From assembly GCA_030431525.1 (NCBI GenBank), contig JAUIJC010000001.1, positions 5,901 through 69,900 of the forward strand: a DNA stretch of 64,000 nt, in the 5' to 3' direction. Origin of the DNA: Bacteroidia bacterium (lineage in GTDB: Bacteria; Bacteroidota; Bacteroidia; Cytophagales; JAAEPT01). Below, one piece after another: positions 1 to 64,000 of this stretch (position 1 is the stretch's first letter; each line of letters starts with the position of its first letter). The position numbers and the translations under genes are program-made. The notes beneath the pieces were generated by a model. The model was not told the origin of the DNA and did not search any database. It worked only from the letters and a program-made list of their open reading frames with translations.

Positions 1-84
1 ATGGCCAACGGCCAATTGGTAAATAAGAAGTTCGTCAAGCAATAAGAAGAACTTAGCGTTCAGACATTAGACCTTAGCTCCTGA

Positions 85-903
85 TTGGGGCTAAGGTCTT
101 TTTTATGCCTAATTTTGTGGCAAATGATGCAAAAACACTTCTACCTTATCCATATCCAATACCTCGGATTTCGGTTCCACGGCTACGCCAAACAGCCACA
201 GGTGAAAACCATCCAAGGCATGATCGACAAAACCATTCGGTTTATCCTTGGACCAGAGGTACCCTTCAAAACATTGGGTAGCGGGCGGACGGACGCCTTG
301 GTTTCTGCCAATCACATGGCCTTTGAATTATTCCTTCAACACCCCATTGACCAAGAGGAATTCTTGGAATTACTTAACCATAACTTCCCTGCCGATATCC
401 GAGCCTTGGAAATCGATGAGGTGGACGCTGAGTTTAACATCATTCAGAATCCAAAGACCAAGGAATACGTTTACCTCTTCGCCCACGGACAACAACATCA
501 CCCCTACAGCGCACCATTTATCCATACCTCCAAACAGCATTTGGATGTAGAACTGATGAAAGAAGGGGCACTACTTTTTGAGGGAAAACACCATTTCCGG
601 AGTTACTGCAAAAAACCAAGCGAGACAGGAAAATTTGAGCGTGAGGTATTAGTGAGTCGCATCGAGGAAAATACGGTACTAACGGCCAATTTCTTCCCTG
701 AACAGACCTATGCCTACCACATCCATTCCAAGGGGTTTATGCGCAACCAAATCCGCATGATGATGGGACAGCTCCTTCGTCTTGGCCGTGGGGAAACTGA
801 CTTGGAGGAAATAAAAAAATCCCTGAAACCAGACTACGACACACATTTGGATGCTGTCGCGCCAGCTTCAGGGCTGATGCTGAATAAAATTCGGTTTGAT
901 TGA
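85..903 (+). CDS. truA: tRNA pseudouridine(38-40) synthase TruA
   Basis: 272-aa ORF with a GSGRTDALV motif (catalytic Asp region of the TruA family) and overall TruA-like length and organisation. Confidence 0.8.
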   Translation: MGLRSFLCLILWQMMQKHFYLIHIQYLGFRFHGYAKQPQVKTIQGMIDKTIRFILGPEVPFKTLGSGRTDALVSANHMAFELFLQHPIDQEEFLELLNHNFPADIRALEIDEVDAEFNIIQNPKTKEYVYLFAHGQQHHPYSAPFIHTSKQHLDVELMKEGALLFEGKHHFRSYCKKPSETGKFEREVLVSRIEENTVLTANFFPEQTYAYHIHSKGFMRNQIRMMMGQLLRLGRGETDLEEIKKSLKPDYDTHLDAVAPASGLMLNKIRFD

Positions 904-985
904 TTGGGAGGGGGGTATTTGAATACGTCTGGTGTAAAACCCAACGCTACGGACAGCCGTTTTGGGCAGTTCATACCGTCAGATA

Positions 986-1900
986 TTATGCCCGACGAAC
1001 AGCAGCCCTCCTCGAAAACTTCCCATTAATTACAAACACCGCCATTATCCCCAAGAAACCTCCAAGGAGAGTATACCACTCAATGGTTTCATCAAGGAAG
1101 AACCAAGAGGAAAGCATCGCTCCGGCAGGAACCAAGAAGATATAAGTGCTCGCCTTCTCTGCTCCGATTTGCGTGGTCGCAAACAGGTAGGTGCACGTGG
1201 CAAAGGTGGAGTTGATAATGCCGAAATAAAGGATGTTCATCCAAAAGAGGCGGTCTCCGTTTTGGAGGATGCTCCCCACCTCTTGGAAATCCACCATAAA
1301 GGACATTCCTACGGACACCAACACATGTAACCAGAAGCTGAACGTCAGCGGGTGCCCGAAGTCCGTAGACTTTGAGCTGATCTTGCTCATGACCGCCCAA
1401 AGAAAAGCGGCCACCACGAAATAGAGGTTTCCTGTGGAAAAGATGACCTCAAAACTGTCCCACACTTTTAGCAAGGCACTACCCGCCACGACTCCGAGGG
1501 CAAGTCCGATATATTCAATTTTTTGTGGCGCCTTTCGGCTGATGAGCAAGCCCACCAAAAAGGCCAAAATGGGATTGAGCGTAGTCACCAAAACCCCTCC
1601 CGCTCCAGCAAATCCATGCTGAAGTCCTGTAAAGAACATCAAGCTGTAAAAGCCCAAAAAGAAACCCGCTCCCAACACATAGGGAATCCCCTTTCGGCTC
1701 ACATTCAAATCGATCTTCATTAGCTTGAGCGTAGGAAATAAGGCAAAAACCACCAGCCAAAAGCGGATGTAGGCGATGCTCAAAGCACTGCCATATTGAG
1801 AAAGCACCTTGGCCGACGACCAGCTTATCCCCCAAATCACCATGCTGACCAACATCAGGGTCACCAAGAGTTGTTCCTTACCTATGTTAAGTTTCTTCAT
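986..1900 (-). CDS. DMT/EamA-family membrane transporter
   Basis: 304-aa polytopic hydrophobic ORF with ~10 predicted TM helices and the two-repeat EamA-like architecture. Confidence 0.65.
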   Translation of the reverse strand: MKKLNIGKEQLLVTLMLVSMVIWGISWSSAKVLSQYGSALSIAYIRFWLVVFALFPTLKLMKIDLNVSRKGIPYVLGAGFFLGFYSLMFFTGLQHGFAGAGGVLVTTLNPILAFLVGLLISRKAPQKIEYIGLALGVVAGSALLKVWDSFEVIFSTGNLYFVVAAFLWAVMSKISSKSTDFGHPLTFSFWLHVLVSVGMSFMVDFQEVGSILQNGDRLFWMNILYFGIINSTFATCTYLFATTQIGAEKASTYIFLVPAGAMLSSWFFLDETIEWYTLLGGFLGIMAVFVINGKFSRRAAVRRA

Positions 1901-2040
1901 TTAAATGCTCGAACTTCATCGGGAGCAAAACCTCACCGTGATTCAGTTCGTTCGCCCAAGCACAAAAATACCCCCCGACAACTCATAAATAGCTATCGGG
2001 GGCTTCTTCATTTAATAATCAGTTTGTCTTACTTCTAAAA

Positions 2041-5000
2041 TCACCACTCCACCTTCTCCCACTCTGGGTTAAAGCCAGTTCCCGAATCAGCCACCGACTT
2101 CAACTCATTGTAAATCTCAGAATACAGGCGGGCTGGAATCTGCTCCAAGGCAAAAGTGTTTCCATCCTTGGGCTTGTCATACATATAGGAACCACGGGCT
2201 ACCAAACCCTTTTGGTGGAAGACCACATCATACAATGGCACGGAATCGTGCATGCTGTATCCCACACAATCGCCCAAGAAATTCAAATCAACGGAGATGC
2301 CGTGTCCTTCGATGTCCTTGTAGAAATCATAGAAGCAACCTGCATCCTGAACGCTTCCGCGGTTCCAACCCAACTTGAACAGTTTTGACTGCAAGGAAAG
2401 CGGGTTGATCATAAAGCCTTGGAAATCCAATAGCTTCTTCTCCCCTTTCTGCTCGTCCTTGATGCGATAAACAGGGCGGTGCAACTGCGGGAACGGCTGT
2501 TGAATATCATAATCTTCCAACTGTTCCTTCCAAGCCTCCAGCTCTTCCTCGGCCAATTCAATCGGGTGAACCATGCCTATGCGACAATCAGCAGGCAATT
2601 CAAACTCCTCGTCCTCCACATTGTTGAACGATCCGTCGTCCATATAGCGGAAAGCACCCACCAACTGGCCGTCCTCATAAATTCCCCAAACCAAACCTGT
2701 GGCAAAGGCCTGCATCAACGGGTTCTCTGCAAACAACTTCAGCCAGCTTTCTTTGGCCCACAAACGATTCTTCGCTAAGCCCTGCTCCAATCGCTCGCCT
2801 TGGGCCTTGACCTGCTCGCGGACATCCTTTTTCAATTGCTTGAAGAAATTGCTGGCAGAAGTTGCCTTCTCCTCATCATCTCCCTTTCCTGGCTTCGGCA
2901 GGCTCTTGAAGGTTTTCCCATTATCGTCCGCAATAGCCAAACTCAAATCGCCCCCCAAAGAAATGGTGAACTGACGCGGACCATAATCCAACACCAAGGT
3001 TCCATCTTGGGAGAAACCAAAGTCAGGAACAATGCGGTCCATCAACTCATCAGCTGTGATGCCCAATTCATTGGCGGCAACCTCCAAAGCATTGATCGCA
3101 GCATTCTTCACCTGTTTATGGCGTTCCTTTCGTCGCAAAAAATCCACGGCCTGCAAGGCTCTTGACGTCCCCATCAAAGCCATCGCATGAACATAGTTAG
3201 CAGCCATGGCGCCACGCCCCATGCCAGCCAATTCCTTGGCCGTAGTACGGAGTTTATCCACCAAGGCATCCCCTCCGAAGGCAGCCAAGAAGCCCAAGAC
3301 CCATTTGGTTTTTGACTCTCCATCCCAATGACCAAAGACGTCATTCGCCAAAGGTTTCAGACTATCCTCATGGATGAAATGGGCCAACTCAAGGGCTTCC
3401 TTATCCAAAGTCACCTGCTTGTTACGAGAGAACAGCTTAATCAATGCCTCCGAAACAGAAACAGGCACCTCACTTTTGTCATCCTTCCATTTCAAGCTTG
3501 GCAAGGCCTTATCCTTGAGCCAAGAAATCTTTTGGATGTCTGTGCCAGAGCGTTGTTTCAAAACTTTATCCACACGGGCCAAAACGGCCGAATTGGAATC
3601 AAGTGCAGAAACATCTTCATCACCCGAACCGGCAGTGGTGACAGAAAGGTTTTTTGATTGGAAATATTCGTTGATGGCAGAAACCACAGCCTTGCCTTTC
3701 TCTTGGTCAAGCTGAGCCTTCAACACCTCCACCACTTCTGGCTTATCAAAACGCATCAATAGGCGGACGCCTGATTCACGTGCCCCCTGCTTTTTGGCTT
3801 TCAGCAATTCCTTGGCATCCTCAAAACTGCTCTCCTCATCAGCCAAGCAATCGACTACTGCCCCACGAACTTTCTGGGAACCGTCACTGGCCATTTCCAG
3901 CAGGAATGACTTGTACTTATCACGGTCGATTTCCCAAAGCCAATGAACGCCGTTGAACTTGCCATCAACCGTTGAATTTCGAATGGCATTCAAACCCGCC
4001 TCATCATCATTCTCCAAAACAGTTTCAAACAAAGGTCGCTCTGGGTACTCATGGTGATCCATATAGCGCTCTACATCCAAATAGAGATTGGCCACCAATT
4101 CCTTATTGATGCCATAATCCTCCACTTTGGAAATCAGCTCCTCCGACTTGTTGTTGTGTACATTGAAGAGCTTTTCGAGGACATTCTTTCCAATAAAACT
4201 ACCCAACCAGTACAAGCGTCTTTTTTGTTCTTCGGGAAGGCTTTGTTCAATATTATCCAACATGAAGGAAGCAAAAGCAAGACGTTCCTTCATTTTGCGA
4301 CCGACAGCCAACAGGTCTTTCTCCAAGTCCTTGTCCTTCTCGCCCGTCAAAAAATAGTCTGCCCAGCGGTCGGCAATCACCTTTGCTTTGGGCAACATTT
4401 TAGAGATGTCATTGCCATAGGCCCTCAACCGTTCGCTGATGATTTTAGTGACAAAAGATTCATCGCGGATTTGAGCCAACACCCCATTAAGATTGTCATA
4501 CCCTTGATAGTAATATCGAGTACTCCCCCCATCATAAGGTGTCTGTAAAATCATTTGTTTGATGCGCGCCTCATTCCCCTCATAATCCAGCAGAAGTACC
4601 ATGCTCTCAAAATATTCTCGAACTGACCCTGATGAATTTGCCGACTCTTTTTGTAACGATGGAATGTCGAAAACCGTCAACTTTGGGGAAATGATTCTTG
4701 CCATCTCTGGTCTCAGGGCATCATCAGTATACTCAAAAAGGTGGTTAACAATCTCCATGGTTGGCACCCCTGCCTTCTGCAACAGCTCAAAACGATGCAA
4801 GACCTGTTCTTCAGAGCTAGCATGATGGACAAACACTCCCCAACTTGATTGGGAAACCACCAACGCATGGTGATAGATGCGCAACAGAATAGGATCCTCC
4901 TCGCTAACAAACTTATCCGTCAGCTTTTCGACCAGACGATCCCAATGCCAAAAATCCTTAGGAGTGGCAGGCTTTCGCCCCATAAGCTCATCAACATAGA

Positions 5001-5586
5001 CGGTCTGCTCAGGCTCCTCAATCCGATAGTCACTCAGGGCTTCCCTGATGACCTTTTCCTTATAATCATCAGTGTCATAATTTTTCGCAATCACCTCCTG
5101 AATCTTGGACTTGTAGTTTTTAAACAAGGTTTGTGATGCCTTGTAGTCCTTATCCTTGATATAGGCCTGTGCCATCACATCATAAGCCTCGTCATATTTC
5201 CCCAATGAATTAGCCACATGTGCCAAGGTGTCGAGGTTATGAGAAGTCTTTTGCAATTCCACAGACTTCTTGCTGTAGATATATGCATCCTCAAGTTGAA
5301 TAGCATTGAACTTCACCCAAGCATAGAGGTTGAAAAAATCACTGGCAATCCACCCTGAATCATGGGCAAGGGTATTCATCTCCTTTAAAAATGGTTTTGT
5401 AGCCTCCAAATACGCCTCCATTTCCCCCAAGTTATATAGGGCCGATGAGCGAAGATTGATAGCTCTGGCTCGACTATAACTATCAGTATTTTCCCCGTCT
5501 AAAAATGGTGTCAAGAGGTCAACAACTTCTTGATACTTCTGCTCTCCGTATGCTTTGTGTGCTTTTCTTAAAAGTGACCTACTCAT
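2041..5586 (-). CDS. large TPR + DUF4132 (MolR/YehI-like) protein
   Basis: 1181-aa ORF with N-terminal TPR-like helical repeats, a long alpha-helical middle and a conserved C-terminal domain (WGIYEDGQLVGAFRYMDDG...EFELP...). Last gene of the yeh-like array. Domain assignment is from memory, not from a search. Confidence 0.55.
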   Translation of the reverse strand: MSRSLLRKAHKAYGEQKYQEVVDLLTPFLDGENTDSYSRARAINLRSSALYNLGEMEAYLEATKPFLKEMNTLAHDSGWIASDFFNLYAWVKFNAIQLEDAYIYSKKSVELQKTSHNLDTLAHVANSLGKYDEAYDVMAQAYIKDKDYKASQTLFKNYKSKIQEVIAKNYDTDDYKEKVIREALSDYRIEEPEQTVYVDELMGRKPATPKDFWHWDRLVEKLTDKFVSEEDPILLRIYHHALVVSQSSWGVFVHHASSEEQVLHRFELLQKAGVPTMEIVNHLFEYTDDALRPEMARIISPKLTVFDIPSLQKESANSSGSVREYFESMVLLLDYEGNEARIKQMILQTPYDGGSTRYYYQGYDNLNGVLAQIRDESFVTKIISERLRAYGNDISKMLPKAKVIADRWADYFLTGEKDKDLEKDLLAVGRKMKERLAFASFMLDNIEQSLPEEQKRRLYWLGSFIGKNVLEKLFNVHNNKSEELISKVEDYGINKELVANLYLDVERYMDHHEYPERPLFETVLENDDEAGLNAIRNSTVDGKFNGVHWLWEIDRDKYKSFLLEMASDGSQKVRGAVVDCLADEESSFEDAKELLKAKKQGARESGVRLLMRFDKPEVVEVLKAQLDQEKGKAVVSAINEYFQSKNLSVTTAGSGDEDVSALDSNSAVLARVDKVLKQRSGTDIQKISWLKDKALPSLKWKDDKSEVPVSVSEALIKLFSRNKQVTLDKEALELAHFIHEDSLKPLANDVFGHWDGESKTKWVLGFLAAFGGDALVDKLRTTAKELAGMGRGAMAANYVHAMALMGTSRALQAVDFLRRKERHKQVKNAAINALEVAANELGITADELMDRIVPDFGFSQDGTLVLDYGPRQFTISLGGDLSLAIADDNGKTFKSLPKPGKGDDEEKATSASNFFKQLKKDVREQVKAQGERLEQGLAKNRLWAKESWLKLFAENPLMQAFATGLVWGIYEDGQLVGAFRYMDDGSFNNVEDEEFELPADCRIGMVHPIELAEEELEAWKEQLEDYDIQQPFPQLHRPVYRIKDEQKGEKKLLDFQGFMINPLSLQSKLFKLGWNRGSVQDAGCFYDFYKDIEGHGISVDLNFLGDCVGYSMHDSVPLYDVVFHQKGLVARGSYMYDKPKDGNTFALEQIPARLYSEIYNELKSVADSGTGFNPEWEKVEW

Positions 5587-5658
5587 GATTAAATATTTTT
5601 TTGTTCAAAACTCTGGGGCCTCTCCGCACTCAAAGTGCGAACCCAAAAAATGCTCTTT

Positions 5659-6240
5659 TTAGAACTGATAAAAGACTGTCTTCCCTCCCACCAAAATCTT
5701 GTTGTCATTCTTTAAACGCTCAATGCAGTTCTCGGCTTTTGCCTCATCGTAATCGAAGAAACGAGTGAGGGCATTTTGCAGGCCCAAAATTGTTTGCGGA
5801 CGACTCAGCATAGGTTGATCCTGCAACCAAGCCACCGCCTTTTCCATCCGATTGTTCGCCAATTCAGCTTGTGTTGGCTGATAATGCCATGAGCTGAACT
5901 TCCGCTCTTTCTGGGTCAAGGTCTGTAACAAACCCTTGAAAAATGGGTTTTTGGAAATGAGAACTACCTCAACGGCTGGATTCAATCGGGTGTCAATCCG
6001 ACCCAATGCAAAGGCGATATGCAGGGCCAAATTGTTCTCCTGAGTGCCATCCACTTTTATCCATTCCAACTGCTCGCCCAAGGGTTGCAACTCCTGAATC
6101 AAATCCAGTGAAACATGGTCCTGTTCCTCGGGAATAATGGCGATAACACGCTCTGCTTCTTCACGAAAATTGAACGGTACTTGGGACAACTCCTCGAATG
6201 GAAGTTGCTCGAAATCAATCAAAAAAACCTTCTTGTTCAT
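5659..6240 (-). CDS. hypothetical protein (yeh-like array member)
   Basis: ORF runs to 6360 but would overlap the upstream 94-aa ORF. An internal ATG (MNKKVFLIDF) at 6240 gives a 193-aa product. Co-directional with neighbours. Confidence 0.45.
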   Translation of the reverse strand: MNKKVFLIDFEQLPFEELSQVPFNFREEAERVIAIIPEEQDHVSLDLIQELQPLGEQLEWIKVDGTQENNLALHIAFALGRIDTRLNPAVEVVLISKNPFFKGLLQTLTQKERKFSSWHYQPTQAELANNRMEKAVAWLQDQPMLSRPQTILGLQNALTRFFDYDEAKAENCIERLKNDNKILVGGKTVFYQF

Positions 6241-6284
6241 TGTCTTAGAAAATATGAATTGGAATGAATTCCACTGGAGCTCTA

Positions 6285-6569
6285 TCAAGTCGCCTTGCGG
6301 ATTCCTTCCAAATAATAGCTCAACTGAAAATAGGCGTCGGCATAAACTTCCTTGGAACATGCAATGTCCCGACGAATCTTTTGCGCCTCCTCAGCCAATA
6401 TAGCCAACAATTCTGCGCCTTTGGTCAATCCAACCTGCTTACATTCCTTTTCAGACAGGTTTATCCGTTGTACCAAATCGGGCGTCAGGCTGGCGCTTCC
6501 TCCTAAAAGCATGTCTTCCAAGAGTCGGGAGGTTTTATCGATGATGATGGCGAGTTGTGGGTGTAGCAT
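6285..6569 (-). CDS. hypothetical small protein (94 aa)
   Basis: Intact ORF in operon orientation, located between the SWIM gene and the 193-aa gene. No recognisable motif. Confidence 0.3.
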   Translation of the reverse strand: MLHPQLAIIIDKTSRLLEDMLLGGSASLTPDLVQRINLSEKECKQVGLTKGAELLAILAEEAQKIRRDIACSKEVYADAYFQLSYYLEGIRKAT

Positions 6570-6630
6570 GGGGTTGAATTATCAAATAGGGTTTGAATGG
6601 TGGGTTAACACATCATGGATGAACGAATAG

Positions 6631-6730
6631 ATAGGATTTCATCCTATCCTGACATATTTCGCCCTTACAGGGCTGTGACGTGGTAGCCCTGTAAGGGCGA
6701 AATCCGTTAGCGTAGGGTAAAACCCTACGT
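6631..6730. repeat. composite intergenic palindromic element, copy A
   Basis: Small hairpin ATAGGAtttcaTCCTAT at 6631-6647, a 19-bp-stem hairpin ATTTCGCCCTTACAGGGCT/AGCCCTGTAAGGGCGAAAT at 6656-6703 with loop gtgacgtggt, and a third hairpin CGTAGGGtaaaaCCCTACG at 6711-6729. Confidence 0.8.
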
Positions 6731-6794
6731 ACGACGAACGCCATACATCCAAAACCATACACACAAACCACATCATCATATTCACACATCATTT

Positions 6795-8519
6795 TCATTC
6801 CACCCGCTCCCGAATCGTCCAATTCCGCACCAATCCACTCCCATACAAACCCGTAAAAGGAAAGAAAACCGCCTCGGTGCCATCATGGAAAACCCGCCCC
6901 ATAATCGCCTCAGGAAAGGCCTTGTTCTTATTCATTTTCTCCAAGGCATCAATCAGGCGTTTGGTCGCCTCTGAATAGCGAATCTTAATATCGATGTAAT
7001 CGTCCCGCTCATCAAAAATGGGCTGGGTAAAGACCTGCTCCACCGCATCGAAATTGGGCGTTCCCCAACCTTTTGGACGAAGAATCACTGGCATCGACTC
7101 TTCTGGTGTCAGACTGGGCAATAGACTGGACTGAACCGCCTTCCGCAAGGCACTCCAGTTGGTAAAACCAAACTCATGGGAAAGCCCTGAAACATCCGTA
7201 CTCTGGTAAATCAAAGCCTCGGTTTCCTGACTGGATGAAAGCCTTCGCTCACGGCTGACCTTTGGTGATTTCAGGTCGATGACCGAATGGGTGAGCATCC
7301 GCGCCTCCACATTCAATCCCCAAGGAGCAATCTGGTGAAAAGGCCTAAAGTTGAGTTTTTCGGCATACATGGTCGGCGAGGCTTGGGTGTAACTGAACCA
7401 CTTTTTGGTCCGTTGGTCCACGAAGTAATAGGTGATGCCCTGATAACCTGAGTTCGCCAACCAAGCCTCGGCACCCAAACCAGCCAACCTCAGGCTGGCC
7501 AAAGGCACGTAAGGGCTTTTATGCTCGCCCACCAATTGCGGGAGGTCGCCCTTGCCATGAACAAGCGCTTTTGCAGTCAAATAAAGCCGTTGCAACTGGC
7601 CTTGTATCCCTTGGGGCGTTACCGTCACCTTTTGCTTGAGGTAATCACCCAAGCTGGTTTCCACCCCACGGAGCTTTTTCTCAAGATTTGGCAAATCTGC
7701 ACTATGACAGGCCACGGCCAACTGCCCAGCACGGGGCGGAAGGCTCTCCGGCAAACGTGCCAAACCCATGCCCAGAATCTCGGTACAAAACGCCATAACA
7801 TCAGCCAACAATGGAAATGGAAGATCATAATCGCTTCCCTCAATCAACTCATCAGGATTCATCTCCCCTTGGTCGATGAGATAATGCGCCAAGGCCTCCA
7901 AACGGTGGTAACAAGTACCCTTGGCCTTGCAGGAACAAAGCGAGTTTTTCCATGGCTCCTGCGCAGGAAAAGCGCAGGTGATATTCTCGGCGGGAAAGCT
8001 GATTTGAAGCATGGCCTGCGGAACAATCTCGGCCCGTACACCAAAGGCATAGCGCATGGACAACAGCTTCAAGTCCTTGATATTCGCTTCTTCCTTCAAA
8101 CGTTTTTTGCCCAAAGCCAAGACCTCTGAAAAATCGACTTGAACAAGCTCTTCACCATTCGTTTCTTCCGCATTTCCTTCTTCCAGCCAATGCTCCTTTA
8201 AGTAGAGCAAGGCCATCATCCGATGCTTGCAAAATGTGCGTGACGGACAGGTACAGATGGACGCCTCAATGTCATCCGTGAACACACATTCCGTGGCATC
8301 GTCCCACTTCACGGCCACCTTTCCATCTCCCTCCGAGATTTCAGGAGCATCCATTTTTGCCAGCTCCTTTTGGGCACGCTTGTAAATGCCTTTGTTCGCT
8401 AACAGGATAAAGGCGTTTTCGTCAAGGGTTTGGAGGAAGGATTGGAAGGACATGGGAATTGACGTTACGGCTGTCACCTGCCAACAGCTGTAAGCTTTGG
8501 CGGGTGATAAAATCAACAA
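6795..8519 (-). CDS. SWIM zinc-finger protein (YehQ-like)
   Basis: Two CxCxnCxH SWIM signatures (CTCPSRTFCKH and CSCKAKGTCYH) in a 574-aa ORF. Confidence 0.7.
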   Translation of the reverse strand: MLILSPAKAYSCWQVTAVTSIPMSFQSFLQTLDENAFILLANKGIYKRAQKELAKMDAPEISEGDGKVAVKWDDATECVFTDDIEASICTCPSRTFCKHRMMALLYLKEHWLEEGNAEETNGEELVQVDFSEVLALGKKRLKEEANIKDLKLLSMRYAFGVRAEIVPQAMLQISFPAENITCAFPAQEPWKNSLCSCKAKGTCYHRLEALAHYLIDQGEMNPDELIEGSDYDLPFPLLADVMAFCTEILGMGLARLPESLPPRAGQLAVACHSADLPNLEKKLRGVETSLGDYLKQKVTVTPQGIQGQLQRLYLTAKALVHGKGDLPQLVGEHKSPYVPLASLRLAGLGAEAWLANSGYQGITYYFVDQRTKKWFSYTQASPTMYAEKLNFRPFHQIAPWGLNVEARMLTHSVIDLKSPKVSRERRLSSSQETEALIYQSTDVSGLSHEFGFTNWSALRKAVQSSLLPSLTPEESMPVILRPKGWGTPNFDAVEQVFTQPIFDERDDYIDIKIRYSEATKRLIDALEKMNKNKAFPEAIMGRVFHDGTEAVFFPFTGLYGSGLVRNWTIRERVE

Positions 8520-8528
8520 CTAATTCGG

Positions 8529-8795
8529 TTAGGAATTCTTTGGTGGCTTAAACTTCGGGGAATTCTCACTTCGTTTAGAACGCCTCTCAGTCATCAGATA
8601 AAGGCTTTCCACCTTCTCCCTCGCCCATGGCGTCGCCCGCAAAAACTTGAGGCTGGACTTGACGGATGGATTGCTCTGAAAACAGCGGATGGGAATTAGC
8701 TCGCCCAGTTCCTCCCAACCATAATGGGCAACGAGGTATTCGACAATATCGGCGAGCTTTACACCGTGGAGGGGGTTGTTGGGTTGGTCACTCAT
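8529..8795 (-). CDS. DUF2132/VF530-like small protein
   Basis: 88-aa ORF. N-terminal NNPLHGVKL...YGWEELG...IRCF...[19 protein letters not shown] is recalled as characteristic of the VF530 family. Not verified by search. Confidence 0.45.
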
Positions 8796-8805
8796 GGTTC
8801 TGGCG

Positions 8806-8899
8806 CAGGGGACAAGCCCCTACGTTACGGAATTCAGTTAATAATGGAAGAGTTACTGGTAGTCGCAACTCCGTAACGTAGGGCCTTGTGCCCTACGTC
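8806..8899. repeat. nested hairpin element (CCCTACGTTACGG ... CCGTAACGTAGGG)
   Basis: 13-bp perfect inverted repeat at 8818-8830 and 8871-8883 with a ~40-nt loop. Also AGGGGacaagCCCCT at 8806-8820 and ACGTAGGGCcttgtGCCCTACGT at 8877-8899. Confidence 0.7.
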
Positions 8900-8912
8900 T
8901 TAAAAGGACGCA

Positions 8913-10097
8913 TCAACTCCCCACAATCTCCCCAACCCATTCCGCCAAATGCTCCGGCGTCATGGCGCCAACCTCCGCACCAAGTTCGCGCATTTTTTCC
9001 GCCGCTTGTCGGTCATAGAATGGCTCAGCATCGGCATCCAAGGACGTCAGGAGTAGCAATTTAGCACCCGACTCAATGATGGACGAAGCACGGGCATACA
9101 TCTGGGCGTAGCCTCCTCCCTCATACAAGTCCGTCACCATCACCACGATGGAGCGCTGTGGCGTTTCCAACAAGGATTCGCAATAAGCCAAGGCCTTCTG
9201 GATGTTGGTTCCTCCGCCCAATTGGAAACTCATCAGAGTTTGGACGGGATCATCCAGATGGTCAGAAAGGTCCACCACATTGGTGTCAAACACATTAAGC
9301 TTTAGGCGAAGCTGGGGCAATGAGGCAAAGATACCAGCCATGATAGCACTGTGGATGGCAGAATCCAGCATACTTCCACTTTGGTCCACAGAAATGATGA
9401 AATCCCATGGTGTAAAGCGTTTCACCCGACCGTGGAAATACATGCGCTCCACCACCAGTCGGTTATTTTTAGCGTCCCAGTTCTTTAGGTTTTGACGCAC
9501 GGTGCGCTTAAAATCCAAGTTCCGAATGGATTTGACAGTGCTTGCCTTATTGCGGTCAATCTTCCCGAAAAAACTTAAACGGACTTGACTTTCCAATTTC
9601 TCACGCAGTTCACCCACCACCTTGGCCACAATGGTTCGTGCGGTTTCCAGCACCTCGCCCTTCATCAGGTGTTTCATTTGGAGGACAGTTTTCAACAAGT
9701 CCATATTCGGACTCATCTTTTCCAACACCTCCTTGTCAGTGAGCAGGTCGCGCATCTGGTACTTGTCCAAGGCATGGCGCTCCAAGATTTCCACCGTAGA
9801 TTTTGGGAACAGCTTGCGGACCTTGGTGATCCACTTGGGCACACTCAACTGACTGCCTCCCGTGCCTCCAGCCTTGTCCTGCTCGCCTTTCTTCTCACGC
9901 TCCTGATCCACACGAATGCCTCGCTCCTTGCCGTATTCCCGCCCATAGAGGTATTCCAACAATTCCTCCATTTGCTGATACTTGGAAGGCATGCCTTGAC
10001 CTTCGCCCTCTCCTTCGCCTTCAGCTTGCTGGAAATCCAAGGACTGCTCGGCGGACTTGCCGAGGACTAATCGCCAACGGTTTAGGGTGATGCTCAT
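8913..10097 (-). CDS. von Willebrand factor A domain protein (YehP-like)
   Basis: 394-aa ORF with MIDAS DxSxS motif (DQSGSM) and a vWA-like beta-alpha pattern (VFDTNVVDL...GGGTNIQKAL). Confidence 0.75.
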   Translation of the reverse strand: MSITLNRWRLVLGKSAEQSLDFQQAEGEGEGEGQGMPSKYQQMEELLEYLYGREYGKERGIRVDQEREKKGEQDKAGGTGGSQLSVPKWITKVRKLFPKSTVEILERHALDKYQMRDLLTDKEVLEKMSPNMDLLKTVLQMKHLMKGEVLETARTIVAKVVGELREKLESQVRLSFFGKIDRNKASTVKSIRNLDFKRTVRQNLKNWDAKNNRLVVERMYFHGRVKRFTPWDFIISVDQSGSMLDSAIHSAIMAGIFASLPQLRLKLNVFDTNVVDLSDHLDDPVQTLMSFQLGGGTNIQKALAYCESLLETPQRSIVVMVTDLYEGGGYAQMYARASSIIESGAKLLLLTSLDADAEPFYDRQAAEKMRELGAEVGAMTPEHLAEWVGEIVGS

Positions 10098-10125
10098 TGT
10101 GTTTTATTAATTCTTTGAATCGTGG

Positions 10126-10222
10126 ATTGTACCATGGTTTGTACCATGGATTTCATCCATGGCTAACATATTTCGCCCTTACAGGGCTATGACCTGAAAG
10201 CCCTGTAAGGGCGAAATATGTC
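10126..10222. repeat. composite intergenic palindromic element, copy B
   Basis: Tandem gtaccatgg x2, hairpin CCATGGAtttcaTCCATGG at 10143-10161, and the same large hairpin at 10167-10221 (ACATATTTCGCCCTTACAGGGCT...AGCCCTGTAAGGGCGAAATATGT) with loop atgacctgaa. Confidence 0.8.
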
Positions 10223-10260
10223 AACGATGGTCATTAGCCCGTCGAACTCAACCAAGACTG

Positions 10261-10821
10261 CTAAACCATACCTGAAAAATGCTTAAACCCCAGTCCAAAC
10301 TTCACATGTAATTCTTCAATAAATGAGGGCTTTATCGAAGGCCAATTCCAAAAGGTGATGACAAAATTGGTTAGACAAAACCCTTTATTAACAGAGAAAG
10401 AATCCATAGGACTCTCATGTTTACAAGAAGCACAAGTCATCGCTATATTTTCCCCTTCATTCCAACTTCCAACCCTTTCAAAAAAATCGCCAAGGTCCAA
10501 GCCATGTTCAAGTTGATTTGCCTCACAAACAGGACATAGAATCTCTTCTAATTCCATATTACCTCCCGCCGTAGCCACTTGTCGTTCATCTGAAAACTCA
10601 ACTCCACACACGCCACTTGTTGGAATAGACTCCTCATCCTCCACAAGCAATTTGGCAAACTCTCCTGCTCTAAATCCCTCTTTCTCTGATGCCAACAAAC
10701 AATTGCTTGGGATTGAGTCTAAAATCCCCTTCTCATGGAAATAGGAAATCACTTCCTTCTTGGAAATTTCTTGAGGGGGAAAAACAGCGATTAGTTGATA
10801 ATGCGTACTCATCTTTCTCAA
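10261..10821 (-). CDS. hypothetical Cys-rich protein (186 aa)
   Basis: Contains CPVCEAN...CASCKH, a possible zinc-ribbon. 4-bp overlap with the upstream gene suggests translational coupling. No known family recognised. Confidence 0.45.
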   Translation of the reverse strand: MRKMSTHYQLIAVFPPQEISKKEVISYFHEKGILDSIPSNCLLASEKEGFRAGEFAKLLVEDEESIPTSGVCGVEFSDERQVATAGGNMELEEILCPVCEANQLEHGLDLGDFFERVGSWNEGENIAMTCASCKHESPMDSFSVNKGFCLTNFVITFWNWPSIKPSFIEELHVKFGLGFKHFSGMV

Positions 10822-11837
10822 ATGTTCATTAACAAACCTTCCCCTACTGTATTCAACCGCTCCGCCTCCTTCAACACCGCCTCATCCAAGGCCTCCATAT
10901 CCAATACCTCCTTTTCCGTTGTCTGATAAAGCTCGGCCACTTGTCCCCCAATCTTGTTGATGTCTGAGGGATTGAAGAAACTGAAAGCCAGTCGAAGCTC
11001 CGGCAGAATGGCTAAGAATTCCTCCTCGCCGACATTCTGTAAAATATGGTCAAGCCCTTGAAGGAGCTCGCCTCCACTCAGCAAGGTCTCCCGTGCCGTG
11101 GCAAACAAACCTTTGAGGAAGGAAACCGCATTCGCGAAATGGTGTCCTGTTCCATAGAAGAACCCTTCGGCCCTTTTCACCACATCCGCCCGTTCCATTT
11201 CCCCAAGACCCAAGAGCAGTCCCGCCGAGGCACCCTGCAAGGCCACATTCCCGTTTTCAAGGTTTAGTAGACTCTCCAAACCTCCTTGCAACAGCTGTTG
11301 GTCCAACAATCGAGGATGCTCCAACAACAACTGGTAAATGCCCCTAAGGGACGAAATCCGTTTATCTTCCTCTTCTACCCGTGTACCGCCAAGAGTCGCC
11401 ACCAACAAGGCCGTGCGACTCCATCCCTGCTTGAGCACCTCCTCCAATTCCTCATTCAGTTTAAAGTCCAACAGTCGATGAGCATGGAACAGGTAATTGA
11501 GATGGAAACAGGCATCAGAAAGAGAATCAAACTCATGGTCGGACTGCAACTTTTCCTTGAGCTGTGGCAAGAAAAACGGAATCTCATTACCGAGGCCCAT
11601 GCGAAAGGCTTCAACCAAAAGCTTGGCTACTTCCCTTGAATTCACTGCATTTTTCAAGGACTGAAGCAACAACTCACGTCCCGCCTCTTTCAGGCTTCCG
11701 CCAAAAATGGACAGCTCCACCAACATGCCTTCAACGGATGGCGACATGCGGTATTCCCAAATCTCACGAATCAGGTTAGTGTCTTTTTGCTTCGCAAAGT
11801 CAGGTCCTTTCTTCAACTCGCAGAAGGCCGTTCCCAA
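10818..11837 (-). CDS. YehM/DUF5682-like protein, C-terminal portion
   Basis: 339-aa helical ORF immediately after the 442-aa ORF. Combined length (~781 aa) matches single-chain YehM-type proteins (~760 aa). Confidence 0.45.
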   Translation of the reverse strand: MGTAFCELKKGPDFAKQKDTNLIREIWEYRMSPSVEGMLVELSIFGGSLKEAGRELLLQSLKNAVNSREVAKLLVEAFRMGLGNEIPFFLPQLKEKLQSDHEFDSLSDACFHLNYLFHAHRLLDFKLNEELEEVLKQGWSRTALLVATLGGTRVEEEDKRISSLRGIYQLLLEHPRLLDQQLLQGGLESLLNLENGNVALQGASAGLLLGLGEMERADVVKRAEGFFYGTGHHFANAVSFLKGLFATARETLLSGGELLQGLDHILQNVGEEEFLAILPELRLAFSFFNPSDINKIGGQVAELYQTTEKEVLDMEALDEAVLKEAERLNTVGEGLLMNI

Positions 11838-11865
11838 ATAATTGAGGATATGAAAAAAGTGGCTT

Positions 11866-13194
11866 TTACGTAGGTGTAGGCTTTTGATAGATGCTCAACG
11901 CCTCTTCTTGGGAATTGTTGGTCGCCACCTTGAGCTTCAACTTTTGGCATTGCTCGCGGAAATCCTCCAAAATGGGTGGCACAGGCGCCTCGTCGCAAAG
12001 ATTGCCGAAACGCTCGCCTTGCAACAGCTTGCCCATTTCCTGCAAGGGCGTGGCATTCATATCCGAAAGCTCGCCTTTGATAAAACAGGAATGCACCCCG
12101 TCCAACAACTCATACACGCCGGCATCCCGTTTTTTGCGCAAGTCACGTAGGCCCAAGGCCAAGTTCAAGGCCTCAATCTCATCGGCGGTGGAAAGAGGCT
12201 CCTCCAACTTGCGAACTGCCCTTCCCGTCCTGACCACATAATCCCGAACCGTCAAGCGATAGGCGTCATCAATGCCCGAGGATTGGATGTTGTCCCAAAC
12301 CTTCTGGTAAAATGCGGGATGAGGCATGCCACTGGCATAGCCCATCACTTGGTCGGCCTCACGGAAGGAATAGGCCATCGGAAAGGTGCCGACCTCTTCG
12401 GGCTTAATCTTTCGAACCTTTTGTTTCTTGGGCTTCTTGGCATTCAACAGCTCCACCAATCCCAAGGTGTGAAAACCACCCGTAACGACTAAAACACGGT
12501 CGTATTTCTCTTGCGCCTCCCGAATCTTTTCGGCCATGAAACGTTCGCGCGCCAAACAGCCTTCTGCCTCCAAGCTTTCCTCGGATTGCTCGATACGGGC
12601 ATAATAGCAATAGCCCAACATGCTGTGGACAAAATCCGCAGTGGACTTGCCCAAGCCGTTCACCTCGTAGTGCTTTTCCCACAATTCATTGAAATCGCGG
12701 ACACCCTCTTTCTCACACAAGGTTTGGATGTAATGGCTTTGAAAAAGGCGATGCTCATCACCGTAAGCCTGCTTGCGCCCTTCCTTCCGCAAGCCTTTCT
12801 GCTCTTGGCTCGCCAACAAAATATTGGGGTAGTTCAAATCAATGAACTCGGTTTTGACACCATGCTCCAAGCCCTTCTTGAGAATCACCAACTCTGGGGA
12901 ATAATCGAGAAAAGGATAGTAACAGCGATAGCGTTTGTCTTTCTCGCCCAGCATTCCGCCCTTGTCATGAAAACTGTAATAAATGGCGATGGGCGTTTCC
13001 GTGTCAGAATGTACCAACAAGGGGTTGAGGTGGTTGGTGTCCTCAGGTCCCTCGATAAGGATGCAATCGGGCTGGTATTCCTCAAACACCCTCTCCAAAT
13101 GCCATGAACAGGCTGGGCTGTGGTGGCGGACTGGAAAAAAAACGGTGTTGGTGGTGAGGTTGAAGGATTGGGAGAAGAGGTCTTGGAGGGTCAT
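11866..13194 (-). CDS. YehM/DUF5682-like protein, N-terminal portion
   Basis: 442-aa ORF starting ...FFPVRHHSPACSWHL..., a motif I associate with the DUF5682 N-terminus. Sits between the AAA and vWA genes as in yehLMP. Confidence 0.45.
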   Translation of the reverse strand: MTLQDLFSQSFNLTTNTVFFPVRHHSPACSWHLERVFEEYQPDCILIEGPEDTNHLNPLLVHSDTETPIAIYYSFHDKGGMLGEKDKRYRCYYPFLDYSPELVILKKGLEHGVKTEFIDLNYPNILLASQEQKGLRKEGRKQAYGDEHRLFQSHYIQTLCEKEGVRDFNELWEKHYEVNGLGKSTADFVHSMLGYCYYARIEQSEESLEAEGCLARERFMAEKIREAQEKYDRVLVVTGGFHTLGLVELLNAKKPKKQKVRKIKPEEVGTFPMAYSFREADQVMGYASGMPHPAFYQKVWDNIQSSGIDDAYRLTVRDYVVRTGRAVRKLEEPLSTADEIEALNLALGLRDLRKKRDAGVYELLDGVHSCFIKGELSDMNATPLQEMGKLLQGERFGNLCDEAPVPPILEDFREQCQKLKLKVATNNSQEEALSIYQKPTPT

Positions 13195-13212
13195 GGGGGA
13201 TTACATTTCTTG

Positions 13213-13313
13213 GACGATGGGCTTTACGCCCATCGCTATCATATTTCGCCCTTACAGGGCTGTGACGTGGTAGCCCTGTAAGGGCGAAATATGTTAGCAT
13301 AGGACAACCTCCT
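13213..13313. repeat. composite intergenic palindromic element, copy C
   Basis: Hairpin CGATGGGCtttaCGCCCATCG at 13215-13234, a large hairpin at 13240-13293 identical to copy A including the loop, and hairpin CATAGGAcaaccTCCTATG at 13299-13317. Confidence 0.8.
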
Positions 13314-13375
13314 ATGTCTTCGTTAATTGCGACGATTGTGAAAAATGCGACGAACAAAATGTTACAATTATCCCC

Positions 13376-14554
13376 TCATTTCAACCTCCCCGAAGCCTCA
13401 TAATACTTCTTCCACAACCCCTCCTCACTAATCGCCCGTTGCTTGATGACCACATCGAAATAAGCCTTCAAACGGCCCAAGTCATCCTCGTTTTCCTTCA
13501 ACACCGCCCCGACCAAGTTTTCTACAATGCGCTCTGGAGCGATAGCCTCCTCTCCATAATAATGCGCCGAAAGCGCTGACTGATAATAAACAGAGACAGC
13601 CTCTGCGGTACTCATCACCGTGAAAGGCGATTCCACACGATGCCCTTCCTTGGTCACACCCTCCCGCAACTCTTGGAAGGTGGTCGCCAACAAGCCCACC
13701 AAATCGGTATCGATTTGAGGTTCAATGCCATTGGAACGAAGCAATTCCATACTCTCCTGCTCAATGATTTTTGCCTCCAAATTCACATTGGAAATCGGCC
13801 TCACCGTCTCAAAATTGAAACGGCGCTTCAGCGCGGCACTCATTTCGTTCACCCCCTTGTCGCGCGTGTTTGCCGTGGCAATCAGGTTAAAACCCGCCTT
13901 GGCATACAGATGACCTTCCTGTCCCAATTCAGGAATGGTCATCACCTTATCGGAAAGCACACTCACCAAAGCATCCTGCGTTTCGGCCGGACAACGCGTG
14001 ATTTCCTCGAAACGGGTAATCAGTCCGTCCCTCATCCCCACATATAATGGTGATGGCACCAAGGCCTCAGGCACTGGACCCTTAGCCAAAAGCAGGGCGT
14101 AGTTCCAAGAATATTTGATCATGTCCTCGGTGACGGCTGCTGTTCCCTGAATAGTGTGCGCCGTGGTGCCACAAATAGCAGCCGAAAGCAACTCGCTCAA
14201 CATGGTCTTGGCTGTGCCCGGCTCCCCGACCAGCATGAGTCCTCTATTGCCCGCCAAAGTGACAATGCAACGCTCTATCAAGGCGTCATTACCGAAAAAC
14301 TTGCGCGAGATGGTAATTTCCTCTCCCTTATGAACAAGTGGCTTCTCCGCTCCTAGAATAAAGGTGCGAACGGCCTGAGGAGAAAGTTTCCAAGTCGCTG
14401 GTTTCGGGGCTTTGTCATGGGTGGCCAAGGCCTCCAACTCTTTCTGATAGCTAACTTCAACGGGTGGCTTGAGGTGCTGGTTTTGGGACATGTTTTGGAA
14501 AAGTTTGAACTTGTGGTGCAATAGTACGCAATCCTCTGCAATCGGGGGAGGCAT
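13376..14554 (-). CDS. MoxR-like AAA+ ATPase (YehL-like)
   Basis: Walker A LVGEPGTAKT, an AAA_5/MoxR-type core, ~390 aa. Alternative start MSQNQHL at 14491. Confidence 0.75.
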   Translation of the reverse strand: MPPPIAEDCVLLHHKFKLFQNMSQNQHLKPPVEVSYQKELEALATHDKAPKPATWKLSPQAVRTFILGAEKPLVHKGEEITISRKFFGNDALIERCIVTLAGNRGLMLVGEPGTAKTMLSELLSAAICGTTAHTIQGTAAVTEDMIKYSWNYALLLAKGPVPEALVPSPLYVGMRDGLITRFEEITRCPAETQDALVSVLSDKVMTIPELGQEGHLYAKAGFNLIATANTRDKGVNEMSAALKRRFNFETVRPISNVNLEAKIIEQESMELLRSNGIEPQIDTDLVGLLATTFQELREGVTKEGHRVESPFTVMSTAEAVSVYYQSALSAHYYGEEAIAPERIVENLVGAVLKENEDDLGRLKAYFDVVIKQRAISEEGLWKKYYEASGRLK

Positions 14555-14557
14555 TGG

Positions 14558-14635
14558 AGACTTTAGACATTAGACTTTGGACTTAAGCTTTTTGATCAGC
14601 ATAAAGCTTAAGTCCAAAGTCTAAAGTCTAACGTC
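14558..14635. promoter_or_regulatory. long near-perfect palindrome in a divergent intergenic region
   Basis: GACTTTGGACTTAAGCTTT (14573-14591) is the exact reverse complement of AAAGCTTAAGTCCAAAGTC (14603-14621). Arms extend to ~27 bp with one mismatch. The loop contains a TGATCA palindrome. It sits between the AAA ATPase start and the oxidase start. Confidence 0.6.
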
Positions 14636-14649
14636 CCTTCCAACTCCAT

Positions 14650-16182
14650 ATGAAACGCCGCACCTTTCTCAAGCTTTCCTCTCTTTCCTTACTTCCCCTT
14701 CTGACCAACAGCTGTGATGAGGAGGAACATGCATTTGACATTGAAATCCAATCCGACCAAAAGACGGGGCATTTGGTGTTCGAAAGCTTCCTTTATCCCG
14801 AGGGAAAAACGATGGAGACAGAGACGCTGATTGTAGGCGGTGGGATTGCTGGTCTGAGCGCAGCCTATGAACTGAAAGAACGGGATTTTCTGCTATGCGA
14901 ACTTTCCACGGCTTTGGGTGGTAGCTCCAGCGCACAGCATTTCAAAGGCTTGTCCTTTAGCCAAGGCGCGCACTACGATCTTTCCTATCCTGAATATTAT
15001 GGTGCTGAGGTGTTGGAGATGCTCAAAGAGCTGGGCATCATCTACCACGACCCTCACCGGAAATGTTGGGACTTTAAACAAAAGGAATACCTGATTCCTG
15101 AGGCCATTGAAAGCCGTACTTTTTCTGACGGAAAATTCAGGGCAGGCGTCCTTCCCGAGGGAAAATTGAAAGATGATTTCCTGAAACTGATTCAGCCCTA
15201 TTTGGGGAAAATGCATCAGCCTACTCGCCTCATTCCCGAAGAGGTACGACACCTAGATAACCTTACCTTTTTAGATTGGCTGAATCAGCACCTCAGCCTC
15301 AATACTGAATTTATCCGTGCACTGGATTACCACATGATGGACGATTATGGTGCTGGCGCTGCCGATGTTTCAGCCTTGACTGGCATTCATTATTACCGTT
15401 GTCGCCCCTACTATTCACAGCATGTAGAACTGTTCTCACCACCTGAGGGAAACAATTTCTTCATTCAAAAACTTGCTCAGCAAGTCCCTGAAAAACACCT
15501 CAAAACCAAACATCTCGTTCGGAAAATCAGCAAACTGGAAGGTGGCTTTAAGGCTGAGGTGGTTGACATTGAAAAAAAACAGGTCCATACCATAAAATGC
15601 AAAGGGGTGATTTATGCGGGCCATAAACACGCCCTAAAACACATTTGGAAAGATGACTACCCACTTTTTGAGAACAACCGCTATGCACCGTGGTTGGTGA
15701 TGAACTTTGTGTTAAAGCCTGAAATCAATAGTCAAGAAGTGTTTTGGCAGAATGAATTGCTTACCAATAATCGGGCATTGATGGGCTTTGTGGATTCAGC
15801 CAGTCAATTCACGGAATCCCAAGAATACCGCGTGCTGAACACCTATTTCTGTTTCAAGCCCGAGGAACGGAAATATTTGGCGAACATCGATGATAACGCC
15901 CAAGCATTGACGAAGGAAACCATCAACATCATCAATCAATATTTTGATCAAGACATTTCCAGCTTGGTGGAAAAAGTGTTTATCAAAGTGATGGGACATG
16001 CCATGTCCATTCCTTATCCCAACTATCTGTTTAGGGATGTCAACTCAAAGCGAAGTGAGGAAAAGCTGATCTTTGCTGGGGTTGATTCTGGACAACTGCC
16101 ACTCTTTTTTGAAGCGGCCGATTCTGGATTAATGGCCGCCAAACTGCTTAAAAGCCAATATTCGGGTTCGATGAAAAATTGA
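14650..16182 (+). CDS. Tat-exported lipoprotein, FAD-dependent amine-oxidase-like oxidoreductase
   Basis: N-terminal MKRRTFLKLSSLSLLPLLTNSC (twin-arginine signal plus lipobox Cys) and a Rossmann dinucleotide motif LIVGGGIAGLSAA. Confidence 0.65.
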   Translation: MKRRTFLKLSSLSLLPLLTNSCDEEEHAFDIEIQSDQKTGHLVFESFLYPEGKTMETETLIVGGGIAGLSAAYELKERDFLLCELSTALGGSSSAQHFKGLSFSQGAHYDLSYPEYYGAEVLEMLKELGIIYHDPHRKCWDFKQKEYLIPEAIESRTFSDGKFRAGVLPEGKLKDDFLKLIQPYLGKMHQPTRLIPEEVRHLDNLTFLDWLNQHLSLNTEFIRALDYHMMDDYGAGAADVSALTGIHYYRCRPYYSQHVELFSPPEGNNFFIQKLAQQVPEKHLKTKHLVRKISKLEGGFKAEVVDIEKKQVHTIKCKGVIYAGHKHALKHIWKDDYPLFENNRYAPWLVMNFVLKPEINSQEVFWQNELLTNNRALMGFVDSASQFTESQEYRVLNTYFCFKPEERKYLANIDDNAQALTKETINIINQYFDQDISSLVEKVFIKVMGHAMSIPYPNYLFRDVNSKRSEEKLIFAGVDSGQLPLFFEAADSGLMAAKLLKSQYSGSMKN

Positions 16183-16287
16183 TTTATTCCCGATTTGGGA
16201 AAACCGTAAAAAGCCCATCACTTTTTGGGGTCCAGTCTCCGTATCTCTTCTTGTCGGCATTCCCGCCGTTTTTTAAGATTTGACCTT

Positions 16288-16524
16288 ATGGACCCAAGAC
16301 GAGTTCACCGCATTACTCCCAAGCCTGTTATTATTCGGGTAGGACGCAGACCATCGGGACCACGCGCTGCCAGTTCGCGCAGTGTGGGGCTTTCCATGGT
16401 TGCGACCGTTGGATATGTACTTTTTGTTGTCGGCTCATTTGCCTTTTTTAGTAAGGAACATGCCGGCGAACTAAAAAGGTTAAAAGGCAGCATTATTAAG
16501 GTGATTGGAAACAGTGACAAATAA
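16288..16524 (+). CDS. possible small membrane protein
   Basis: 79-aa ORF from an internal ATG with one hydrophobic helix (VGLSMVATVGYVLFVVGSFAFF). Weak call. Confidence 0.2.
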   Translation: MDPRRVHRITPKPVIIRVGRRPSGPRAASSRSVGLSMVATVGYVLFVVGSFAFFSKEHAGELKRLKGSIIKVIGNSDK

Positions 16525-16550
16525 AAAAAGGGGTGAACAATGTCACCCCT
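16522..16550 (-). terminator. intrinsic terminator after the spermidine-synthase-like gene
   Basis: On the minus strand, GGGGTGAcattgtTCACCCC followed by TTTTTTTT. On the plus strand it is preceded by an A-run, so it may act bidirectionally. Confidence 0.6.
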
Positions 16551-16560
16551 GAGTTCCCTT

Positions 16561-18114
16561 TTAATAAACGCTCCAGTCGCCATTTAGATAATAGCTGTGT
16601 AAAACGGGCTCCCGAATCGTATTGACTTTCACTTTTGAAACATCAACAGGATCCTTTCCGAAGGAAGTGATTTGGAGCATTCCGTCATTATTCAGCCAAC
16701 GTGTTTCCACATCATCAAAAGTGAGTCCTCGGAGACGTTGGATAACTTGCTCCTGTGTGCCATTCTTGGCCGCAAGGACATATCCCCATTCTCCCAAGGT
16801 CAAAACCTGTTTATGAAGAGGAACAGTAGAAAAACCAGCGGCTTGCATGGACTTTTCAATGCATTTGAAAGCCTTGAAAGCAAACTGTGGCGTACCTGAT
16901 TGGCTAATCAACACGCCATTTGGAGTCATTTGCTTGTAGCAAAGCTGATAAAACTCCTTTGAGTAAAGCTTCGCCAAATCGGTATTCTTAGGATCGGGAA
17001 GATCCACAATAATGACATCGTAGAAATCTGGTGTCTCGCTGAGGAACAAGAAACCATCAGTGTTCACAATACTCAGCTTCTCACTGTCCATTGAACCCTT
17101 GTTCAATTTAGTAAGGATGGGATGCTGCTTGCCCAAATTGGTCATCGCCGAATCCAAATCCACCAAAGTGATTTTCTCCACAGAAGGATACTTAAGGATT
17201 TCACGAACGGCGCAACCATCACCTCCTCCCATTACCAACACATTTTTCGGGTGACCTGACAACTTCATTGACGGATGCACCAATGGCTCGTGGTAATGCC
17301 ATTCATCCAGCGTGCTTAACTGCTGATTATTGTCGATATACAACCAGTAATTCTCCTTCCACTGGGTAATCACAATCTTTTGGTAACGGCTCTGCTTCTC
17401 AAAAACGACCTTCTCTGCATAGCGCGCCTGTTCGCTGAACTCAATGATTGGCGAGGAGAAAATCACCCCAAGAATCAATATCACGGCTACTCCAGCCCCA
17501 CTACCCCACAGCAGTTTTGACCTTGTAACGTAGCTTTTGAAGCGATCCAAAAGCAAGAGGGCGACAATAAAATTGATGCCTCCCAATACAAATGGCACGT
17601 AGCGCATCCCCAAATATTGAATACCGATAAAGGCAAAGAACATCCCGCCGATTAGGCTTCCGAAGTAATCCACGGCCATGATGGAGGAAATATTTTCCCG
17701 CAAATCCTCAAACTCATCATTAAGGCGAGTAACAAGGGGAATTTCCATGCCTATCAACAGGCCAATAATGATGCTGAGGGAGTAGATGATAAGTGGGGTA
17801 AGTTGCGTATAACCAGCCGCCACATAAACGATCAACGCAGAGAATGAACTGAAAAAGGACAGCACGAATTCAATCCCCACAAATTTCTCCAGTAGGTTCT
17901 CCGACATTTTTCGGCTCAGCTGGCTTCCCATACCCATGGAAAACATCATGATGGAAATCACCATCGTCCACTGGAACACTGAATTACCCAAAAAGTAATT
18001 GGCCAAAGTCGCCAACACATATTCCGCCACAATGCCCGACAAACCAGTGGCAAAAATGGCCAGCTTGAGGATATGTGAACCCCACAATTTCTTGTTGCCC
18101 ATATTTTCTATCAA
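16561..18114 (-). CDS. polyamine aminopropyltransferase (spermidine-synthase-like) fused to an N-terminal polytopic membrane domain
   Basis: C-terminal VLVMGGGDGCAVREILKYP...VDLD matches the SpeE GGGDGG signature. N-terminal ~200 aa carries ~7 TM helices. Confidence 0.75.
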   Translation of the reverse strand: MIENMGNKKLWGSHILKLAIFATGLSGIVAEYVLATLANYFLGNSVFQWTMVISIMMFSMGMGSQLSRKMSENLLEKFVGIEFVLSFFSSFSALIVYVAAGYTQLTPLIIYSLSIIIGLLIGMEIPLVTRLNDEFEDLRENISSIMAVDYFGSLIGGMFFAFIGIQYLGMRYVPFVLGGINFIVALLLLDRFKSYVTRSKLLWGSGAGVAVILILGVIFSSPIIEFSEQARYAEKVVFEKQSRYQKIVITQWKENYWLYIDNNQQLSTLDEWHYHEPLVHPSMKLSGHPKNVLVMGGGDGCAVREILKYPSVEKITLVDLDSAMTNLGKQHPILTKLNKGSMDSEKLSIVNTDGFLFLSETPDFYDVIIVDLPDPKNTDLAKLYSKEFYQLCYKQMTPNGVLISQSGTPQFAFKAFKCIEKSMQAAGFSTVPLHKQVLTLGEWGYVLAAKNGTQEQVIQRLRGLTFDDVETRWLNNDGMLQITSFGKDPVDVSKVKVNTIREPVLHSYYLNGDWSVY

Positions 18115-18492
18115 AAGAATCTTATTTCAACAGGAGCCCTTGACTTACACATTCTGCGATTTACCAAAACTCAGGTCGCCTGTTGAACAAAAGGTGGCGC
18201 AAAATTACGAATTAATTCGCCGCCAATCTCTATCCTTCGATTTCCCACTCAAGCAAGTTCTACTTTCTCCCAAAGCCCCTTTCCACTTGTTTATCAACTA
18301 TACAGCATCTTTCCCAAAAAACTTCATTGGGGTTTGCTTTAAACTTTTTCACAAAAAGAAATGTAATGTCTTCAGCGGATTTGAGCTCAAAACAGAACGA
18401 CAATCCACTCATTCCCTTTGTACCAGCTTTTTAGAAGCTGTAACTTTGGAAGTTCAATTGGAGTACCATTCTCATCAAATTTGAAGATTTAC

Positions 18493-20175
18493 ATGTTCTT
18501 GTCTCAATACCTTCTCAGTAAAAATGCTGACGTCAAAACGGAGGTCTTTTCGGGCATGACCGTTGCGCTCGCGCTGGTCCCTGAAGCTGTCGCCTTTGCT
18601 TTCGTCGCCGGAGTTAGCCCTTTGGTTGGCCTTTATGCCGCCTTTATGGTTGGGCTTATCACTTCCCTTTTCGGCGGACGACCAGGCATGATTTCCGGTG
18701 CGACTGGTGCTATGGCCATTGTGATGGTTGCCTTAGTAAAGAAGGGCAACATAATTGAACCGGGAATGGGTGAGATTTACCTCTTTTTGACGGTAATCCT
18801 TACAGGACTAATTCAAATGACTATTGGTTTCCTAAAACTGGGGAAATTTGTCCGGCTCATTCCGCATCCAGTAATGATTGGTTTTGTAAACGGATTGGCT
18901 ATTGTAATTTTCACCTCTCAGTTAGGCATGTTTCAAGAATTTGAACTGACCGAACTTGGAAAAATTGCCACTGATCCGGAAACAGGTGAGAAAATCACAC
19001 ACTGGAGAACAGCAGAAACTCTCTACCCGATGATTGGCCTTGTTGGTTTGACCATGGCAATCATGTATTTTTTGCCAAAGGCCACCAAAAAAGTCCCTGC
19101 TGGGTTGGTTGCCATTCTTTCCGTAACCCTCATTGTTGTATTTAGCGGCATTGACACACCAACTGTAAAATCGTTTATCGAAAACGGCGGAGGTGACGGA
19201 ATGAAAGGTGGTTTGCCAGAGCTACAGGCAGACCTTTGGACAAAAATTCAATCAAGCTGGGCCTTCGACGCTACTTTTGAAGATGGTTCCAACAGCCCAA
19301 AATCATTCTGGCAAACTCTGTTATTCATCTTGCCTTATGCCTTTACCCTTGCCATGGTGGGTCTTATTGAATCGTTGATGACATTAACCTTGGTTGACGA
19401 CATCACCAACACACGTGGAAACGGTAACAAAGAATGTGTTGCCCAAGGCCTTTCCAACGTGGTAAACGGTTTCTTCGGTGGCATGGGCGGATGCGCCATG
19501 ATTGGCCAAAGCATGATCAACATCAAAGGTGGAGCACGCAGCCGCTTGTCTGGAATTGTGGCAGCCTTGGTACTTCTCTCCTTTGTTCTTTTCCTTTCTG
19601 CTTATATCGAGATGGTGCCAATCGCAGCTTTGGTTGGTATCATGTTCATGGTCGTTATCGGAACATTTGAATGGGCGACCTTTAAAATGCTTAACAAAAT
19701 TCCGAAGGAGGACGTACTTGTTATCCTTGCCGTCACTGGAATTACTGTTTACAAAGACCTCGCAGTTGCAGTTGGTGTGGGTATCGTTTTGTCCGCCTTG
19801 ATATTTGCGTGGAAACATGCAAAATCGATGGAAGCCAAGAAAGAAGTGCTTGATGATGAAACGAAAGTATATAAATTGGACGGCACACTTTTCTTCGCCT
19901 CAACCACCAGTTTCATGGAGTTGTTCGATGTGGAAAATGACCCTAAAAAGGTTATCATCGAGTTCAAAGATTCCCGTGTGGTGGACCACTCTGCCATTGA
20001 AGCCATTAACAATTTGACGGACAAATACCGCGCATTGGACAAGGAACTCACTTTGCGCTACTTAAGTGAGGATAGCATCAAATTGTTGGAAAACGCCGAG
20101 AAGATCATTGAGGTGAATGTGGATGAGGATCCTAAATATCGCGTGGCGGTGGATCCAGAATTGATGGAGGCGTAA
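18493..20175 (+). CDS. SulP-family anion transporter with C-terminal STAS domain
   Basis: FSGMTVALALVPEAVAFA SulP signature and a C-terminal STAS-like tail. The ORF track starts at a TTG at 18418, but the ATG at 18493 matches family N-termini. Confidence 0.8.
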   Translation: MFLSQYLLSKNADVKTEVFSGMTVALALVPEAVAFAFVAGVSPLVGLYAAFMVGLITSLFGGRPGMISGATGAMAIVMVALVKKGNIIEPGMGEIYLFLTVILTGLIQMTIGFLKLGKFVRLIPHPVMIGFVNGLAIVIFTSQLGMFQEFELTELGKIATDPETGEKITHWRTAETLYPMIGLVGLTMAIMYFLPKATKKVPAGLVAILSVTLIVVFSGIDTPTVKSFIENGGGDGMKGGLPELQADLWTKIQSSWAFDATFEDGSNSPKSFWQTLLFILPYAFTLAMVGLIESLMTLTLVDDITNTRGNGNKECVAQGLSNVVNGFFGGMGGCAMIGQSMINIKGGARSRLSGIVAALVLLSFVLFLSAYIEMVPIAALVGIMFMVVIGTFEWATFKMLNKIPKEDVLVILAVTGITVYKDLAVAVGVGIVLSALIFAWKHAKSMEAKKEVLDDETKVYKLDGTLFFASTTSFMELFDVENDPKKVIIEFKDSRVVDHSAIEAINNLTDKYRALDKELTLRYLSEDSIKLLENAEKIIEVNVDEDPKYRVAVDPELMEA

Positions 20176-20201
20176 ACAACTAAAGCGTTTTCTATTTCAA
20201 G

Positions 20202-20238
20202 AGCCCTCAAGCCTCATCGCTTGGGGGCTGTTCTTTTT
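20202..20238 (+). terminator. putative intrinsic terminator of the SulP gene
   Basis: AGCCCTCAAGC...GCTTGGGGGCT stem (one G-U pair) followed by TTCTTTTT. Overlaps the 3' end of the convergent MscS gene. Confidence 0.45.
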
Positions 20239-22708
20239 CATCCTCCTCCTTTTTAGGACTTGTTCCATCAGGATTAAGCAACTTGACATCGATTTTTTGG
20301 AACGGTACCTCAATATTCTCACGCTGGAGCGCAGCGTAAATCTCCACAGTTACATCACTCTGGGTTTTCAGGAAAGAAGCTTCCTTAGTCCAAAAGTGAA
20401 GTAGGAAATCCAAGGAGGAGGCTCCAAAGCCTTTGAAATACACACTGACTGGAGGGTAATGCAACACGCCATCCACATCACGGACGGCATCTTTCACCAG
20501 TTCAATAATCTCCTTTGGGTTGTTGCCATAGGCCACGGGCACATTCACCCCATATCGACGCGTCCCATCCGTAGGCGTCATGTTCACCAATTCCTTTGAA
20601 ATCAAATCATTGTTCGGGACGCTGACCATTGCTCCCTCAAATGTTTCCACATCACTAGCTCGAATGCCCACTTTGTGGATAATCCCCATTCGATCCCCTA
20701 ACAGAACCACATCACCCTTTTTAACGGGGCGCTCAAACAGCAGTACCAAACCTGCCACAAAATTGCTCACCACATTTTGCAAACCGAAGCCTATACCCAC
20801 ACTCAAGGCACCAACCAAGAAGTTCACGCGGTCCATATCCACGCCTGACGCCCCAATTGCTACAAAGAAGCCCAACACGATCAGGCCATATTTGCTGACC
20901 ATGGCCACGGCATTGGGAACGCCTCGCTTCATGTTAAAATGCGGAAGCACCTCCTCCTCCAAAAGCAACCGAAGGAAATTTGCCAAAATCACAATCACCA
21001 CCATCACCAAGAAGAAGATGCTGATGTCTTTGATTGCAATGTGCGCCTCTCCAATGATGAATTCCAATCGATAGAAATTGCTCAGCCATTCAATAAAAAT
21101 CCCCCTCAAGTTCAGCTCAAAAAGAATGGCCTGAATCCATAACAGAACAATAATGAGGTGAAGAATTTTAGTGAAACCTGTAAAAAACCTCGCACCGTAT
21201 TCTCGGACCAACACAAACTGTCGCAAGGGCTTCCAGTGCAACAGACGCCAAATAAAACGGTTTAGAATCCGTGAGGTGAGCTCAAACAAGATTACATAGT
21301 AAAACGCACTGATGATGGTGTGTGTGATGTAATGTGAAAAGAGTGAAAACCCAAAAAGATTGGCGATAAACGAAATGCCAAAAAGAATGGGGAGCAACCA
21401 CGTGATTTTATGCAACCAGACCCACCATTGGGGGCCGTCCTTGAAACGGAGTAATCGACGGTTTCTGTAAAGAAATACAGCCCCAAGGAAGGCCAAGGTG
21501 GTTAGCACCTGAAGCAGGATGCGATATATACGCAAGTCTGCCGAGACCATGATCAAAAACAGATCAAACAGGATAAGAAAAAGCAGACAGAAAAATGGGA
21601 ACCACTGTATCTTTCGGAGATAGGTGAGCACCAAAAAGGCAATGGGAATCAGGGTTACCATCCTCAACATCTCGTTGAGAATAAGTGACATGGATTCGTA
21701 CAGGTAAAATGCCGACATCGTTGCCAGCAACAAAGCAGAAAGCCCCGGCACCACCAACACTTCAATGTAGGTGACATTACAGGGAAATACCTCCTCTTCT
21801 AACTGCCCCTTTCGAAGAAATAGAAAGAGGCCATAAATCAACACAAAAAACAAGGCTTCGAGAAAAACCCTGCCCTTCCGTCGTTTCCAAAGGCCTTCCA
21901 CTTCCAAATGAACAAATGACATTGTTTCCCCAAACACCTGAGTAAAACGGGAACTGTCAGCCTGTCCCTCATCAACCTTCCAAAGTGGCTCATAGGGCTC
22001 GGTAAACATAGACTCAAAGACACCCCTTGTCAGGTCATCCACCACATCCTGATACCTCCGAATGACCATCATCTCATTGCTCACTTCATTCAAGAGAGAA
22101 AAAGTAGTTACCAAGGAATCGGAGAGTCGTTCTTTGGAATAAGAAACGTCCTTTAGGATGTCCTCAATACGTGCAGAAATGTCTTCAGGCACATTTAGCT
22201 TGTCCGTAATATCTTTCGCCCTTTCAAAATAGGCATGATCATCCTTTAGGTATTCATACTCCTCATTCAATTGGTGCGCCCGGTCAGTCACATCCTCCTC
22301 TATCGTTCGAAAGCGTCGCTCATACACATCCCATTCACGCTTGATAATCTTCAGCTGTGTAATGGAAAAATGCTTTTGCTCAAACTTGCGAGTGTTCCGC
22401 TTCAACAAATTCAAATCTTGGGCAAATTCCTTATACCGCTCCCTGTAAAGATGAAGGGGTTTTTGAAGCTCAATAACACGCTCCACCTGCACCAGTCGCT
22501 TCTGAACTTCCTCCGCCCGCTGGTTAAAATTCGCAAAGCCCGTAGTAGCGCTAATACTGTCTCTTGAGTTTTGGATAGAGTCTGGAATTCCAAATTCCGT
22601 TGTAGACTCAGGACGGGTTCTCACAATTTGGTCCACCACACTTTGAGCGTTCGAAAAAAGGGGGAACTGAGCCAGCAACAAAAAACAAAGTAAAAGGCGG
22701 ATGGGCAT
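20207..22708 (-). CDS. MscS-family mechanosensitive channel (large, MscK-like) with periplasmic N-terminal domain
   Basis: Signal peptide, long coiled-coil periplasmic region, multiple TM helices and an MscS core (GDRMGIIHKVGIRASDVETFEGAMVSVPNN). Confidence 0.75.
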   Translation of the reverse strand: MPIRLLLCFLLLAQFPLFSNAQSVVDQIVRTRPESTTEFGIPDSIQNSRDSISATTGFANFNQRAEEVQKRLVQVERVIELQKPLHLYRERYKEFAQDLNLLKRNTRKFEQKHFSITQLKIIKREWDVYERRFRTIEEDVTDRAHQLNEEYEYLKDDHAYFERAKDITDKLNVPEDISARIEDILKDVSYSKERLSDSLVTTFSLLNEVSNEMMVIRRYQDVVDDLTRGVFESMFTEPYEPLWKVDEGQADSSRFTQVFGETMSFVHLEVEGLWKRRKGRVFLEALFFVLIYGLFLFLRKGQLEEEVFPCNVTYIEVLVVPGLSALLLATMSAFYLYESMSLILNEMLRMVTLIPIAFLVLTYLRKIQWFPFFCLLFLILFDLFLIMVSADLRIYRILLQVLTTLAFLGAVFLYRNRRLLRFKDGPQWWVWLHKITWLLPILFGISFIANLFGFSLFSHYITHTIISAFYYVILFELTSRILNRFIWRLLHWKPLRQFVLVREYGARFFTGFTKILHLIIVLLWIQAILFELNLRGIFIEWLSNFYRLEFIIGEAHIAIKDISIFFLVMVVIVILANFLRLLLEEEVLPHFNMKRGVPNAVAMVSKYGLIVLGFFVAIGASGVDMDRVNFLVGALSVGIGFGLQNVVSNFVAGLVLLFERPVKKGDVVLLGDRMGIIHKVGIRASDVETFEGAMVSVPNNDLISKELVNMTPTDGTRRYGVNVPVAYGNNPKEIIELVKDAVRDVDGVLHYPPVSVYFKGFGASSLDFLLHFWTKEASFLKTQSDVTVEIYAALQRENIEVPFQKIDVKLLNPDGTSPKKEEDEKEQPPSDEA

Positions 22709-22765
22709 TAGGGAGAAACTGCTAGTGGTTTCCTTAGGAGTACGTTTTTTAGCCTACAGGGATAC

Positions 22766-22804
22766 ACAAAAAAGGGTGAGAGAAACATGTTTCCCCCACC
22801 CTTT
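22766..22804 (-). terminator. intrinsic terminator after WD40 gene
   Basis: On the minus strand, AAGGGTG-(18 nt)-CACCCTT followed by TTTTTT. Confidence 0.55.
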
Positions 22805-22824
22805 CACAATGTTTTAATGGAAAT

Positions 22825-23766
22825 CTATTTCACTTCCCAAGCCTTAATGGTTCGGTCATCACCCGTAGAAATCAGCGCGTTTTCAAAGGTGCTCCAAAGC
22901 ACGCTGTTAACGGAGTTTGCATGAGCATCCTCGTGCTTGGGCTTACTGATATTGAGTAGCAACTCTAATTCGTTGGTTTCCCACACCTTCACAGACTTAT
23001 CCATACTTCCTGTGGCAAAACTGCTTCCATCTGGACTGAAGGAGATGCTGTAAATGGCGTAGTTGTGTGCAGGAATTCGCTTCACCATGGCATAGTCCTT
23101 TTCCACATCCCAAAGATTTAGATGGGCATCACGAGAACCTGAAATCAAGTATTTTCCATCGGGCGTATAGCGCAAAACCGTCACCGAAAAATCAGCTTGG
23201 TGACCTTCGCAAGATTGCTTTTCCTCAAAGCTGTCCAAATCAAAAATGCGAACCGTTCCATCCCCGCAACCCAAGGCAAATTCACGGCGCTCCAATTGGA
23301 AATCCATGGAACGAAGCCGTTTTTCCGACACCCGCTTTGCCTTAATCAAACTGAAATCTTCGAGGGACCAGACGGAAAACGAGCCATCCCCAGAAAGAAC
23401 AAAGAAACAGTCCTTCTCCTCCCAATACTGAATGTCAAAAATGACCATCTGGTGAAACTGAATCAGCTTCACCTCCTTTTTCTGGGCCAAATCAATGACA
23501 TGAACCCCGCCATTGAAATTTCCGACCAACAATAGATTCCTTTGGGGAATGTACTTGATGGCAAAGGCCTTCATCGGCAACTTGGCCACCGCACGACTGG
23601 ATTTTGGATTCGTCAAATCCCACTCAACAATCAGGTTGTCATTGCTTCCCGAAAAGAAAAGATGAGGCTCCGCCCCCTGTTCAAGGGTATAAATTGACCC
23701 TTCATGCCCATCAAACTGCTTGATTTTCTTCGCCTTGGGATAATAGAGTTTCCGCACCTTTGTCAT
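22825..23766 (-). CDS. WD40 repeat protein
   Basis: 313-aa ORF with repeated ...GS.D..v.vWd WD-like units (SGSNDNLIVEWD, SGSRDAHLNLWD, TGSMDKSVKVWE, TGDDRTIKAWE). Confidence 0.75.
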   Translation of the reverse strand: MTKVRKLYYPKAKKIKQFDGHEGSIYTLEQGAEPHLFFSGSNDNLIVEWDLTNPKSSRAVAKLPMKAFAIKYIPQRNLLLVGNFNGGVHVIDLAQKKEVKLIQFHQMVIFDIQYWEEKDCFFVLSGDGSFSVWSLEDFSLIKAKRVSEKRLRSMDFQLERREFALGCGDGTVRIFDLDSFEEKQSCEGHQADFSVTVLRYTPDGKYLISGSRDAHLNLWDVEKDYAMVKRIPAHNYAIYSISFSPDGSSFATGSMDKSVKVWETNELELLLNISKPKHEDAHANSVNSVLWSTFENALISTGDDRTIKAWEVK

Positions 23767-24003
23767 CTGCTTCGGGGAGTTTATTGAGAGGATACAAAGT
23801 TACAGCTGGAAATTGCTAAGAGCAACTGGTGTTGGGGTGGGGCTCAATGCTCTAAGTTTGGTAGGTATAAAACCTACCGCTATAGACTATGCATGGATTG
23901 CGTAGGCTGTCTCCATAGCGTCATCCGCCAGCTGGCGGATGACGTTTTAGAAGGTTATTATACAACAGAACCCTACGCCCAAATTACTCTTCAAGTAAAA
24001 TAA

Positions 24004-24564
24004 TTACGTCCTATCCACCTTACTTATCGGCACATCAACCCATCGTGATACTTCCACCGCCAAACCCTCTATTTTCTTATAATCGGTACTTTCATGAATT
24101 AATACCGATTTCCTCTTTGTACTAAACTTAAAATATACTCGATGCAATAATTCTGTTGATGAATAAGTCGTTACAGCCCTCGCACCAACGGTCTTTTGCT
24201 TTGTCACTTTTCCACTGGCCAAAAGCACTCTATTTGGATTCCCCACAACCTCTGAAGTTGAAAAAATAGGGATACCAAATACTCCTGTAACCGTTTTCAA
24301 GACAACCCCTTTTACTGGGGTGTAGAATAACTTCAACTTGGTTGTATTGAAAAACTTAAACGTCGTGCCGAGAAAAAATAAAATACTAAACACCAAAAAA
24401 ATGAGATCATCCATGGTCACAAGGACCATGAATAAAGACATTGGCCAAAACAGAAGTCCAAGTAAAACTCTTGACCAAACCTTATCAATGACCCAAAAAC
24501 TTATACCTTTCTTGTTTTGTATTCCCATAATTAAACAACCCCACCCAAAATATGGGCGGGGCAT
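24004..24564 (-). CDS. 2-TM membrane protein with C-terminal beta-rich domain (possibly bacterial PH-like)
   Basis: Two N-terminal hydrophobic helices then a ~110-aa soluble domain. Lies 9 bp downstream of the giant AAA gene. Alternative start at 24528. Confidence 0.45.
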   Translation of the reverse strand: MPRPYFGWGCLIMGIQNKKGISFWVIDKVWSRVLLGLLFWPMSLFMVLVTMDDLIFLVFSILFFLGTTFKFFNTTKLKLFYTPVKGVVLKTVTGVFGIPIFSTSEVVGNPNRVLLASGKVTKQKTVGARAVTTYSSTELLHRVYFKFSTKRKSVLIHESTDYKKIEGLAVEVSRWVDVPISKVDRT

Positions 24565-24573
24565 ATCAAATCA

Positions 24574-27500
24574 TTAATCAACTTCCTGACCGTACACCAC
24601 CTTTTTTGGCTTCCAAACCACTTCAAGCTCCTCCAAGGCCTTTGACTTCAATAGAATATCTCGGTCCAAGAACTTGTTGTAAGCCATCTGTGCGGACCAC
24701 GTGCAGGCGCTGTTTGGCTCCAAACCTTCATCGAAACTCAAATCGAGCTGGTGAATGTTCTCCCCGAACTCATCGCAGAATTCCACGGTACCCGAGAAGC
24801 CCTGCAAGGCTTTGTCCGTCTTGTTTTCAAAAGCGAACTCATAGGTGATAAAGCCCATATTATTCTCCTCGGAAAAACCTTTTTCGGTAACGGTTACGGC
24901 AATTTGGGTGCGCAAGGCCTCCAATTTCGTTTCCTCTTCTTGAAGGGCCTTTTGCACCAAAAACTTGCGCTCTTCAGCTTCCTTTAGGCGTTTTTCCTGC
25001 ACCTCCTGCTCATGATTGATGCGCTTGTCCTGCAACTCCTTTTGGCGGATAATCTCAGAAGTGATGCGCTCTTGGTTATCTCCCAATCGCTTGAGCACCT
25101 CCAATAATTCAGGAGCCGGAGCGGATGGCGCCTGTTCCACCTTCACCTCAACAGGCAACGGTTTTGGCTCCTCTTTCTTGACAACCTCAGGAAGCTGTTT
25201 TGGTTTGTCGGCCAAGTTCTTAGCGATGGCGCCAAGCCCTTGGGAGAGCTCTTCCAACTGAATCAAGACCTGCCCCATCTCATTGCCTGCACCCAAGCTG
25301 TTGAGCTTATTGTTTCGGACAAAAGTGTCTTTGATGTCAGCCCAACGTTGCTTTTCCTCGTCGGTAATCCAACCCACCATTTCTTTGAACTTGAGCAGGT
25401 TGGCCTCGGCACCTGTGGTCAAGGTTTGGGACTCGCCCTCGTAATGAGACATGATTAACTCATCGAGCTCCTTGTCGTTCATCACAGGAAGCACCTTCTC
25501 GACAATCTTGTTCATGTTCCGGTAAGAGCCCTGTAACTTGAATGGAGGCTCGGTACGATAGGCGTCGTTTTGGCTCGCCGATTTGATGTATTCAAGGTTC
25601 ACCCTCAAAATCACATCACGAACGGTGAGCATTTTTTTCAACACATTGACATACTCGTTGATTTCCTCTACCGAGTGATTCGCCTCGAACTCAATGCCGT
25701 CTTGGCTTCCCGTTTCGGCAATCTTAATCAAGCCATACAAATCAGACTTGCTCTTGCCTGACAGCTTGTTCAACACAGGGTTTGAGGTCAGGCTGTTCTC
25801 CAAATAACTCAGTTTGAACACATCAGCGCTGTCGCCAATGATGTCACCCAAGTTGTAGATGTCGGCACGGTTGGCCAACATGTCCGGAATCTGGAACTTG
25901 TCACCGCTCTCCGTGTACGGGTTGCCCGCCATGACCACAGCCACCTTTCGCCCACGGAAATCATAGGTTTTCGGACGGCCTTTGTACACACCCTCAATCT
26001 TCCGTTGGCCATCACAAAGCGAGATGAATTTCTGCAAGAACTCAGGGTGACAGTGTTGGATATCGTCAAGGTAAATCATGACGTTGTCCCCCATCTCAAA
26101 GGCAAGGTTCAACTTCTTGAGCTCTTCCTTGGCTCCGGCGTTATTCGCCGAAGAAGGGTCCACGCTGGTCACTTCATGGCCCAAAGCCGGACCGTTAATC
26201 TTCATGAAGACAATGCCCAAACGGTTGGCCACGTACTCCATCAAGGTGGTTTTACCGTATCCCGGAGGGGAAATCAGTAGCAACAAACCCATCTGGTCGG
26301 TTCGCTTGTTCTCGCCGGCCGTGCCCATCTGCTTGGCCAAGTTGGCGCCAATCAATGGCAAATAAAGTTTGTCAATCAGCTTGTTTCGCACAAAGGAGCT
26401 CATCACACGAGGCTTGAACTCGTTGAGCTTCATGTTGTCCTCAAACTCCTTAATGCACGTCTTTTTGGCTTCAAGGAAGGCCTCATAACGAGGCACATGA
26501 TTGAGGGCATATTGGCTCAGCTTCTCGGGGAAGGCATAGAAATCCAAGGCATATTGCTGGCTATCCAAAAGCTTATGTGACCCTTGAAGTCCATCCAACA
26601 CACGCGTTGTCTCCAAATGATGAAGCTCTTTTGGCTGGCCAGTCTCCAACAGCAACAGGGCCGTTTCATCAATGTAGGCCTCGGCAGATTCATGGTCACG
26701 GCTTGAATCAAAGGCGCGCAACCACTGACGCAACAGACCAAACTGCCCTTCAAAATTGCCTTCCAGACGATTGAGTGACTCCTCAAAAGCTGGCTTTACG
26801 TGCTGGTCTTGCAGGAAGCTCAGGAAATCATCGTGGAACAATCCCGCCTTGCCCATGGTCACAAATTCCGTTGCGCCTTGGGTCAATTCCTCAAAGAGAT
26901 AGGCGGAAGAATCCTGAACGTTTGAGGTATCAAATAAGGAAGAAGCATTGGCAAAATCATTAATGGCCTCTGCCAATTCAGCTTTCAACCCCTCGAACTC
27001 CTTACTGTTTGGAAATGCCTGCAAAACAAGGCCTGCTCCCTGAACTTGCTTCTCCAACTCAGCCTTTCGCTCATCCTCGCCATACAACCAAAAGGCTTTG
27101 GCCAAGGAGCGAATCGCTGGACTATATTTTAACAACTTGGCCTCAATGGTAATTTCCACCAAAGCACCAAGAATAATGGCTGTGTCATGGTCATGGACAC
27201 CCTTTACGTAGCCCTCGTTATAGCGAACCGCCATAAACTTCTGGACCACGGCCACCAATTCCTTTTGAGTAAGGTTATGAAGTTGCTCCAAATTGGGCAC
27301 CTCTCCTTCTCCAGCGTGCTCCAGCACTTGATAAGCCAAGTATTCGGCGCGATAGACTTGGTCATTTTCAGACACCAAACTTTGCTCCCAAAGCGCCTTG
27401 TCGCTTACCAAGGCCTCTTCGGTCACTTGCTCAAAGAAGTTGGTTCCCGCCAAATGGTAAAATAGCCCGCCATCACGATTCACCATCGAAAGCGCTGGCG

Positions 27501-30093
27501 TTTGGGTATTCACCAAGAATTTGAAGTTGCCGAAGCTGATGATGTTGTCCCCATCCAAAAAGAGCTCCTGCTTGTCCTTGAGCTGGCGCAGGGCATCCTC
27601 CTTGATGGTTTTCAAACGGGACTGCAAATCATCCGCCTTCACGGAATCCTCCAAGGCCACCAATTCTTTGATGATGCCACGCACCTTGTCAATCATCAAA
27701 TCGGAAGCGAAATAACCGTTGATTTCGCTGACGCTTTTCAGGCTTTCCGCCTTGGATTTGGCAGACTTCAAGATGCGAATGGCCGACTGCTGAAGGACAT
27801 TGGTCCGCTTGCTACGGGCTTCCGCCAATTGGACTTTCTTGCTCTCAAAAGCGCTGTAGATTTCCTCGCGCTGGGTGGCAATCTTGTCCAAGAAATCATC
27901 GAACTCGGCAAACTTCCCTTCCAACTCCTCCAACTGCACCATGAGCTTGGTGAGGTATTCCTCACACTTTTCTGGCTTGTCGCAGAGGTCCAAGAAGTTG
28001 ACCACGCTTTGCCCAATCAGTTTCAACTGGGCGTTGAATTCCGCCTTTCCTTCGACACCCGCCAGCTCCTTGCGCTTGTTTTTCAGTCGCGCACGAATCT
28101 GGTTGAACGAGGAATAGATTTCGGAAATGCTGTCGATGATTTGTGTGGTTTTGGTCGCATCCTCAATCTTGAGGTTGCCCACAATCTCAATCAACATTTC
28201 CAGCTCCTTGGCGGTCTGGTTGATGTTTTCCTCCACCTTGTTGGCATCCACCACCTTGGTGAGCCCTTCGATGGAGCCGTCAATCTCCCCTACTTTGGTG
28301 CGGTAAGGCGCCAAGGCCTCATCCTTGGTCAAGAACTTGACACAGCCCTCCGACAATTCATTGCCCAGCCCTTCGAGCTTTTCCTCATAGGATTCCACCA
28401 ACTCGGTATCCACATAGCGAAGCTCCTTGAGAGAAATAACTTCACCTCGAAGTCCACGCAAGCGCGAGAGGTAGCCAACAAACTCATCAATATGCTTGGG
28501 CACCTGACGACTGATTTCCGCCATCAAAGCATCCGCATCGGCAGTAACATTCGCCACGGCCTCGGCTGTGCTTCGACGAAGGCGCACCACTTTCTCGAAC
28601 TCATCAATGGCCGAAGAAGCGGACTGCTTGATTTCGCCCAATGGCTCAGACAACTGATAGGCATCTGGCTCATTAATCCAGTAATAGGCATCAAGAATGT
28701 CAGTGGACTTCTTCATCAAGTCCAGATACAGTCCTTGATAGCCGTCATCCTTTCCGAGCAAGCCCAAAATCTCATGGCACTCGGCCATGGCTTTTACGAT
28801 GTCCCTGTTGCCAATTTTATAGAGCAGGGAATCATCTTCCGTTCCGAAATCATAATCGGCATCGACAAATGGCGTTTGCCAAATCTGGATGGCATGGGTT
28901 TTCTTAGGCTCCTGATCCGCCTTGAAATAGCACATCTCTCCATTGCCAAAAATGGAGAAACCATGACAAGTCAACGGATTTTCAACGCTCTGATTAATCA
29001 GGTTGTAAGAGAGCATGAGGTAAAGCCCCTGCTCCCGATTGTAGAACACATAGGCGTAATCCTCACCGTTTGGCGAGGAAATCCGCTGTTCAAAAAGCAT
29101 ATCCTTCAACTGGATATCGAACAGCTTGTATTCTCCCGTTTGGAGATAATACCCATTCGGGAAAATCAAACCGTGGTCCTGTGGGAGCAATACACAAGAA
29201 TCCGCAATGGCGTCAATGCGCTGGGCCTCCTGCAACTTCTCGTTATAAACGATATAGCGAAACTCATTCTCCTGATACGGCTTTACCTTCAAGAGAATCA
29301 AGTTGCCGACGATGGCAAAATGGATTTCGGCATCATCCAAGGTTTGGTCCTTGTTGGCCACAGGCTCGGAGAAAATGCCTTTGCCTGTCTTGGTATTGTC
29401 CTCAACCTTGATGGTCAAATCCCCGCCAATGGTCTCCACAAAAATCCTGTCGGCAATGGAGATATGAGGGTGCGCCCCTTCCCTGTGCATATCGCGGGAA
29501 GTGCGTTTCCACTCAAATTCATGCTGACGTGGGAAATCATATTCGTGCTCGCTCCGCCCGTCAATGTATGAAAGCCCACCCTCAGTCATTAACCACTTGA
29601 AGACCTTAAGGTCGGAAACAGATTTCCCCACTTGGAAAACCATATACAAGTGGGCTCCGCGAACGGCAAACTTTACGAAACGGGCTTCCTTGTAATAGCG
29701 GTAAAGATTTTTGAAATCATCCAAAAAGGTCTCGTCCTCCAACACGGAAAGATCCAACGGATGAAAGCTCTGCTCCCTGTATTCAAAAACGCTGAACACA
29801 TCGGCCAATCGAATCTCATTCCTCAGCCCGATTTGGACGTTATAGCCAAAAATGAAGTGCCCACCTACGGGCACCATGTCCCAAGGCACGCAATTGTTCT
29901 CCGTGGTCACCCGATCCGTCCCAAGAAGCTGAGACTCGATGGAACCAAACACCTCCTTTCGGGAAGTGTTCAATTCGTTCAGGCGTTGGCGCAACTCATC
30001 GCCGTGTTTATTCAGGCGGGATTTCAATACCTCGTAGGTACCGCCTTCAAGTTGAGTTGGAGTTTCTATATGTTGAGTTTCGTTGGTGTTCAT
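24574..30093 (-). CDS. giant multidomain AAA+ ATPase (~1840 aa) with extensive coiled coils
   Basis: Walker A ISPPGYGKTTL, Walker B MIYLDDIQ and an AAA_5/MoxR-Lon-like core, with an N-terminal beta-rich region and >600 aa of coiled coil. ORF extends to 30168, but those 25 codons are encoded by the repeat element. The MNTNETQ ATG at 30093 is preferred. Confidence 0.7.
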   Translation of the reverse strand: MNTNETQHIETPTQLEGGTYEVLKSRLNKHGDELRQRLNELNTSRKEVFGSIESQLLGTDRVTTENNCVPWDMVPVGGHFIFGYNVQIGLRNEIRLADVFSVFEYREQSFHPLDLSVLEDETFLDDFKNLYRYYKEARFVKFAVRGAHLYMVFQVGKSVSDLKVFKWLMTEGGLSYIDGRSEHEYDFPRQHEFEWKRTSRDMHREGAHPHISIADRIFVETIGGDLTIKVEDNTKTGKGIFSEPVANKDQTLDDAEIHFAIVGNLILLKVKPYQENEFRYIVYNEKLQEAQRIDAIADSCVLLPQDHGLIFPNGYYLQTGEYKLFDIQLKDMLFEQRISSPNGEDYAYVFYNREQGLYLMLSYNLINQSVENPLTCHGFSIFGNGEMCYFKADQEPKKTHAIQIWQTPFVDADYDFGTEDDSLLYKIGNRDIVKAMAECHEILGLLGKDDGYQGLYLDLMKKSTDILDAYYWINEPDAYQLSEPLGEIKQSASSAIDEFEKVVRLRRSTAEAVANVTADADALMAEISRQVPKHIDEFVGYLSRLRGLRGEVISLKELRYVDTELVESYEEKLEGLGNELSEGCVKFLTKDEALAPYRTKVGEIDGSIEGLTKVVDANKVEENINQTAKELEMLIEIVGNLKIEDATKTTQIIDSISEIYSSFNQIRARLKNKRKELAGVEGKAEFNAQLKLIGQSVVNFLDLCDKPEKCEEYLTKLMVQLEELEGKFAEFDDFLDKIATQREEIYSAFESKKVQLAEARSKRTNVLQQSAIRILKSAKSKAESLKSVSEINGYFASDLMIDKVRGIIKELVALEDSVKADDLQSRLKTIKEDALRQLKDKQELFLDGDNIISFGNFKFLVNTQTPALSMVNRDGGLFYHLAGTNFFEQVTEEALVSDKALWEQSLVSENDQVYRAEYLAYQVLEHAGEGEVPNLEQLHNLTQKELVAVVQKFMAVRYNEGYVKGVHDHDTAIILGALVEITIEAKLLKYSPAIRSLAKAFWLYGEDERKAELEKQVQGAGLVLQAFPNSKEFEGLKAELAEAINDFANASSLFDTSNVQDSSAYLFEELTQGATEFVTMGKAGLFHDDFLSFLQDQHVKPAFEESLNRLEGNFEGQFGLLRQWLRAFDSSRDHESAEAYIDETALLLLETGQPKELHHLETTRVLDGLQGSHKLLDSQQYALDFYAFPEKLSQYALNHVPRYEAFLEAKKTCIKEFEDNMKLNEFKPRVMSSFVRNKLIDKLYLPLIGANLAKQMGTAGENKRTDQMGLLLLISPPGYGKTTLMEYVANRLGIVFMKINGPALGHEVTSVDPSSANNAGAKEELKKLNLAFEMGDNVMIYLDDIQHCHPEFLQKFISLCDGQRKIEGVYKGRPKTYDFRGRKVAVVMAGNPYTESGDKFQIPDMLANRADIYNLGDIIGDSADVFKLSYLENSLTSNPVLNKLSGKSKSDLYGLIKIAETGSQDGIEFEANHSVEEINEYVNVLKKMLTVRDVILRVNLEYIKSASQNDAYRTEPPFKLQGSYRNMNKIVEKVLPVMNDKELDELIMSHYEGESQTLTTGAEANLLKFKEMVGWITDEEKQRWADIKDTFVRNNKLNSLGAGNEMGQVLIQLEELSQGLGAIAKNLADKPKQLPEVVKKEEPKPLPVEVKVEQAPSAPAPELLEVLKRLGDNQERITSEIIRQKELQDKRINHEQEVQEKRLKEAEERKFLVQKALQEEETKLEALRTQIAVTVTEKGFSEENNMGFITYEFAFENKTDKALQGFSGTVEFCDEFGENIHQLDLSFDEGLEPNSACTWSAQMAYNKFLDRDILLKSKALEELEVVWKPKKVVYGQEVD

Positions 30094-30118
30094 AGTATTC
30101 AAGTATTTTTCATCTGAA

Positions 30119-30224
30119 CCCCTCTCTGTCATTCTGACGAAGGAAGAATCTGATAAAAAGAAAAACAATGTTGTCAGCCAGTTCCTTCGCTAACGCTCAG
30201 GATGACAGCCTGTAGTTCAGACCA
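30119..30224. repeat. ~100-bp direct repeat, copy 1 (flanks GIY-YIG gene)
   Basis: cccctctctgtcattctgacgaaggaagaatctg...gttccttcgctaacgctcaggatgacagcctgtagttcagacca. It is internally an imperfect inverted repeat and aligns to copy 2 along its length. Confidence 0.75.
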
Positions 30225-30242
30225 CTTTGTTTGACAAAGCTA

Positions 30243-30548
30243 TTACTGCCCTATTTCCTCATTCAAAAAATCCCATCGGGGATTAAACTCGTTGATCAAC
30301 GCCTCTTTCTTTCGTCTCACCCAACCTTTGATTTCCTTTTCTCTGGCGATGGCATCATTGACATATTGAAAGGTTTCCCAATAAATCAGGTTGTAGCAGA
30401 AGTACTTCCCTGCAAAAGATTTTTTTGACTCCATGTTGTCGGCTAAGTGTTCCTCCATTCGTCTTCTCAAGTCATTGGTCACTCCTGTATAAAGGACTGT
30501 TTTCTTTGGGTTCGTGGTGATGTAGACGAAATAACAATGCTTGTTCAT
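30243..30548 (-). CDS. GIY-YIG nuclease family protein (UPF0213/YhbQ-like)
   Basis: CYFVYITTNPKKTVLYTGVTNDLRRRMEEH carries the GIY-(10-11)-YTG motif plus an Arg and Glu in the right spacing. 101 aa. Confidence 0.8.
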   Translation of the reverse strand: MNKHCYFVYITTNPKKTVLYTGVTNDLRRRMEEHLADNMESKKSFAGKYFCYNLIYWETFQYVNDAIAREKEIKGWVRRKKEALINEFNPRWDFLNEEIGQ

Positions 30549-30597
30549 TGTTGAAAAAATTTTCGTTTTGAGACTCTTTTAAACTCCACTTAGCAAA

Positions 30598-30691
30598 CTC
30601 CCTCCTGTCCTTCTGACGAAGGAAGAATCTGGCAAAGATTTTCAATCAGTTCCTTCATTACACTCAGGATAACAGCCCAGATTTTAGACCA
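30598..30691. repeat. ~100-bp direct repeat, copy 2 (flanks GIY-YIG gene)
   Basis: ctccctcctgtccttctgacgaaggaagaatctg...gttccttcattacactcaggataacagcccagattttagacca. Same orientation as copy 1, ~80% identity by eye with one ~11-bp indel. Confidence 0.75.
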
Positions 30692-30881
30692 TAGAACCAG
30701 AACCCTTTAACTCAAAGACAAGAAATAGAATGACCATTAGGTAAATGAGAATTCCAGTAATGATATAGACCACCATTTTAGAATCCTTCTTTGCGTAATA
30801 CCCGAAAGTAAGGCAGTGAAATACAGTAGAACTTAACTCTCCAAGGGTCAAAACCACTTCCAAAACTAATTCTAACACCAC
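30684..30881 (-). CDS. possible small hydrophobic protein (65 aa)
   Basis: ORF with two hydrophobic segments. Lies between the flotillin terminator and repeat copy 2. Weak call. Confidence 0.2.
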   Translation of the reverse strand: MVLELVLEVVLTLGELSSTVFHCLTFGYYAKKDSKMVVYIITGILIYLMVILFLVFELKGSGSMV

Positions 30882-30902
30882 CGAGCTATTGGGGAAAGAC
30901 CT

Positions 30903-30931
30903 TTAAAAAAAGGGCAAGTTTCCCTGCCCTT
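30903..30931 (-). terminator. intrinsic terminator after flotillin gene
   Basis: On the minus strand, AGGGCAgggaaacTTGCCCT followed by TTTTTTT, 25 bp past the stop codon. Confidence 0.55.
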
Positions 30932-30955
30932 TTCTCATCATCACAAATCAAACGA

Positions 30956-33082
30956 TTAAAGCAATCCTAGGCTTCCAACCGTTTTGTCGGCGACTCCCAT
31001 GACGTTAGCGATGTTAGCGAGGCGACCGATGGAGGCCTGCATGTCGCTATCGTTGGTGTAGTCGGTTGACATTTTATTGAGCAAGTTGGCTACGCTGAGG
31101 TTGCGAACATCCTCGGTGTTCATGCCGAACTGATCCACAAACTTGTGGAGGTTTTCCTTGAACGAGGAACCGTCCGAAGTGTCGAACAAAGCGTCACGCA
31201 CTTGCGAGAGCGACTTCGAGTTGTCCATAAGTCCCTCGATTTGCTTGCCTTTGCCGATGGCTCCAGTGATGCGGTCGAAGAACTGCTGTTCGCCACCCAC
31301 GATGTCGATTTTGGCCGATTTGAGGGCCTCTGCCAACACGCTTGCTTGAGCGGAAGCGACTTTCTCCTGAATGGAGATTTGCGCCAACTCGATTTTGGTG
31401 TCCTTCTCCAAACGAAGCTTGAACTCTTCGTGGTCGCGACCAACACCATCCAATTTCTGCATGGCATTCGCCTTTTCCTCGATACCCTTCGCTTCGGCGA
31501 GGTACTTCTCGGAAGCGATTTTGGCTTCCACCAAACCTTTTTTCTCTTCGGCTTCGGCTTTGGCGTCGATGCCTTTTGCTTCGGCAAGCGCTTTCTTCTC
31601 CAAGATAGATGCCTCTGCAGCACCTTCCTTTTCGAGTGCGGCAGCCTTGGCTTCCATTACTTGTGCTTCAGCCAATCCGCTTGCAGCGGCCTGTTTCGCT
31701 TCAGCTTCTGCCAAGATTTTAATGGCTTCTGCTTTCTTATCGGCGGCAAGCTTTTCAGCCTCAGCCTCAATTTGCAATTGCTTGGCCTTGAATTCAGCAG
31801 ATACTTTCTGTGCCTCAGCTTCCTTCGTCTGACGGAGCAATGCCTCTTGTGCATGCATTTCTGCCTCAATCAATTTGGCCTGCTTCTCACGGTCGGCCTC
31901 AGCCACCAAGCGGGTTTCCTTGATTTTCTCCTCTTCCTCAACTACTGCCTTCTCGACAATCACACGCTCACGGATGACGTCTTGAATTTGCTTGCGCTCC
32001 TCTTCAAGAGCTTTCTCCTTTTCAATGTTCGCCAACTCAACAATGCGCTCACGCTCGGTTTGCTCCAATTGCTGGTCTTTTTGAACGCGCTCAGTCTCAA
32101 TGGCCAAGGTGCGCTCCTTGTTCTTCTCAGCAACCAACACCTGACGGCGTTTGTTTTCCTCAGCTACCTCGATTTCCTCTTGAGTGGAAATTCGAGCCCT
32201 TTCAGATTTCAGACGCTCTTCCTCACGGACCTTTTGCGTTTCTGCACGCTCACGAGCACGAATGGATTCAACCTCACGGAGTTGCTTCTCCTCCTTTTCA
32301 GCCATTTGGCGTTCAAGCTCCAAGATGGTCTCACGAGCCTCAACATCTTGCTTCTTGATGGTTTGGGTCTTTTGGTTCTGCACCAAATTGGCCTCCATCT
32401 TTTCCTTGGCTGTCAGCGTAATAATCTTCTTGATACCCTCAGCATCCAAGATGTTGTTCTCATCAAGGCTTGTGATTGGCGTCTGCTCCAAGGAGTCAAT
32501 AGCGCAGTCATCCAACACATAACCATTCAAGTCTGTACCGATAATCTGAAGAATCTCAGACTTGAAGGCATCACGAGAGTTATACAACTCCACGAAATCA
32601 AAGTGTTTACCAACAGTTTTGAGCGCCTCAGAGAACTTCGCGTCAAACAGGGCAACCAATGATTGTTGCTCGGAAGCACGCGCACAACCGATTGACTGAG
32701 CCACCTTGATAACATCCTGCTCCGTCTGGTTGACACGAACAAAGAAGTTCACCTGAATGTCCGCCCTCATATTGTCTTTACAAATGAGACCTTCCTTTCC
32801 CTCTCGGGAGATGGTAATTTTCTTGACAGTGATGTCCATCTTTTCCAGCTTGTGAATCACTGGAACAACCAACATCCCTGAGAAGGATACCTTTGAACCT
32901 CCCATTCCGGTCTTCACCAAGGCCTGACCTTGGGAGGCTTTATTGTACATCTTCACGAAGAAGGCCACCAAACCGATGAGGAAAATGACTCCTCCCACGG
33001 TAATCGCCATCGCCGCTTGACTAAACAACGAACTTTGTAACAACATAAAATGTGTGTGATAAATATTAAACAGGTATTGCAC
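30956..33082 (-). CDS. flotillin/SPFH (Band 7) family protein, YqiK-like
   Basis: N-terminal TM anchor, an SPFH domain (ISREGKEGLICKDNMRADIQVNFFVRV...) and a long A/E/K-rich coiled-coil with AEAKGI(D/E)xKA tandem repeats. Start may be 33046 or 33010. Confidence 0.8.
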   Translation of the reverse strand: MQYLFNIYHTHFMLLQSSLFSQAAMAITVGGVIFLIGLVAFFVKMYNKASQGQALVKTGMGGSKVSFSGMLVVPVIHKLEKMDITVKKITISREGKEGLICKDNMRADIQVNFFVRVNQTEQDVIKVAQSIGCARASEQQSLVALFDAKFSEALKTVGKHFDFVELYNSRDAFKSEILQIIGTDLNGYVLDDCAIDSLEQTPITSLDENNILDAEGIKKIITLTAKEKMEANLVQNQKTQTIKKQDVEARETILELERQMAEKEEKQLREVESIRARERAETQKVREEERLKSERARISTQEEIEVAEENKRRQVLVAEKNKERTLAIETERVQKDQQLEQTERERIVELANIEKEKALEEERKQIQDVIRERVIVEKAVVEEEEKIKETRLVAEADREKQAKLIEAEMHAQEALLRQTKEAEAQKVSAEFKAKQLQIEAEAEKLAADKKAEAIKILAEAEAKQAAASGLAEAQVMEAKAAALEKEGAAEASILEKKALAEAKGIDAKAEAEEKKGLVEAKIASEKYLAEAKGIEEKANAMQKLDGVGRDHEEFKLRLEKDTKIELAQISIQEKVASAQASVLAEALKSAKIDIVGGEQQFFDRITGAIGKGKQIEGLMDNSKSLSQVRDALFDTSDGSSFKENLHKFVDQFGMNTEDVRNLSVANLLNKMSTDYTNDSDMQASIGRLANIANVMGVADKTVGSLGLL

Positions 33083-33088
33083 TCAAGG

Positions 33089-33742
33089 TTAGATGCCTTG
33101 ATAAGGCTCCACAATATAACATTGGAGCGCCTCATTAAATTCTATTACCAATCCCTGTTCTCCTTTTTGCAAGGACTTGCCTTCGGGAGATTTCGCGTTG
33201 ATAATATAACTTCCTTTAGCATCGATGGTCACTTGCCCAATACGTGAACTGCTTAGGGGCAAGCTTGCAACGCAAATCTTCCCAATTGGATTAAACTTGT
33301 CCTCTTCGCTTTCCTCCATTTTTCGGAACAATACCACAAAGGGCATTGTGCAAAATTTGGCGATAAACAGGCTTACAAAAAAGTATCCTGACAATGCCAA
33401 AATCCCGATTAAGATGGAATCAATGCCCAAATAATGGTTTCCTACTATCGCCATAAACCAAAAAGGCAAAGCGAGAAAAGTCATGAAAACCATGAAAGGC
33501 ACCTTTCCAAGATTAAAGAAGGAAAGTACAGACAAATAGAAAGGAACATCCGTTCCCGCCTCCACACTTAAATCCACCTCAATCTCCACATCGGCCTCGC
33601 CGTCCGCTTCCACATCAAAATCAAGGAAGCCCATATCAAGGGCGCCGAGCATTACAGTAAACCAATAAATTACAACCAGTAGAATCATACCAGTTGGCAG
33701 GACATTTACTCCTGAAAATGCGGCGTGGAGAAGTTCGTTCAT
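33089..33742 (-). CDS. NfeD/YqiJ-like membrane protein
   Basis: N-terminal TM helices plus a C-terminal OB-fold-like segment (IGKICVASLPL...GQVTIDAKGSYIINAKS...GEQGLVIEF). It is immediately upstream of the flotillin gene, the conserved NfeD-SPFH arrangement. Confidence 0.6.
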   Translation of the reverse strand: MNELLHAAFSGVNVLPTGMILLVVIYWFTVMLGALDMGFLDFDVEADGEADVEIEVDLSVEAGTDVPFYLSVLSFFNLGKVPFMVFMTFLALPFWFMAIVGNHYLGIDSILIGILALSGYFFVSLFIAKFCTMPFVVLFRKMEESEEDKFNPIGKICVASLPLSSSRIGQVTIDAKGSYIINAKSPEGKSLQKGEQGLVIEFNEALQCYIVEPYQGI

Positions 33743-33789
33743 AGGCGATTTAAGCTATTGGAAACACATTATTTCTTACAATTTGACAT

Positions 33790-33835
33790 AAAAAAGTCCA
33801 GTAGACCGCCGGTGTTCCCAACGGAATACTGGACT
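33790..33835 (-). terminator. terminator/attenuator between pspA-like and yqiJ-like genes
   Basis: On the minus strand, AGTCCAGTA-(22 nt containing an inner CCG...CGG)-TACTGGACT followed by TTTTTTA. Confidence 0.5.
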
Positions 33836-33849
33836 ATACTTATAGCGGA

Positions 33850-34575
33850 TTAGATGCTGGAGTCAGCAGCTTTACCACCATTCATTTTAGCTTTCAAAGC
33901 AGCCAACGCATCAGATGCAGCGGCTTGAGGCTCATCCTTCAACGCAGAATCGATTTCCTCGTCAACAGAACGGTTCTCATTAGCGATGTCGCCGTAGGCT
34001 TCAGCCAAAGACTCCTCCTCGGCAACTTTGTCCTTCATGCGCTCCAACATGGAGATCGTGCTTGAAGAATCGATTTGAGCCATCTGCTTGTTGAGGTTCT
34101 TGGTGGTTGAAGCCACCTTCTGACGAGCCTTCAAGGTCTTGAGCTCGTTCTCCCACTTGCTGATGTTATGGCGAAGGGTGCGAACGTTACCTTCCAATTT
34201 CTCTAACTGCTTGTCGAAGTGAGCAACCTCTTTGGACAAACGAGCAGTGTGTTCGTCACACTCTTGCTTTTTCAACAAGGCGTCACCGGCCAAACGGTCG
34301 GCATCAGCAGCAGTCATCCCTCCGGCCTCAGCCTTCTGAAGGATTTGCATCGCCTTGCGCTCGTAGTCAGCACCTTTGTTTTTATAGCTGCTCAAATCGT
34401 TTTTTGAGCGGATAGCCAACGCTTTTACTTCAGCCAAGGCGTGAAGCGCCTTGTCCAAGTCAGCTTTCATATCACGGATGCCCTGTTCGGTCATCTTGAT
34501 TGGGTTCTCTAGGGCGTCAATCGCAGAGTGTGCTTCAGCCTGACCCACTTTGAATATTCTTTTGAAAATGTTCAT
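33850..34575 (-). CDS. pspA: PspA/IM30 (Vipp1) family protein
   Basis: MNIFKRIFKVGQAEAHSAIDALENPIKMTEQGIRDMKADLDKA... is a canonical PspA/IM30 N-terminus. The protein is predicted entirely coiled coil. Confidence 0.85.
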   Translation of the reverse strand: MNIFKRIFKVGQAEAHSAIDALENPIKMTEQGIRDMKADLDKALHALAEVKALAIRSKNDLSSYKNKGADYERKAMQILQKAEAGGMTAADADRLAGDALLKKQECDEHTARLSKEVAHFDKQLEKLEGNVRTLRHNISKWENELKTLKARQKVASTTKNLNKQMAQIDSSSTISMLERMKDKVAEEESLAEAYGDIANENRSVDEEIDSALKDEPQAAASDALAALKAKMNGGKAADSSI

Positions 34576-34604
34576 AAGTCTAAATGTTTAGAAGTTTAAA
34601 CTGC

Positions 34605-35009
34605 TTAGGCAGTCACTTGTGAAAATTTAATCATCTCGTCGGCGTACTCGCTCAACAAGAGGCTCAGGGAATTGATGGAACCTTCCAACTCATTAAGGTC
34701 AAGGTTTTCCAATTGGAGAGTGTCCCTGAAGATGACTTTACGACCAGAATCGTCCAATACAAAGGCGCCGTGGATAATATCCCTGTTCTTCTGAAGAAGC
34801 TGTTTCAATACTGACGCGTCTGCATCGTCGCTCAAATCAAAAAGGTACTGCTCAATGATCAACAATGGATCTGCACAACCCAACACTAAGTTGGAAATAC
34901 CTTCATCTTCTTTGCTGACGACTAATACTTCGTCATTTTCATCTTCCAAAACGATATTGTACTCCAATTCGAGCACGTAATCCTTAACCTTTGAAAAGTT
35001 ATCTTTCAT
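34605..35009 (-). CDS. PspA-associated small acidic protein (possibly YjfI/DUF2170-like)
   Basis: 134-aa acidic ORF directly upstream of the pspA-like gene, mirroring the E. coli yjfI-yjfJ arrangement. No sequence verification. Confidence 0.35.
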   Translation of the reverse strand: MKDNFSKVKDYVLELEYNIVLEDENDEVLVVSKEDEGISNLVLGCADPLLIIEQYLFDLSDDADASVLKQLLQKNRDIIHGAFVLDDSGRKVIFRDTLQLENLDLNELEGSINSLSLLLSEYADEMIKFSQVTA

Positions 35010-35269
35010 GGTTTAAAAGTTGTTGTTTAAAGTTCTTCGACCAAGTTAGAAATTCTCTGACAACAAGGCTTACCTTGCAGGACAATTTGCCAAGATTTTC
35101 TTCCTTGGTCGCCCCCAGACAATTTCCTGAGTGAAAAGCTGGGGGGCTACGGTGGATGGATGGACCTGTTCATAGGCGTCATGGGTTAGTGGTTTGCTTG
35201 CCGTCAACAATACAAACGTACTAACCTTTTGAGAGGTTCCAAAATTTTTAGCAAAAAAAATTTAGCAAC

Positions 35270-36028
35270 ATGGCCCTTATCGGGAAAAACATACGAAAGA
35301 TTAGAAGCGTAAAGCAACTCAGCCAACAAGCCTTTGCAGACCTTTTTGGGGTCTCCAGAGCCTCTGTAGGCTCTTATGAGGAAGGTCGGGCTGATCCGAA
35401 AATCGACACCATCATTGCCATTGCAAATTATTTTAGCATAACTTTGGAAGAGTTCCTCACCAAGGAACTAACGGTGAACGATCTCTACCACTTTGATGTC
35501 TTTAAGGCGAAACTGGGGAAGGAGAAAAAGCCAAACACGAAGAAGCCTAACGAGAATGAAATGCCTCTTGTGACGGCTAAATTGCGCGACGAATACATCA
35601 AGAAACACCAGAACAAGGATTTCCTAATGGATTTGCCGAGCATTATGCTCCCCAAAAAGAGCAATGCGCTAAACAGGGCTTTTGAGGCAAACAAAGATTC
35701 AACGGCAGGAAATTTCAAGAAGGGCGACCTTTTGATCAGTCAGGCTATTGACTCCGAAAAGATGTTAGTCGGCCAAGTTTATGTAGTCCATACAGATGCC
35801 CGCCTCCTCTTCAGGAGGCTTTTATCCAAAACGGACGAAAACTTGGAGTTCTCCCCTGGCGATGAAAAGTCCAGAGAAATCTTGGACCAAAAAGACATCA
35901 TTGAGGCTTGGGAGGTGATTGGAAAATACACCACTGAGCTTAGGGCCAGAAAATCCCTTGAGGAAAGGGTGGCCTTGTTGGAAGAAAAGGTGAGTAAGCT
36001 GGAATTGGCTTCTACAATGAACCTATAA
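35270..36028 (+). CDS. XRE-family HTH regulator with LexA/cI-like C-terminal domain
   Basis: N-terminal IRKIRSVKQLSQQAFADLFGVSRASVGSYEEGRADPKIDTIIAIANYF (HTH_XRE). C-terminal GDLLIS...VGQVYVVHT...LLFRRL resembles the S24/LexA fold. Divergent from the psp operon. Confidence 0.65.
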   Translation: MALIGKNIRKIRSVKQLSQQAFADLFGVSRASVGSYEEGRADPKIDTIIAIANYFSITLEEFLTKELTVNDLYHFDVFKAKLGKEKKPNTKKPNENEMPLVTAKLRDEYIKKHQNKDFLMDLPSIMLPKKSNALNRAFEANKDSTAGNFKKGDLLISQAIDSEKMLVGQVYVVHTDARLLFRRLLSKTDENLEFSPGDEKSREILDQKDIIEAWEVIGKYTTELRARKSLEERVALLEEKVSKLELASTMNL

Positions 36029-36034
36029 TTCACC

Positions 36035-36433
36035 TTACTCCGTCACCATTCCCCGCTCAATGGACTGAAAGGAATGTTCTGTTGATTCTAACTTCTCAGC
36101 CAGATAATCATAGGCTTCCTGCAAACGCATATCCTCACCACAAGTGAAGATATCAACAGCTGCGTAGCCATGCTCAGGCCAGGTATGAATGGAAAGGTGA
36201 CTCTCCATCACGACCACTACTCCAGTCACTCCCATTGGGGAAAAAGGATGGAAAACGGACTTGATGACCGTGGCATTAGCAACCTCAGCTGCTTCCAAAA
36301 GAAAGGTTTCCAAACGCTCCAAATTATCGAGGGTTTGGACATTACAACCATGGAATTCAGCCAATAAATGACGCCCCAAAGGTTTAGGTAAAACGGGCAA
36401 TGACTTGTCTTTCTTGGGATTAAGTTTCGTCAT
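36035..36433 (-). CDS. speH: S-adenosylmethionine decarboxylase proenzyme (small class 1B, SpeH-type)
   Basis: GRHLLAEFHGC..., the self-cleavage site VVVMESHLSIHTWPE (E-S) and ...AVDIFTCG; 132 aa. Confidence 0.8.
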   Translation of the reverse strand: MTKLNPKKDKSLPVLPKPLGRHLLAEFHGCNVQTLDNLERLETFLLEAAEVANATVIKSVFHPFSPMGVTGVVVVMESHLSIHTWPEHGYAAVDIFTCGEDMRLQEAYDYLAEKLESTEHSFQSIERGMVTE

Positions 36434-36505
36434 TCAAGCAATTTACAAAGGAAGTGTGGCATTCTTTCTATATTTAAACTTTGGCAAACCAAAAATCTAC
36501 CATTC

Positions 36506-37060
36506 ATGGGACTATTTGATTTTTTCCGCGATAAAAAAGAGTCGGAAGACCATAAACCATCTGATCAACTAACCGTTTCTGACCTCAAAAAGGGCTACAT
36601 CATCGATTACTTCATGAAGTCTTGGGAAGTAAAGGCTTGTTATGAGTACGACTGGGGAAATAACTTTTTCTCTAAAGAATTTAAACTCGATGCTGGTGAT
36701 GAGGTGATTTACCTCAGCGTGGAAGAGGACGATGAAATCACGTTGGCGGTATCTCGTGGTGTGCCTTTGATGTCCATCGACAAAAACCTCAAGTACAACA
36801 TCATCGACCGCGACGAGCCAGGAATCCGTGAGATTGTGTACAAAGGCAAGGTCTTTTACTACAACGAATCAAGCCAAGGCATTCAGCGAGACTTGGATTA
36901 CTACAACGAACCTCACAAATTTGTGGCTTGGGAATACACGGACGAGGAGGAAAAAGAATTTATCTACATCTCTCGTTGGGGCGAAGAGGAAATCGAAGCC
37001 GCACATGGTGAGTATGTGGAAAACTATGAGTTCTCGAACATTCTACCTGTAAAACATTAA
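36506..37060 (+). CDS. hypothetical protein, possibly DUF4178
   Basis: LKKGYIIDYFMKSWEVKACYEYDWG...DEVIYLSVEEDDEITLAVSR resembles the DUF4178 pattern. Genomic context with DUF350-like, lipoprotein and AdoMetDC genes. Confidence 0.4.
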   Translation: MGLFDFFRDKKESEDHKPSDQLTVSDLKKGYIIDYFMKSWEVKACYEYDWGNNFFSKEFKLDAGDEVIYLSVEEDDEITLAVSRGVPLMSIDKNLKYNIIDRDEPGIREIVYKGKVFYYNESSQGIQRDLDYYNEPHKFVAWEYTDEEEKEFIYISRWGEEEIEAAHGEYVENYEFSNILPVKH

Positions 37061-37078
37061 CACAACCTTTTTAGGACC

Positions 37079-37828
37079 ATGAAAAAAATTGTGTCTTTCT
37101 CCCTGATGGGGATGCTGCTTTCATTAGCTTTTCTGTCATCCTGTGGTGGAGGAAAAAAGAAATACGTCAAGAGCCCTGTTGACAAACTGATCACCAAATA
37201 CAGCAACGACTCCACTTTTACCATTATCCTTCGTGATATGGATGTGGACGAGTCTGGTTGGGATCCAGTCTACAAGCACAAATACGATGTCATCCGCGTG
37301 GTGAATGACAAACCTCAAAAGGATTCCACAGGCTGGGAAAAAGTGAGTGAAGACTTCTTCTGGGAGCATGAGAAAAACCTTGGGATGGCCTTGGCTACAA
37401 AAACCGAGGACGGAAAAATCACGAAAGTTGCCTCCCCTCCAGGGTACAACAACTACGTTGGCAACAAACGTTATGGGTACTGGGACAACAGTGGATCTTG
37501 GCATTTCTTCGCCAACTACATGATGTTCAGCACCATGATGAACCTGGCGACCAGACCAATTTATCGCTACGATTATGACACCTATCGTCGTAGCTATTAT
37601 GGCAAGCGCCCATACTATGGTTCATACCAGTCTAAGCCAATCTACGGAACAAGAAGTAGCTATACGAAGGCTTCTCGTCCTAACTTCTTTACCCGTCGTT
37701 CCAGCAAAACTGGATGGTCGTCTTCAAGCCGAAGCACAGGTTATTCTGGTCGTACTTCCTCAAAAGGAACTGGCCGCTACAACAGCAGCCGCAGCTACCG
37801 TTCAAGCGGTGGTGGATACGGAAAATAA
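37079..37828 (+). CDS. lipoprotein with Y/R/S-rich low-complexity C-terminal tail (possibly DUF1190/YjfM-like)
   Basis: Signal peptide plus lipobox (LAFLSSC). A globular ~150-aa region is followed by a ~90-aa tail rich in Y, R, S and G. Confidence 0.55.
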   Translation: MKKIVSFSLMGMLLSLAFLSSCGGGKKKYVKSPVDKLITKYSNDSTFTIILRDMDVDESGWDPVYKHKYDVIRVVNDKPQKDSTGWEKVSEDFFWEHEKNLGMALATKTEDGKITKVASPPGYNNYVGNKRYGYWDNSGSWHFFANYMMFSTMMNLATRPIYRYDYDTYRRSYYGKRPYYGSYQSKPIYGTRSSYTKASRPNFFTRRSSKTGWSSSSRSTGYSGRTSSKGTGRYNSSRSYRSSGGGYGK

Positions 37829-37923
37829 TTCCGTCATACCAACAAGAAAAGGTTCACATCATACAGGTGTGAACCTTTTTTTATACCTTCCGTTCTAACC
37901 TGAAGTTTTAACCTTACTGTTTT

Positions 37924-38826
37924 ATGGACTTTTCTTCAATCAATGAAGCCATCAATAAACTCCCCTTTGGAGGGATGATTGTATCAGTTGCCACCTCCAT
38001 CATCTTGGGACTCCTCTTGCTCTGGATAGGAAAGGCTGTTTTTGGCTTGTTTCACAGGAATGTCAACATCAACCACGAATTGGTTGAAAAGGATAACCTT
38101 GCTTTCTCCATCACCTACGTGGGCTATTTTGTAGGTCTGCTAATGTGTATTGGTGGAGTTCTTGTGGGGGAGTCGCATGGCTTTGTGGAGGATATTATTG
38201 CCATCCTAAGTTTTGGAACCTTGGGTATCCTACTTCTCAATGTCTCACAGATCATCAATGACAAATTTGTCTTGAACCAATTCTCCATTAAGGAGGAGGT
38301 TATTAACGAACAAAACATTGGCACTGCAATATTGGTTGCCGCGCACTCTTTGGCTGTAGGATTTGTCGTAATGGGCGCCATCACAGGCGAAGGAGGAAGC
38401 ATTCTTACCACCTTAGGCATTTGGGCAATCTCCCAAGTGTTATTGATTATCACCACAAAGGCTTACAGCATCTTCATTCCTTACAACCTTCATGAGGAAG
38501 TAAAAAATCAGAATGTAGCCGTAGCCCTCGGAGCCGCTGGAGCAACCATCGCTGTTGGTTATCTGATTAACTTCAGCACACAAGACAACTTCGAAAGCTG
38601 GGGATTCATGCTATTGACCTTGGCCGAATACACAGGTGCGGCCTTGGTCGTGCTTCCTATTGTACGATGGGCAGCAGACAAAACATTGCTTCCAGGCAGG
38701 AACTTGACGGATGAATTGGTCAATCAGGAAGTCCCCAATGTGGGAGCTGGCCTAGTGGAAGCCTTCGCTTATTTAGGAGGAGCAATATTGGTCAGCTGGG
38801 CACTAATGGGAATGGGAGGTTTTTAA
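37924..38826 (+). CDS. polytopic membrane protein with three internal repeats (DUF350-like)
   Basis: Three repeats of ~ELV..N.A......G.......G....G with TM helices (HELVEKDNLAFSITYVGYFVG; HEEVKNQNVAVALGAAGATIAVG; TDELVNQEVPNVGAGLVEAFAYLGG). Confidence 0.45.
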   Translation: MDFSSINEAINKLPFGGMIVSVATSIILGLLLLWIGKAVFGLFHRNVNINHELVEKDNLAFSITYVGYFVGLLMCIGGVLVGESHGFVEDIIAILSFGTLGILLLNVSQIINDKFVLNQFSIKEEVINEQNIGTAILVAAHSLAVGFVVMGAITGEGGSILTTLGIWAISQVLLIITTKAYSIFIPYNLHEEVKNQNVAVALGAAGATIAVGYLINFSTQDNFESWGFMLLTLAEYTGAALVVLPIVRWAADKTLLPGRNLTDELVNQEVPNVGAGLVEAFAYLGGAILVSWALMGMGGF

Positions 38827-38846
38827 CCTCCCATTTTTCTTTCTAC

Positions 38847-39926
38847 CTACTTAGGCAACTTCTTATATAGAATAAAGCTGATTCCAATAAAAACAAGGTT
38901 CGGAATCCATGCACTAAGAAGCGGGTGAATGGTTTGGTCCATCGTAAAACTTCGCCCCACCAGTAGAAAAATCACATAAATAAAGGCGAGGATAAGCCCA
39001 AAGACAATCTGAAGGCCAACCCCTTCCCTACTTTTCCGACCAGACACTATTACTGCCAAACAGGTCAAAATAATCACAGCAAAGGGATAGGTGTATCGCT
39101 CGTATTTTTCAATCTCAAACACCTCAACGCCTTCCGTTCCCTTAATCCTCATATCCTCAATATGAGCATCCAGCTCTGGCAATGTGAGCTGTTCATTCAT
39201 CTTATATTGAGTCTGGAAATCGTTTGGCGTGATTGGCAAAGTGGTGTCCATACCCTTGCCATAGATCAATTCTTCCTCTTGGGTGGCAGGATCAAAAGTC
39301 CTCAGAACATATTCATCCACCAACCACTTGCCATTTGTCGTATCCCATTTGACCGTCTCGGCAGTTAGTTTAGCCACCACATCCTTTCCCTCCATTTTCT
39401 CCAGACAGAACTTACTTCCTTCCTGTCTCCGAGGGTTGTAGGAATAGAGATAGGCGTAGGTATCTGAGGAAATTCGTCGGTGAATATTCTTCCCCTCGAA
39501 GTCCACATTCTTCAGATAGGCCATCTCAAAGGCCACTCGAATCTTATTGGACTTTGGAATAATCCACCCCTGCAACAGAAAAATGCTTATCCCTAAGACA
39601 ATCGCACCTTTCACATAGGACCACAGAATCCTCTTGAAACTCATTCCACTACTTAACATCGCCACGATCTCTGTATGAGATGCAAGGTTGGAAGTGACAA
39701 GAATGGTGGAAATGAAGATAGTAATCGGACTCAGGAAAACCGCCAGGTATGGAACGAAGTTGAGATAAAACTCCCCGAAAATCTGCCCCATGGTCAACTG
39801 GTGCTCCATGAAGTCATCATTCTTCTCCGTGTAATCAACGGCAACAATGATAAGCAACAGGGCAAACACCGTGAACAGGTAGGTTCCCAAATATTTCTTA
39901 AGAATATATCGGTCAAGGAGTTTCAT
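38847..39926 (-). CDS. LptF/LptG-family (YjgP/YjgQ) permease
   Basis: MKLLDRYILKKYLGTYLFTVFALLLIIVAV is a typical LptF/G N-terminus. 359 aa with 6 TM helices and a periplasmic beta-jellyroll. Confidence 0.75.
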   Translation of the reverse strand: MKLLDRYILKKYLGTYLFTVFALLLIIVAVDYTEKNDDFMEHQLTMGQIFGEFYLNFVPYLAVFLSPITIFISTILVTSNLASHTEIVAMLSSGMSFKRILWSYVKGAIVLGISIFLLQGWIIPKSNKIRVAFEMAYLKNVDFEGKNIHRRISSDTYAYLYSYNPRRQEGSKFCLEKMEGKDVVAKLTAETVKWDTTNGKWLVDEYVLRTFDPATQEEELIYGKGMDTTLPITPNDFQTQYKMNEQLTLPELDAHIEDMRIKGTEGVEVFEIEKYERYTYPFAVIILTCLAVIVSGRKSREGVGLQIVFGLILAFIYVIFLLVGRSFTMDQTIHPLLSAWIPNLVFIGISFILYKKLPK

Positions 39927-39955
39927 TCAATCGGATCAAAACGCGATCATCAAAT

Positions 39956-41086
39956 TTACAAACGCTGGGACACACGTGGCACCATCATGTCCTTCCACTC
40001 ACGGAATGTTCCAGCCAAAATCTGTTTCCGAGCTTCCCTGACCAACCACAAATAGAAGGTCAAGTTATGCACGCTGGCGATCTGAGCACCCAACATCTCC
40101 TTGCTGTGAATCAAGTGGCGAAGGTATCCCTTTGTATAAAAAGTGCTTGCATAACCTCCCAACTCCGCATCAATCGGAGAGAAATCATCTGCCCACTTCT
40201 TGTTTCGGATATTGATAATTCCCTGAGTAGTGAACAACATGCCATTTCGAGCATTTCGCGTTGGCATCACACAGTCAAACATATCCACACCAAGCGCAAT
40301 ACATTCCAAGATGTTTGCAGGCGTACCAACACCCATCAAATATCGAGGCTTATCTTCAGGCAATACATCGCAGACCAAATCGGTCATCTCATAGAGCATC
40401 TCGGCTGGCTCACCCACCGACAATCCGCCAATGGCATTCGCCTCCCTTCCTGCTTCCGCAATCGCCTCTGCAGACTGAACCCTCAAATCCTTGTAAACAC
40501 TGCCCTGAACAATCGGCAACAAGGTCTGATTATACCCATACTTACCTTCCGTGCTATCAAAGCGGTCACAACAACGCTTCAACCAACGATGGGTCATTTC
40601 CATCGACTGCTTGGCATAGCTGTAATCACAAGGAAAGGGTGTGCATTCATCAAACGCCATAATAAGGTCAGCACCAATACTGCGCTGAATATCCATGACA
40701 TTCTCTGGGGTGAAATGATGACGGGAACCGTCAATATGAGATTGGAAAACCACGCCATCCTCCTTGATTTTCCTTGTTCCAGACAAGGAATAAACTTGGT
40801 AGCCACCGCTATCCGTCAAAATCGGGCGGTCCCAACCATTGAATTTATGAAGACCACCAGCCTTTTCCAGCGTATCCAGACCTGGACGTAGATAAAGGTG
40901 GTAGGTATTCCCTAATATGATGTCGGCGTTGATATCCTCCTTGAGTTCACGTTGGTGAACAGCCTTTACGCTACCAGCCGTACCCACAGGCATAAAAATC
41001 GGCGTCTCAATCTTACCGTGATCGGTCTCTATCACCCCTGCCCTTGCCTTGGACTGCGGGTCTTTCGCTTTCATCTCGAACTTCAT
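39956..41086 (-). CDS. tgt: queuine tRNA-ribosyltransferase
   Basis: ARAGVIETDHGKIETPIFMPVGTAGSVKA..., a Zn-binding CxCxxC...H near the C-terminus, 376 aa. Confidence 0.9.
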   Translation of the reverse strand: MKFEMKAKDPQSKARAGVIETDHGKIETPIFMPVGTAGSVKAVHQRELKEDINADIILGNTYHLYLRPGLDTLEKAGGLHKFNGWDRPILTDSGGYQVYSLSGTRKIKEDGVVFQSHIDGSRHHFTPENVMDIQRSIGADLIMAFDECTPFPCDYSYAKQSMEMTHRWLKRCCDRFDSTEGKYGYNQTLLPIVQGSVYKDLRVQSAEAIAEAGREANAIGGLSVGEPAEMLYEMTDLVCDVLPEDKPRYLMGVGTPANILECIALGVDMFDCVMPTRNARNGMLFTTQGIINIRNKKWADDFSPIDAELGGYASTFYTKGYLRHLIHSKEMLGAQIASVHNLTFYLWLVREARKQILAGTFREWKDMMVPRVSQRL

Positions 41087-41160
41087 AGATGCAAGTTACC
41101 GAATTTGCTCGGAAGCCCATTACTGGTTTTTAGCCCAAAGAAGTTAGAAATTACGGTCAA

Positions 41161-42285
41161 ATGACAACTCCGCTTTTGGTATCCCTCCTTTTTGGTTTTT
41201 TAGTTCTTCTTCTTGGTTTGCAGACCTTCTTTCAGATTTGCATCCTAAGACCCTTGATTTCAGCTGATTCAGCTAAATCAAAGAAGGTTTCAGAATCGGT
41301 TTCCATTGTAATTTGCGCCCACAACGAAGCGGAAAACCTAAAGCAGTTTCTCCCCTCTATCCTCAAACAGGATTATCCCCATTTTGAAGTCATTGTGGTC
41401 AATGACCGTTCAAAGGACAATTCCATTGAAATTTTGGAGAAGTTCCAGTCTCCAAATCTTACCACAGTACATATCAATGAAGTTCCCAAAGGGTTCAACC
41501 CAAAAAAGTATGCCCTGAAAGAGGGAATCAAAAAGGCTCAAAACGACATTATTCTTCTCACAGACGCTGATTGCCGTCCAAACTCTCCTTTTTGGATTCA
41601 GGAGATAGCAAACCACCTCGGCACTGAAAAAGACATTGTTCTGGGTTACTCTCCCTATTTGACGACTGACACCACCGTCAATACCTTAATTCAGTTTGAC
41701 ACCCTTTATACCGCTTCACTTTACTTTTCATTTGCCAATGCAGGCTATCCCTACATGGGAGTGGGAAGAAATTTGATGTACAGGAGAAAAATTTTTGAAA
41801 AAAATTCAGCCTTCGAAAAGTACAAAAATACCACTGGTGGTGATGACGATTTAATCATCAATGCTGTTGCAAACCAACGTAATACAAGCATTTGCCTACA
41901 CCCCAATTCCTTTGTCGCCTCTGTTCCAAAAAACACGCTAAAAGGCTGGATCACCCAGAAGCAACGACACCTTTCGGTGGGAAAACATTACACCACTAAA
42001 ACGCTTTTATTACTGGGCCTTCAAAGCCTAAGCTCCCTTCAAATTCCTTTAGCTATTGTGGCTTTGGCCTTGCTTCCCTATCCCTTCAAGGGGATTTCCC
42101 TACTTTTCCTATTTAGTTACTTCTACCGTATCAGCCTCCTTAAGCAAATCAACAACCGCCTAAAAGGCACATTGTCATGGGGGTCCATTTTCCTATGTGA
42201 TATTTTTTACCCGCTGGGTCAATTCAGTCTGGGATTCCTCTCGTTTTTCAAGCGGAGGATAAGGTGGGAACAAAACCAACAATAA
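41161..42285 (+). CDS. family 2 glycosyltransferase with C-terminal membrane segments
   Basis: SIVICAHNEAENL...EVIVVNDRSKDNS is a GT2 signature. DAD motif (LLTDADC). C-terminal TM helices. Confidence 0.8.
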   Translation: MTTPLLVSLLFGFLVLLLGLQTFFQICILRPLISADSAKSKKVSESVSIVICAHNEAENLKQFLPSILKQDYPHFEVIVVNDRSKDNSIEILEKFQSPNLTTVHINEVPKGFNPKKYALKEGIKKAQNDIILLTDADCRPNSPFWIQEIANHLGTEKDIVLGYSPYLTTDTTVNTLIQFDTLYTASLYFSFANAGYPYMGVGRNLMYRRKIFEKNSAFEKYKNTTGGDDDLIINAVANQRNTSICLHPNSFVASVPKNTLKGWITQKQRHLSVGKHYTTKTLLLLGLQSLSSLQIPLAIVALALLPYPFKGISLLFLFSYFYRISLLKQINNRLKGTLSWGSIFLCDIFYPLGQFSLGFLSFFKRRIRWEQNQQ

Positions 42286-42496
42286 CCTTTCCCTCAGTCC
42301 ATGCGTAAAATTTTTGTCCACCTAAACCACTAAAACGCAAGGACCTATGGACTCATACCAATTGATTTTCAAGAGTTTATTCTCTAACATTGGAAACTGG
42401 TATTTTTTGACAGAGGGCTCTTCAATTGATTCCACATAAGGACTTCTAATTATCCGAAGAGCTTTTACACCTCATACTTTTTAACCAGCTATTACT

Positions 42497-43102
42497 ATGG
42501 AACAACGGAAAAAATTCTCCCAGAAAGCTCAAGAAGACTTTCTATTGGTCAATTCGGCCAAAGAGGGAGATCATACCGCCTTCAATAAATTGTACTCACG
42601 TTACCAAAAACCTGTTTACCACATGATCCTTAAGATGGTGAAGGATCCATGTGAAGCCGAGGACCGCACAAGCGAAGCCTTTGCAAAGGCTTTTGATAAA
42701 ATCCAGAAGTTCAATCCAGACTACACCTTTAGCACTTGGCTTTTCCGAATTGCCACGAACAACGCCATCGACTGGATTCGCAAGAAAAAACTGGAAACTC
42801 AAAGCCTCAACTCCACTTACACGGACGATAATGGGGAGAACGTTGGGCTGGACGTAAAAGATGACGGTATGGACCCAGAACATATCGCCATCAAACAGCA
42901 ACGGGCAGAAATTGTCCGAAAGCTTGTCACACGACTACCAGACAAGTACCAAGAACTCGTTAGGCTCAGGTATTTCAAGGAATTGTCCTATGCGGAAATT
43001 TCAGACCAACTGAACGCCCCTCTTGGAACAGTTAAAGCACAACTCCACAGAGCCCGTGAATTGCTCATGGATCTCCTAAAACACAGAAAAAGTGGCATCT
43101 AA
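42497..43102 (+). CDS. ECF-type sigma-70 family RNA polymerase sigma factor
   Basis: Region 2 (FSTWLFRIATNNAIDWIRKK) and region 4 HTH (LSYAEISDQLNAPLGTVKAQLHRAR). Confidence 0.8.
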   Translation: MEQRKKFSQKAQEDFLLVNSAKEGDHTAFNKLYSRYQKPVYHMILKMVKDPCEAEDRTSEAFAKAFDKIQKFNPDYTFSTWLFRIATNNAIDWIRKKKLETQSLNSTYTDDNGENVGLDVKDDGMDPEHIAIKQQRAEIVRKLVTRLPDKYQELVRLRYFKELSYAEISDQLNAPLGTVKAQLHRARELLMDLLKHRKSGI

Positions 43103-43237
43103 CCTCTACTAAATCAAGGACATGAAAAAATATCCTTTTTCATGTCCTTTAGTTTACAAAGCCATGGTACTGGCACAGTAATCGCTTATCAGTCAGCGAC
43201 TTTTATTTTTTCCTTCACTAACCTAAATTTTTTGCTT

Positions 43238-43831
43238 ATGCGCCAATCTACACGCACCAAAGAAGATTTTTTGCTCATCAAGCAAGCACAAGAGGGCAAC
43301 GAGCGCTCTTTCCACAAGTTTTACAACAAGTATGAAAAATCTGTTTTTCATACCATCCTGAAAATGGTGAAGTCCACTGAAGACGCTGAAGACTTGACTT
43401 GCGAGGTGTTTACCAAAGCTTGGAAAAACCTTTCTAAGTTCAACCCTGAGTACGCCCCTACCACTTGGCTATTTAGGATTGCCAGTAACCACGCCATCGA
43501 CTTTATTAGGAAGAGACGTCTCCAAACCATCAGCATCCACTCAGGAGTAAATAATAGCGATGGTGAGAGCATCTACCTTGACATTGAATGCGACAATCCA
43601 GATCCAGAGGCTTTGGCAATTACCAAGCAACGCGCAGACCTTCTGTTTAACATTGTAGCACAGCTTCCTCAGGATGACCAAGAGCTTATCTTGTCGCGAT
43701 ACTACAACGAGCTTTCCTACAAGGAAATCGCTGAGGAGCGCACGAAGCCATTAGGAACCATCAAGGCTCAACTCCACCGAGCACGTAAAAACCTTGGAGT
43801 AATCTTGGAGGCTCATCAGGCCATGCTTTAA
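43238..43831 (+). CDS. ECF-type sigma-70 family sigma factor (tandem paralog)
   Basis: Collinear with the preceding sigma factor at roughly 45-50% identity by eye (TTWLFRIASNHAIDFIRKRR; LSYKEIAEERTKPLGTIKAQLHRAR). Start placed at the internal ATG. Confidence 0.75.
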   Translation: MRQSTRTKEDFLLIKQAQEGNERSFHKFYNKYEKSVFHTILKMVKSTEDAEDLTCEVFTKAWKNLSKFNPEYAPTTWLFRIASNHAIDFIRKRRLQTISIHSGVNNSDGESIYLDIECDNPDPEALAITKQRADLLFNIVAQLPQDDQELILSRYYNELSYKEIAEERTKPLGTIKAQLHRARKNLGVILEAHQAML

Positions 43832-43888
43832 GCGCAATCCATCAATTCTTTAAAAGACCTGTCTTGGCAGGTCTTTTTTTGTGTATTT

Positions 43889-44554
43889 TTGTCGCCCACT
43901 TCCCAAATCACGGGCTATATGAATGACGGTACCAAACTGATAAAGGAACACTTCCCTGACCTGACACCAAGTCAAATTGAAAAATTTGATCAGCTTGGGG
44001 ATCTCTACAAAGAATGGAATGAGAAGGTTAATGTGATTTCACGAAAAGACATTGACCAATTATATACTCGTCACATTCTACATTCCTTGGGGATTGCCAA
44101 ATTCATCCAATTCAAACCCATGACGGAGATATTGGATGTTGGTACTGGCGGAGGCTTTCCTGGCATTCCACTGGCAATCATGTTCCCTGAGTGTAGGTTC
44201 CATTTGGTGGATTCCATTGGCAAGAAAATTTTGGTCGTCAAAGAGGTTGCTAAGGCATTAGGACTTGATAATGTCGTTGCAGAGCAGGTTCGAGCTGAAA
44301 CCATTGACAACCAATACGATTTTGTGGTGAGTAGGGCCGTAACCCGCATGTCCCGCTTCTTGGGCTGGGTTAAAAACAAAATTCATAAGAACCATTGCAA
44401 CGACTTGTCCAATGGTATTGTTTACCTAAAAGGCGGTGACTTGGAAGAAGAGATGAAAGAGGCTGGCCGAAAGTACGTAAGCAAGGACCTTTCGGACTAT
44501 TTTGAAGATGAATTCTTCGAAACCAAAAAGGTCGTCTATCTTCCCTTTAAGTAA
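43889..44554 (+). CDS. rsmG: 16S rRNA (guanine527-N7)-methyltransferase RsmG
   Basis: LDVGTGGGFPGIPLAIMFPE...HLVDSIGKK SAM-binding motif of the GidB family. Confidence 0.8.
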   Translation: MSPTSQITGYMNDGTKLIKEHFPDLTPSQIEKFDQLGDLYKEWNEKVNVISRKDIDQLYTRHILHSLGIAKFIQFKPMTEILDVGTGGGFPGIPLAIMFPECRFHLVDSIGKKILVVKEVAKALGLDNVVAEQVRAETIDNQYDFVVSRAVTRMSRFLGWVKNKIHKNHCNDLSNGIVYLKGGDLEEEMKEAGRKYVSKDLSDYFEDEFFETKKVVYLPFK

Positions 44555-44632
44555 ATTAAGGAGGAACGGCTATGCACTTCCTCCCTAAATAGCGTAGATT
44601 TAATTATCGTTTCACCTTAAACGAATCAGACT

Positions 44633-44953
44633 ATGAGCAAAGCGATTGAAATCACAGACCAAAATATTGACGAGCTCATCTCAGGCGATAAGCCTGTTTT
44701 GGTAGACTTTTGGGCAGAGTGGTGTGGCCCATGCCGCATGATCGGTCCAGTTGTCGAAGAGCTCGCTGGAGAATACGATGGCAAAGCTGTTATCGGTAAA
44801 CTTAATGTTGACGAAAACCAAGAGGCTTCTGCCAAGTATGGCGTTCGTAGCATCCCTACCCTTTTGATCTTCAAAAACGGAGAAATTGTTGACAAGCAGG
44901 TAGGTGCTGTTCCAAAGAACGTTTTGGAAGAAAAACTTAATGCTCAGTGCTAA
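44633..44953 (+). CDS. trxA: thioredoxin
   Basis: WAEWCGPCRMIGP active site, 106 aa. Confidence 0.9.
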   Translation: MSKAIEITDQNIDELISGDKPVLVDFWAEWCGPCRMIGPVVEELAGEYDGKAVIGKLNVDENQEASAKYGVRSIPTLLIFKNGEIVDKQVGAVPKNVLEEKLNAQC

Positions 44954-44977
44954 TCCAGTACTAAGTAGGAATAGAAA

Positions 44978-45011
44978 AGCAGGCAACCATTTTGGTTAGC
45001 CTGTTTTTTTA
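44978..45011 (+). terminator. putative terminator of trxA
   Basis: CAGGCAACCattttGGTTAGCCTG imperfect hairpin followed by TTTTTTT. Confidence 0.45.
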
Positions 45012-45016
45012 TGCCA

Positions 45017-45062
45017 AAAAATAAGGGCCTTTCTCGATTTGAGAAAGGCCCTTATTTTTTGA
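45017..45062. terminator. bidirectional intrinsic terminator between convergent trxA and ftsZ
   Basis: AATAAGGGCCTTTCTCgatttGAGAAAGGCCCTTATT is a perfect 16-bp stem. It is flanked by AAAAAA upstream and TTTTTT downstream. Confidence 0.7.
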
Positions 45063-45082
45063 GCTGAAAGCCAGCTTACGGA

Positions 45083-46741
45083 TTAATCAACATTATCATG
45101 GAGGAACCTGTTGTTCCCAAGTACTTCGTTATCCTCTGACAAAGTCAAACGAGACACGTTGTTATCGTTGGATGAAGGAAGATTATCCAGATTAACATTT
45201 CTGCGCAAGTAAGCAGGCCCATTTTCCATGTGCCTAAACTGACCTGAATCAGCATCTGGATTTGAAGAATTCTTCATCACCGACGCAGGAGACTGATTCA
45301 CATAACGGCGTTGACGTTCCTGCATTTCACGTAGTTGTTGCATTGCTGCCTCCCTACGCTCACGCTCCAAACGCTCTCTCTCCTGTTGTTGCTGGTAATA
45401 GTAATTCTGGTTAGATGAAGGCTGATGGCCACCCTGTTGGTTTACATCAACAACCTCATATCCACCGTAAGTCCTATTGGCGTTAGCCTCAAAGTTCCCC
45501 TGTGGATTCTGAGAATTTCCATTTCCAGAAGGATTATAACCTTGGGATTGAGAATTCTCCCATTGTCCATTTCCACCAGAATTACTTGGCGTTGGACGCT
45601 TCCCTAATGGCTGATACTCCTTAGGAGCAGCAGTAGATGGATTTGGTTTATTTCCCTCGAGGGAATAGACTTCTTTCTTTGGAGAGTTTTTATTGAGACC
45701 AAGGAAATCATCATCCTGAGAGAAACCTGTTGCAATAATGGTTACACGCAAGTTCTCTTCAAGAATTGGATCGACACCCTGACCCCAAATCACATCGGCA
45801 CCAAAGCCAGAACGCTCTTCGACATAGTCAGTAATTGCCGTCAATTCATCCATGGTCATCTCGCACTGCTCACCATAGGTGATGGACAAGAGAACCTTCT
45901 TGGAACCTTCAATATCGGTATTGTTCAAGAGCGGGGAAGTCAAGGCACTCTCAACCGCACGAATCGCACGGTTATCGCCTGAAGCCACCGCTGAACCCAT
46001 AACAGCAGCACCCGAATCCTTCATGACCGTTACAACGTCTTTGAAGTCAACGTTCATGTCATTGGTCACTGTAATGATTTCTGCAATACTTTTTGCTGCA
46101 GTCATCAACACATTATCCGCTTCCTTGAAAGCTTCGCGAATTGGCTGGTTGCCGTGAATTTCACGCAATTTGTCATTGGAAATCACCAAGACAGTATCAC
46201 AAGACTCCTTGAGTCTGTCAATACCTTCCTTGGCCGCCATGATCTTTCTCTTTCCTTCAAAAGCGAAAGGGGCGGTAACGATTCCCACCGTTAGGATATC
46301 CAATTCTTTGGAAACCTGAGCAATGACAGGAGCTGCACCAGTTCCGGTTCCTCCACCCATTCCTGCTGTTACAAACAGCATTTTGGTGTCATTACCCAAA
46401 AGTTCTCTGATTTCCTCCTTGTTTTCAATAGCCGCGTTCATCCCCATTTCTGGGTTTGCGCCAGCTCCCAAGCCCTCGGTCAATTTTACACCGATCTGCA
46501 ATTTGCTTGGAACAGGACTGCTTTTTAGCGCTTGGGCATCAGTATTACAGATGACAAATTCCACATCTTTAATACCTTGATTAAACATGTGTGTCACCGC
46601 ATTACTTCCGCCACCACCAACACCTACAACCTTTATGATAGACTTCTCTCCAGCAGAAGGAAGGTCGAATCTATAATCTGACATCGTGGACAAGTCTGTT
46701 TTGAAGGAACCCGAAAAAAAGATATTTGAACCTTTTTTCAA
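45083..46741 (-). CDS. ftsZ: cell division protein FtsZ
   Basis: GVGGGGSNAV tubulin signature. T7 loop. Long disordered Q/N/G-rich C-terminal linker. Confidence 0.95.
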   Translation of the reverse strand: MKKGSNIFFSGSFKTDLSTMSDYRFDLPSAGEKSIIKVVGVGGGGSNAVTHMFNQGIKDVEFVICNTDAQALKSSPVPSKLQIGVKLTEGLGAGANPEMGMNAAIENKEEIRELLGNDTKMLFVTAGMGGGTGTGAAPVIAQVSKELDILTVGIVTAPFAFEGKRKIMAAKEGIDRLKESCDTVLVISNDKLREIHGNQPIREAFKEADNVLMTAAKSIAEIITVTNDMNVDFKDVVTVMKDSGAAVMGSAVASGDNRAIRAVESALTSPLLNNTDIEGSKKVLLSITYGEQCEMTMDELTAITDYVEERSGFGADVIWGQGVDPILEENLRVTIIATGFSQDDDFLGLNKNSPKKEVYSLEGNKPNPSTAAPKEYQPLGKRPTPSNSGGNGQWENSQSQGYNPSGNGNSQNPQGNFEANANRTYGGYEVVDVNQQGGHQPSSNQNYYYQQQQERERLERERREAAMQQLREMQERQRRYVNQSPASVMKNSSNPDADSGQFRHMENGPAYLRRNVNLDNLPSSNDNNVSRLTLSEDNEVLGNNRFLHDNVD

Positions 46742-46978
46742 TTAACTAAATAACGGGGAGTTTTCCCAGAATCGTAAAGAAATAATCATTTCAGAGGCTT
46801 ACTTGTCACCCCTTTTTAAACTTGTAATAAGCTTGAGGTTTTTGCGAAAAAAGCAAGCCGAATACAGTTTACAAAAATAAGAAATTAATGAAAGACCACA
46901 CTGTTCAATCGAAAAAGCCCCTCCTCTTTTTTCACAGAGGAGGGGCTTTCTTCATATGAGCTTAACAAAGTGTAAACC

Positions 46979-48298
46979 TTATTTTACGTCATCGTCAATC
47001 AAGAAGTCCTTAAGGCTTCTCAAGCCTCCTCTTACCGCTCCAGACATGATGCCGCCTTTCTTAGGTTTCCCAGCCTCAGAGCTTATGGTGTCCACTTGCT
47101 GAACGTTATTCCCTTTCACCTCCTCGGCATATTTTTCGGAAGCATCCAGTCCGCTCAACACCAATCCAATGGCAGTGGAATAATCAGGTGATTTCACGCG
47201 CTCTACGTCAGATTTACCCAAATATTCTGTTGGGTGACCAACCTGAGCGTCCAAAGCTGTCTTCAACTCAAACAACTTATCCACATCTTCCAAAAGTGAT
47301 GCACCGCCAGTAAGCACGATTCCTGCTGCCAATCTGTTTTTAAAACCAGATTTCTCCAGCTCCACGTCAACCAATTCCGCGATGTCCTCCATGCGAGCTT
47401 GGATGATGTAAGAAAGATTTTTTCGGGAAATCTCCTTTGGTGGACGGTTTCTCAATCCAGGGATTGCAATGACCTCATTTGGTGCCGTCTCAGAAGCCAG
47501 AGCCTTACCAAACTTCACCTTCAATTGCTCTGCTTGGCTTTGGGTTACCATACACCCCTGACGAATGTCCTGAGTAACGATATTTCCGCCGTAAGGAATT
47601 ACAGCAATGTGACGCAATACCCCATCGTAATAGACAGAAATATCAGTCGTCCCACCTCCAATATCAACAACAGCAACACCAGCCTCTTTATCCTCCTCGC
47701 TCAATACCGCCGTGCTTGAAGCGATAGACTCCAACACAATGCCTTCAAGATCCAAAGACCTTACTGAGACTCCAGCACCGCTAACACAACGAAGCAACAT
47801 ATCTACCGACTTGGCAGGAGCTGTCACTACGTTAAAGTCACCCTCAAGACGCGTACCCAACATTCCAACTGGATCCTTAATCCCATCCGCTTCATCAACT
47901 GTATAAAGCTGAGGAACCACCTGAATAATCTTGTTTCCAGGAGGAGGAACCAATCGGTAAATGTCATTCACCAACCGAGCCACATCAGACTGGTTGATTT
48001 TAACGTCCTTGCTTTCCTTTAAAATATATCCGCTACGCAACCCGTGCTTCATCTCCTGACTGGAAATACCGACCAAAACAGAACCTACGTTCAATTCAGC
48101 CTCCTTTTCCACCTCAGCCAACACTTCGTTGATTGCACGGATAGTTTTATCAATATTTTGGACGCCACCTCGTTCAACTCCTTCTGAGGAAGTAAATCCT
48201 GCACCCAGCACTTCCAAACGACCAAACTGATCGCGGCGGCCAGCCACAGCACAAACTTTTGTTGTCCCTATATCTAATCCTACAATTATCTCCTGCAT
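46979..48298 (-). CDS. ftsA: cell division protein FtsA
   Basis: Actin-like ATPase fold (VGLDIGTTKV, DIGGGTTD). Position between ftsQ and ftsZ. Confidence 0.9.
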   Translation of the reverse strand: MQEIIVGLDIGTTKVCAVAGRRDQFGRLEVLGAGFTSSEGVERGGVQNIDKTIRAINEVLAEVEKEAELNVGSVLVGISSQEMKHGLRSGYILKESKDVKINQSDVARLVNDIYRLVPPPGNKIIQVVPQLYTVDEADGIKDPVGMLGTRLEGDFNVVTAPAKSVDMLLRCVSGAGVSVRSLDLEGIVLESIASSTAVLSEEDKEAGVAVVDIGGGTTDISVYYDGVLRHIAVIPYGGNIVTQDIRQGCMVTQSQAEQLKVKFGKALASETAPNEVIAIPGLRNRPPKEISRKNLSYIIQARMEDIAELVDVELEKSGFKNRLAAGIVLTGGASLLEDVDKLFELKTALDAQVGHPTEYLGKSDVERVKSPDYSTAIGLVLSGLDASEKYAEEVKGNNVQQVDTISSEAGKPKKGGIMSGAVRGGLRSLKDFLIDDDVK

Positions 48299-48334
48299 AG
48301 ACTCATTCGTCTAACGGGCATTGCGCGCTGAAAT

Positions 48335-49099
48335 TCAACGGCAAACCACCTGCCCTGCATATTTTAAAGAAATACTTTTGAAAGCACTCTCACCCTTAAC
48401 AGGCAGCACTTTCTGATAAAAAACACGGAGTCGATCAAACTTATCCCTTATGTTTTTGGGCTTGCCTAAATTAATCACAAAGCCACCTACCTGAGGGTAA
48501 AGCACCACCTCTTGCCGGTTGGTCACCTCCACTCCACTAATCAAAGCCCTAAGAAACTCATCTTGATCGAGAAAAGACAAAAGTTCAAGAAGTTCCTGCC
48601 CTCCTTCAACAGATTTCAGACCTCCCCTCTCCTTCAATCCTCTGACTCCAGCACCCGTTACCACCACTACTCGTGCTACATAGCTAACACTCAATGGCAA
48701 CACCTCGCCCTCAGTCCCAAGATAATAACTTTCCTTTGATCCAAGACTGACACGAGCCAGAGGTCTGCGTTGCAAAACTTGCACATTCACCCCTCCGGCT
48801 ACATTCTGGAAAGAGTTAACTCCTTTGACAAATTTATTACTTTTTATCTGCAATTCCATCGCCCTCAAGTCGATATCCCCGAGGACACTTCCTAAAGCAG
48901 ACCGCCCATCACCCTGCATGGTCTCTAAAATCTCTCCCTCAGTAACAAACAAGTTTCCCTGCTGCCCTTCAATGACGATGCTTGGGGTGTGATATTTTCT
49001 TTGTTTAGACCAAAACACCCCTGCAAAAACGATGATACCTAGGCCTACTACAAAGCCCAAGTTCTTTATCAATTCCCAAAGCGTTTTTTTATCCTGCAT
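48335..49099 (-). CDS. ftsQ: cell division protein FtsQ
   Basis: Single N-terminal TM plus POTRA-like region. Position between murC and ftsA. 11-bp overlap with murC. Confidence 0.6.
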   Translation of the reverse strand: MQDKKTLWELIKNLGFVVGLGIIVFAGVFWSKQRKYHTPSIVIEGQQGNLFVTEGEILETMQGDGRSALGSVLGDIDLRAMELQIKSNKFVKGVNSFQNVAGGVNVQVLQRRPLARVSLGSKESYYLGTEGEVLPLSVSYVARVVVVTGAGVRGLKERGGLKSVEGGQELLELLSFLDQDEFLRALISGVEVTNRQEVVLYPQVGGFVINLGKPKNIRDKFDRLRVFYQKVLPVKGESAFKSISLKYAGQVVCR

Positions 49100-50492
49100 A
49101 GGTCTTAAGCTCCAATAAACCCTTCAATGGCTGCACCAAACGGTCAATATCACCTGCACCAAGCACAGCCGTCACACCACCTTCAAACTCCTTAGCCAAC
49201 GCTAAAAACTCCTCCTTGCCGACCAATGATTTTTTATCCATTGGAATTTTATCAAGCAAAACGGAAGATGTTATATCCTCAATAGGAAGCTCCCTTGCAG
49301 GATAAATTTCCAACAAGTAAACCTCATCCGCCAAGGCCAAGCTTTCGGCAAATTCATCCAAAAAATCTCGGGTTCTACTGAACAAATGGGGCTGAAATAT
49401 TACACGCAGGTATTTGTCTGGAAACAAACTCCTTGCTGATCTTAGGAAAGAGGTAATTTCTGAAGGATGGTGGGCATAATCATCGATTAGCACCTGATTC
49501 TCATCCTTCAACACATATTCAAAACGGCGTTTAACACCACCATAGGTGCTTATCCCTTCTCGGATTACCTCAGCTTCCAGACCAAGTTCTACGGCAACTG
49601 CAATGGCCGCCGTGGCATTGTCAATATTATGCCACCCAGGCACACTTAAACGCAAGTCCTTAATCAATCCAATTGGAGTACGAACATCAAAAACTTGCTC
49701 ACCATCATCCACACGGACATTCTCTGCGCCACAACCCAATTCATTCAATCCATATTTATTGAACCGAATGGTTTTCCCCTCTGAAAGATAATCTTGATCT
49801 ACTTGACTATTTAGCCAGCAGACACCATCAGCACCCAACTTCCCAACAAAATCTTTAAACCCTTGGCTGTAAACCTCTGGGGTATCATAAATATCCAAGT
49901 GATCTGGATCCATGGAAGTGATGACAGCGATATCTGGGGATAGGGTTAAGAAAGAACGGTCATATTCATCTGCCTCAACCACTACAACCGCCTTGTCACG
50001 AGGCCCTTCATTCAACAAGAGGTTGCTGTTGTAGTTTTTAGTGATGCCACCCAAAAAAGCAGTCACATCAATTCCTCCATGTTTTAGCAAATGAGCTACC
50101 ATAGAGGAAGTCGTGGTTTTTCCGTGAGTTCCCGCAATTGCCACGGTAAACATATCCTGAGTAAGAAAACCCAGCACCTGAGAGCGCTTATGCAACTGCG
50201 CCTTTTCCTGTTGGAAATAACACAACTGAGGATGATGGGCAGGGATGGCAGGGGTATAAACTACGAGTAATTCCTCGGTCACCTCCCTAAATGCACCTGG
50301 AATGGCGGACAACTCCTCATCAAATAGCACCGCTATTCCCTCCTCTTGTAAAGCGTCAGTAAGCGGAGATGGGGTTTTATCATATCCTGCAACCTCATAA
50401 TCATTGGCCTTAAACCAACGAGCCAAAGCACTCATCCCAATTCCGCCAATGCCCAAGAAATAAACCCTTTTCACTTTCGAAAGCTCCACCAT
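49089..50492 (-). CDS. murC: UDP-N-acetylmuramate--L-alanine ligase
   Basis: GIGGIGMSALA and GTHGKTTTSSM Mur ligase motifs. Confidence 0.9.
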   Translation of the reverse strand: MVELSKVKRVYFLGIGGIGMSALARWFKANDYEVAGYDKTPSPLTDALQEEGIAVLFDEELSAIPGAFREVTEELLVVYTPAIPAHHPQLCYFQQEKAQLHKRSQVLGFLTQDMFTVAIAGTHGKTTTSSMVAHLLKHGGIDVTAFLGGITKNYNSNLLLNEGPRDKAVVVVEADEYDRSFLTLSPDIAVITSMDPDHLDIYDTPEVYSQGFKDFVGKLGADGVCWLNSQVDQDYLSEGKTIRFNKYGLNELGCGAENVRVDDGEQVFDVRTPIGLIKDLRLSVPGWHNIDNATAAIAVAVELGLEAEVIREGISTYGGVKRRFEYVLKDENQVLIDDYAHHPSEITSFLRSARSLFPDKYLRVIFQPHLFSRTRDFLDEFAESLALADEVYLLEIYPARELPIEDITSSVLLDKIPMDKKSLVGKEEFLALAKEFEGGVTAVLGAGDIDRLVQPLKGLLELKTYAG

Positions 50493-50505
50493 CCTTTCTC
50501 AATTA

Positions 50506-51621
50506 TTATGTATGCTGACCAGCTAAAGCCAAAGCCTCATCTGCAATCTGCTCGGCAGCCAAAGGCTTAGCCAAGGCTTTAATATTTTTTCCTAAATCCG
50601 TCCTGCTTTGGGTATCCTGAACCAAACGAAGTACCTCTTTTATCAGATGCATTCCTGCCTCAACATCTTTCACCAACCACGCAGCATCCTTTTCCACCAA
50701 TGCCATTGCATTCTTGGTTTGATGGTCATCGGTCACATTGGGCGAAGGAACAAGGATGGAAGGCTTTCCAGCAAGACATAGCTCCGAAACAGACAGGGCT
50801 CCAGCCCTTGATACTACCACATCTGCGACAGCATAGGCTAAATCCATTTCATAAATGAAATCAGATGCTTTCACCAATGGGCTTCCTAAAGCATCTACCT
50901 GCTTGCGCACGTCCTCATAATAGCCCTTACCAGTCTGCCACAATAGCTGAATGCCATTATCAACCAGCTCCTGCAGACCATTTCCAATACTCTCGTTGAT
51001 GGTCCTAGCCCCAAGGCTTCCTCCCAATACCAAAAGCACAGGCTTATCGGCAGACAAACCAAAATGCTTCAGAGCTTCCTCGCGTTTGCCTTCCAGACTG
51101 ACGATATCCTTTCGAACTGGATTTCCTGTCAAAACGAGCTTATCAGCAGGAAAAACTTTTTCCATGCCTTCATAGGCTACACAAATACGACCAGCAAATT
51201 TTGAAAGCCAACGGTTGGCAAGGCCAGCAAAGGAATTCTGCTCCTGAATAAGAATCGGCACATCGGCCCAAGCCGCCATTCGCAGTACGGGTCCGCTGGC
51301 ATATCCACCTACGCCAACCACGATATCAGGCCTAAAATCCTTAATAATCTTTTTGGCTCGAAAAAGACTTTGCGCCAAGCGAATCGGAAAGGATAAATTT
51401 CTTGGGGAAAGGCTTCGCTGCAAACCTGTCACTGGCAGCCCAATTATCTTATATCCAGCTTTGGGCACCTTCTCCATTTCCATGCGGCCCTCAGCACCAA
51501 CAAAAAGGATTTCAGCATTGGGATGCTTCTCCTTTATCGTGTTAGCAATAGCGATGGCAGGGTAAATATGTCCACCTGTACCGCCTCCACTAATAATTAC
51601 TTTTAATGTCTTTTCGCTCAC
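50506..51621 (-). CDS. murG: undecaprenyldiphospho-muramoylpentapeptide beta-N-acetylglucosaminyltransferase
   Basis: GGGTGGHIYPAIA N-terminal glycine-rich loop, 371 aa. Confidence 0.9.
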   Translation of the reverse strand: MSEKTLKVIISGGGTGGHIYPAIAIANTIKEKHPNAEILFVGAEGRMEMEKVPKAGYKIIGLPVTGLQRSLSPRNLSFPIRLAQSLFRAKKIIKDFRPDIVVGVGGYASGPVLRMAAWADVPILIQEQNSFAGLANRWLSKFAGRICVAYEGMEKVFPADKLVLTGNPVRKDIVSLEGKREEALKHFGLSADKPVLLVLGGSLGARTINESIGNGLQELVDNGIQLLWQTGKGYYEDVRKQVDALGSPLVKASDFIYEMDLAYAVADVVVSRAGALSVSELCLAGKPSILVPSPNVTDDHQTKNAMALVEKDAAWLVKDVEAGMHLIKEVLRLVQDTQSRTDLGKNIKALAKPLAAEQIADEALALAGQHT

Positions 51622-51653
51622 CTAAAGGTTGGTTTATGGGTAAAAACTGCTCT

Positions 51654-52814
51654 CTACCTCAATTGATTGCCTTCACTTACTTCTTCCGAAAGATCACCTC
51701 GACTAACACTCAAAATGATTCCAAGCGAAAGCCCTGTAAACAGCAAAGAGGTACCCCCCATACTTAATAACGGCAAAGGCTGTCCCGTGACTGGAAACAG
51801 GCCTACCACAACCCCCATATTTATCATGGCTTGGATAACCAAACCAAAACTTAAGCCCACAGAAAGAAGCCCCCCAAAGGCTCTGTCACTCCGTGATGCG
51901 ATTACCATTCCCCGATAAAGCAATACCAAATAAGCCAACAATACCACGATTCCAATTTTCAAACCGTGTTCCTCAATCAACACCGCAAAGATGTAATCGG
52001 AGTCTGCCGCTGGCAAAAAATGTCTTTGTTGACTACCTGCCAAGCCTGTTCCCCAAAATCCACCTTTAAATACAGATAAAAGCGCTTGCTGTGCCTGATA
52101 ACTCAAATCATTAAACGGAATTTGCTCCGTCACAATACCCCACCAGTTTGCCATCCTGCTGATGGCCGTATCTAATCGGTCACCTGCTGCAAGGCCAATG
52201 ACCAAGGCCGTTGAAACGACAACAATCAAGGTCGCAATCTGCTTGAAAGGCACACGACCAATCAACATGATCACCACACAGGTCATAAAGAGCAATAAGG
52301 CAGTACTTAAATCGGAAAGAGCAATCAATCCGCAAATCACACTACACCAACCAAGCAGCGGATAAAGCGTCTTTTTGACATCCTCAATATCCTCCTGACG
52401 CTTGGCCAACATGCTGGCAAGGTTGGCTATCAGCGCGAGCTTTGCCAAATCGGAAGGCTGAAAGGATTGATTGATCAACGGAATATTAATCCAACGGGCC
52501 GCACCATTGATTTTCGCTCCCCACAAAAAAGTATAAATCAATAAGGGAACAGAAAGCAGCAAGAGAAGACGAGAAAGCCTTGCGTAGTAGATATAGTTGA
52601 TATTATGCGCTACCCAAGTGGCCAACAGCCCTAAAAACAGCAACACAATATGTTTGAACAAGAAATATTCTGTATCCCCAGCCTTAATCAGATAGGCCTT
52701 GCCACTCACTGCACTGTAAACGCACAGAATACTAAGCAACGTCAAACTGATGATCACCGTCCAAATAGCGGGATCGCCCTTCAAATTTCTCTTCAGCCAA
52801 CCAAGGGACAACAT
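51654..52814 (-). CDS. ftsW: SEDS-family cell division protein FtsW
   Basis: 10-TM SEDS protein located between murG and murD. Confidence 0.85.
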   Translation of the reverse strand: MLSLGWLKRNLKGDPAIWTVIISLTLLSILCVYSAVSGKAYLIKAGDTEYFLFKHIVLLFLGLLATWVAHNINYIYYARLSRLLLLLSVPLLIYTFLWGAKINGAARWINIPLINQSFQPSDLAKLALIANLASMLAKRQEDIEDVKKTLYPLLGWCSVICGLIALSDLSTALLLFMTCVVIMLIGRVPFKQIATLIVVVSTALVIGLAAGDRLDTAISRMANWWGIVTEQIPFNDLSYQAQQALLSVFKGGFWGTGLAGSQQRHFLPAADSDYIFAVLIEEHGLKIGIVVLLAYLVLLYRGMVIASRSDRAFGGLLSVGLSFGLVIQAMINMGVVVGLFPVTGQPLPLLSMGGTSLLFTGLSLGIILSVSRGDLSEEVSEGNQLR

Positions 52815-52855
52815 AATTTTTAGGGTTCTAATATTCTGTCACTAATGATATAGCG

Positions 52856-54211
52856 TCACAATTTCGCTACATTTTCCTCAAGCTTTTGAACCGCATCTTT
52901 GAATTGCTCACCGCGATCCTCATAGTTTTTGAACAAGTCAAAACTTGCACAGGCTGGGGACAATAGCACGACATCTCCCTCATCCGCAATCTCACTGGCA
53001 ATATTGATCACCTCGTCCATGTGTTGGGACTCATAAATGGTGTCCACCTTCTCTTGAAAAGCTTTTATCAGAGCACCATTATCTACACCCAGACATATCA
53101 ACGCCTTGACCTTTTCATAGGCCAATTCTTCCAACTCCGAATAATCATTGCCCTTGTCCACACCTCCAGCAATCCAAATGATAGGCTGCTCAAAGCTGTC
53201 CAAAGCATAACTTACCGCATCCACATTGGTCGCCTTGGAATCATTGACATAGCGCACGCCATGAATAACCCCAACCTCTTCCAAGCGATGTGGAACATTT
53301 TGGAAAGAGCCCAAAGACTTGGCAATTACAGATTGGTCAACCCCCAATGACACCACCGCTAAGATGGCACACATGGCATTCACCTCATTATGCTTCCCGC
53401 GAAGTGGAAGTTTGTCCACAGGAATACTGAACACTTGCTCAGCCGTATTGAAGACCATCTTCCCCTCCCCCTCATAAGCGCCATTCAATACGCGCTCCTT
53501 GTGGGAAACACCAAGCACTTTTGGAACCACCTGCTGCTCCTTCAACTCCCGACGGATGACCTTGTCATCCAAGAAGGTGATAAAGGAACCTTGGCTGTCC
53601 ATATTCTGCAAAATACGAAACTTGGACTGGACGTAATTCTCAAAGCGATAATTGTATCGATCCAAATGGTCTGGAGTAATATTGGTCAACACCGCCACAT
53701 CTGCCTTGAACTCATACATGCCGTCGAGCTGAAAACTACTCAACTCCAACACATAGATATCAAAAGCATCATCAATCACCTGACGAGCCAAGCTCGTCCC
53801 AATATTTCCTGCCAAGCCCACCTTCAAGCCAGCACTCTTTAAGAGGTGGTAGGTCAATAAAGTGGTAGTTGTCTTACCATTACTTCCCGTGATGGCAACG
53901 AAACGAGCATTCGTATATCGCGAGGCAAACTCAATCTCCGAAACCACAGAAATCCCCAACTCCTTGGCTGCGATAACCAAAGGCACATGGTCTGGAATCC
54001 CAGGGCTTTTGATGATTTCTTGAGCTGACAAAATCCTGTTCTTGTCATGACTGCCCTGCTCAAAAGGAATTCCTGCTTTTTCCAAGGTTTCCCTGTGTTG
54101 GTTAGAAATCTCGCCAAGGTCAGAAACAAAAACAGCATACCCTTTGGCTTGTGCCAAGAGGGCTGCTCCAGTCCCGCTTTCTCCAGCCCCTAAAACAACA
54201 ATCTCCTTCAT
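52856..54211 (-). CDS. murD: UDP-N-acetylmuramoylalanine--D-glutamate ligase
   Basis: VLGAGESGTGAALLA N-terminal Rossmann motif. GSNGKTTTT Mur ligase P-loop. Confidence 0.9.
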   Translation of the reverse strand: MKEIVVLGAGESGTGAALLAQAKGYAVFVSDLGEISNQHRETLEKAGIPFEQGSHDKNRILSAQEIIKSPGIPDHVPLVIAAKELGISVVSEIEFASRYTNARFVAITGSNGKTTTTLLTYHLLKSAGLKVGLAGNIGTSLARQVIDDAFDIYVLELSSFQLDGMYEFKADVAVLTNITPDHLDRYNYRFENYVQSKFRILQNMDSQGSFITFLDDKVIRRELKEQQVVPKVLGVSHKERVLNGAYEGEGKMVFNTAEQVFSIPVDKLPLRGKHNEVNAMCAILAVVSLGVDQSVIAKSLGSFQNVPHRLEEVGVIHGVRYVNDSKATNVDAVSYALDSFEQPIIWIAGGVDKGNDYSELEELAYEKVKALICLGVDNGALIKAFQEKVDTIYESQHMDEVINIASEIADEGDVVLLSPACASFDLFKNYEDRGEQFKDAVQKLEENVAKL

Positions 54212-54240
54212 TTGAAATGCCTTTTGCGAATGGAAAAACC

Positions 54241-55500
54241 TTAACGGATTTTCAATGTTGCTAGGGTGACCAATGCCAACAATAAACCAACAATCCAGAA
54301 TCGGCTCACAATCTTAGCTTCGTGCAAACCAAGCTTTTGATAATGGTGATGCAAAGGAGCCATTTTAAAGACCCTTCTTCCTTCACCGTACTTTTTTCTG
54401 GTGTATTTGAAATAGCTGACCTGAATCATTACGGAGAGGTTTTCAATCAAAAACACTCCACACAACACAGGAATCAACAATTCCTTCCGAATCGAAAGGG
54501 CAATTACCGCAATGATGCCACCAATGCACAAACTACCTGTATCCCCCATAAACACCTTGGCTGGATACGAGTTGAACCAAAGGAAACCAATACATCCACC
54601 CACAAAGGCACAGGTATAAATCACCAACTCACCAGAGTTCGGGATGTACATGATGTTCAAATAATCCGCAAATACGGTATGGCCAGACACGTAAGCCAAA
54701 GCCGCCAAAACAGACCCAATTATCGCCGAAGTTCCAGCGGCCAAACCGTCAATCCCATCGGTAATATTTGCTCCGTTAGAAACGGCAGTGACAATGAAAA
54801 TCACCAAGCCTACAAAAAGAATCCAAGTCAAGTTTTCCAGACCAAATGGAGCCAACAACTTGGAGTAGTCCAATTCATTGTTCTTGACAAATGGGATGGT
54901 TGTAGCCGCAGACTTGATATCCTCATAGCTATGGGTAAAATCGATGTACTCTCGTTTAATTACTCCACCCTCTTCGTGGCCTGTAATGATATTATACTCC
55001 TTCTCTGTTGACTGATTGTATTGCCTTACCGTCACATCTTCATGGAAATAAAGGGTAAAGCCCACAATCAAACCCAACCCTACTTGTCCTACCACTTTAA
55101 AGCGACCAGCAAGCCCTTCCTTGTTCTTTTTGACAACCTTGATGTAATCATCCAAAAAACCGATGCCGCCCATCCAAACAGTCGCCACAATCATCAGAAT
55201 CACATAAATGTTGTTCAGCTTGGCTAACAACAGGGTCGGCACCAAAATGCAGATGATAATAATGAGGCCTCCCATGGTAGGAGTTCCAGCCTTTTCCAAC
55301 TGCCCTTCCAAGCCTAAATCACGTACGGTTTCACCCATTTGCAAACGCTGCAACATTCCAATGATTCGCCTTCCGAAGACCATAGCGATAATCAAGGAAA
55401 GAGCCATTGCAAGACCTGCACGGAAGGAAATGTATTGAAACAGACCCGCGCCCGGCAGCCCAAAGTGTTCCTGTAAGTATTCAAAAAGATAATAAAGCAT
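54241..55500 (-). CDS. mraY: phospho-N-acetylmuramoyl-pentapeptide transferase
   Basis: Polytopic membrane protein with MraY-type loops (NAxNxTDGxDGLA: [13 protein letters not shown]). Confidence 0.9.
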
Positions 55501-55613
55501 GGAAGCCAGTCATTGAACGGTTTTGACAAACAGCAAAAGAGAAACAAAAAGCTGAACCAGTCGGCTTGTTATTTCTCTTTCGTTGAACAGAATGCCAAAG
55601 TACATAGATCTAA

Positions 55614-57080
55614 TCACTTTTGGAGCAATTCGAAACAGGAAAGCAATTCCTCTCGGTCATCAAAATGATGACGTACTCCTTGAATTTCTTGATAATCCTC
55701 ATGGCCTTTGCCCGCAATCAAAACCACATCATGAGGATTGGCGAAAGAACACGCCAGCTTTATGGCTTCTCGACGGTCCTCAAGGGTAATGTTTTTCCTT
55801 CTGTCGGTAGGACTCAGCCCCGCTTCCATCTCCTTCAAAATTTCCTTTGGATCCTCCGAGCGAGGATTATCGGATGTCAACACCACTCGGTCGCTAAACT
55901 TGGCAGCAATGGCCGCCATTTTCGGGCGCTTCTCACGATCCCGATCACCACCACAACCAACCACGGTTATCACTTGACCACCACCTTTACACTCCTCAAT
56001 GGTTTTCAGTACATTCTCAAGGGCATCAGGCGTATGTGCATAGTCCACAATACCCAAAATTCCCGTGGAGGAAATCACTCTTTCAAATCGGCCTTTCGCC
56101 CCTTCCATTTTGGAAAGCACTGACAAGACTTCCATCGGATCCTCACCTAAAGAAACAGCCACACCATACACCGCCAGCAAATTGTAAGCATTGAATCTAC
56201 CTACCAGCTGGAACCAAACATTATGGCCGTCAAGCTCCATTTCCAAACCTTGAAGGGAATCCAAAACGATCTTCCCTTTAAAATCGGCCGGGCTCTTTAA
56301 TGCGAAATACATTTGCTTAGCATCCGTATTCTGCAACATCACCGAACCACGCTTATCATCACCATTCACCAAGGCAAAAGCATTCTTAGGCAATTCATCA
56401 AAGAAGCCTTTTTTCGCTTTTATGTACTCAGCAAAGGTCTTGTGGTAATCCAAATGGTCATGGGAGATATTGGTGAACACACCTCCATTGAAAACCAAGC
56501 CTGCAATCCTTCGCTGCACTACCGCATGAGAGCTGACCTCCATGAAGCAATGCGTGCAACCCTGTTGAAGCATCTCAGCCAATAAAGCATTCAACGAAAC
56601 AGGATCAGGGGTAGTCAAACTGGTTTTATAGACCTTATCCTCAATCTTATTTTCTACCGTGGAAAGCAAGCCACAGCGGTAGCCCAACTCCCTAAAAAGT
56701 TGAAACAACAAGGTCGCAACACTGGTCTTTCCATTTGTTCCGGTGATGCCTACCAGTTTCAGCTTTTCAGATGGTTTCCCATAAAAATTAGAGGCCAACT
56801 TGCCAACAGCCTCATGACTGTTCTGTACGGCCACATAGACGACACCCTCAACTGAAGCCTCAGGCAAGGTTTCACACACCACCACAGAGGCACCCAAGCT
56901 GATCGCCTTATCAATATAGTTATGGCCGTCGGCCAATGCCCCACGAACAGCGACAAAGGCAAAACCCTGTTCCACTTTCCTTGAATCCAAGGTTAATCCA
57001 GAAACAGGTTTATCTAGTTGCCCAACGGTCTGAACAACAGCAATTCCCTCTAAAAGAGCTTCAAGTAATATCACGTTCAA
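55614..57080 (-). CDS. murE: UDP-N-acetylmuramoyl-tripeptide ligase (meso-DAP/L-Lys adding)
   Basis: GITGTNGKTS P-loop and a C-terminal DNPR motif (TSDNPRSEDP). Confidence 0.9.
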   Translation of the reverse strand: MNVILLEALLEGIAVVQTVGQLDKPVSGLTLDSRKVEQGFAFVAVRGALADGHNYIDKAISLGASVVVCETLPEASVEGVVYVAVQNSHEAVGKLASNFYGKPSEKLKLVGITGTNGKTSVATLLFQLFRELGYRCGLLSTVENKIEDKVYKTSLTTPDPVSLNALLAEMLQQGCTHCFMEVSSHAVVQRRIAGLVFNGGVFTNISHDHLDYHKTFAEYIKAKKGFFDELPKNAFALVNGDDKRGSVMLQNTDAKQMYFALKSPADFKGKIVLDSLQGLEMELDGHNVWFQLVGRFNAYNLLAVYGVAVSLGEDPMEVLSVLSKMEGAKGRFERVISSTGILGIVDYAHTPDALENVLKTIEECKGGGQVITVVGCGGDRDREKRPKMAAIAAKFSDRVVLTSDNPRSEDPKEILKEMEAGLSPTDRRKNITLEDRREAIKLACSFANPHDVVLIAGKGHEDYQEIQGVRHHFDDREELLSCFELLQK

Positions 57081-57098
57081 AACTATTTTAAAAATGGC

Positions 57099-59282
57099 CT
57101 ATTCCATGTAGAGACGCATCACACTTCCTGGCAACAATAACACATCGGGTTGTTGGGACTGCCGTTTCACCTTGCCGAGCTTATTCCCAGAAACTTCTAC
57201 TTTCAAACCCAAGCCTTCCAAAATCGGCAAAGCATCTCTCAAAGTCATACCTTGCACATCTGGCACCTTGTTGCGATCAAAGGTCAACGGCTTCATCTTC
57301 ACCTTTCCTTTTGAGGATTGGGAAGCAGAAACGAATGTTGGCCCCAATCGAACAACTGAGGAATCAACATCAAGTCCAACCGACTGCGCCACGGCCATCA
57401 AATCTTTGATATGCCCACGTCCAGCTTGAAGGCGAAGCTTCTTGCTCGTCTCAGGGAATTGAGCAACCAATACTGGATCCAAAAGGAAGATCTTATCAGC
57501 AATCTCACGGAATACCGGCGCGGCTACCGCACTACCGTATTTCTTTTCGGATTGCGGACGCTCAATGGCCACAATCATTGAGTAGCGTGGATTCGTGGCA
57601 GGGAAAAATCCTGCAAAGGAGGTGTAATACTCTTGAATATATTCCCCATTCTCAAGAATCTTGGCTGTGCCCGTTTTTCCAGCAATACCATAAGCCTCTG
57701 AGCGAATTCCCTTGGCTGTACCACGCTCCACAACCCCTTCCAAGCAAACTCGAAGTTTTTGCAGAGTTTCCTGAGAACACATTTTCGGGGAGATGACTTT
57801 TGCCTCGTAGTTGTTTATACTTTGACCGCCCTTGCTCACTTTTCTAACCAAAAGTGGTTGTAGCACCTTTCCATCGTTGGCCACTCCGTTGTAAAGCGCT
57901 AACACCTGAAGCGGCGTTAAATCCAACTCATAACCAATGGACATCCAGGGCAAGGTAACACCACTCCAACGTTCATCTGGATTGCTCGGGTTTTTAATCT
58001 TAGGCTGTCCTTCTCCTGCAAGTTGGACCCCCAATGGCCTCGTCAAACCTGCCTTCGCCAAATAGGCGTAAAACCGTTCTTGACCACCAGCATCGGACGA
58101 AAAATAGCGATCAGCGAGCCTTGCCACTCCAACGTTTGAGGACTTCTCGAGCACCTGTTGAATCGTCAACACTCCCTCACCATCCTCATAGGTGTGGTCG
58201 TCCTTCATCTCCTTGTCATAAAACTTGTGAATACCCGTTCCCACATGGATGGTATCATCAAGTCCCAAACCCTTCGCCTCTTCCAAAATGGCCATCAATG
58301 AAGCCAACTTAAAAGTGGAACCTGGCGCAGTACTTTCACCCACGGCATAGTTCAGGCCTTCCCAGTATTTCCCAGTTAGTTCTCCCTTCTTCTTTTCCGC
58401 CGTCAAACTGGCCATGGCCTTAATTTCACCCGTAGCCACCTCCATCAAAACAACCGTTCCTTTGTGGGCCATATGGGTTTTCATAGCATCCATCAAGGCA
58501 GTCTCCACCACCTCTTGCATACTCACATCCAAGGTAGTGTGAATATCCAAACCATCCACAGGATCCAATTCATTCTGATCCTTCAGCGGCTTCCAAAAGC
58601 CACCAGGAAGACGGGAAAACAAAGCTTTTCCAGGCTGACCTGCCAACACACCATTGAAGGTATGCTCCAAGCCATACTGTTTATCCCTTACAGTGTCCTC
58701 CACCCCAATGGTTCTGCGCGCCAGATACCCAAAAGGACGGTGCCTTTCCTCCACGCGCTCGAAGATGATTCCTCCCTTCATCTGACCAGCCCTAAAAATA
58801 GGCCAGCGCATCATCCTCAACTTTTCCTCATGAGTAATTAGCTTTCGGCTTAGCAACAAGTATTGGCTGCTATCCAAACGGGCGCGTTCAATTCGTTCAC
58901 GGTAGTAACGAGGGCTTTCGTCTTGAAAAAATCCAGAAAGGCTGTCACAGAGGGCTTGAATCCCTTCTTCAAAAATGACCCGCCTTGAATTTCGTGGATC
59001 CTCATTGACAGAGCGGCTCGGATCAAATGCCACGCGATAGAATGGTAGAGAAGTAAGCAAAAGGCTGCCATCCGCAGCATAAATATTTCCTCTTGGCGCA
59101 GGCACCTCACCCAATTTCAAATACCGTTGGGAGGCTCTTTCCATCCATTCTTGATTGGAAAAATACTGGATATCCACGATGCGGTAAACCACCATCAATG
59201 CGAATACACAGACCATCAAAAAGGCCACTCGGACCCTCAACAATATTGATTTCTTAAAATTAGGGTTAGAGGATGTCGCCAT
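57099..59282 (-). CDS. ftsI: class B penicillin-binding protein (division transpeptidase) with C-terminal PASTA domain
   Basis: N-terminal TM anchor, STFK active-site serine motif (GSTFKL), SSN and KTGT motifs, C-terminal PASTA-like segment. Confidence 0.8.
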   Translation of the reverse strand: MATSSNPNFKKSILLRVRVAFLMVCVFALMVVYRIVDIQYFSNQEWMERASQRYLKLGEVPAPRGNIYAADGSLLLTSLPFYRVAFDPSRSVNEDPRNSRRVIFEEGIQALCDSLSGFFQDESPRYYRERIERARLDSSQYLLLSRKLITHEEKLRMMRWPIFRAGQMKGGIIFERVEERHRPFGYLARRTIGVEDTVRDKQYGLEHTFNGVLAGQPGKALFSRLPGGFWKPLKDQNELDPVDGLDIHTTLDVSMQEVVETALMDAMKTHMAHKGTVVLMEVATGEIKAMASLTAEKKKGELTGKYWEGLNYAVGESTAPGSTFKLASLMAILEEAKGLGLDDTIHVGTGIHKFYDKEMKDDHTYEDGEGVLTIQQVLEKSSNVGVARLADRYFSSDAGGQERFYAYLAKAGLTRPLGVQLAGEGQPKIKNPSNPDERWSGVTLPWMSIGYELDLTPLQVLALYNGVANDGKVLQPLLVRKVSKGGQSINNYEAKVISPKMCSQETLQKLRVCLEGVVERGTAKGIRSEAYGIAGKTGTAKILENGEYIQEYYTSFAGFFPATNPRYSMIVAIERPQSEKKYGSAVAAPVFREIADKIFLLDPVLVAQFPETSKKLRLQAGRGHIKDLMAVAQSVGLDVDSSVVRLGPTFVSASQSSKGKVKMKPLTFDRNKVPDVQGMTLRDALPILEGLGLKVEVSGNKLGKVKRQSQQPDVLLLPGSVMRLYME

Positions 59283-59301
59283 AGTTGAATGCTATAAATT
59301 T

Positions 59302-59676
59302 CTATTCGGCCTTCAGGGTGTAAATTTTTCCTTTATCCTCACCCAAGCCAATACGGGAAGCTCGTTCTACAATTTTCGAACGCCGTCCCTCACCCATTAA
59401 CTCTTTTTTCAAGGTTTTGTAATCGGCTTTCAACAGGTTCACCTCCTTTTCCAAAGCCACATATTCACGCACAGTTCGGTCCGAATGGTGTCCGTTCCAT
59501 ACATATAGCACCCCCAAAAAAGTCAGATACAAGGCTGGAAGCAAAACGTGAATTGGAATACCATTTTCCAGCACACCAAAGGAACTCATCAAGTCCTCAA
59601 TGCGAGTGAAAATGGATTTGCTTGCCCTTTCCTGTTGCTCTTCCGACTGGGGCGTTCTTACTTGGTTTCGTCCCAT
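59302..59676 (-). CDS. ftsL: FtsL-like cell division protein
   Basis: 124-aa protein with a single TM plus coiled coil, between rsmH and the PBP gene. 19-bp overlap with rsmH. Confidence 0.5.
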   Translation of the reverse strand: MGRNQVRTPQSEEQQERASKSIFTRIEDLMSSFGVLENGIPIHVLLPALYLTFLGVLYVWNGHHSDRTVREYVALEKEVNLLKADYKTLKKELMGEGRRSKIVERASRIGLGEDKGKIYTLKAE

Positions 59677-60593
59677 ACAAAATCATTTCTTTTGGCCACT
59701 CGGAATTTTGCGCTCCGAGCCCGAGGATTCCGAAGGATTTCTTCCTCCGTTGGAATCAAAGGCTTCCGAGTCACGGGATCCAAAGGCTTAAGCGGATTCC
59801 CGTAAAAGTCCTTTTCCAATGCTCCGTGGAATTTTCCTTTCTGAATAAAGTTCTTCACCAATCGGTCTTCAAGCGAGTGGTATGAAATCACCACCAAACG
59901 ACCCTCTGGATTCAACACCTCCACCGACTGCTGCAACATATTTTCCAAGGCGCCCAACTCATCATTCACCACAATCCGAAGTGCCTGAAAAACCTGCGCA
60001 AAATATTTCATTTGCTTTCCCCTTGGGGCAAGACTTTCCAAAACTTTCATCAAGTCCTCTACCGTTTCCATGGCGAAATTTGATCGCTCACGGACAATGG
60101 CCGCAGCCAAAGACTTGGCATTTTTTACTTCTCCATAGATGCCGAAAATGCGGTGAAGTTCCTTCTCCTCATATTCATTCAACACCTCCTTGGCCGAAAC
60201 TCCAGCTTCTTGGTTCATGCGCATGTCCAATTCCGCCTCCTTGAAACGGAAGGAAAATCCACGGCTCTCCTCATCAAACTGATGTGACGAGACGCCAATA
60301 TCAGCCAAGATGCCATCAACCTTGCTCACGCCATGAAGGCGCAAATACTTTTGAAGAAAACGGAAGTTGGCAGGCACAAAGGTGAACCCTGGATGGTCAA
60401 TTCCCTCGGCATTTTTAGCAGCATCTTGGTCTTGGTCGAAGGAAAAAAGTCTTCCTCCATCCAACTTTTCCAAGATGGCACGGCTATGCCCCCCTCCACC
60501 AAACGTCACATCTACATAAACCCCATCAGGGCGAATGGCCAGACCCTCAAGGCTCTCGGCCAACATCACAGGAACATGATAGTCCATTTCCAC
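59658..60593 (-). CDS. rsmH: 16S rRNA (cytosine1402-N4)-methyltransferase RsmH (MraW)
   Basis: HVPVMLAESLEGL...VDVTFGGGGHS SAM motif, 311 aa. Confidence 0.9.
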   Translation of the reverse strand: MEMDYHVPVMLAESLEGLAIRPDGVYVDVTFGGGGHSRAILEKLDGGRLFSFDQDQDAAKNAEGIDHPGFTFVPANFRFLQKYLRLHGVSKVDGILADIGVSSHQFDEESRGFSFRFKEAELDMRMNQEAGVSAKEVLNEYEEKELHRIFGIYGEVKNAKSLAAAIVRERSNFAMETVEDLMKVLESLAPRGKQMKYFAQVFQALRIVVNDELGALENMLQQSVEVLNPEGRLVVISYHSLEDRLVKNFIQKGKFHGALEKDFYGNPLKPLDPVTRKPLIPTEEEILRNPRARSAKFRVAKRNDFVWDETK

Positions 60594-60665
60594 AACTCAA
60601 CACTTTGTACCAAAGACAAATATACACAGAAAAAATACGGCCTCTACCTCTCGCCTGAGAAGGCC

Positions 60666-60710
60666 AAAAAAAGAAAAAGCCTGACTGGTTTATGAAAACC
60701 TGTCAGGCTT
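60666..60710 (-). terminator. intrinsic terminator after the TerB-like gene (upstream of the rsmH promoter)
   Basis: On the minus strand, AAGCCTGAC-(16 nt)-GTCAGGCTT followed by TTTCTTTTTTTGG. Confidence 0.5.
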
Positions 60711-60744
60711 GTCTCTCGAAAGAAACTGGTGTTTATTCAACTAT

Positions 60745-61194
60745 TTAGTAGTTGATGAACGCCTCTGCCTCTTTCAAAATTTCCTTTTTGGAAAGTCCTT
60801 CAGAGATACCACGCTGAATTTTGCTCACCAAAACACCAACGATGATTTTACGGAAGCCAAGACGGTTAGCCAACATCATGCAGAAATCAGTCTCCGCATC
60901 GTTCACCTCGTCGTCCTTCAACATCATCACAACCAAGTCAAACAACTGGTCGAACTTCGCTTCCTTAGATTTAGGAATCACGATGTCAACAGAAGTTGGG
61001 CTGTCGATGATTTTCTTGATATCGCTATCAGAAAGACCGTTTTCGCGACCAACTTTCTTGATGAACTTCTCTTCTTTTTTATGAACCACACCGTCGGACT
61101 GGGCCAAACGCACCAAGTGACGGATATGGGACTTTACCAATTTTTTCTCCGCAGACTCAAAGAAACTGAACATAACAGTACAATTTGTTAACAC
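60745..61194 (-). CDS. TerB-like (DjlA N-terminal domain-like) protein; not MraZ
   Basis: Two ADG-like repeats (QSDGVVHKKEEKFIKKVGRENGLSDSDIKKII and KDDEVNDAETDFCMMLANRLGF) typical of the TerB fold. No duplicated MraZ DxxGR motif. Confidence 0.45.
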   Translation of the reverse strand: MLTNCTVMFSFFESAEKKLVKSHIRHLVRLAQSDGVVHKKEEKFIKKVGRENGLSDSDIKKIIDSPTSVDIVIPKSKEAKFDQLFDLVVMMLKDDEVNDAETDFCMMLANRLGFRKIIVGVLVSKIQRGISEGLSKKEILKEAEAFINY

Positions 61195-61220
61195 GTTAGG
61201 TCAAGCCCAAAAAAGGACTT

Positions 61221-61242
61221 AAAACCGAGCTATTCCGCTCGG
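61221..61242 (-). terminator. weak putative terminator after polyprenyl synthase gene
   Basis: On the minus strand, CCGAGCggaataGCTCGG followed by TTTTAAGTCCTTTTTT. Confidence 0.3.
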
Positions 61243-61250
61243 AAGATACA

Positions 61251-62237
61251 TTATTTTTTTCGCTCTGTGGTATAGCGGACAATTTGTTCCAAGGAACGCT
61301 TTTCTGGGGAATCAGGAAACTCCTCCAAAATTGCCATGGCTTCTGCCACATAACGGTGCATTACTTCTTCGGCATATTGCAAGCCTCCCGACTCCTTCAC
61401 AAACTGAATTACCTCACTAACTGTGGCTGGATTATCAGCACCATACTTCACAGTCATCACCATCTTTTTGCGCTTCAACCAAGAGCATTTGCTCAAAGCG
61501 TAAATCAACGGAAGGGTCATTTTGCGCTCTTTGATGTCAATACCAAGTGGCTTTCCAACCTCGTCAGTACCGAAGTCAAACAAGTCATCCTTGATTTGGA
61601 ATGCCATGCCCACCTTCTCACCAAAGAGACGCAACTTTTCAACCTGTTCGGGAGTACTGCCTACCGAGGCGGCGCCAACCGCACAACAAGAGGCAATCAA
61701 GGATGCCGTCTTTTGGCGAATCACCTCGAAGTAAACATCCTCGGTGATATCAAGACGACGGGCCTTTTCAATCTGCAATAGCTCACCCTCACTCATCTCC
61801 CGTACAGCGTGGGAAACATGGCGAAGCAAATCGAAATCGTTGTTATCCACAGATAACAAGAGTCCCTTCGAAAGCAGGTAATCACCTACCAACACCGCCA
61901 CCTTGCTGTTCCACAAAGCGTTCAATGAAAAGAATCCACGGCGATAGTTAGCCTCATCCACCACATCATCATGAACCAATGTGGCGGTATGCAACAATTC
62001 AATCAAAGCGGCACCACGATAACTCGCCTCCGTCACTTCCCCACACAATTTGGCCGTCAAGAACACAAACATTGGACGCATTTGCTTCCCCTTGCGCTTG
62101 ACAATGTAGTTCATGATTTTGTCAAGCAAGAAGGCATCGCTCTTGAGCGTCTGCTCAAACAAGCCTTCAAACTTGGCCAATTCTTCCTCAATCGGGGCTT
62201 TTATGTCGTTTGCGGTAACCGCCATCTGTATGCGCAC
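61251..62237 (-). CDS. polyprenyl diphosphate synthase (trans-IPPS, octaprenyl/solanesyl type)
   Basis: First DDxxD (LVHDDVVDEANYRRG) and second DDxxD (FQIKDDLFDF) motifs, 328 aa. Confidence 0.85.
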   Translation of the reverse strand: MRIQMAVTANDIKAPIEEELAKFEGLFEQTLKSDAFLLDKIMNYIVKRKGKQMRPMFVFLTAKLCGEVTEASYRGAALIELLHTATLVHDDVVDEANYRRGFFSLNALWNSKVAVLVGDYLLSKGLLLSVDNNDFDLLRHVSHAVREMSEGELLQIEKARRLDITEDVYFEVIRQKTASLIASCCAVGAASVGSTPEQVEKLRLFGEKVGMAFQIKDDLFDFGTDEVGKPLGIDIKERKMTLPLIYALSKCSWLKRKKMVMTVKYGADNPATVSEVIQFVKESGGLQYAEEVMHRYVAEAMAILEEFPDSPEKRSLEQIVRYTTERKK

Positions 62238-62334
62238 TCAATAACAAAGACCTGAGGGCCTTTCTGAAAAACTGTCCTTTTCTCGCGCCACACTTATCTC
62301 CCATTCATAGTTGGGAAACTCGAAAATTTGAAAA

Positions 62335-63246
62335 ATGAGTGTACTTTTATCACCCACTTTCATTCATCAACGGACCATGGCGGATATCAGAAAATTCGGG
62401 GATAAAGTACTCAATTCAAAACACGGGAATAAAAAAATCACCTTTGACCTTCGGTTCATCCCGAGCCAAAAGCCCGTTCCTCTGGTTATTTTCTTACACG
62501 GCTTTAAAGGCTTCAAGGACTGGGGGCACTTTAACTTGATGGCCGACGAATTTGCCCAACAAGGGTTTGCTGTTCTCAAGATGAACTTTTCCCACAATGG
62601 CACCAGCCCTTCCCATCCCATTGATTTTATTGACCTTGAAGCCTTTGGCAACAATAATTTCAGCATCGAACTGGACGATGTGGATGTTGTCATTGAGCAT
62701 CTTTTTTCCACGAATGAAGAGTGGATTCAAAACATTGACCTGAGCCAACTTTTCATCATTGGCCACAGCAAGGGAGGCGCTACCGCATTAATCAAAGGCT
62801 TGGAAGATTCTCGAATAAAAGCTGTCGGGACGTTGGCGAGTGTGCTATTTGTCAAAGAGCGCTATTCCCAAGACTTGGAGGATTGGAAGGAAAAAGGAGT
62901 CAAATTCATTTGGAACGGGCGCACGGAACAAAACATGCCATTGTATTTCCAACTCGCCGAAGATGTCTTGAAAAACAGCGACCGCTTCAATCTCCCCCAC
63001 TTATTACAAGATTACCCGAAGCCTGCTCTTTTAGTCCATGGCACCGCTGATGAAGCAGTAGCCTTCTCAGAAACAGACCTTATTAAAGAGGACAATCCCT
63101 CAGTAAAAGTTGTCGCCATCGAGGGAGCCAACCACACCTTTGGAGGCAAACACCCTTATGACATCAATGCCTTACCGCATGATTCCAAAACAGCAGTCCA
63201 CTTGCTTAGTGATTTTTTTCACGACCATGTAATAAAAAACCCCTAA
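62335..63246 (+). CDS. alpha/beta hydrolase (dienelactone hydrolase/peptidase S9-like)
   Basis: FLHGFKGF oxyanion region, nucleophile elbow GHSKGG, C-terminal His (GANHTF). Start may be the ATG at 62380. Confidence 0.7.
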   Translation: MSVLLSPTFIHQRTMADIRKFGDKVLNSKHGNKKITFDLRFIPSQKPVPLVIFLHGFKGFKDWGHFNLMADEFAQQGFAVLKMNFSHNGTSPSHPIDFIDLEAFGNNNFSIELDDVDVVIEHLFSTNEEWIQNIDLSQLFIIGHSKGGATALIKGLEDSRIKAVGTLASVLFVKERYSQDLEDWKEKGVKFIWNGRTEQNMPLYFQLAEDVLKNSDRFNLPHLLQDYPKPALLVHGTADEAVAFSETDLIKEDNPSVKVVAIEGANHTFGGKHPYDINALPHDSKTAVHLLSDFFHDHVIKNP

Positions 63247-63395
63247 AACAAACTAAACAAGGTGATTTTCAGACGCATAATGCCTCACCATGGAGGTAGA
63301 CAAAAACGGATATCTGTAAGTTTTTGAACCAAACCTGCTAATAATTTTGTACTTTCGGAAGATTGTCTCCTCTAAAAAGTCACTGAATTTTAGAT

Positions 63396-64000
63396 ATGGC
63401 GTTAAATTTCATCCAACCAAGATTCCAGAATCATTCTTGCCAAAAGTTTGACAAAACGCTTCGTCAACGGGTAAATGAATACTTTGATTCTAAAGGAATT
63501 GACCGCTACGGCAACCGCCAAATGGTGTTCAAAGCCACCCTCATGCTGAGCCTATTCTTCGTTCCGCTCCTCATGATGATTACTGGCGTGGTCACCAACC
63601 CTTGGCTCGTCTATGCTTGTTGGTTGGTTATGGGCTTGGGAAATAGTGGTATCGGACTGTGCATCATGCACGACGCCAACCATGACGTCTTTTCCAAGAA
63701 AAGATGGATTAACAAATGGATGGGCAAAACGCTCAACTTGGTTGGCGGAAATGCCGAGATGTGGAAAATCCAGCACAATGTGCTTCACCACACCTACACC
63801 AACATCGAAGGCATCGACCGAGACATCGATGCTCCAGCCTTCCTCCGTTTTTCCCCGCATAAGAAAAGACTACGAATCCACCGTTTCCAACACCTTTACG
63901 CTTGGTTTTTCTACGGACTTTCCACCCTTCCTTGGGTGATTGTGAATGACTTCGTTCAGTTCCGAGATTATAACCGCCAAGGGCTTTTGAAAGGCAATAA
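63396..64000 (+). CDS. membrane fatty-acid desaturase, 5' partial (runs off the window)
   Basis: Manual translation of frame 3: His box 1 HDANHD, His box 2 HNVLHHTYTN, TM segments. No stop before 64000. Absent from the ORF track because it is incomplete. Confidence 0.75.
   Translation, partial: MALNFIQPRFQNHSCQKFDKTLRQRVNEYFDSKGIDRYGNRQMVFKATLMLSLFFVPLLMMITGVVTNPWLVYACWLVMGLGNSGIGLCIMHDANHDVFSKKRWINKWMGKTLNLVGGNAEMWKIQHNVLHHTYTNIEGIDRDIDAPAFLRFSPHKKRLRIHRFQHLYAWFFYGLSTLPWVIVNDFVQFRDYNRQGLLKGN

Follow-up and report, generated by a model that had tools for sequence, protein, structure and literature searches.

The window, a stretch of 64,000 nucleotides of Bacteroidia DNA, carries on its minus strand an operon-like run of genes for a CesT/Tir-like chaperone, PspA, a YqiJ-like protein, a flotillin and a giant AAA+ protein, with a divergent regulator gene beyond its head and a small open reading frame beyond its end (Table 1). 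The giant gene is real and encodes a soluble cytoplasmic ATPase. Its reading frame occupies positions 24574-30168 on the minus strand, and translation from the ATG at 30093 gives a product identical to the database protein P0001; since an alternative ATG at 30132 lies within a repeat copy, the longer reading is disfavoured. A hydrophobic-segment scan of the protein returned no TM-like segment, as compared to one in the flotillin and three in the YqiJ-like protein. A preliminary description had assigned the span 24004-30168 to an AAA+ protein of ~1840 aa with a single ATPase module and a downstream partner; the giant and its size hold, while the portion of the span given to the partner has to be removed.

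Table 1. Position of genes, protein domains and other elements in the window (aa numbering refers to the giant ATPase).
Feature	Coordinates	Strand	Basis and remarks
186-aa ORF, two hydrophobic segments	24004..24564	-	begins 9 bp beyond the stop codon of the giant
Intrinsic-terminator-like hairpin	24538..24562	-	10 pairs, 7 G-C, T-rich tail; begins 11 bp after the giant's stop
Giant AAA+ gene	24574..30093	-	1,839 aa plus stop codon; DUF3686/DUF7902 family
Clade-specific C-terminal extension: 68-residue helix aa 1661-1728, beta-sandwich aa 1731-1834	24592..25113	-	model
AAA+ lid and C-terminal helical domain, aa 1420-1630	25204..25836	-	model; candidate sensor-2 R1525 in QGSYR
AAA+ alpha/beta core, aa 1265-1419	25837..26301	-	motifs and model
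Small beta element and globular helical domain, aa 867-1260	26314..27495	-	model secondary structure
Long-helix region, aa 423-842	27568..28827	-	helices of 20-58 residues in model; holds DUF7902
N-terminal beta-propeller, aa 55-406	28876..29931	-	all-strand blades in AlphaFold model; preceded by helix aa 17-49
Inserted GIY-YIG element with ~100-nt direct repeats	30118..30700	-	gene 30243-30548, PF01541 E = 1e-16
Flotillin	30956..33082	-	SPFH/Band_7, N-terminal hydrophobic segment, long EA-rich helical region; start codon putative
YqiJ/short-NfeD-like, first gene of core triad	33089..33742	-	three TM-like segments
PspA/IM30 (ESCRT-III superfamily)	33850..34575	-	PF04012 E = 3e-43
CesT/Tir-like (YbjN) chaperone, first gene of operon	34605..35009	-	PF22550 E = 2e-53
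XRE-type HTH regulator, divergent	35270..36028	+	HTH_3 E = 7e-11; weak S24-like C-terminal match, Peptidase_S24 E = 0.046

The flotillin, PspA and GIY-YIG neighbours named in the preliminary description are all present by their Pfam profiles. For the flotillin, the Band_7 match was obtained with residues 1-260 (E = 8.6e-13), the whole protein giving no Pfam match, and its homologues bear the annotation flotillin or SPFH. The YqiJ_N match of the adjoining protein is weak (E = 0.094, 13.4 bits versus a cut-off of 23), and the CesT/Tir-like and PspA genes form an adjacent dyad on one strand at the head of the operon. The flotillin and the giant gene are split by the inserted GIY-YIG gene, which is flanked by direct repeats that are 81% identical and widens the gap to ~860 bp versus a median of ~160 bp in relatives; this insertion lies outside the conserved system. 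A terminator-like hairpin is located 3' of the flotillin gene, and because both this hairpin and the GIY-YIG element intervene, co-transcription of flotillin and giant in the window is uncertain.

Pfam identifies the giant as a full-length member of the widespread DUF3686/DUF7902 family. The DUF3686 profile (PF12458) matches residues 33-471 with E = 2e-193 and 643 bits (cut-off 25), covering profile positions 1-448 of 448, and DUF7902 (PF25472) is found in the helical region at about residues 592-676 with 105 bits (cut-off 26). Homologues from 80 loci in the scanned genomes align colinearly with the window protein at 47-60% identity over ~1,620 residues, the Pseudomonas, Streptomyces, Deinococcus, Proteus and Vibrio homologues are 36-41% identical, and every listed homologue carries this set of Pfam matches in its precomputed annotation. 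Most family members stop near aa 1640-1660. Conservation among 84 sequences spans the whole 1,600 aa, beyond the ATPase alone, and ranges from 74-82% mean identity in the AAA+ module, the most conserved part, to 25-29% in residues 1001-1200, the least conserved stretch of the shared core. As the preliminary description had anticipated, database homologues bear the name "DNA repair ATPase", both in the Pfam description of DUF3686 and in NCBI product names. Since DUF3686 is not mentioned in the searched literature, we found no published evidence behind this label, which is unsupported; an experimental study of a DUF3686 ATPase itself was likewise not found in that literature.

AlphaFold models (whole-model mean pLDDT of 82 for the one that shows the propeller) were used to define the domain anatomy of the giant. 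The beta-rich N-terminal region proposed earlier takes the form of a beta-propeller, for which Foldseek matched propeller proteins of the WD40, Kelch, IFT-A and clathrin terminal domain types. The more than 600 aa of coiled coil thought to lie upstream of the ATPase are in fact long helices that extend over ~420 aa and give way to a globular region of mixed, mostly helical structure, and the supposed C-terminal coiled coil turns out to be a single helix leading into a confidently predicted beta-sandwich (block pLDDT 86-95 across aa 1670-1829). Homology to this C-terminal extension is confined to the three nearest relatives (L081-L083).

The giant contains one complete AAA+ module (Pfam AAA 32 bits, AAA_5 26 bits), and its motifs were located where they had been expected: Walker A as GYGKTT at 1278-1283, the Walker B residues DD at 1343-1344 within MIYLDDIQH (1339-1347) and NRADIYN at 1408-1414, the last including the candidate arginine finger R1409, with N1391 as sensor-1. 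Both Walker motifs as well as N1391, R1409, R1513 and R1525 are retained without exception across 84 sequences of ten phyla. Walker B is invariantly DD, not DE, and could confer slow hydrolysis or switch-like behaviour rather than the action of a processive motor. The loop at the pore-loop 1 site, after strand beta2, reads INGPALGHEVTSVDP; the whole family keeps its G, P, G, D and P unchanged, and because it contains no aromatic residue, threading of polypeptides is not supported. The model further displays, after helix alpha3 and ahead of the sensor-1 strand, a two-strand beta-hairpin (aa ~1365-1378). We rejected an assignment to the classical AAA clade (Vps4, p97, FtsH) on the grounds of this hairpin before sensor 1 and the lack of an aromatic pore loop, and in sequence the giant resembles p97 only along the P-loop stretch. 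In structure comparison the fold of the modelled module resembles RuvB, ClpA, NorQ, CbbQ and Lon. Identity to MoxR-type (NorQ, CbbQ) and Clp/Lon/RuvB-type modules is 13-20%, with scores hardly above those of other AAA+ clades, and the giant differs from these families in its DD Walker B and in a 1,260-residue N-terminal region that has no counterpart in MoxR, Clp, Lon or RuvB. MoxR systems moreover have a VWA-domain partner gene, which is absent from the window operon and from the called genes of the relatives' loci, and a protease partner was not detected in the giant or the window operon genes. RuvB models score below their cut-offs on the giant (RuvB_N 22.8 versus 27 bits; NCBIfam NF000868 22.9 versus 282 bits and TIGR00635 21.5 versus 299 bits) and were rejected.

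The preliminary description had proposed the small open reading frame downstream of the giant as a 2-TM partner. The 186-aa frame and its two hydrophobic segments exist, but the partnership is refuted: no homologue was found among 5.8 billion proteins, a search of 86 related loci returned 0 matches, and at an 87th locus a phospholipase D-family gene occupies the position downstream of the giant. The codon score of the frame is 0.04 (GC3 0.39) as compared to 0.30-0.61 for other scored genes and 0.15 for the small inserted GIY-YIG gene, and the terminator-like hairpin behind the giant covers its first 9 codons. It is an orphan and probably no functional partner. Genes downstream of the giant are variable housekeeping genes across relatives; the giant's true conserved partners, flotillin and the YqiJ-like protein, are encoded on its upstream side.

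We assessed this linkage at 68 loci from ten phyla with at least 3.2 kb of upstream flank. In 65 of the 68 loci the gene immediately preceding the giant, on its strand, encodes a flotillin; L027, L029 and L045 lack such an adjacent flotillin. At 63 of the 68 loci jackhmmer identified a YqiJ-like gene that also precedes the giant on its strand. The triad also appears in annotated Pseudomonas and Streptomyces records; in Deinococcus a gene pair of the same sizes precedes the giant, with neither gene named in the record. Copies of the giant also reside on large plasmids (pQBR103 and plasmids of Streptomyces and Deinococcus). The DUF3686 giant is the third component of a conserved module of YqiJ/short-NfeD, flotillin and giant ATPase. 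PspA, in contrast to flotillin with ~96%, is encoded in 27 of the 66 loci whose upstream flank measures 6 kb or more. It stands upstream with CesT in Bacteroidota and Pseudomonas, immediately downstream of the giant at two loci (L032, L079) and on the opposite strand at one (L019), and these at least three different arrangements suggest repeated selection for the pairing of PspA with the giant. In Bacteroidota, the window included, the CesT-PspA pair and the divergent HTH regulator are added to the core; the regulator was found at the same position in 24 loci, each of which also encodes CesT. In the window the module is embedded in a PspA envelope-stress operon.

An operon class comprising CesT/Tir, PspA, band-7/flotillin, YqiJ and AAA+ genes has been described computationally, and its abbreviated flotillin-YqiJ-AAA+ form is stated to be more widely distributed (Ravi et al., 2024; PMC11237479), in agreement with our locus survey. 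As the architecture is already published, the finding is less novel than the preliminary description assumed. For the ATPase, that study offers neither a structure model nor an analysis of motifs nor counts of linkage, and the window differs from the class in the repeat-flanked GIY-YIG element between flotillin and ATPase and in the C-terminal helix and beta-sandwich of the latter.

Taken together, these data point to the giant as most likely a cytoplasmic ATP-driven remodeller of flotillin/PspA assemblies, a reading to which we assign a probability of about 0.5 and which agrees with the membrane-associated remodelling machine suggested before, given the conserved YqiJ/NfeD, flotillin and PspA context. 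Because its gene adjoins that of flotillin in ten phyla, the giant probably remodels the flotillin scaffold. It would oligomerise through the AAA+ module, which has a full set of intersubunit catalytic residues, and the beta-propeller and long helical region might dock on flotillin assemblies at their cytoplasmic coiled-coil face. ATP would then be spent to assemble, disassemble or reorganise these assemblies at the stressed membrane, and PspA polymers, where PspA is present, may be remodelled likewise. The logic would be comparable to that of Vps4 acting on ESCRT-III or of FtsH inside HflK/C cages. FtsH-HflK/C is an AAA+ protease genetically and functionally coupled to an SPFH membrane scaffold, and the likeness consists in an ATPase coupled to an SPFH-family protein, here through gene linkage; FtsH, however, is a membrane-anchored member of the classical AAA clade with a protease domain, whereas the giant has neither TM segment nor protease domain, bears the hairpin before sensor 1 and shares with FtsH nothing beyond the generic AAA+ fold. 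With Vps4/CdvC it has in common an ATPase gene next to a gene of the ESCRT-III superfamily, which suggests ATP-driven polymer remodelling, but Vps4, a small AAA protein of the classical clade, possesses aromatic pore loops and an MIT domain, features that the giant lacks, and the PspA linkage of the giant is facultative. The same contextual inference was drawn by Ravi et al. (2024), and for B. subtilis a published study reports that an SPFH protein links PspA to the membrane (PMC8581546).

A bolder version, doubtful though conceivable, would make the DUF3686 ATPase the dedicated energy source of bacterial flotillin microdomains, a soluble ring ATPase that would put together, take apart or reshape SPFH cages and, where co-encoded, PspA/ESCRT-III polymers. 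If true, bacteria would possess an ATP-driven membrane-scaffold cycle analogous to Vps4-ESCRT-III, built from an AAA+ lineage without a close solved relative. An even stranger option, prompted by the invariant DD Walker B and the N-terminus of propeller plus helical array, is a coat-like lattice, gated by nucleotide, that would line flotillin domains on their cytoplasmic side. For the role of bacterial flotillins, and for the dismantling or reorganisation of SPFH and PspA assemblies in the absence of a Vps4, an unusually conserved ATPase of 1,600-1,900 residues tied to flotillin in ten phyla is an obvious candidate for the missing energy-consuming component.

In an alternative reading, the giant could primarily be an engine for disassembly or recycling of PspA, the bacterial ESCRT-III, and thus a Vps4 analogue for which flotillin is only the membrane platform. 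PspA shares the window operon with it, the three arrangements linking the two genes are independent, and ESCRT-like ATP-dependent remodelling has been proposed for PspA-AAA+ associations (PMC11237479); given that PspA is far less regularly linked than flotillin, that the module is not of the classical Vps4 clade and that Pfam detected no MIT-like domain in the giant, we consider this unlikely. Somewhat less likely still is a mainly structural role, in which propeller and long helical array would form a scaffold or coat reinforcing flotillin domains and the DD-type AAA+ module would serve as a slow nucleotide switch for assembly rather than as a motor. The invariant DD and the conservation outside the ATPase are in line with such a role, as is the appearance of the propeller-plus-solenoid coats IFT-A and clathrin among the top Foldseek matches of the N-terminal 1,200 aa, yet the TM-scores to coat proteins are very low (0.09-0.13), so that the match is essentially restricted to the propeller, and the invariance of arginine finger and sensor residues suggests that hydrolysis matters.

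If the giant served in anti-phage defence or another conflict as an NTPase on a membrane scaffold and spread horizontally, its plasmid copies would be explained, and the unusually high identity across phyla as well as the GIY-YIG element and a WD40 gene nearby in the window could be read in the same sense. PADLOC, however, gave for the giant only a marginal mad8 match (E = 0.0026) and nothing for the flotillin, YqiJ-like protein, CesT or 186-aa ORF, its PspA matches being coiled-coil noise; neither the WD40 gene nor the GIY-YIG insertion is conserved beside the giant, the downstream genes are housekeeping genes, and the conserved neighbours are membrane-scaffold rather than defence genes. Among the YqiJ/NfeD-like, flotillin, PspA and polyamine genes beside the giant there is neither a nuclease nor another typical defence effector. 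The defence-type NTPase of the preliminary description is accordingly very improbable. The least credible reading takes the database label literally and sees a DNA repair ATPase, for instance a RuvB-like motor on DNA. RuvB is the best Foldseek match of the AAA+ module (E = 2e-6) and RuvA is encoded downstream of the giant in two close relatives, but this adjacency is not conserved: neither the window nor L082 shows it, nor do the other downstream genes that were surveyed. Besides the RuvB models scoring below cut-off and the literature's silence on DUF3686, sequence similarity to RuvB is confined to the P-loop stretch, Pfam detected no DNA-binding or nuclease domain in the giant, and the conserved neighbours in ten phyla are membrane proteins.

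The practical value of the window is mostly corrective, as it exhibits a known operon class, an unsupported "DNA repair" label and a 2-TM partner that has to be dropped. Linkage counts, domain models and the motif map, in which DD replaces DE, provide experimental handles for tractable hosts such as Flavobacterium or P. aeruginosa, in the latter with bacE. At the P. aeruginosa locus L087 the gene order is DUF2170/CesT-like, PspA, a 213-aa protein, a 688-aa protein, the DUF3686 AAA+ protein and PLDc_2, and the P. aeruginosa family member P0277 (1,746 aa) combines DUF3686, DUF7902 and AAA. This order matches the biofilm-associated cluster bacABCDEF, and from gene order and domains rather than locus tags we infer that L087 is the PA14_16140-16200 locus, in which the giant would be BacE (PA14_16190/PA3728). 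Identities to the window protein of ~39-41% refer to other proteobacterial members. The six bac genes form one transcript by RT-PCR, and their products all rise together 6- to 13-fold in a bacA mutant (PMC10948618); short NfeD and the flotillin PaFlo3 have been assigned within the operon (PMC13086221), and the published phenotypes are those of bacA and bacB, not bacE. In Pseudomonas the sixth gene of the operon encodes a phospholipase D-family protein, and a sigma-54 promoter has been proposed; both are absent from the window, which carries the divergent XRE/S24-type regulator instead.

The gene of the giant DUF3686/DUF7902 AAA+ protein lies within a very long minus-strand reading frame that covers 24574-30168 when counted from the first possible TTG. 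A database protein of 1,839 residues (P0001) is identical to the window protein and has the ATG at 30093 as its start codon, at whose methionine the homolog alignments also begin. Since a further ATG at 30132 falls inside a repeat copy bordering an inserted GIY-YIG gene and the homologs align from 30093, we rejected a longer product and assigned the gene to 24574-30093. In Pfam, the N-terminus of the protein matches DUF3686 (PF12458, "ATPase involved in DNA repair") with E = 2e-193 and the helical region matches DUF7902; matches to AAA/AAA_5, at approximately residues 1271-1394, are weak. Two AlphaFold models computed from 36-sequence alignments (mean pLDDT 82 and 77) yield the domain order listed in the table. 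According to this order, the more than 600 residues of coiled coil given in the preliminary description were overstated, as the long helices amount to about 420 residues, and the supposed C-terminal coiled coil is modeled as one helix running into a beta-sandwich. No transmembrane-like segment was found in the protein. Three structure searches returned low-identity matches only and no solved close relative of the ATPase core or the propeller, and a PDB sequence search with the entire protein and with its C-terminal 610 residues gave nothing beyond P-loop similarity to p97/VCP.

Positions of features in the window (nucleotides) and in the giant AAA+ protein (aa)
Feature	Position	Strand	Basis or remark
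N-terminal helix	aa 17-49		AlphaFold
All-beta propeller	aa 55-406		AlphaFold
Long helices	aa 423-842		AlphaFold
Low-confidence linker	after the long helices		AlphaFold
Small beta element and globular helical domain	up to about aa 1260		AlphaFold
Single AAA+ core	aa 1265-1419		AlphaFold; beta-hairpin before sensor 1
Lid and helical C-terminal domain	up to about aa 1630		AlphaFold
Disordered linker	between lid/helical domain and aa 1661		AlphaFold
68-residue helix	aa 1661-1728		AlphaFold
Beta-sandwich	aa 1731-1834		AlphaFold; confident
WD40 beta-propeller protein	22825-23766	-	313 aa
186-aa ORF	24004-24564		two hydrophobic segments
Terminator-like hairpin	24562-24538		10 pairs (7 G-C), T-rich tail
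Walker B D1343-D1344	26062-26067	-	motif hhhhDD
GIY-YIG insertion with repeats	30118-30700	-	repeats 30118-30222 and 30596-30700
GIY-YIG gene	30243-30548	-	101 aa
Hairpin and T-run	30900-30935	-	read by eye
XRE-type HTH regulator	35270-36028	+	
Polyamine-linked module	36035-38826		
AdoMet decarboxylase	36035-36433	-	
DUF4178	36506-37060	+	
Putative lipoprotein	37079-37828	+	249 aa
DUF350 membrane protein	37924-38826	+	
78-nt repeat	6653-6730, 10167-10244, 13240-13317		three copies

The protein belongs to a large family that is conserved over its whole length. A protein search with the window sequence recovered at least 4,874 clusters at 90% identity, nearly all of them nameless or named "DNA repair ATPase", and a second search seeded with a Pseudomonas member recovered at least 5,870. 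When the propeller domain was searched exhaustively, 752 clusters at 50% identity were obtained; those among them that appear full-length measure 1,550-2,040 residues and carry the propeller at the N-terminus. A species-level genome scan confirmed at least 564 relatives, and the 80 loci retained from these (Bacteroidota, Planctomycetota, Verrucomicrobiota, Desulfobacterota, Clostridia, Kiritimatiellota and Omnitrophota) encode proteins with 47-60% identity to the window protein over about 1,620 residues. Members with 36-41% identity over the full length occur in Pseudomonas, Proteus, Vibrio, Halomonas, Streptomyces, Nonomuraea and Deinococcus. Most family members end near residue 1,640-1,660, and among the loci compared homologs of the extension of helix and beta-sandwich are confined to the three closest relatives. 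Other C-terminal extensions, giving total lengths of 1,750-1,980 residues, occur in many members of Planctomycetota, Desulfobacterota, Verrucomicrobiota and several further lineages (loci L012-L014, L017, L018, L020, L021, L024, L025, L029, L030, L032, L036, L038, L053, L062 and L080). They show no homology to the window extension, which suggests that lineage-specific C-terminal additions arose repeatedly in the family.

The ATPase motifs quoted in the preliminary description are present where they had been placed. In a motif alignment of 84 full-length family members from ten phyla, GYGKTT (1278-1283), D1343-D1344, N1391, R1409, R1513 and R1525 are invariant in all 84 sequences. They cover the Walker A and Walker B motifs and sensor 1, together with candidates for the arginine finger and sensor 2. 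This soluble AAA+ protein thus carries a complete set of catalytic motifs, which would imply an oligomer with intersubunit catalysis. Unusually, the Walker B motif reads hhhhDD (IYLDDIQH) rather than DE throughout the family, again without exception in the 84 sequences. A similar LIDDIQ motif is found in DnaA. The loop in which classical AAA unfoldases carry an aromatic pore residue lacks an aromatic residue in the giant protein. Together with the DD Walker B motif, this likewise unusual feature argues against simple polypeptide threading, and the two allow for a scaffold role in which the protein acts as a slow switch.

To characterize the genomic context, the window proteins were compared with 86 related loci using tblastn and jackhmmer. 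For flotillin, the count was limited to the 68 loci with at least 3.2 kb of upstream sequence: a homolog adjoins the giant gene upstream on the same strand in 64 of these, a 65th (L049) has flotillin upstream of a frameshifted giant gene, and L027, L029 and L045 lack it at this position. A homolog of the 217-aa YqiJ-like protein lies upstream on the same strand in 63 of those loci. The triad of YqiJ-like protein, flotillin and giant protein also appears in annotated Pseudomonas and Streptomyces records, and in a Deinococcus record two nameless genes of matching size precede the giant gene. The 708-aa window flotillin gave no match in Pfam and NCBIfam as an entire sequence or in a PDB sequence search; Band_7 matches the first 260 residues (E = 8.6e-13), and the N-terminus contains a hydrophobic segment. 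The giant gene is thus near-obligately linked to genes for a membrane-anchored flotillin and a YqiJ/NfeD-like protein, and both the giant protein and its membrane-stress gene context, as noted earlier, are real.

Linkage to PspA is repeated and independent: of 66 loci, 27 contain PspA, and its gene takes one of three positions, namely upstream of the giant gene together with a CesT/Tir-like gene (Bacteroidota and Pseudomonas), immediately downstream of it (the two Phycisphaerae-type loci L032 and L079), or on the opposite strand (L019). In 24 loci, the CesT-PspA pair comes with a divergent XRE-type HTH regulator. The C-terminus of the window regulator weakly resembles Peptidase_S24 (E = 0.046), as is also recorded for the homolog in L081, one of the nearest relatives; if this domain is real, the regulator could repress the operon and be controlled by cleavage, like LexA or CI. 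Next to the regulator lies a polyamine-linked module reminiscent of the second PspA context described by Ravi et al.; a 511-aa spermine-synthase protein, apparently missing from the window, occupies the corresponding position in L081 and L082. A gene similar to the DUF4178 gene of this module lies directly downstream of the giant gene in four Bacteroidota loci (L002, L006, L031 and L041), which is a second, independent link of the ATPase module to the polyamine/PspA gene set. The Pseudomonas fluorescens plasmid pQBR103 carries the triad in fusion with a YjfI-PspA-rhomboid-DUF2491-DUF350-DUF1190-glutathionylspermidine synthase cluster.

The preliminary description had further proposed a two-transmembrane partner encoded downstream. 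The 186-aa ORF indeed has two hydrophobic segments and starts 9 bp past the giant stop codon. It finds no match in any of the 86 related loci, however, and a search against 5.8 billion proteins returned the ORF itself only. Clustering of downstream ORFs showed that the gene following the giant gene is not conserved (DUF4178, PspA, RuvA, unrelated or opposite-strand genes), and it varies even among the three closest relatives, whose giant proteins have the C-terminal extension as well. The codon-usage score of the ORF is 0.04, barely exceeding its own off-frames. The other genes scored lie at 0.30-0.61, except for the small inserted GIY-YIG gene with a similarly low 0.15. The ORF has a GC3 of 0.39, compared with 0.46-0.63. 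The terminator-like hairpin begins 11 bp past the giant stop codon and covers the first nine codons of the ORF. As a partner of the giant protein, the ORF is neither conserved nor co-transcribed; it is either spurious or a lineage-specific orphan. Further downstream lies a WD40 gene, whose product gives a partial PADLOC match to HEAT-ARM_XIII (E = 2e-18) through the WD40 repeats only. WD40 and MscK-like genes were rejected as conserved neighbors of the giant gene, each occurring in 0 related loci.

An operon of the type seen in the window has been described computationally, with a phospholipase D gene added in some Proteobacteria and an abbreviated flotillin-YqiJ-AAA+ form being more widespread (Ravi et al., 2024; PMC11237479). 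In Pseudomonas aeruginosa, the locus of the 1,746-aa homolog P0277 (L087) has the order DUF2170, PspA, 213 aa, 688 aa, giant and PLDc_2 and thereby matches bacABCDEF; the assignment as the bac locus rests on gene order and domains, and the PLDc_2 (phospholipase D family) gene directly 3' of the giant gene (L087 13260-13952) would be bacF. The bac genes form one operon by RT-PCR, and a bacA mutant shows 6- to 13-fold increases in all bacABCDEF products (PMC10948618); BacC is a short NfeD and BacD the flotillin PaFlo3 (PMC13086221). In the searched literature, no paper mentions DUF3686, "DNA repair ATPase" and "flotillin" do not occur together, PA3728 (BacE) appears in mutation lists only, labeled "ATPase", and no study addressing the ATPase itself was found. 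The window locus is a further member of a computationally described family and operon class, and its giant protein carries a clade-specific C-terminal addition; it adds little to the published picture.

Of the functions suggested previously, a membrane-associated remodeling machine is the best-supported interpretation. We infer that the giant protein may oligomerize, dock through its propeller and helical region onto the cytoplasmic face of flotillin assemblies, and spend ATP to assemble, disassemble or reorganize flotillin (and PspA) structures during envelope stress, with a logic like that of Vps4 with ESCRT-III or FtsH with HflK/C. A PspA-specific analog of Vps4 is less likely, since the linkage to PspA is facultative. 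Apart from the database label, nothing supports a role as a DNA repair ATPase, and the proposed defense-type NTPase is backed neither by PADLOC nor by the gene context.

The spacing of the flotillin and giant genes in the window is unusual: the median gap in relatives is about 160 bp, and in the window a GIY-YIG gene bordered by direct repeats of roughly 100 nt (81% identical) widens it to about 860 bp. The flotillin stop codon is immediately followed by a terminator-like hairpin with a T-run (aaaagggcagggaaacttgccctttttttaaa), and the upstream operon may therefore end before the insertion and the giant gene. L039 (Leeuwenhoekiella, 9431-9661) likewise has a GIY-YIG match between the flotillin and giant genes, and L034 has one downstream of the giant gene. 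The degenerate 23-nt repeat core, allowing up to 3 mismatches, matched one of the two window copies and nothing elsewhere. Finally, a 78-nt repeat present in three copies holds a perfect palindrome (CGCCCTTACAGGGCT...AGCCCTGTAAGGGCG) and looks like a REP-like intergenic element unconnected to the giant gene.

Follow-up and report, generated by a model that had tools for sequence, protein, structure and literature searches.

A probable Ssn-type cassette, a small GIY-YIG nuclease gene between paired hairpin repeats, in a Cytophagales-like member of Bacteroidota

A gene for a 101-aa GIY-YIG nuclease of the SsnA family, with a pair of cognate hairpins on each side (Ssn-related motifs, SRM, for which CGTC/TGTC-tagged REPs is another name), was identified between a flotillin-family gene and a giant ATPase gene in a Cytophagales-like member of Bacteroidota. 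The DNA analyzed is a 64-kb stretch, hereafter referred to as the window. The arrangement corresponds to the NTS-ssnA-NTS layout described by Chenal et al. 2025 (PMC11893778), that of a known kind of system, and the locus is very probably an Ssn-type cassette. Its features, with window coordinates, are as follows.

24574..30093, minus strand: giant DUF3686 / DUF7902 / AAA ATPase gene, 1839 aa (Pfam; ortholog N-termini)
30094..30168, minus strand: 25 spurious N-terminal codons that the six-frame ORF of the giant gene gains by starting at TTG 30168 inside repeat copy 1
30117..30224, no strand: repeat copy 1, intact convergent SRM dimer (25-nt spacer); lies downstream of the ssnA-like gene and, at a distance of 23 nt, upstream of the DUF3686 start codon
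30127..30152, plus strand: SRM-A of copy 1, TGTC-ATTCT-GA-C(GAA)G-GA-AGAAT-C-TG, canonical for the clade and detected by the arm-plus-C rule
30178..30207, minus strand: SRM-B of copy 1, TGTC-ATCCT-GA-GC(GTTA)GC-GA-AGGAA-C-TGG, near-canonical, the stem base having a single A.A mismatch; needs a relaxed rule
30243..30548, minus strand: ssnA-like gene, intact, encoding a single-domain GIY-YIG nuclease of 101 aa (ORF; Pfam PF01541)
30596..30691, no strand: repeat copy 2, upstream of the ssnA-like gene; degenerate SRM dimer with a 15-nt spacer
30606..30631, plus strand: SRM-A' of copy 2, head-stem junction TGTCCT for TGTCAT, remainder the same as SRM-A
30647..30674, minus strand: SRM-B' of copy 2, head TGTTAT for TGTCAT, inner stem gone (GAGTGTAATGA)
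30905..30934, minus strand: terminator-like GC hairpin and T-run, right after the flotillin gene
30956..33046, minus strand: flotillin-family gene, homologs named flotillin / YqiK
30117-30157 and 30596-30636: direct-repeat segment D1, 83% (repeat finder)
30171-30188 and 30639-30656: direct-repeat segment D4, 83% (repeat finder)
30193-30224 and 30660-30691: direct-repeat segment D2, 78% (repeat finder)

Anatomy and setting of the cassette

A sequence-only reading of this DNA had described two ~100-bp repeats of the same orientation bracketing a 101-aa GIY-YIG gene. Both repeats (30117-30224 and 30596-30691) were recovered by a repeat finder, together with the minus-strand ORF at 30243-30548, and are ~79% identical (MAFFT mean column identity, units with flanks). 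In the MAFFT alignment the spacers of the two units differ by an 11-nt indel, and the similarity between copies reaches 12-18 nt past the SRM heads. The 26-mer AGATTCTTCCTTCGTCAGAAKGACAG, common to both repeats, occurs exactly twice in the window, with 0.00 occurrences expected from 100 shuffles. A window-wide search found no third copy of the unit; the count of two covers the window alone, not the genome.

Each repeat is an imperfect palindrome, as had been claimed, with arms at 30113-30137 / 30197-30221 and 30138-30156 / 30171-30189. The heads of a dimer are inverted (TGTCAT...ATGACA), and the outer flanks of copy 1 are partly complementary (TCTGAAC / GTTCAGA). As single-stranded DNA, copy 1 folds as one long hairpin (-20.2 / -18.8 kcal/mol, z -5.0 / -3.6), and the fold of copy 2 is no better than that of shuffles (z -1.4 / -1.0). 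Each ~100-bp repeat is a convergent SRM pair that can also form one long REPIN-like hairpin. A Logan contig identical to window positions 30181-33852 breaks inside copy 1. The break was considered as a sign of multicopy repeats and set aside: the identical runs shared by copies 1 and 2 are only 20-26 nt, below a 31-mer.

Copy 1 also bears on the start of the giant gene. The first 25 codons of its six-frame ORF had been assigned to the repeat; about 17 of them (30168-30117) do come from it, while the other 8 are read from the 23 nt that separate the repeat from ATG 30093. The peptide SSFVRMTE of the extension is translated SRM. The product starting at ATG 30093 and the orthologs share the N-terminal pattern M-(5-17 aa)-LEGGTYEIL or LDGGTYEIL, and position 1 of Pfam DUF3686 aligns at residue 33 of that product. 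To judge from these alignments, ATG 30093 is the true start, as already proposed by the sequence-only reading, and the 25-codon extension is spurious. The lesson for annotation is that SRM repeats create false N-terminal extensions, here one of 25 codons on an 1839-aa ATPase.

The cassette lies in a conserved gene row, PspA / membrane protein / flotillin / DUF3686-AAA. Three orthologous loci were examined (L128-L130); they are distant, with flotillin 63-65% identical. In two of the three the flotillin gene directly precedes the DUF3686 gene, with spacers of 88 and 73 nt and no GIY-YIG gene. The third has a 660-nt spacer with two small ORFs that give no Pfam hit and show no GIY-YIG likeness by eye. 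Since the spacer is only 73-88 nt long in two of the three loci and 862 nt long here, the cassette appears to have come by insertion into the flotillin / DUF3686-AAA spacer, the origin that had been suggested before. The hairpin at 30905-30934 occupies the same place in orthologs (window versus L128 and L129) and, judging by that position, marks the old spacer end; the automatic terminator scan does not list it. No target-site duplication was found around either repeat unit or the whole cassette. A GGGTTC resemblance around the cassette was considered as a target-site duplication, but it is weak and was judged to be due to chance.

The nuclease and its hairpin motif

The 101-aa protein matches the GIY-YIG family PF01541 with E 1.4e-16 over residues 5-81 and has no second domain. 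In the description of the Ssn family by Chenal et al. 2025 (PMC11893778), members are at most 150 aa long (SsnA of N. meningitidis has 94 aa), are homologous to N. meningitidis SsnA by blastp at E < 1e-10 with at least 75% cover, have SRM matching a published string on both sides of the gene within 500 bp, and have cd10448 (GIY-YIG_unchar_3) as their top CDD assignment. The N. gonorrhoeae ortholog, translated from a locus (L126) with canonical NTS on its flanks, stands in for N. meningitidis SsnA in our comparisons. It is 35% identical to the 101-aa protein over 85 aa, covering 84% of the query (49.3 bits; E 2e-14, the value of a single pairwise comparison, not per proteome), and was also reached by tblastn. 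E. coli YhbQ gives 33.5 bits in the pairwise comparison. With a profile of the family, built from the 120 closest homologs, the Neisseria ortholog scores 76.1 bits (E 1.2e-25) and YhbQ 26.5 bits. The YhbQ alignment stops at about residue 87 of the query, and YhbQ is without the C-terminal NPxWxxL segment. Residues Y9, Y20 and E70 align with catalytic Y6, Y17 and E64 of N. meningitidis SsnA (in the Neisseria ortholog, the positions in VYIL, LYIG and REKQ). The best PDB sequence match is to the UPF0213 family (B. halodurans BH0048, PDB 1zg2), with E 9.5e-4. On these sequence scores Neisseria SsnA is a much nearer relative of the protein than YhbQ is; the "YhbQ-type" label of the sequence-only reading has to be given up, and the small nuclease should be called Ssn-type rather than YhbQ or homing endonuclease.

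Longer database homologs (117-140 aa) were considered as products of read-through into the repeats. This explanation was dropped, as a conserved tail at the C terminus was seen in most of the homologs that were inspected. The tails of homologs are of two types, the commonest being ...DLPxWxIGDxYWxP.

The motif searched for combines a GTCAY head with a stem of 4 bp or more and a C after the stem; shuffles served as controls. Motifs with the GTCAY head were found on both sides of the gene at 54 of 73 homolog loci, compared to 0.65 in shuffles. Motifs with perfect 5-bp arms have a density of 1.93 per kb up to 400 nt from the gene and of 0.20 per kb beyond 600 nt. Long direct repeats flank the gene at 35 of the 73 loci and at 0 of 73 control loci. 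A looser motif rule is uninformative over the whole window (24 hits versus 20 expected). The two arms of the stem vary in a compensatory manner: the arm types observed at homolog loci are ATTCT (95), ATCCT (87), ATGCT (26), ATTCC (12), ACCCT (6) and ATCCC (5), every one of them beginning with A(T/C). The ATCCT arm of SRM-B is the second commonest. Of 248 motifs of this clade, 221 contain a GA...GA element.

The published string HGTCWYN(0-2)YYVSBRHN(0-5)WNVSBRGN(0-2)RNCYNB has 0 matches in the window and matches at one of the 73 homolog loci, the Neisseria locus. It misses the local motif because the A of the conserved GA breaks an S position. The published search string thus overlooks a whole clade, characterized by the GA...GA interruption, GNA-type loops and linkage to the gene in 54 of 73 loci. 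In size and single domain, in homology to SsnA (measured against the N. gonorrhoeae ortholog), in aligned catalytic residues and in the NTS-like anatomy of the flanking hairpins the locus agrees with the family description; flanking SRM as defined by the string were not found in the window. The missing string match, together with an identity to the Neisseria ortholog of only 35%, counts against the Ssn reading.

A 19-nt core, contained in the reverse complement of SRM-A, is present at no fewer than 120 genomic places in Bacteroidota, Chloroflexota and Patescibacteria. A GIY-YIG gene lies in the locus at 3 of these at least 120 places; the other 117 are without one. Other genomes contain several copies of the 19-mer each, and solo dimers of the same kind are present. 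The repeats are not private to this locus and are part of an already described superfamily already tied to this nuclease family. The occurrence of the clade's exact core across three phyla points to horizontal spread or to very tight co-constraint of protein and DNA. In the window, no SRM was found beyond those that flank the ssnA-like gene.

SsnA binds only ssDNA and cuts just 5′ of the motif, and the bases before the palindrome of NTS, CGTCATTCCCGCGMAVGCGGGAATCYRG, and the C after it are critical (PMC11893778). By analogy with the characterized Neisseria and Wolbachia enzymes, the 101-aa protein would bind SRM only in single-stranded DNA with the motif folded, recognizing the unpaired TGTC head, the stem with its initial AT, and the C that immediately follows this stem. 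The bound strand would be nicked a few nucleotides 5′ of the TGTC head, and neither dsDNA nor RNA would be a substrate. The 101-aa protein and TGTCATTCTGACGAAGGAAGAATC make a candidate enzyme/site pair for the ssDNA-cutting toolbox proposed in the 2025 paper.

Mobility and function

The downstream pair is intact; in the upstream one, each motif carries a mutation in the TGTC head or right beside it. The cassette is therefore probably a resident and largely immobile copy by now. How it arrived and what it may do for or to its host can be approached through two readings.

The first, possible though doubtful, is that of an active mobile element. SRM-ssnA-SRM would be an autonomous, IS-like unit and the solo dimers its non-autonomous counterparts; SsnA would act in a RAYT-like role, and movement would proceed via nicks in single-stranded hairpin DNA. 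The hypothesis is also raised in the published discussion (PMC11893778). It is favored by the presence of the cassette as extra DNA in a conserved operon, by the excess of solo dimers over gene-linked ones (117 of at least 120 places) and by the similarity of copies 1 and 2 beyond the SRM heads. Homologous genes are found in unrelated contexts, between cas7/cas3, nrdB/nrdA and GH43/GH127 genes. At loci L003/L004 the cassette sits within the 5′ end of nrdA and at L183 within that of carB, flanked by duplications of host coding sequence of 99 nt (99% identical) and 53 nt, respectively, that resemble long target duplications; such duplications are, however, limited to 2 distinct loci of ~87. Also against mobility, the window shows no target duplication and copy 2 is degenerate. 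Recent transposition was rejected, as one identical homolog, P0024, found on 24 contigs from many samples, always keeps one context. GIY-YIG nucleases hydrolyze DNA, and neither covalent intermediates nor strand transfer are known for them, which also speaks against an active element. The operon insertion and the rare duplications at the 5′ ends of host genes in relatives provide circumstantial support for a possible mobility of such cassettes.

An extension of this idea, which we consider unlikely, would make the cassette an autonomous element of a new mechanistic class. A hydrolytic GIY-YIG ssDNA nickase acting at hairpins on opposite strands would produce widely staggered breaks and, as a consequence, target duplications of tens to ~100 nt. 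The ~100-bp repeats and the nrdA and carB duplications would then be such duplications, and the solo dimers in several phyla would be non-autonomous offspring.

The second reading, for which we see some chance but would not bet on, is a domesticated host function: the nuclease would restrict or trim incoming SRM-bearing ssDNA during transformation or conjugation, as in N. meningitidis, and the repeats would be only recognition sites or regulatory neighbors. This is the only in vivo role of the family shown by experiment (PMC11893778). The protein is 65-74% identical across Saprospiraceae, Cytophagales and Amoebophilus, above the value for the neighboring flotillin (at most 65%), and P0024 occupies a stable single locus; both observations agree with such a role. 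On the other side, no known defence-system model matches (the sole PADLOC hit is at chance level, E 0.009), and, because the 64-kb window contains no SRM besides those flanking the gene, the nuclease would have few sites to act on here.

It is quite improbable that the repeats act as RNA, as REP-like mRNA stabilizers or attenuators, with an incidental link to the nuclease gene. Copy 1 does have a strong RNA fold (-38.7 to -41.8 kcal/mol; z -5.0 on the plus strand), a start codon follows 23 nt further on within a row of co-oriented genes, and the 2013 survey of related repeats suggests that many of them are transcribed (PMC3733652). Yet no T-run follows the copy-1 hairpin, the scan lists no terminator after it, and Rfam gives nothing on the repeats either at the gathering threshold or at E <= 1. 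The plus-strand CTGACGA resembles the hammerhead core CUGANGA; a hammerhead-type ribozyme was discarded, with no GAAA after the stem and no Rfam match. Moreover, the head and tail of the motif are strand-specific and recognized by a nuclease that does not bind RNA, and the statistical association of the motif with the gene is very strong. An effect at the RNA level could be a side effect of the repeats.

A free-standing dsDNA homing endonuclease with the flanking repeats as halves of a duplicated homing site, an interpretation close to the homing-endonuclease-like element suggested by the sequence-only reading, is highly improbable: the GIY-YIG fold, the placement between genes and weak PHROG matches to phage GIY-YIG homing endonuclease families (E 2-3e-4) would fit it, but the protein is a single 101-aa domain without a DNA-binding extension, scores 23 bits with the TIGR01453 group I intron endonuclease model (cut-off 56) and has characterized relatives that leave dsDNA untouched; none of 50,697 phage records yields a homolog at E <= 1e-5, and the repeats are dispersed through many genomes without the gene.

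Comparison with known systems

Several systems resemble the Ssn-type cassette in part. MITEs are defined by terminal inverted repeats and a short target-site duplication; the dimer heads of the repeat units are inverted, and no duplication is seen at either unit or at the whole cassette. GIY-YIG homing endonucleases (I-TevI, T4 Seg/Mob) share the catalytic domain and the occurrence as a small gene in or between host genes. They differ from the 101-aa protein in having a C-terminal DNA-binding domain and in their presence in phages or introns, and the characterized relatives of the 101-aa protein cleave only ssDNA. UPF0213 proteins (E. coli YhbQ, B. halodurans BH0048, PDB 1zg2) have the same size and belong to the same fold family, but YhbQ is clearly more distant than SsnA (26.5 versus 76.1 bits).

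REP/REPIN-RAYT and IS200/IS605 systems also have a single gene between hairpin repeats that its product recognizes as ssDNA, as well as inverted doublets and dispersed solo doublets. Those systems use a Y1 HUH transposase and a GTAG tag; the enzyme here is a GIY-YIG hydrolase, which is not known to carry out strand transfer, and the tag is TGTC. The resemblance is an analogy of layout, not membership.

Neisseria dRS3 and Rickettsia RPE-4/6 belong to the superfamily of CGTC/TGTC-tagged REPs described by Di Nocera et al. 2013 (PMC3733652), for which no dedicated enzyme turned up in that survey. The superfamily is known in Bacteroidetes. The repeats studied here share with it the unpaired TGTC tag, A-T at stem positions 1-2, a short unpaired tail that starts with C, and inverted heterodimers folding as one large hairpin. 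The first stem pairs are TGTC-AT...AT-C in SRM-A and TGTC-AT...AA-C in SRM-B. Compared to the dimer spacer of 20-100 bp in these REPs, that of copy 1 (25 nt) is within the range and that of copy 2 (15 nt) is below it. In contrast to their uninterrupted 8-9 bp stem and 4-5 nt loop, our motif has the GA...GA break and a 3-4 nt loop; its tail is CTG where the consensus is CCA, and here an associated nuclease gene is present.

The Ssn/NTS system is the one to which the cassette very probably belongs. The differences are in details of the hairpin, the setting and the host. The stem here consists of 5 bp, the GA...GA element and an inner stem of 1-2 bp capped by a GNA-type loop, while that of Neisseria is an uninterrupted, G+C-rich stem of 8-9 bp. 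No repeat cluster surrounds the locus here, and the host is a Cytophagales-like member of Bacteroidota. The N. gonorrhoeae locus is laid out as a convergent NTS pair, ssnA and then NTS copies. The likeness extends to both components: a GIY-YIG protein of ~100 aa that consists of a single domain and keeps the catalytic Tyr, Tyr and Glu, and hairpins that bracket the gene in convergent pairs, each with an unpaired (C/T)GTC head, a stem that starts with AT and a C after the stem.

Gene row and repeat units

Every gene of the region is carried by the minus strand. The 101-aa ORF lies between the flotillin-family gene and a giant ORF.

Features of the window
33850-34575, minus strand: PspA gene, first of the row in transcription order
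between the PspA and flotillin genes in transcription order, minus strand: gene for a 217-aa membrane protein
30956-33046, minus strand: flotillin-family gene, third of the row
30596-30691: repeat unit, copy 2
30243-30548, minus strand: 101-aa ORF, Pfam GIY-YIG (E = 1.4e-16)
30117-30224: repeat unit, copy 1
30178-30207, minus strand: copy 1 motif, TGTC-ATCCT-GA-GC(GTTA)GC-GA-AGGAA-C
30127-30152, plus strand: copy 1 motif, TGTC-ATTCT-GA-C(GAA)G-GA-AGAAT-C
stop end at 24574, minus strand: giant ORF with DUF3686, DUF7902 and AAA domains (Pfam)
6685-6729 (minus), 10144-10188 (plus), 13215-13261 (plus), 13272-13316 (minus): Rfam Acido-Lenti-1 RNA motif, intergenic

The two units flank the 101-aa ORF in the same orientation. 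They align in gapless blocks that are 78-83% identical (79% aligned identity, with an 11-nt indel in mid-unit), and a 26-mer common to both occurs exactly twice in the window and never in 100 shuffles. Both are imperfect palindromes. As single-stranded DNA, copy 1 forms a single long hairpin on each strand (-20.2 and -18.8 kcal/mol, z -5.0 and -3.6), while copy 2 folded no better than shuffles. The alignment, the 26-mer count, the palindromes and the copy 1 fold thus confirm the sequence-only reading that the gene is bracketed by direct, imperfectly palindromic repeats of ~100 bp. No third copy was found throughout the 64-kb window.

Within each unit, two short motifs lie on opposite strands and point towards each other; in copy 1 a 25-nt spacer separates them. 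In copy 2, the head C of TGTC is mutated in one motif (TGTTAT), the first stem base, the A after the head, is mutated in the other (TGTCCT), and one inner stem is gone. The likeness between the copies reaches 12-18 nt past the motif heads, whereas solo dimers of other genomes lack flanks shared in this way. The shared flanks could reflect either one unit having been duplicated or a repeat that is larger than the two motifs. Just one other public contig covers the locus: L001, from the Logan assembly of SRR24442557, matches window 30181-33852 without a difference and ends inside the copy 1 spacer.

The suspicion that the giant ORF carries a spurious N-terminal extension, its real start being ATG 30093, proved correct. 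Three ortholog N-termini follow the pattern M-(5-17 aa)-LEGGTYEIL or LDGGTYEIL, as does the ATG 30093 product (MNTNETQHIETPTQLEGGTYEVL), and DUF3686 Pfam position 1 aligns with residue 33 of this product. The 25 preceding codons (TTG 30168 to 30094) cross copy 1, and their SSFVRMTE peptide is the motif read through.

The sole sigma-70-like promoter match of the region (window 30132-30105, minus strand; ATGACA at the motif end, 16 nt, AAAAAT) is directed into the DUF3686 gene. It is of doubtful relevance in a Bacteroidota host, as promoters there differ.

The four Acido-Lenti-1 matches score 38-42 bits against a gathering score of 37. All contain GCTAAC..ATTTCGCCCTTACAGGGCT, and by eye the first hairpin has a distinct sequence in each copy, with complementary arms in each; two of the four copies are paired convergently. 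Acido-Lenti-1 takes its name from Acidobacteria and Lentisphaerae; the genes beside the matches look Bacteroidota.

Relation to the Ssn family

REPs tagged with CGTC, often TGTC instead, were catalogued by Di Nocera et al. 2013 (PMC3733652). Their stems open with A-T pairs, their tails are short, they are mostly inverted dimers foldable as one large hairpin, and they are known from five phyla, Bacteroidetes among them (PMC3733652). SsnA, a single-domain GIY-YIG protein of 94 aa, binds the superfamily's Neisseria representative, NTS (CGTCATTCCCGCGMAVGCGGGAATCYRG), in its folded single-stranded form; it cleaves ssDNA at a point a few nucleotides 5′ to the motif, leaving dsDNA and RNA untouched (Chenal et al. 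2025, PMC11893778). The bases directly preceding the palindrome and the C directly following it are critical. SsnA homologs (CDD cd10448) are spread across phyla, typically flanked by the Ssn-related motif (SRM) in the layout NTS-ssnA-NTS, and in N. meningitidis SsnA reduces transformation by DNA with NTS (PMC11893778).

The window protein is 35% identical over 85 aa to the N. gonorrhoeae ssnA ortholog (E = 2e-14) and 30% identical over 69 aa to E. coli YhbQ (E = 5e-8). A profile of the 120 closest homologs scored 76.1 bits against the Neisseria ortholog and 26.5 bits against YhbQ. In the alignment, Y9, Y20 and E70 correspond to catalytic Y6, Y17 and E64 of SsnA. The Neisseria matches came from a tblastn search of a plasmid collection that lists two N. 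gonorrhoeae chromosomes of 2.17 Mb among its plasmids. At locus L126 (NZ_CP119142.1 1880219-1883464) the ssnA ortholog has a convergent NTS pair upstream and more NTS copies downstream. This ortholog has no in-frame ATG, and a nearby ATG in another frame meets a stop after 10 codons; a frameshift in this gene is possible.

The published degenerate SRM string matched the Neisseria locus and had no match in the window or in any of 72 non-Neisseria homolog loci; the conserved GA is incompatible with the S position of the string. We therefore file the window locus as a putative Ssn-family member with a variant SRM that the string misses.

The database holds 6793 relatives of the 101-aa protein, the closest (65-74% identical) being from Saprospiraceae, Cytophagales, Candidatus Amoebophilus and unnamed metagenomic bacteria. 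At seven named homolog loci the gene stands amid unrelated host genes (cas7/cas3, nrdB/nrdA, a helicase gene/yhcG, GH43/GH127), and at all seven TGTCAT...ATGACA hairpin pairs flank it on either side. Among 80 metagenomic loci, 73 had sufficient flank. Long direct repeats across the gene were present in 35 of these, compared to 0 of 73 when reversed sequence served as control. A motif combining a GTCAY head with a stem of 4 bp or more and a trailing C was present on both flanks in 54, compared to 0.65 in shuffles. Perfect 5-bp-arm motifs were ten times denser less than 400 nt from the gene (1.93 per kb) than more than 600 nt away (0.20 per kb). The arm pairs were ATTCT/AGAAT (95), ATCCT/AGGAT (87), ATGCT/AGCAT (26), ATTCC/GGAAT (12), ACCCT/AGGGT (6) and ATCCC/GGGAT (5); arm changes among homolog-locus motifs are compensatory, and the inter-arm segment has GA at its start and end in 221 of 248 motifs. 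Based on the enrichment, the compensatory arms and the GA pairs, we conclude that the hairpin is under selection and its form is clade-specific.

Half-motif tandem arrays that recall BIME-like clusters adjoin some ssnA homologs (flanks of L159, L161, L162, L166, L170, L183 and L184), with, for example, ...GATCCTTCGTTCCTCAGGATGACA every 46 nt or GCTCAGGGTGACAGGGAGGA every 22 nt. Of the 120 closest homologs, 38, or roughly a third, are 112-140 aa long (P0006, P0007, P0009, P0010, P0014, P0021 and P0024 among them); a C-terminal tail absent from the window protein, most commonly ...NDPxEIxKGDLPxWxIGDxYWxP, is conserved in most of the 16 long homologs inspected.

Evidence for insertion at the flotillin/DUF3686 site and repeats without the gene

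Three orthologous PspA/membrane protein/flotillin/DUF3686-AAA rows were compared with the window (flotillin 63-65% identical). The flotillin-DUF3686 spacer is 862 nt in the window, 88 nt in L128, 73 nt in L129 and 660 nt in L130, where it contains two small ORFs with no Pfam match, neither GIY-YIG-like by eye. A terminator-like hairpin lies straight after the flotillin gene both in the window and in L128 and L129, and the cassette (both units and the gene) of the window is downstream of it. Given this position and the two short spacers, the cassette is, by sequence comparison, extra DNA at this site, and the insertion part of the earlier 'selfish insertion' proposal stands. Exact junctions are not mappable because the rows are distant. 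No target duplication was seen around the window cassette. Between the flotillin terminator and copy 2 there is a 30-codon hydrophobic ORF (MVVYIITGILIYLMVILFLVFELKGSGSMV; 30684-30776, minus strand); the small ORFs of L130, at the equivalent position, also have hydrophobic stretches.

In two Saprospiraceae assemblies (L003, L004) an ssnA cassette lies within the 5′ end of nrdA (ribonucleotide reductase large subunit), flanked by a 99-nt duplication, 99% identical and including the start codon (2671-2769 and 3495-3593 in L003, the same in L004). At L183 a 53-nt duplication, roughly 87% identical, flanks the cassette at about -255..-202 and +143..+196 relative to the gene; it is an apparent carB 5′ end, its translated start resembling the conserved carB N-terminus. 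Both look like long target duplications keeping an essential gene intact.

The 19-mer GATTCTTCCTTCGTCAGAA, the core of the plus-strand motif, was found, when one genome of each species was scanned, at no fewer than 120 places, in Bacteroidota (Flavobacterium, Chryseobacterium, Epilithonimonas, Pedobacter, Mucilaginibacter, Marinoscillum, Spirosoma), Chloroflexota (Thermomicrobiales, Dehalococcoidia) and several Patescibacteria. Among the matches listed, a GIY-YIG gene was within the locus at 3 of 120. Many of the copies are solo inverted pairs, intergenic and with variable spacers; a partner motif was not evident beside every listed copy. The exact matches (L006-L125) include GC-rich Thermomicrobiales and Dehalococcoidia contigs, Patescibacteria and many Flavobacteriia and Sphingobacteriia. 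Chryseobacterium dimers are often nested in a larger, terminator-stem-like palindrome (GAGGCTGTCTCAAAAG ... CTTTTGAGACAGCCTC).

Predicted activity and comparison with known systems

Judging from homology, the conserved head/stem/C anatomy and characterised relatives, the 101-aa protein would most likely bind the motifs in folded single-stranded DNA and nick just 5′ of TGTC. Copy 1 would offer one good site per strand; the copy 2 sites would be poor substrates if the Neisseria mutational rules carry over.

The cassette may be a selfish pair of repeat and nuclease, with a layout that resembles that of REPIN/RAYT. Insertion in conserved operons, the large excess of solo over gene-linked dimers and the nrdA and carB cassettes, whose host-coding duplications leave the gene intact, argue for this possibility. 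However, such duplications are rare, an identical homolog on 24 contigs always has the same context, and GIY-YIG enzymes are hydrolases not known to carry out strand transfer. The nuclease may also have been domesticated to restrict or trim ssDNA, as shown in Neisseria: it is better conserved than its flotillin neighbour, but the 64-kb window has no SRM besides those of the cassette. RNA-level side effects are also possible given the strong hairpin 23 nt upstream of the start codon; a scan found no terminator signature at the copy 1 hairpin. A classical dsDNA homing endonuclease is unlikely, and the 'selfish insertion' proposal holds in part.

In the view of Di Nocera et al., the catalogued repeats 'apparently lack a dedicated transposase' (PMC3733652), and a transposon-like origin of Ssn has been put forward as a hypothesis only (PMC11893778). 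The analysis adds an SRM form that is specific to its clade and missed by the published pattern, the exact recurrence of this form over three phyla, and circumstantial evidence of insertion. The arrangement itself is not new: it is an instance of the Ssn system published in 2025, with repeats catalogued in 2013, and its layout, with motifs on both sides of the nuclease gene, is that of N. gonorrhoeae L126.
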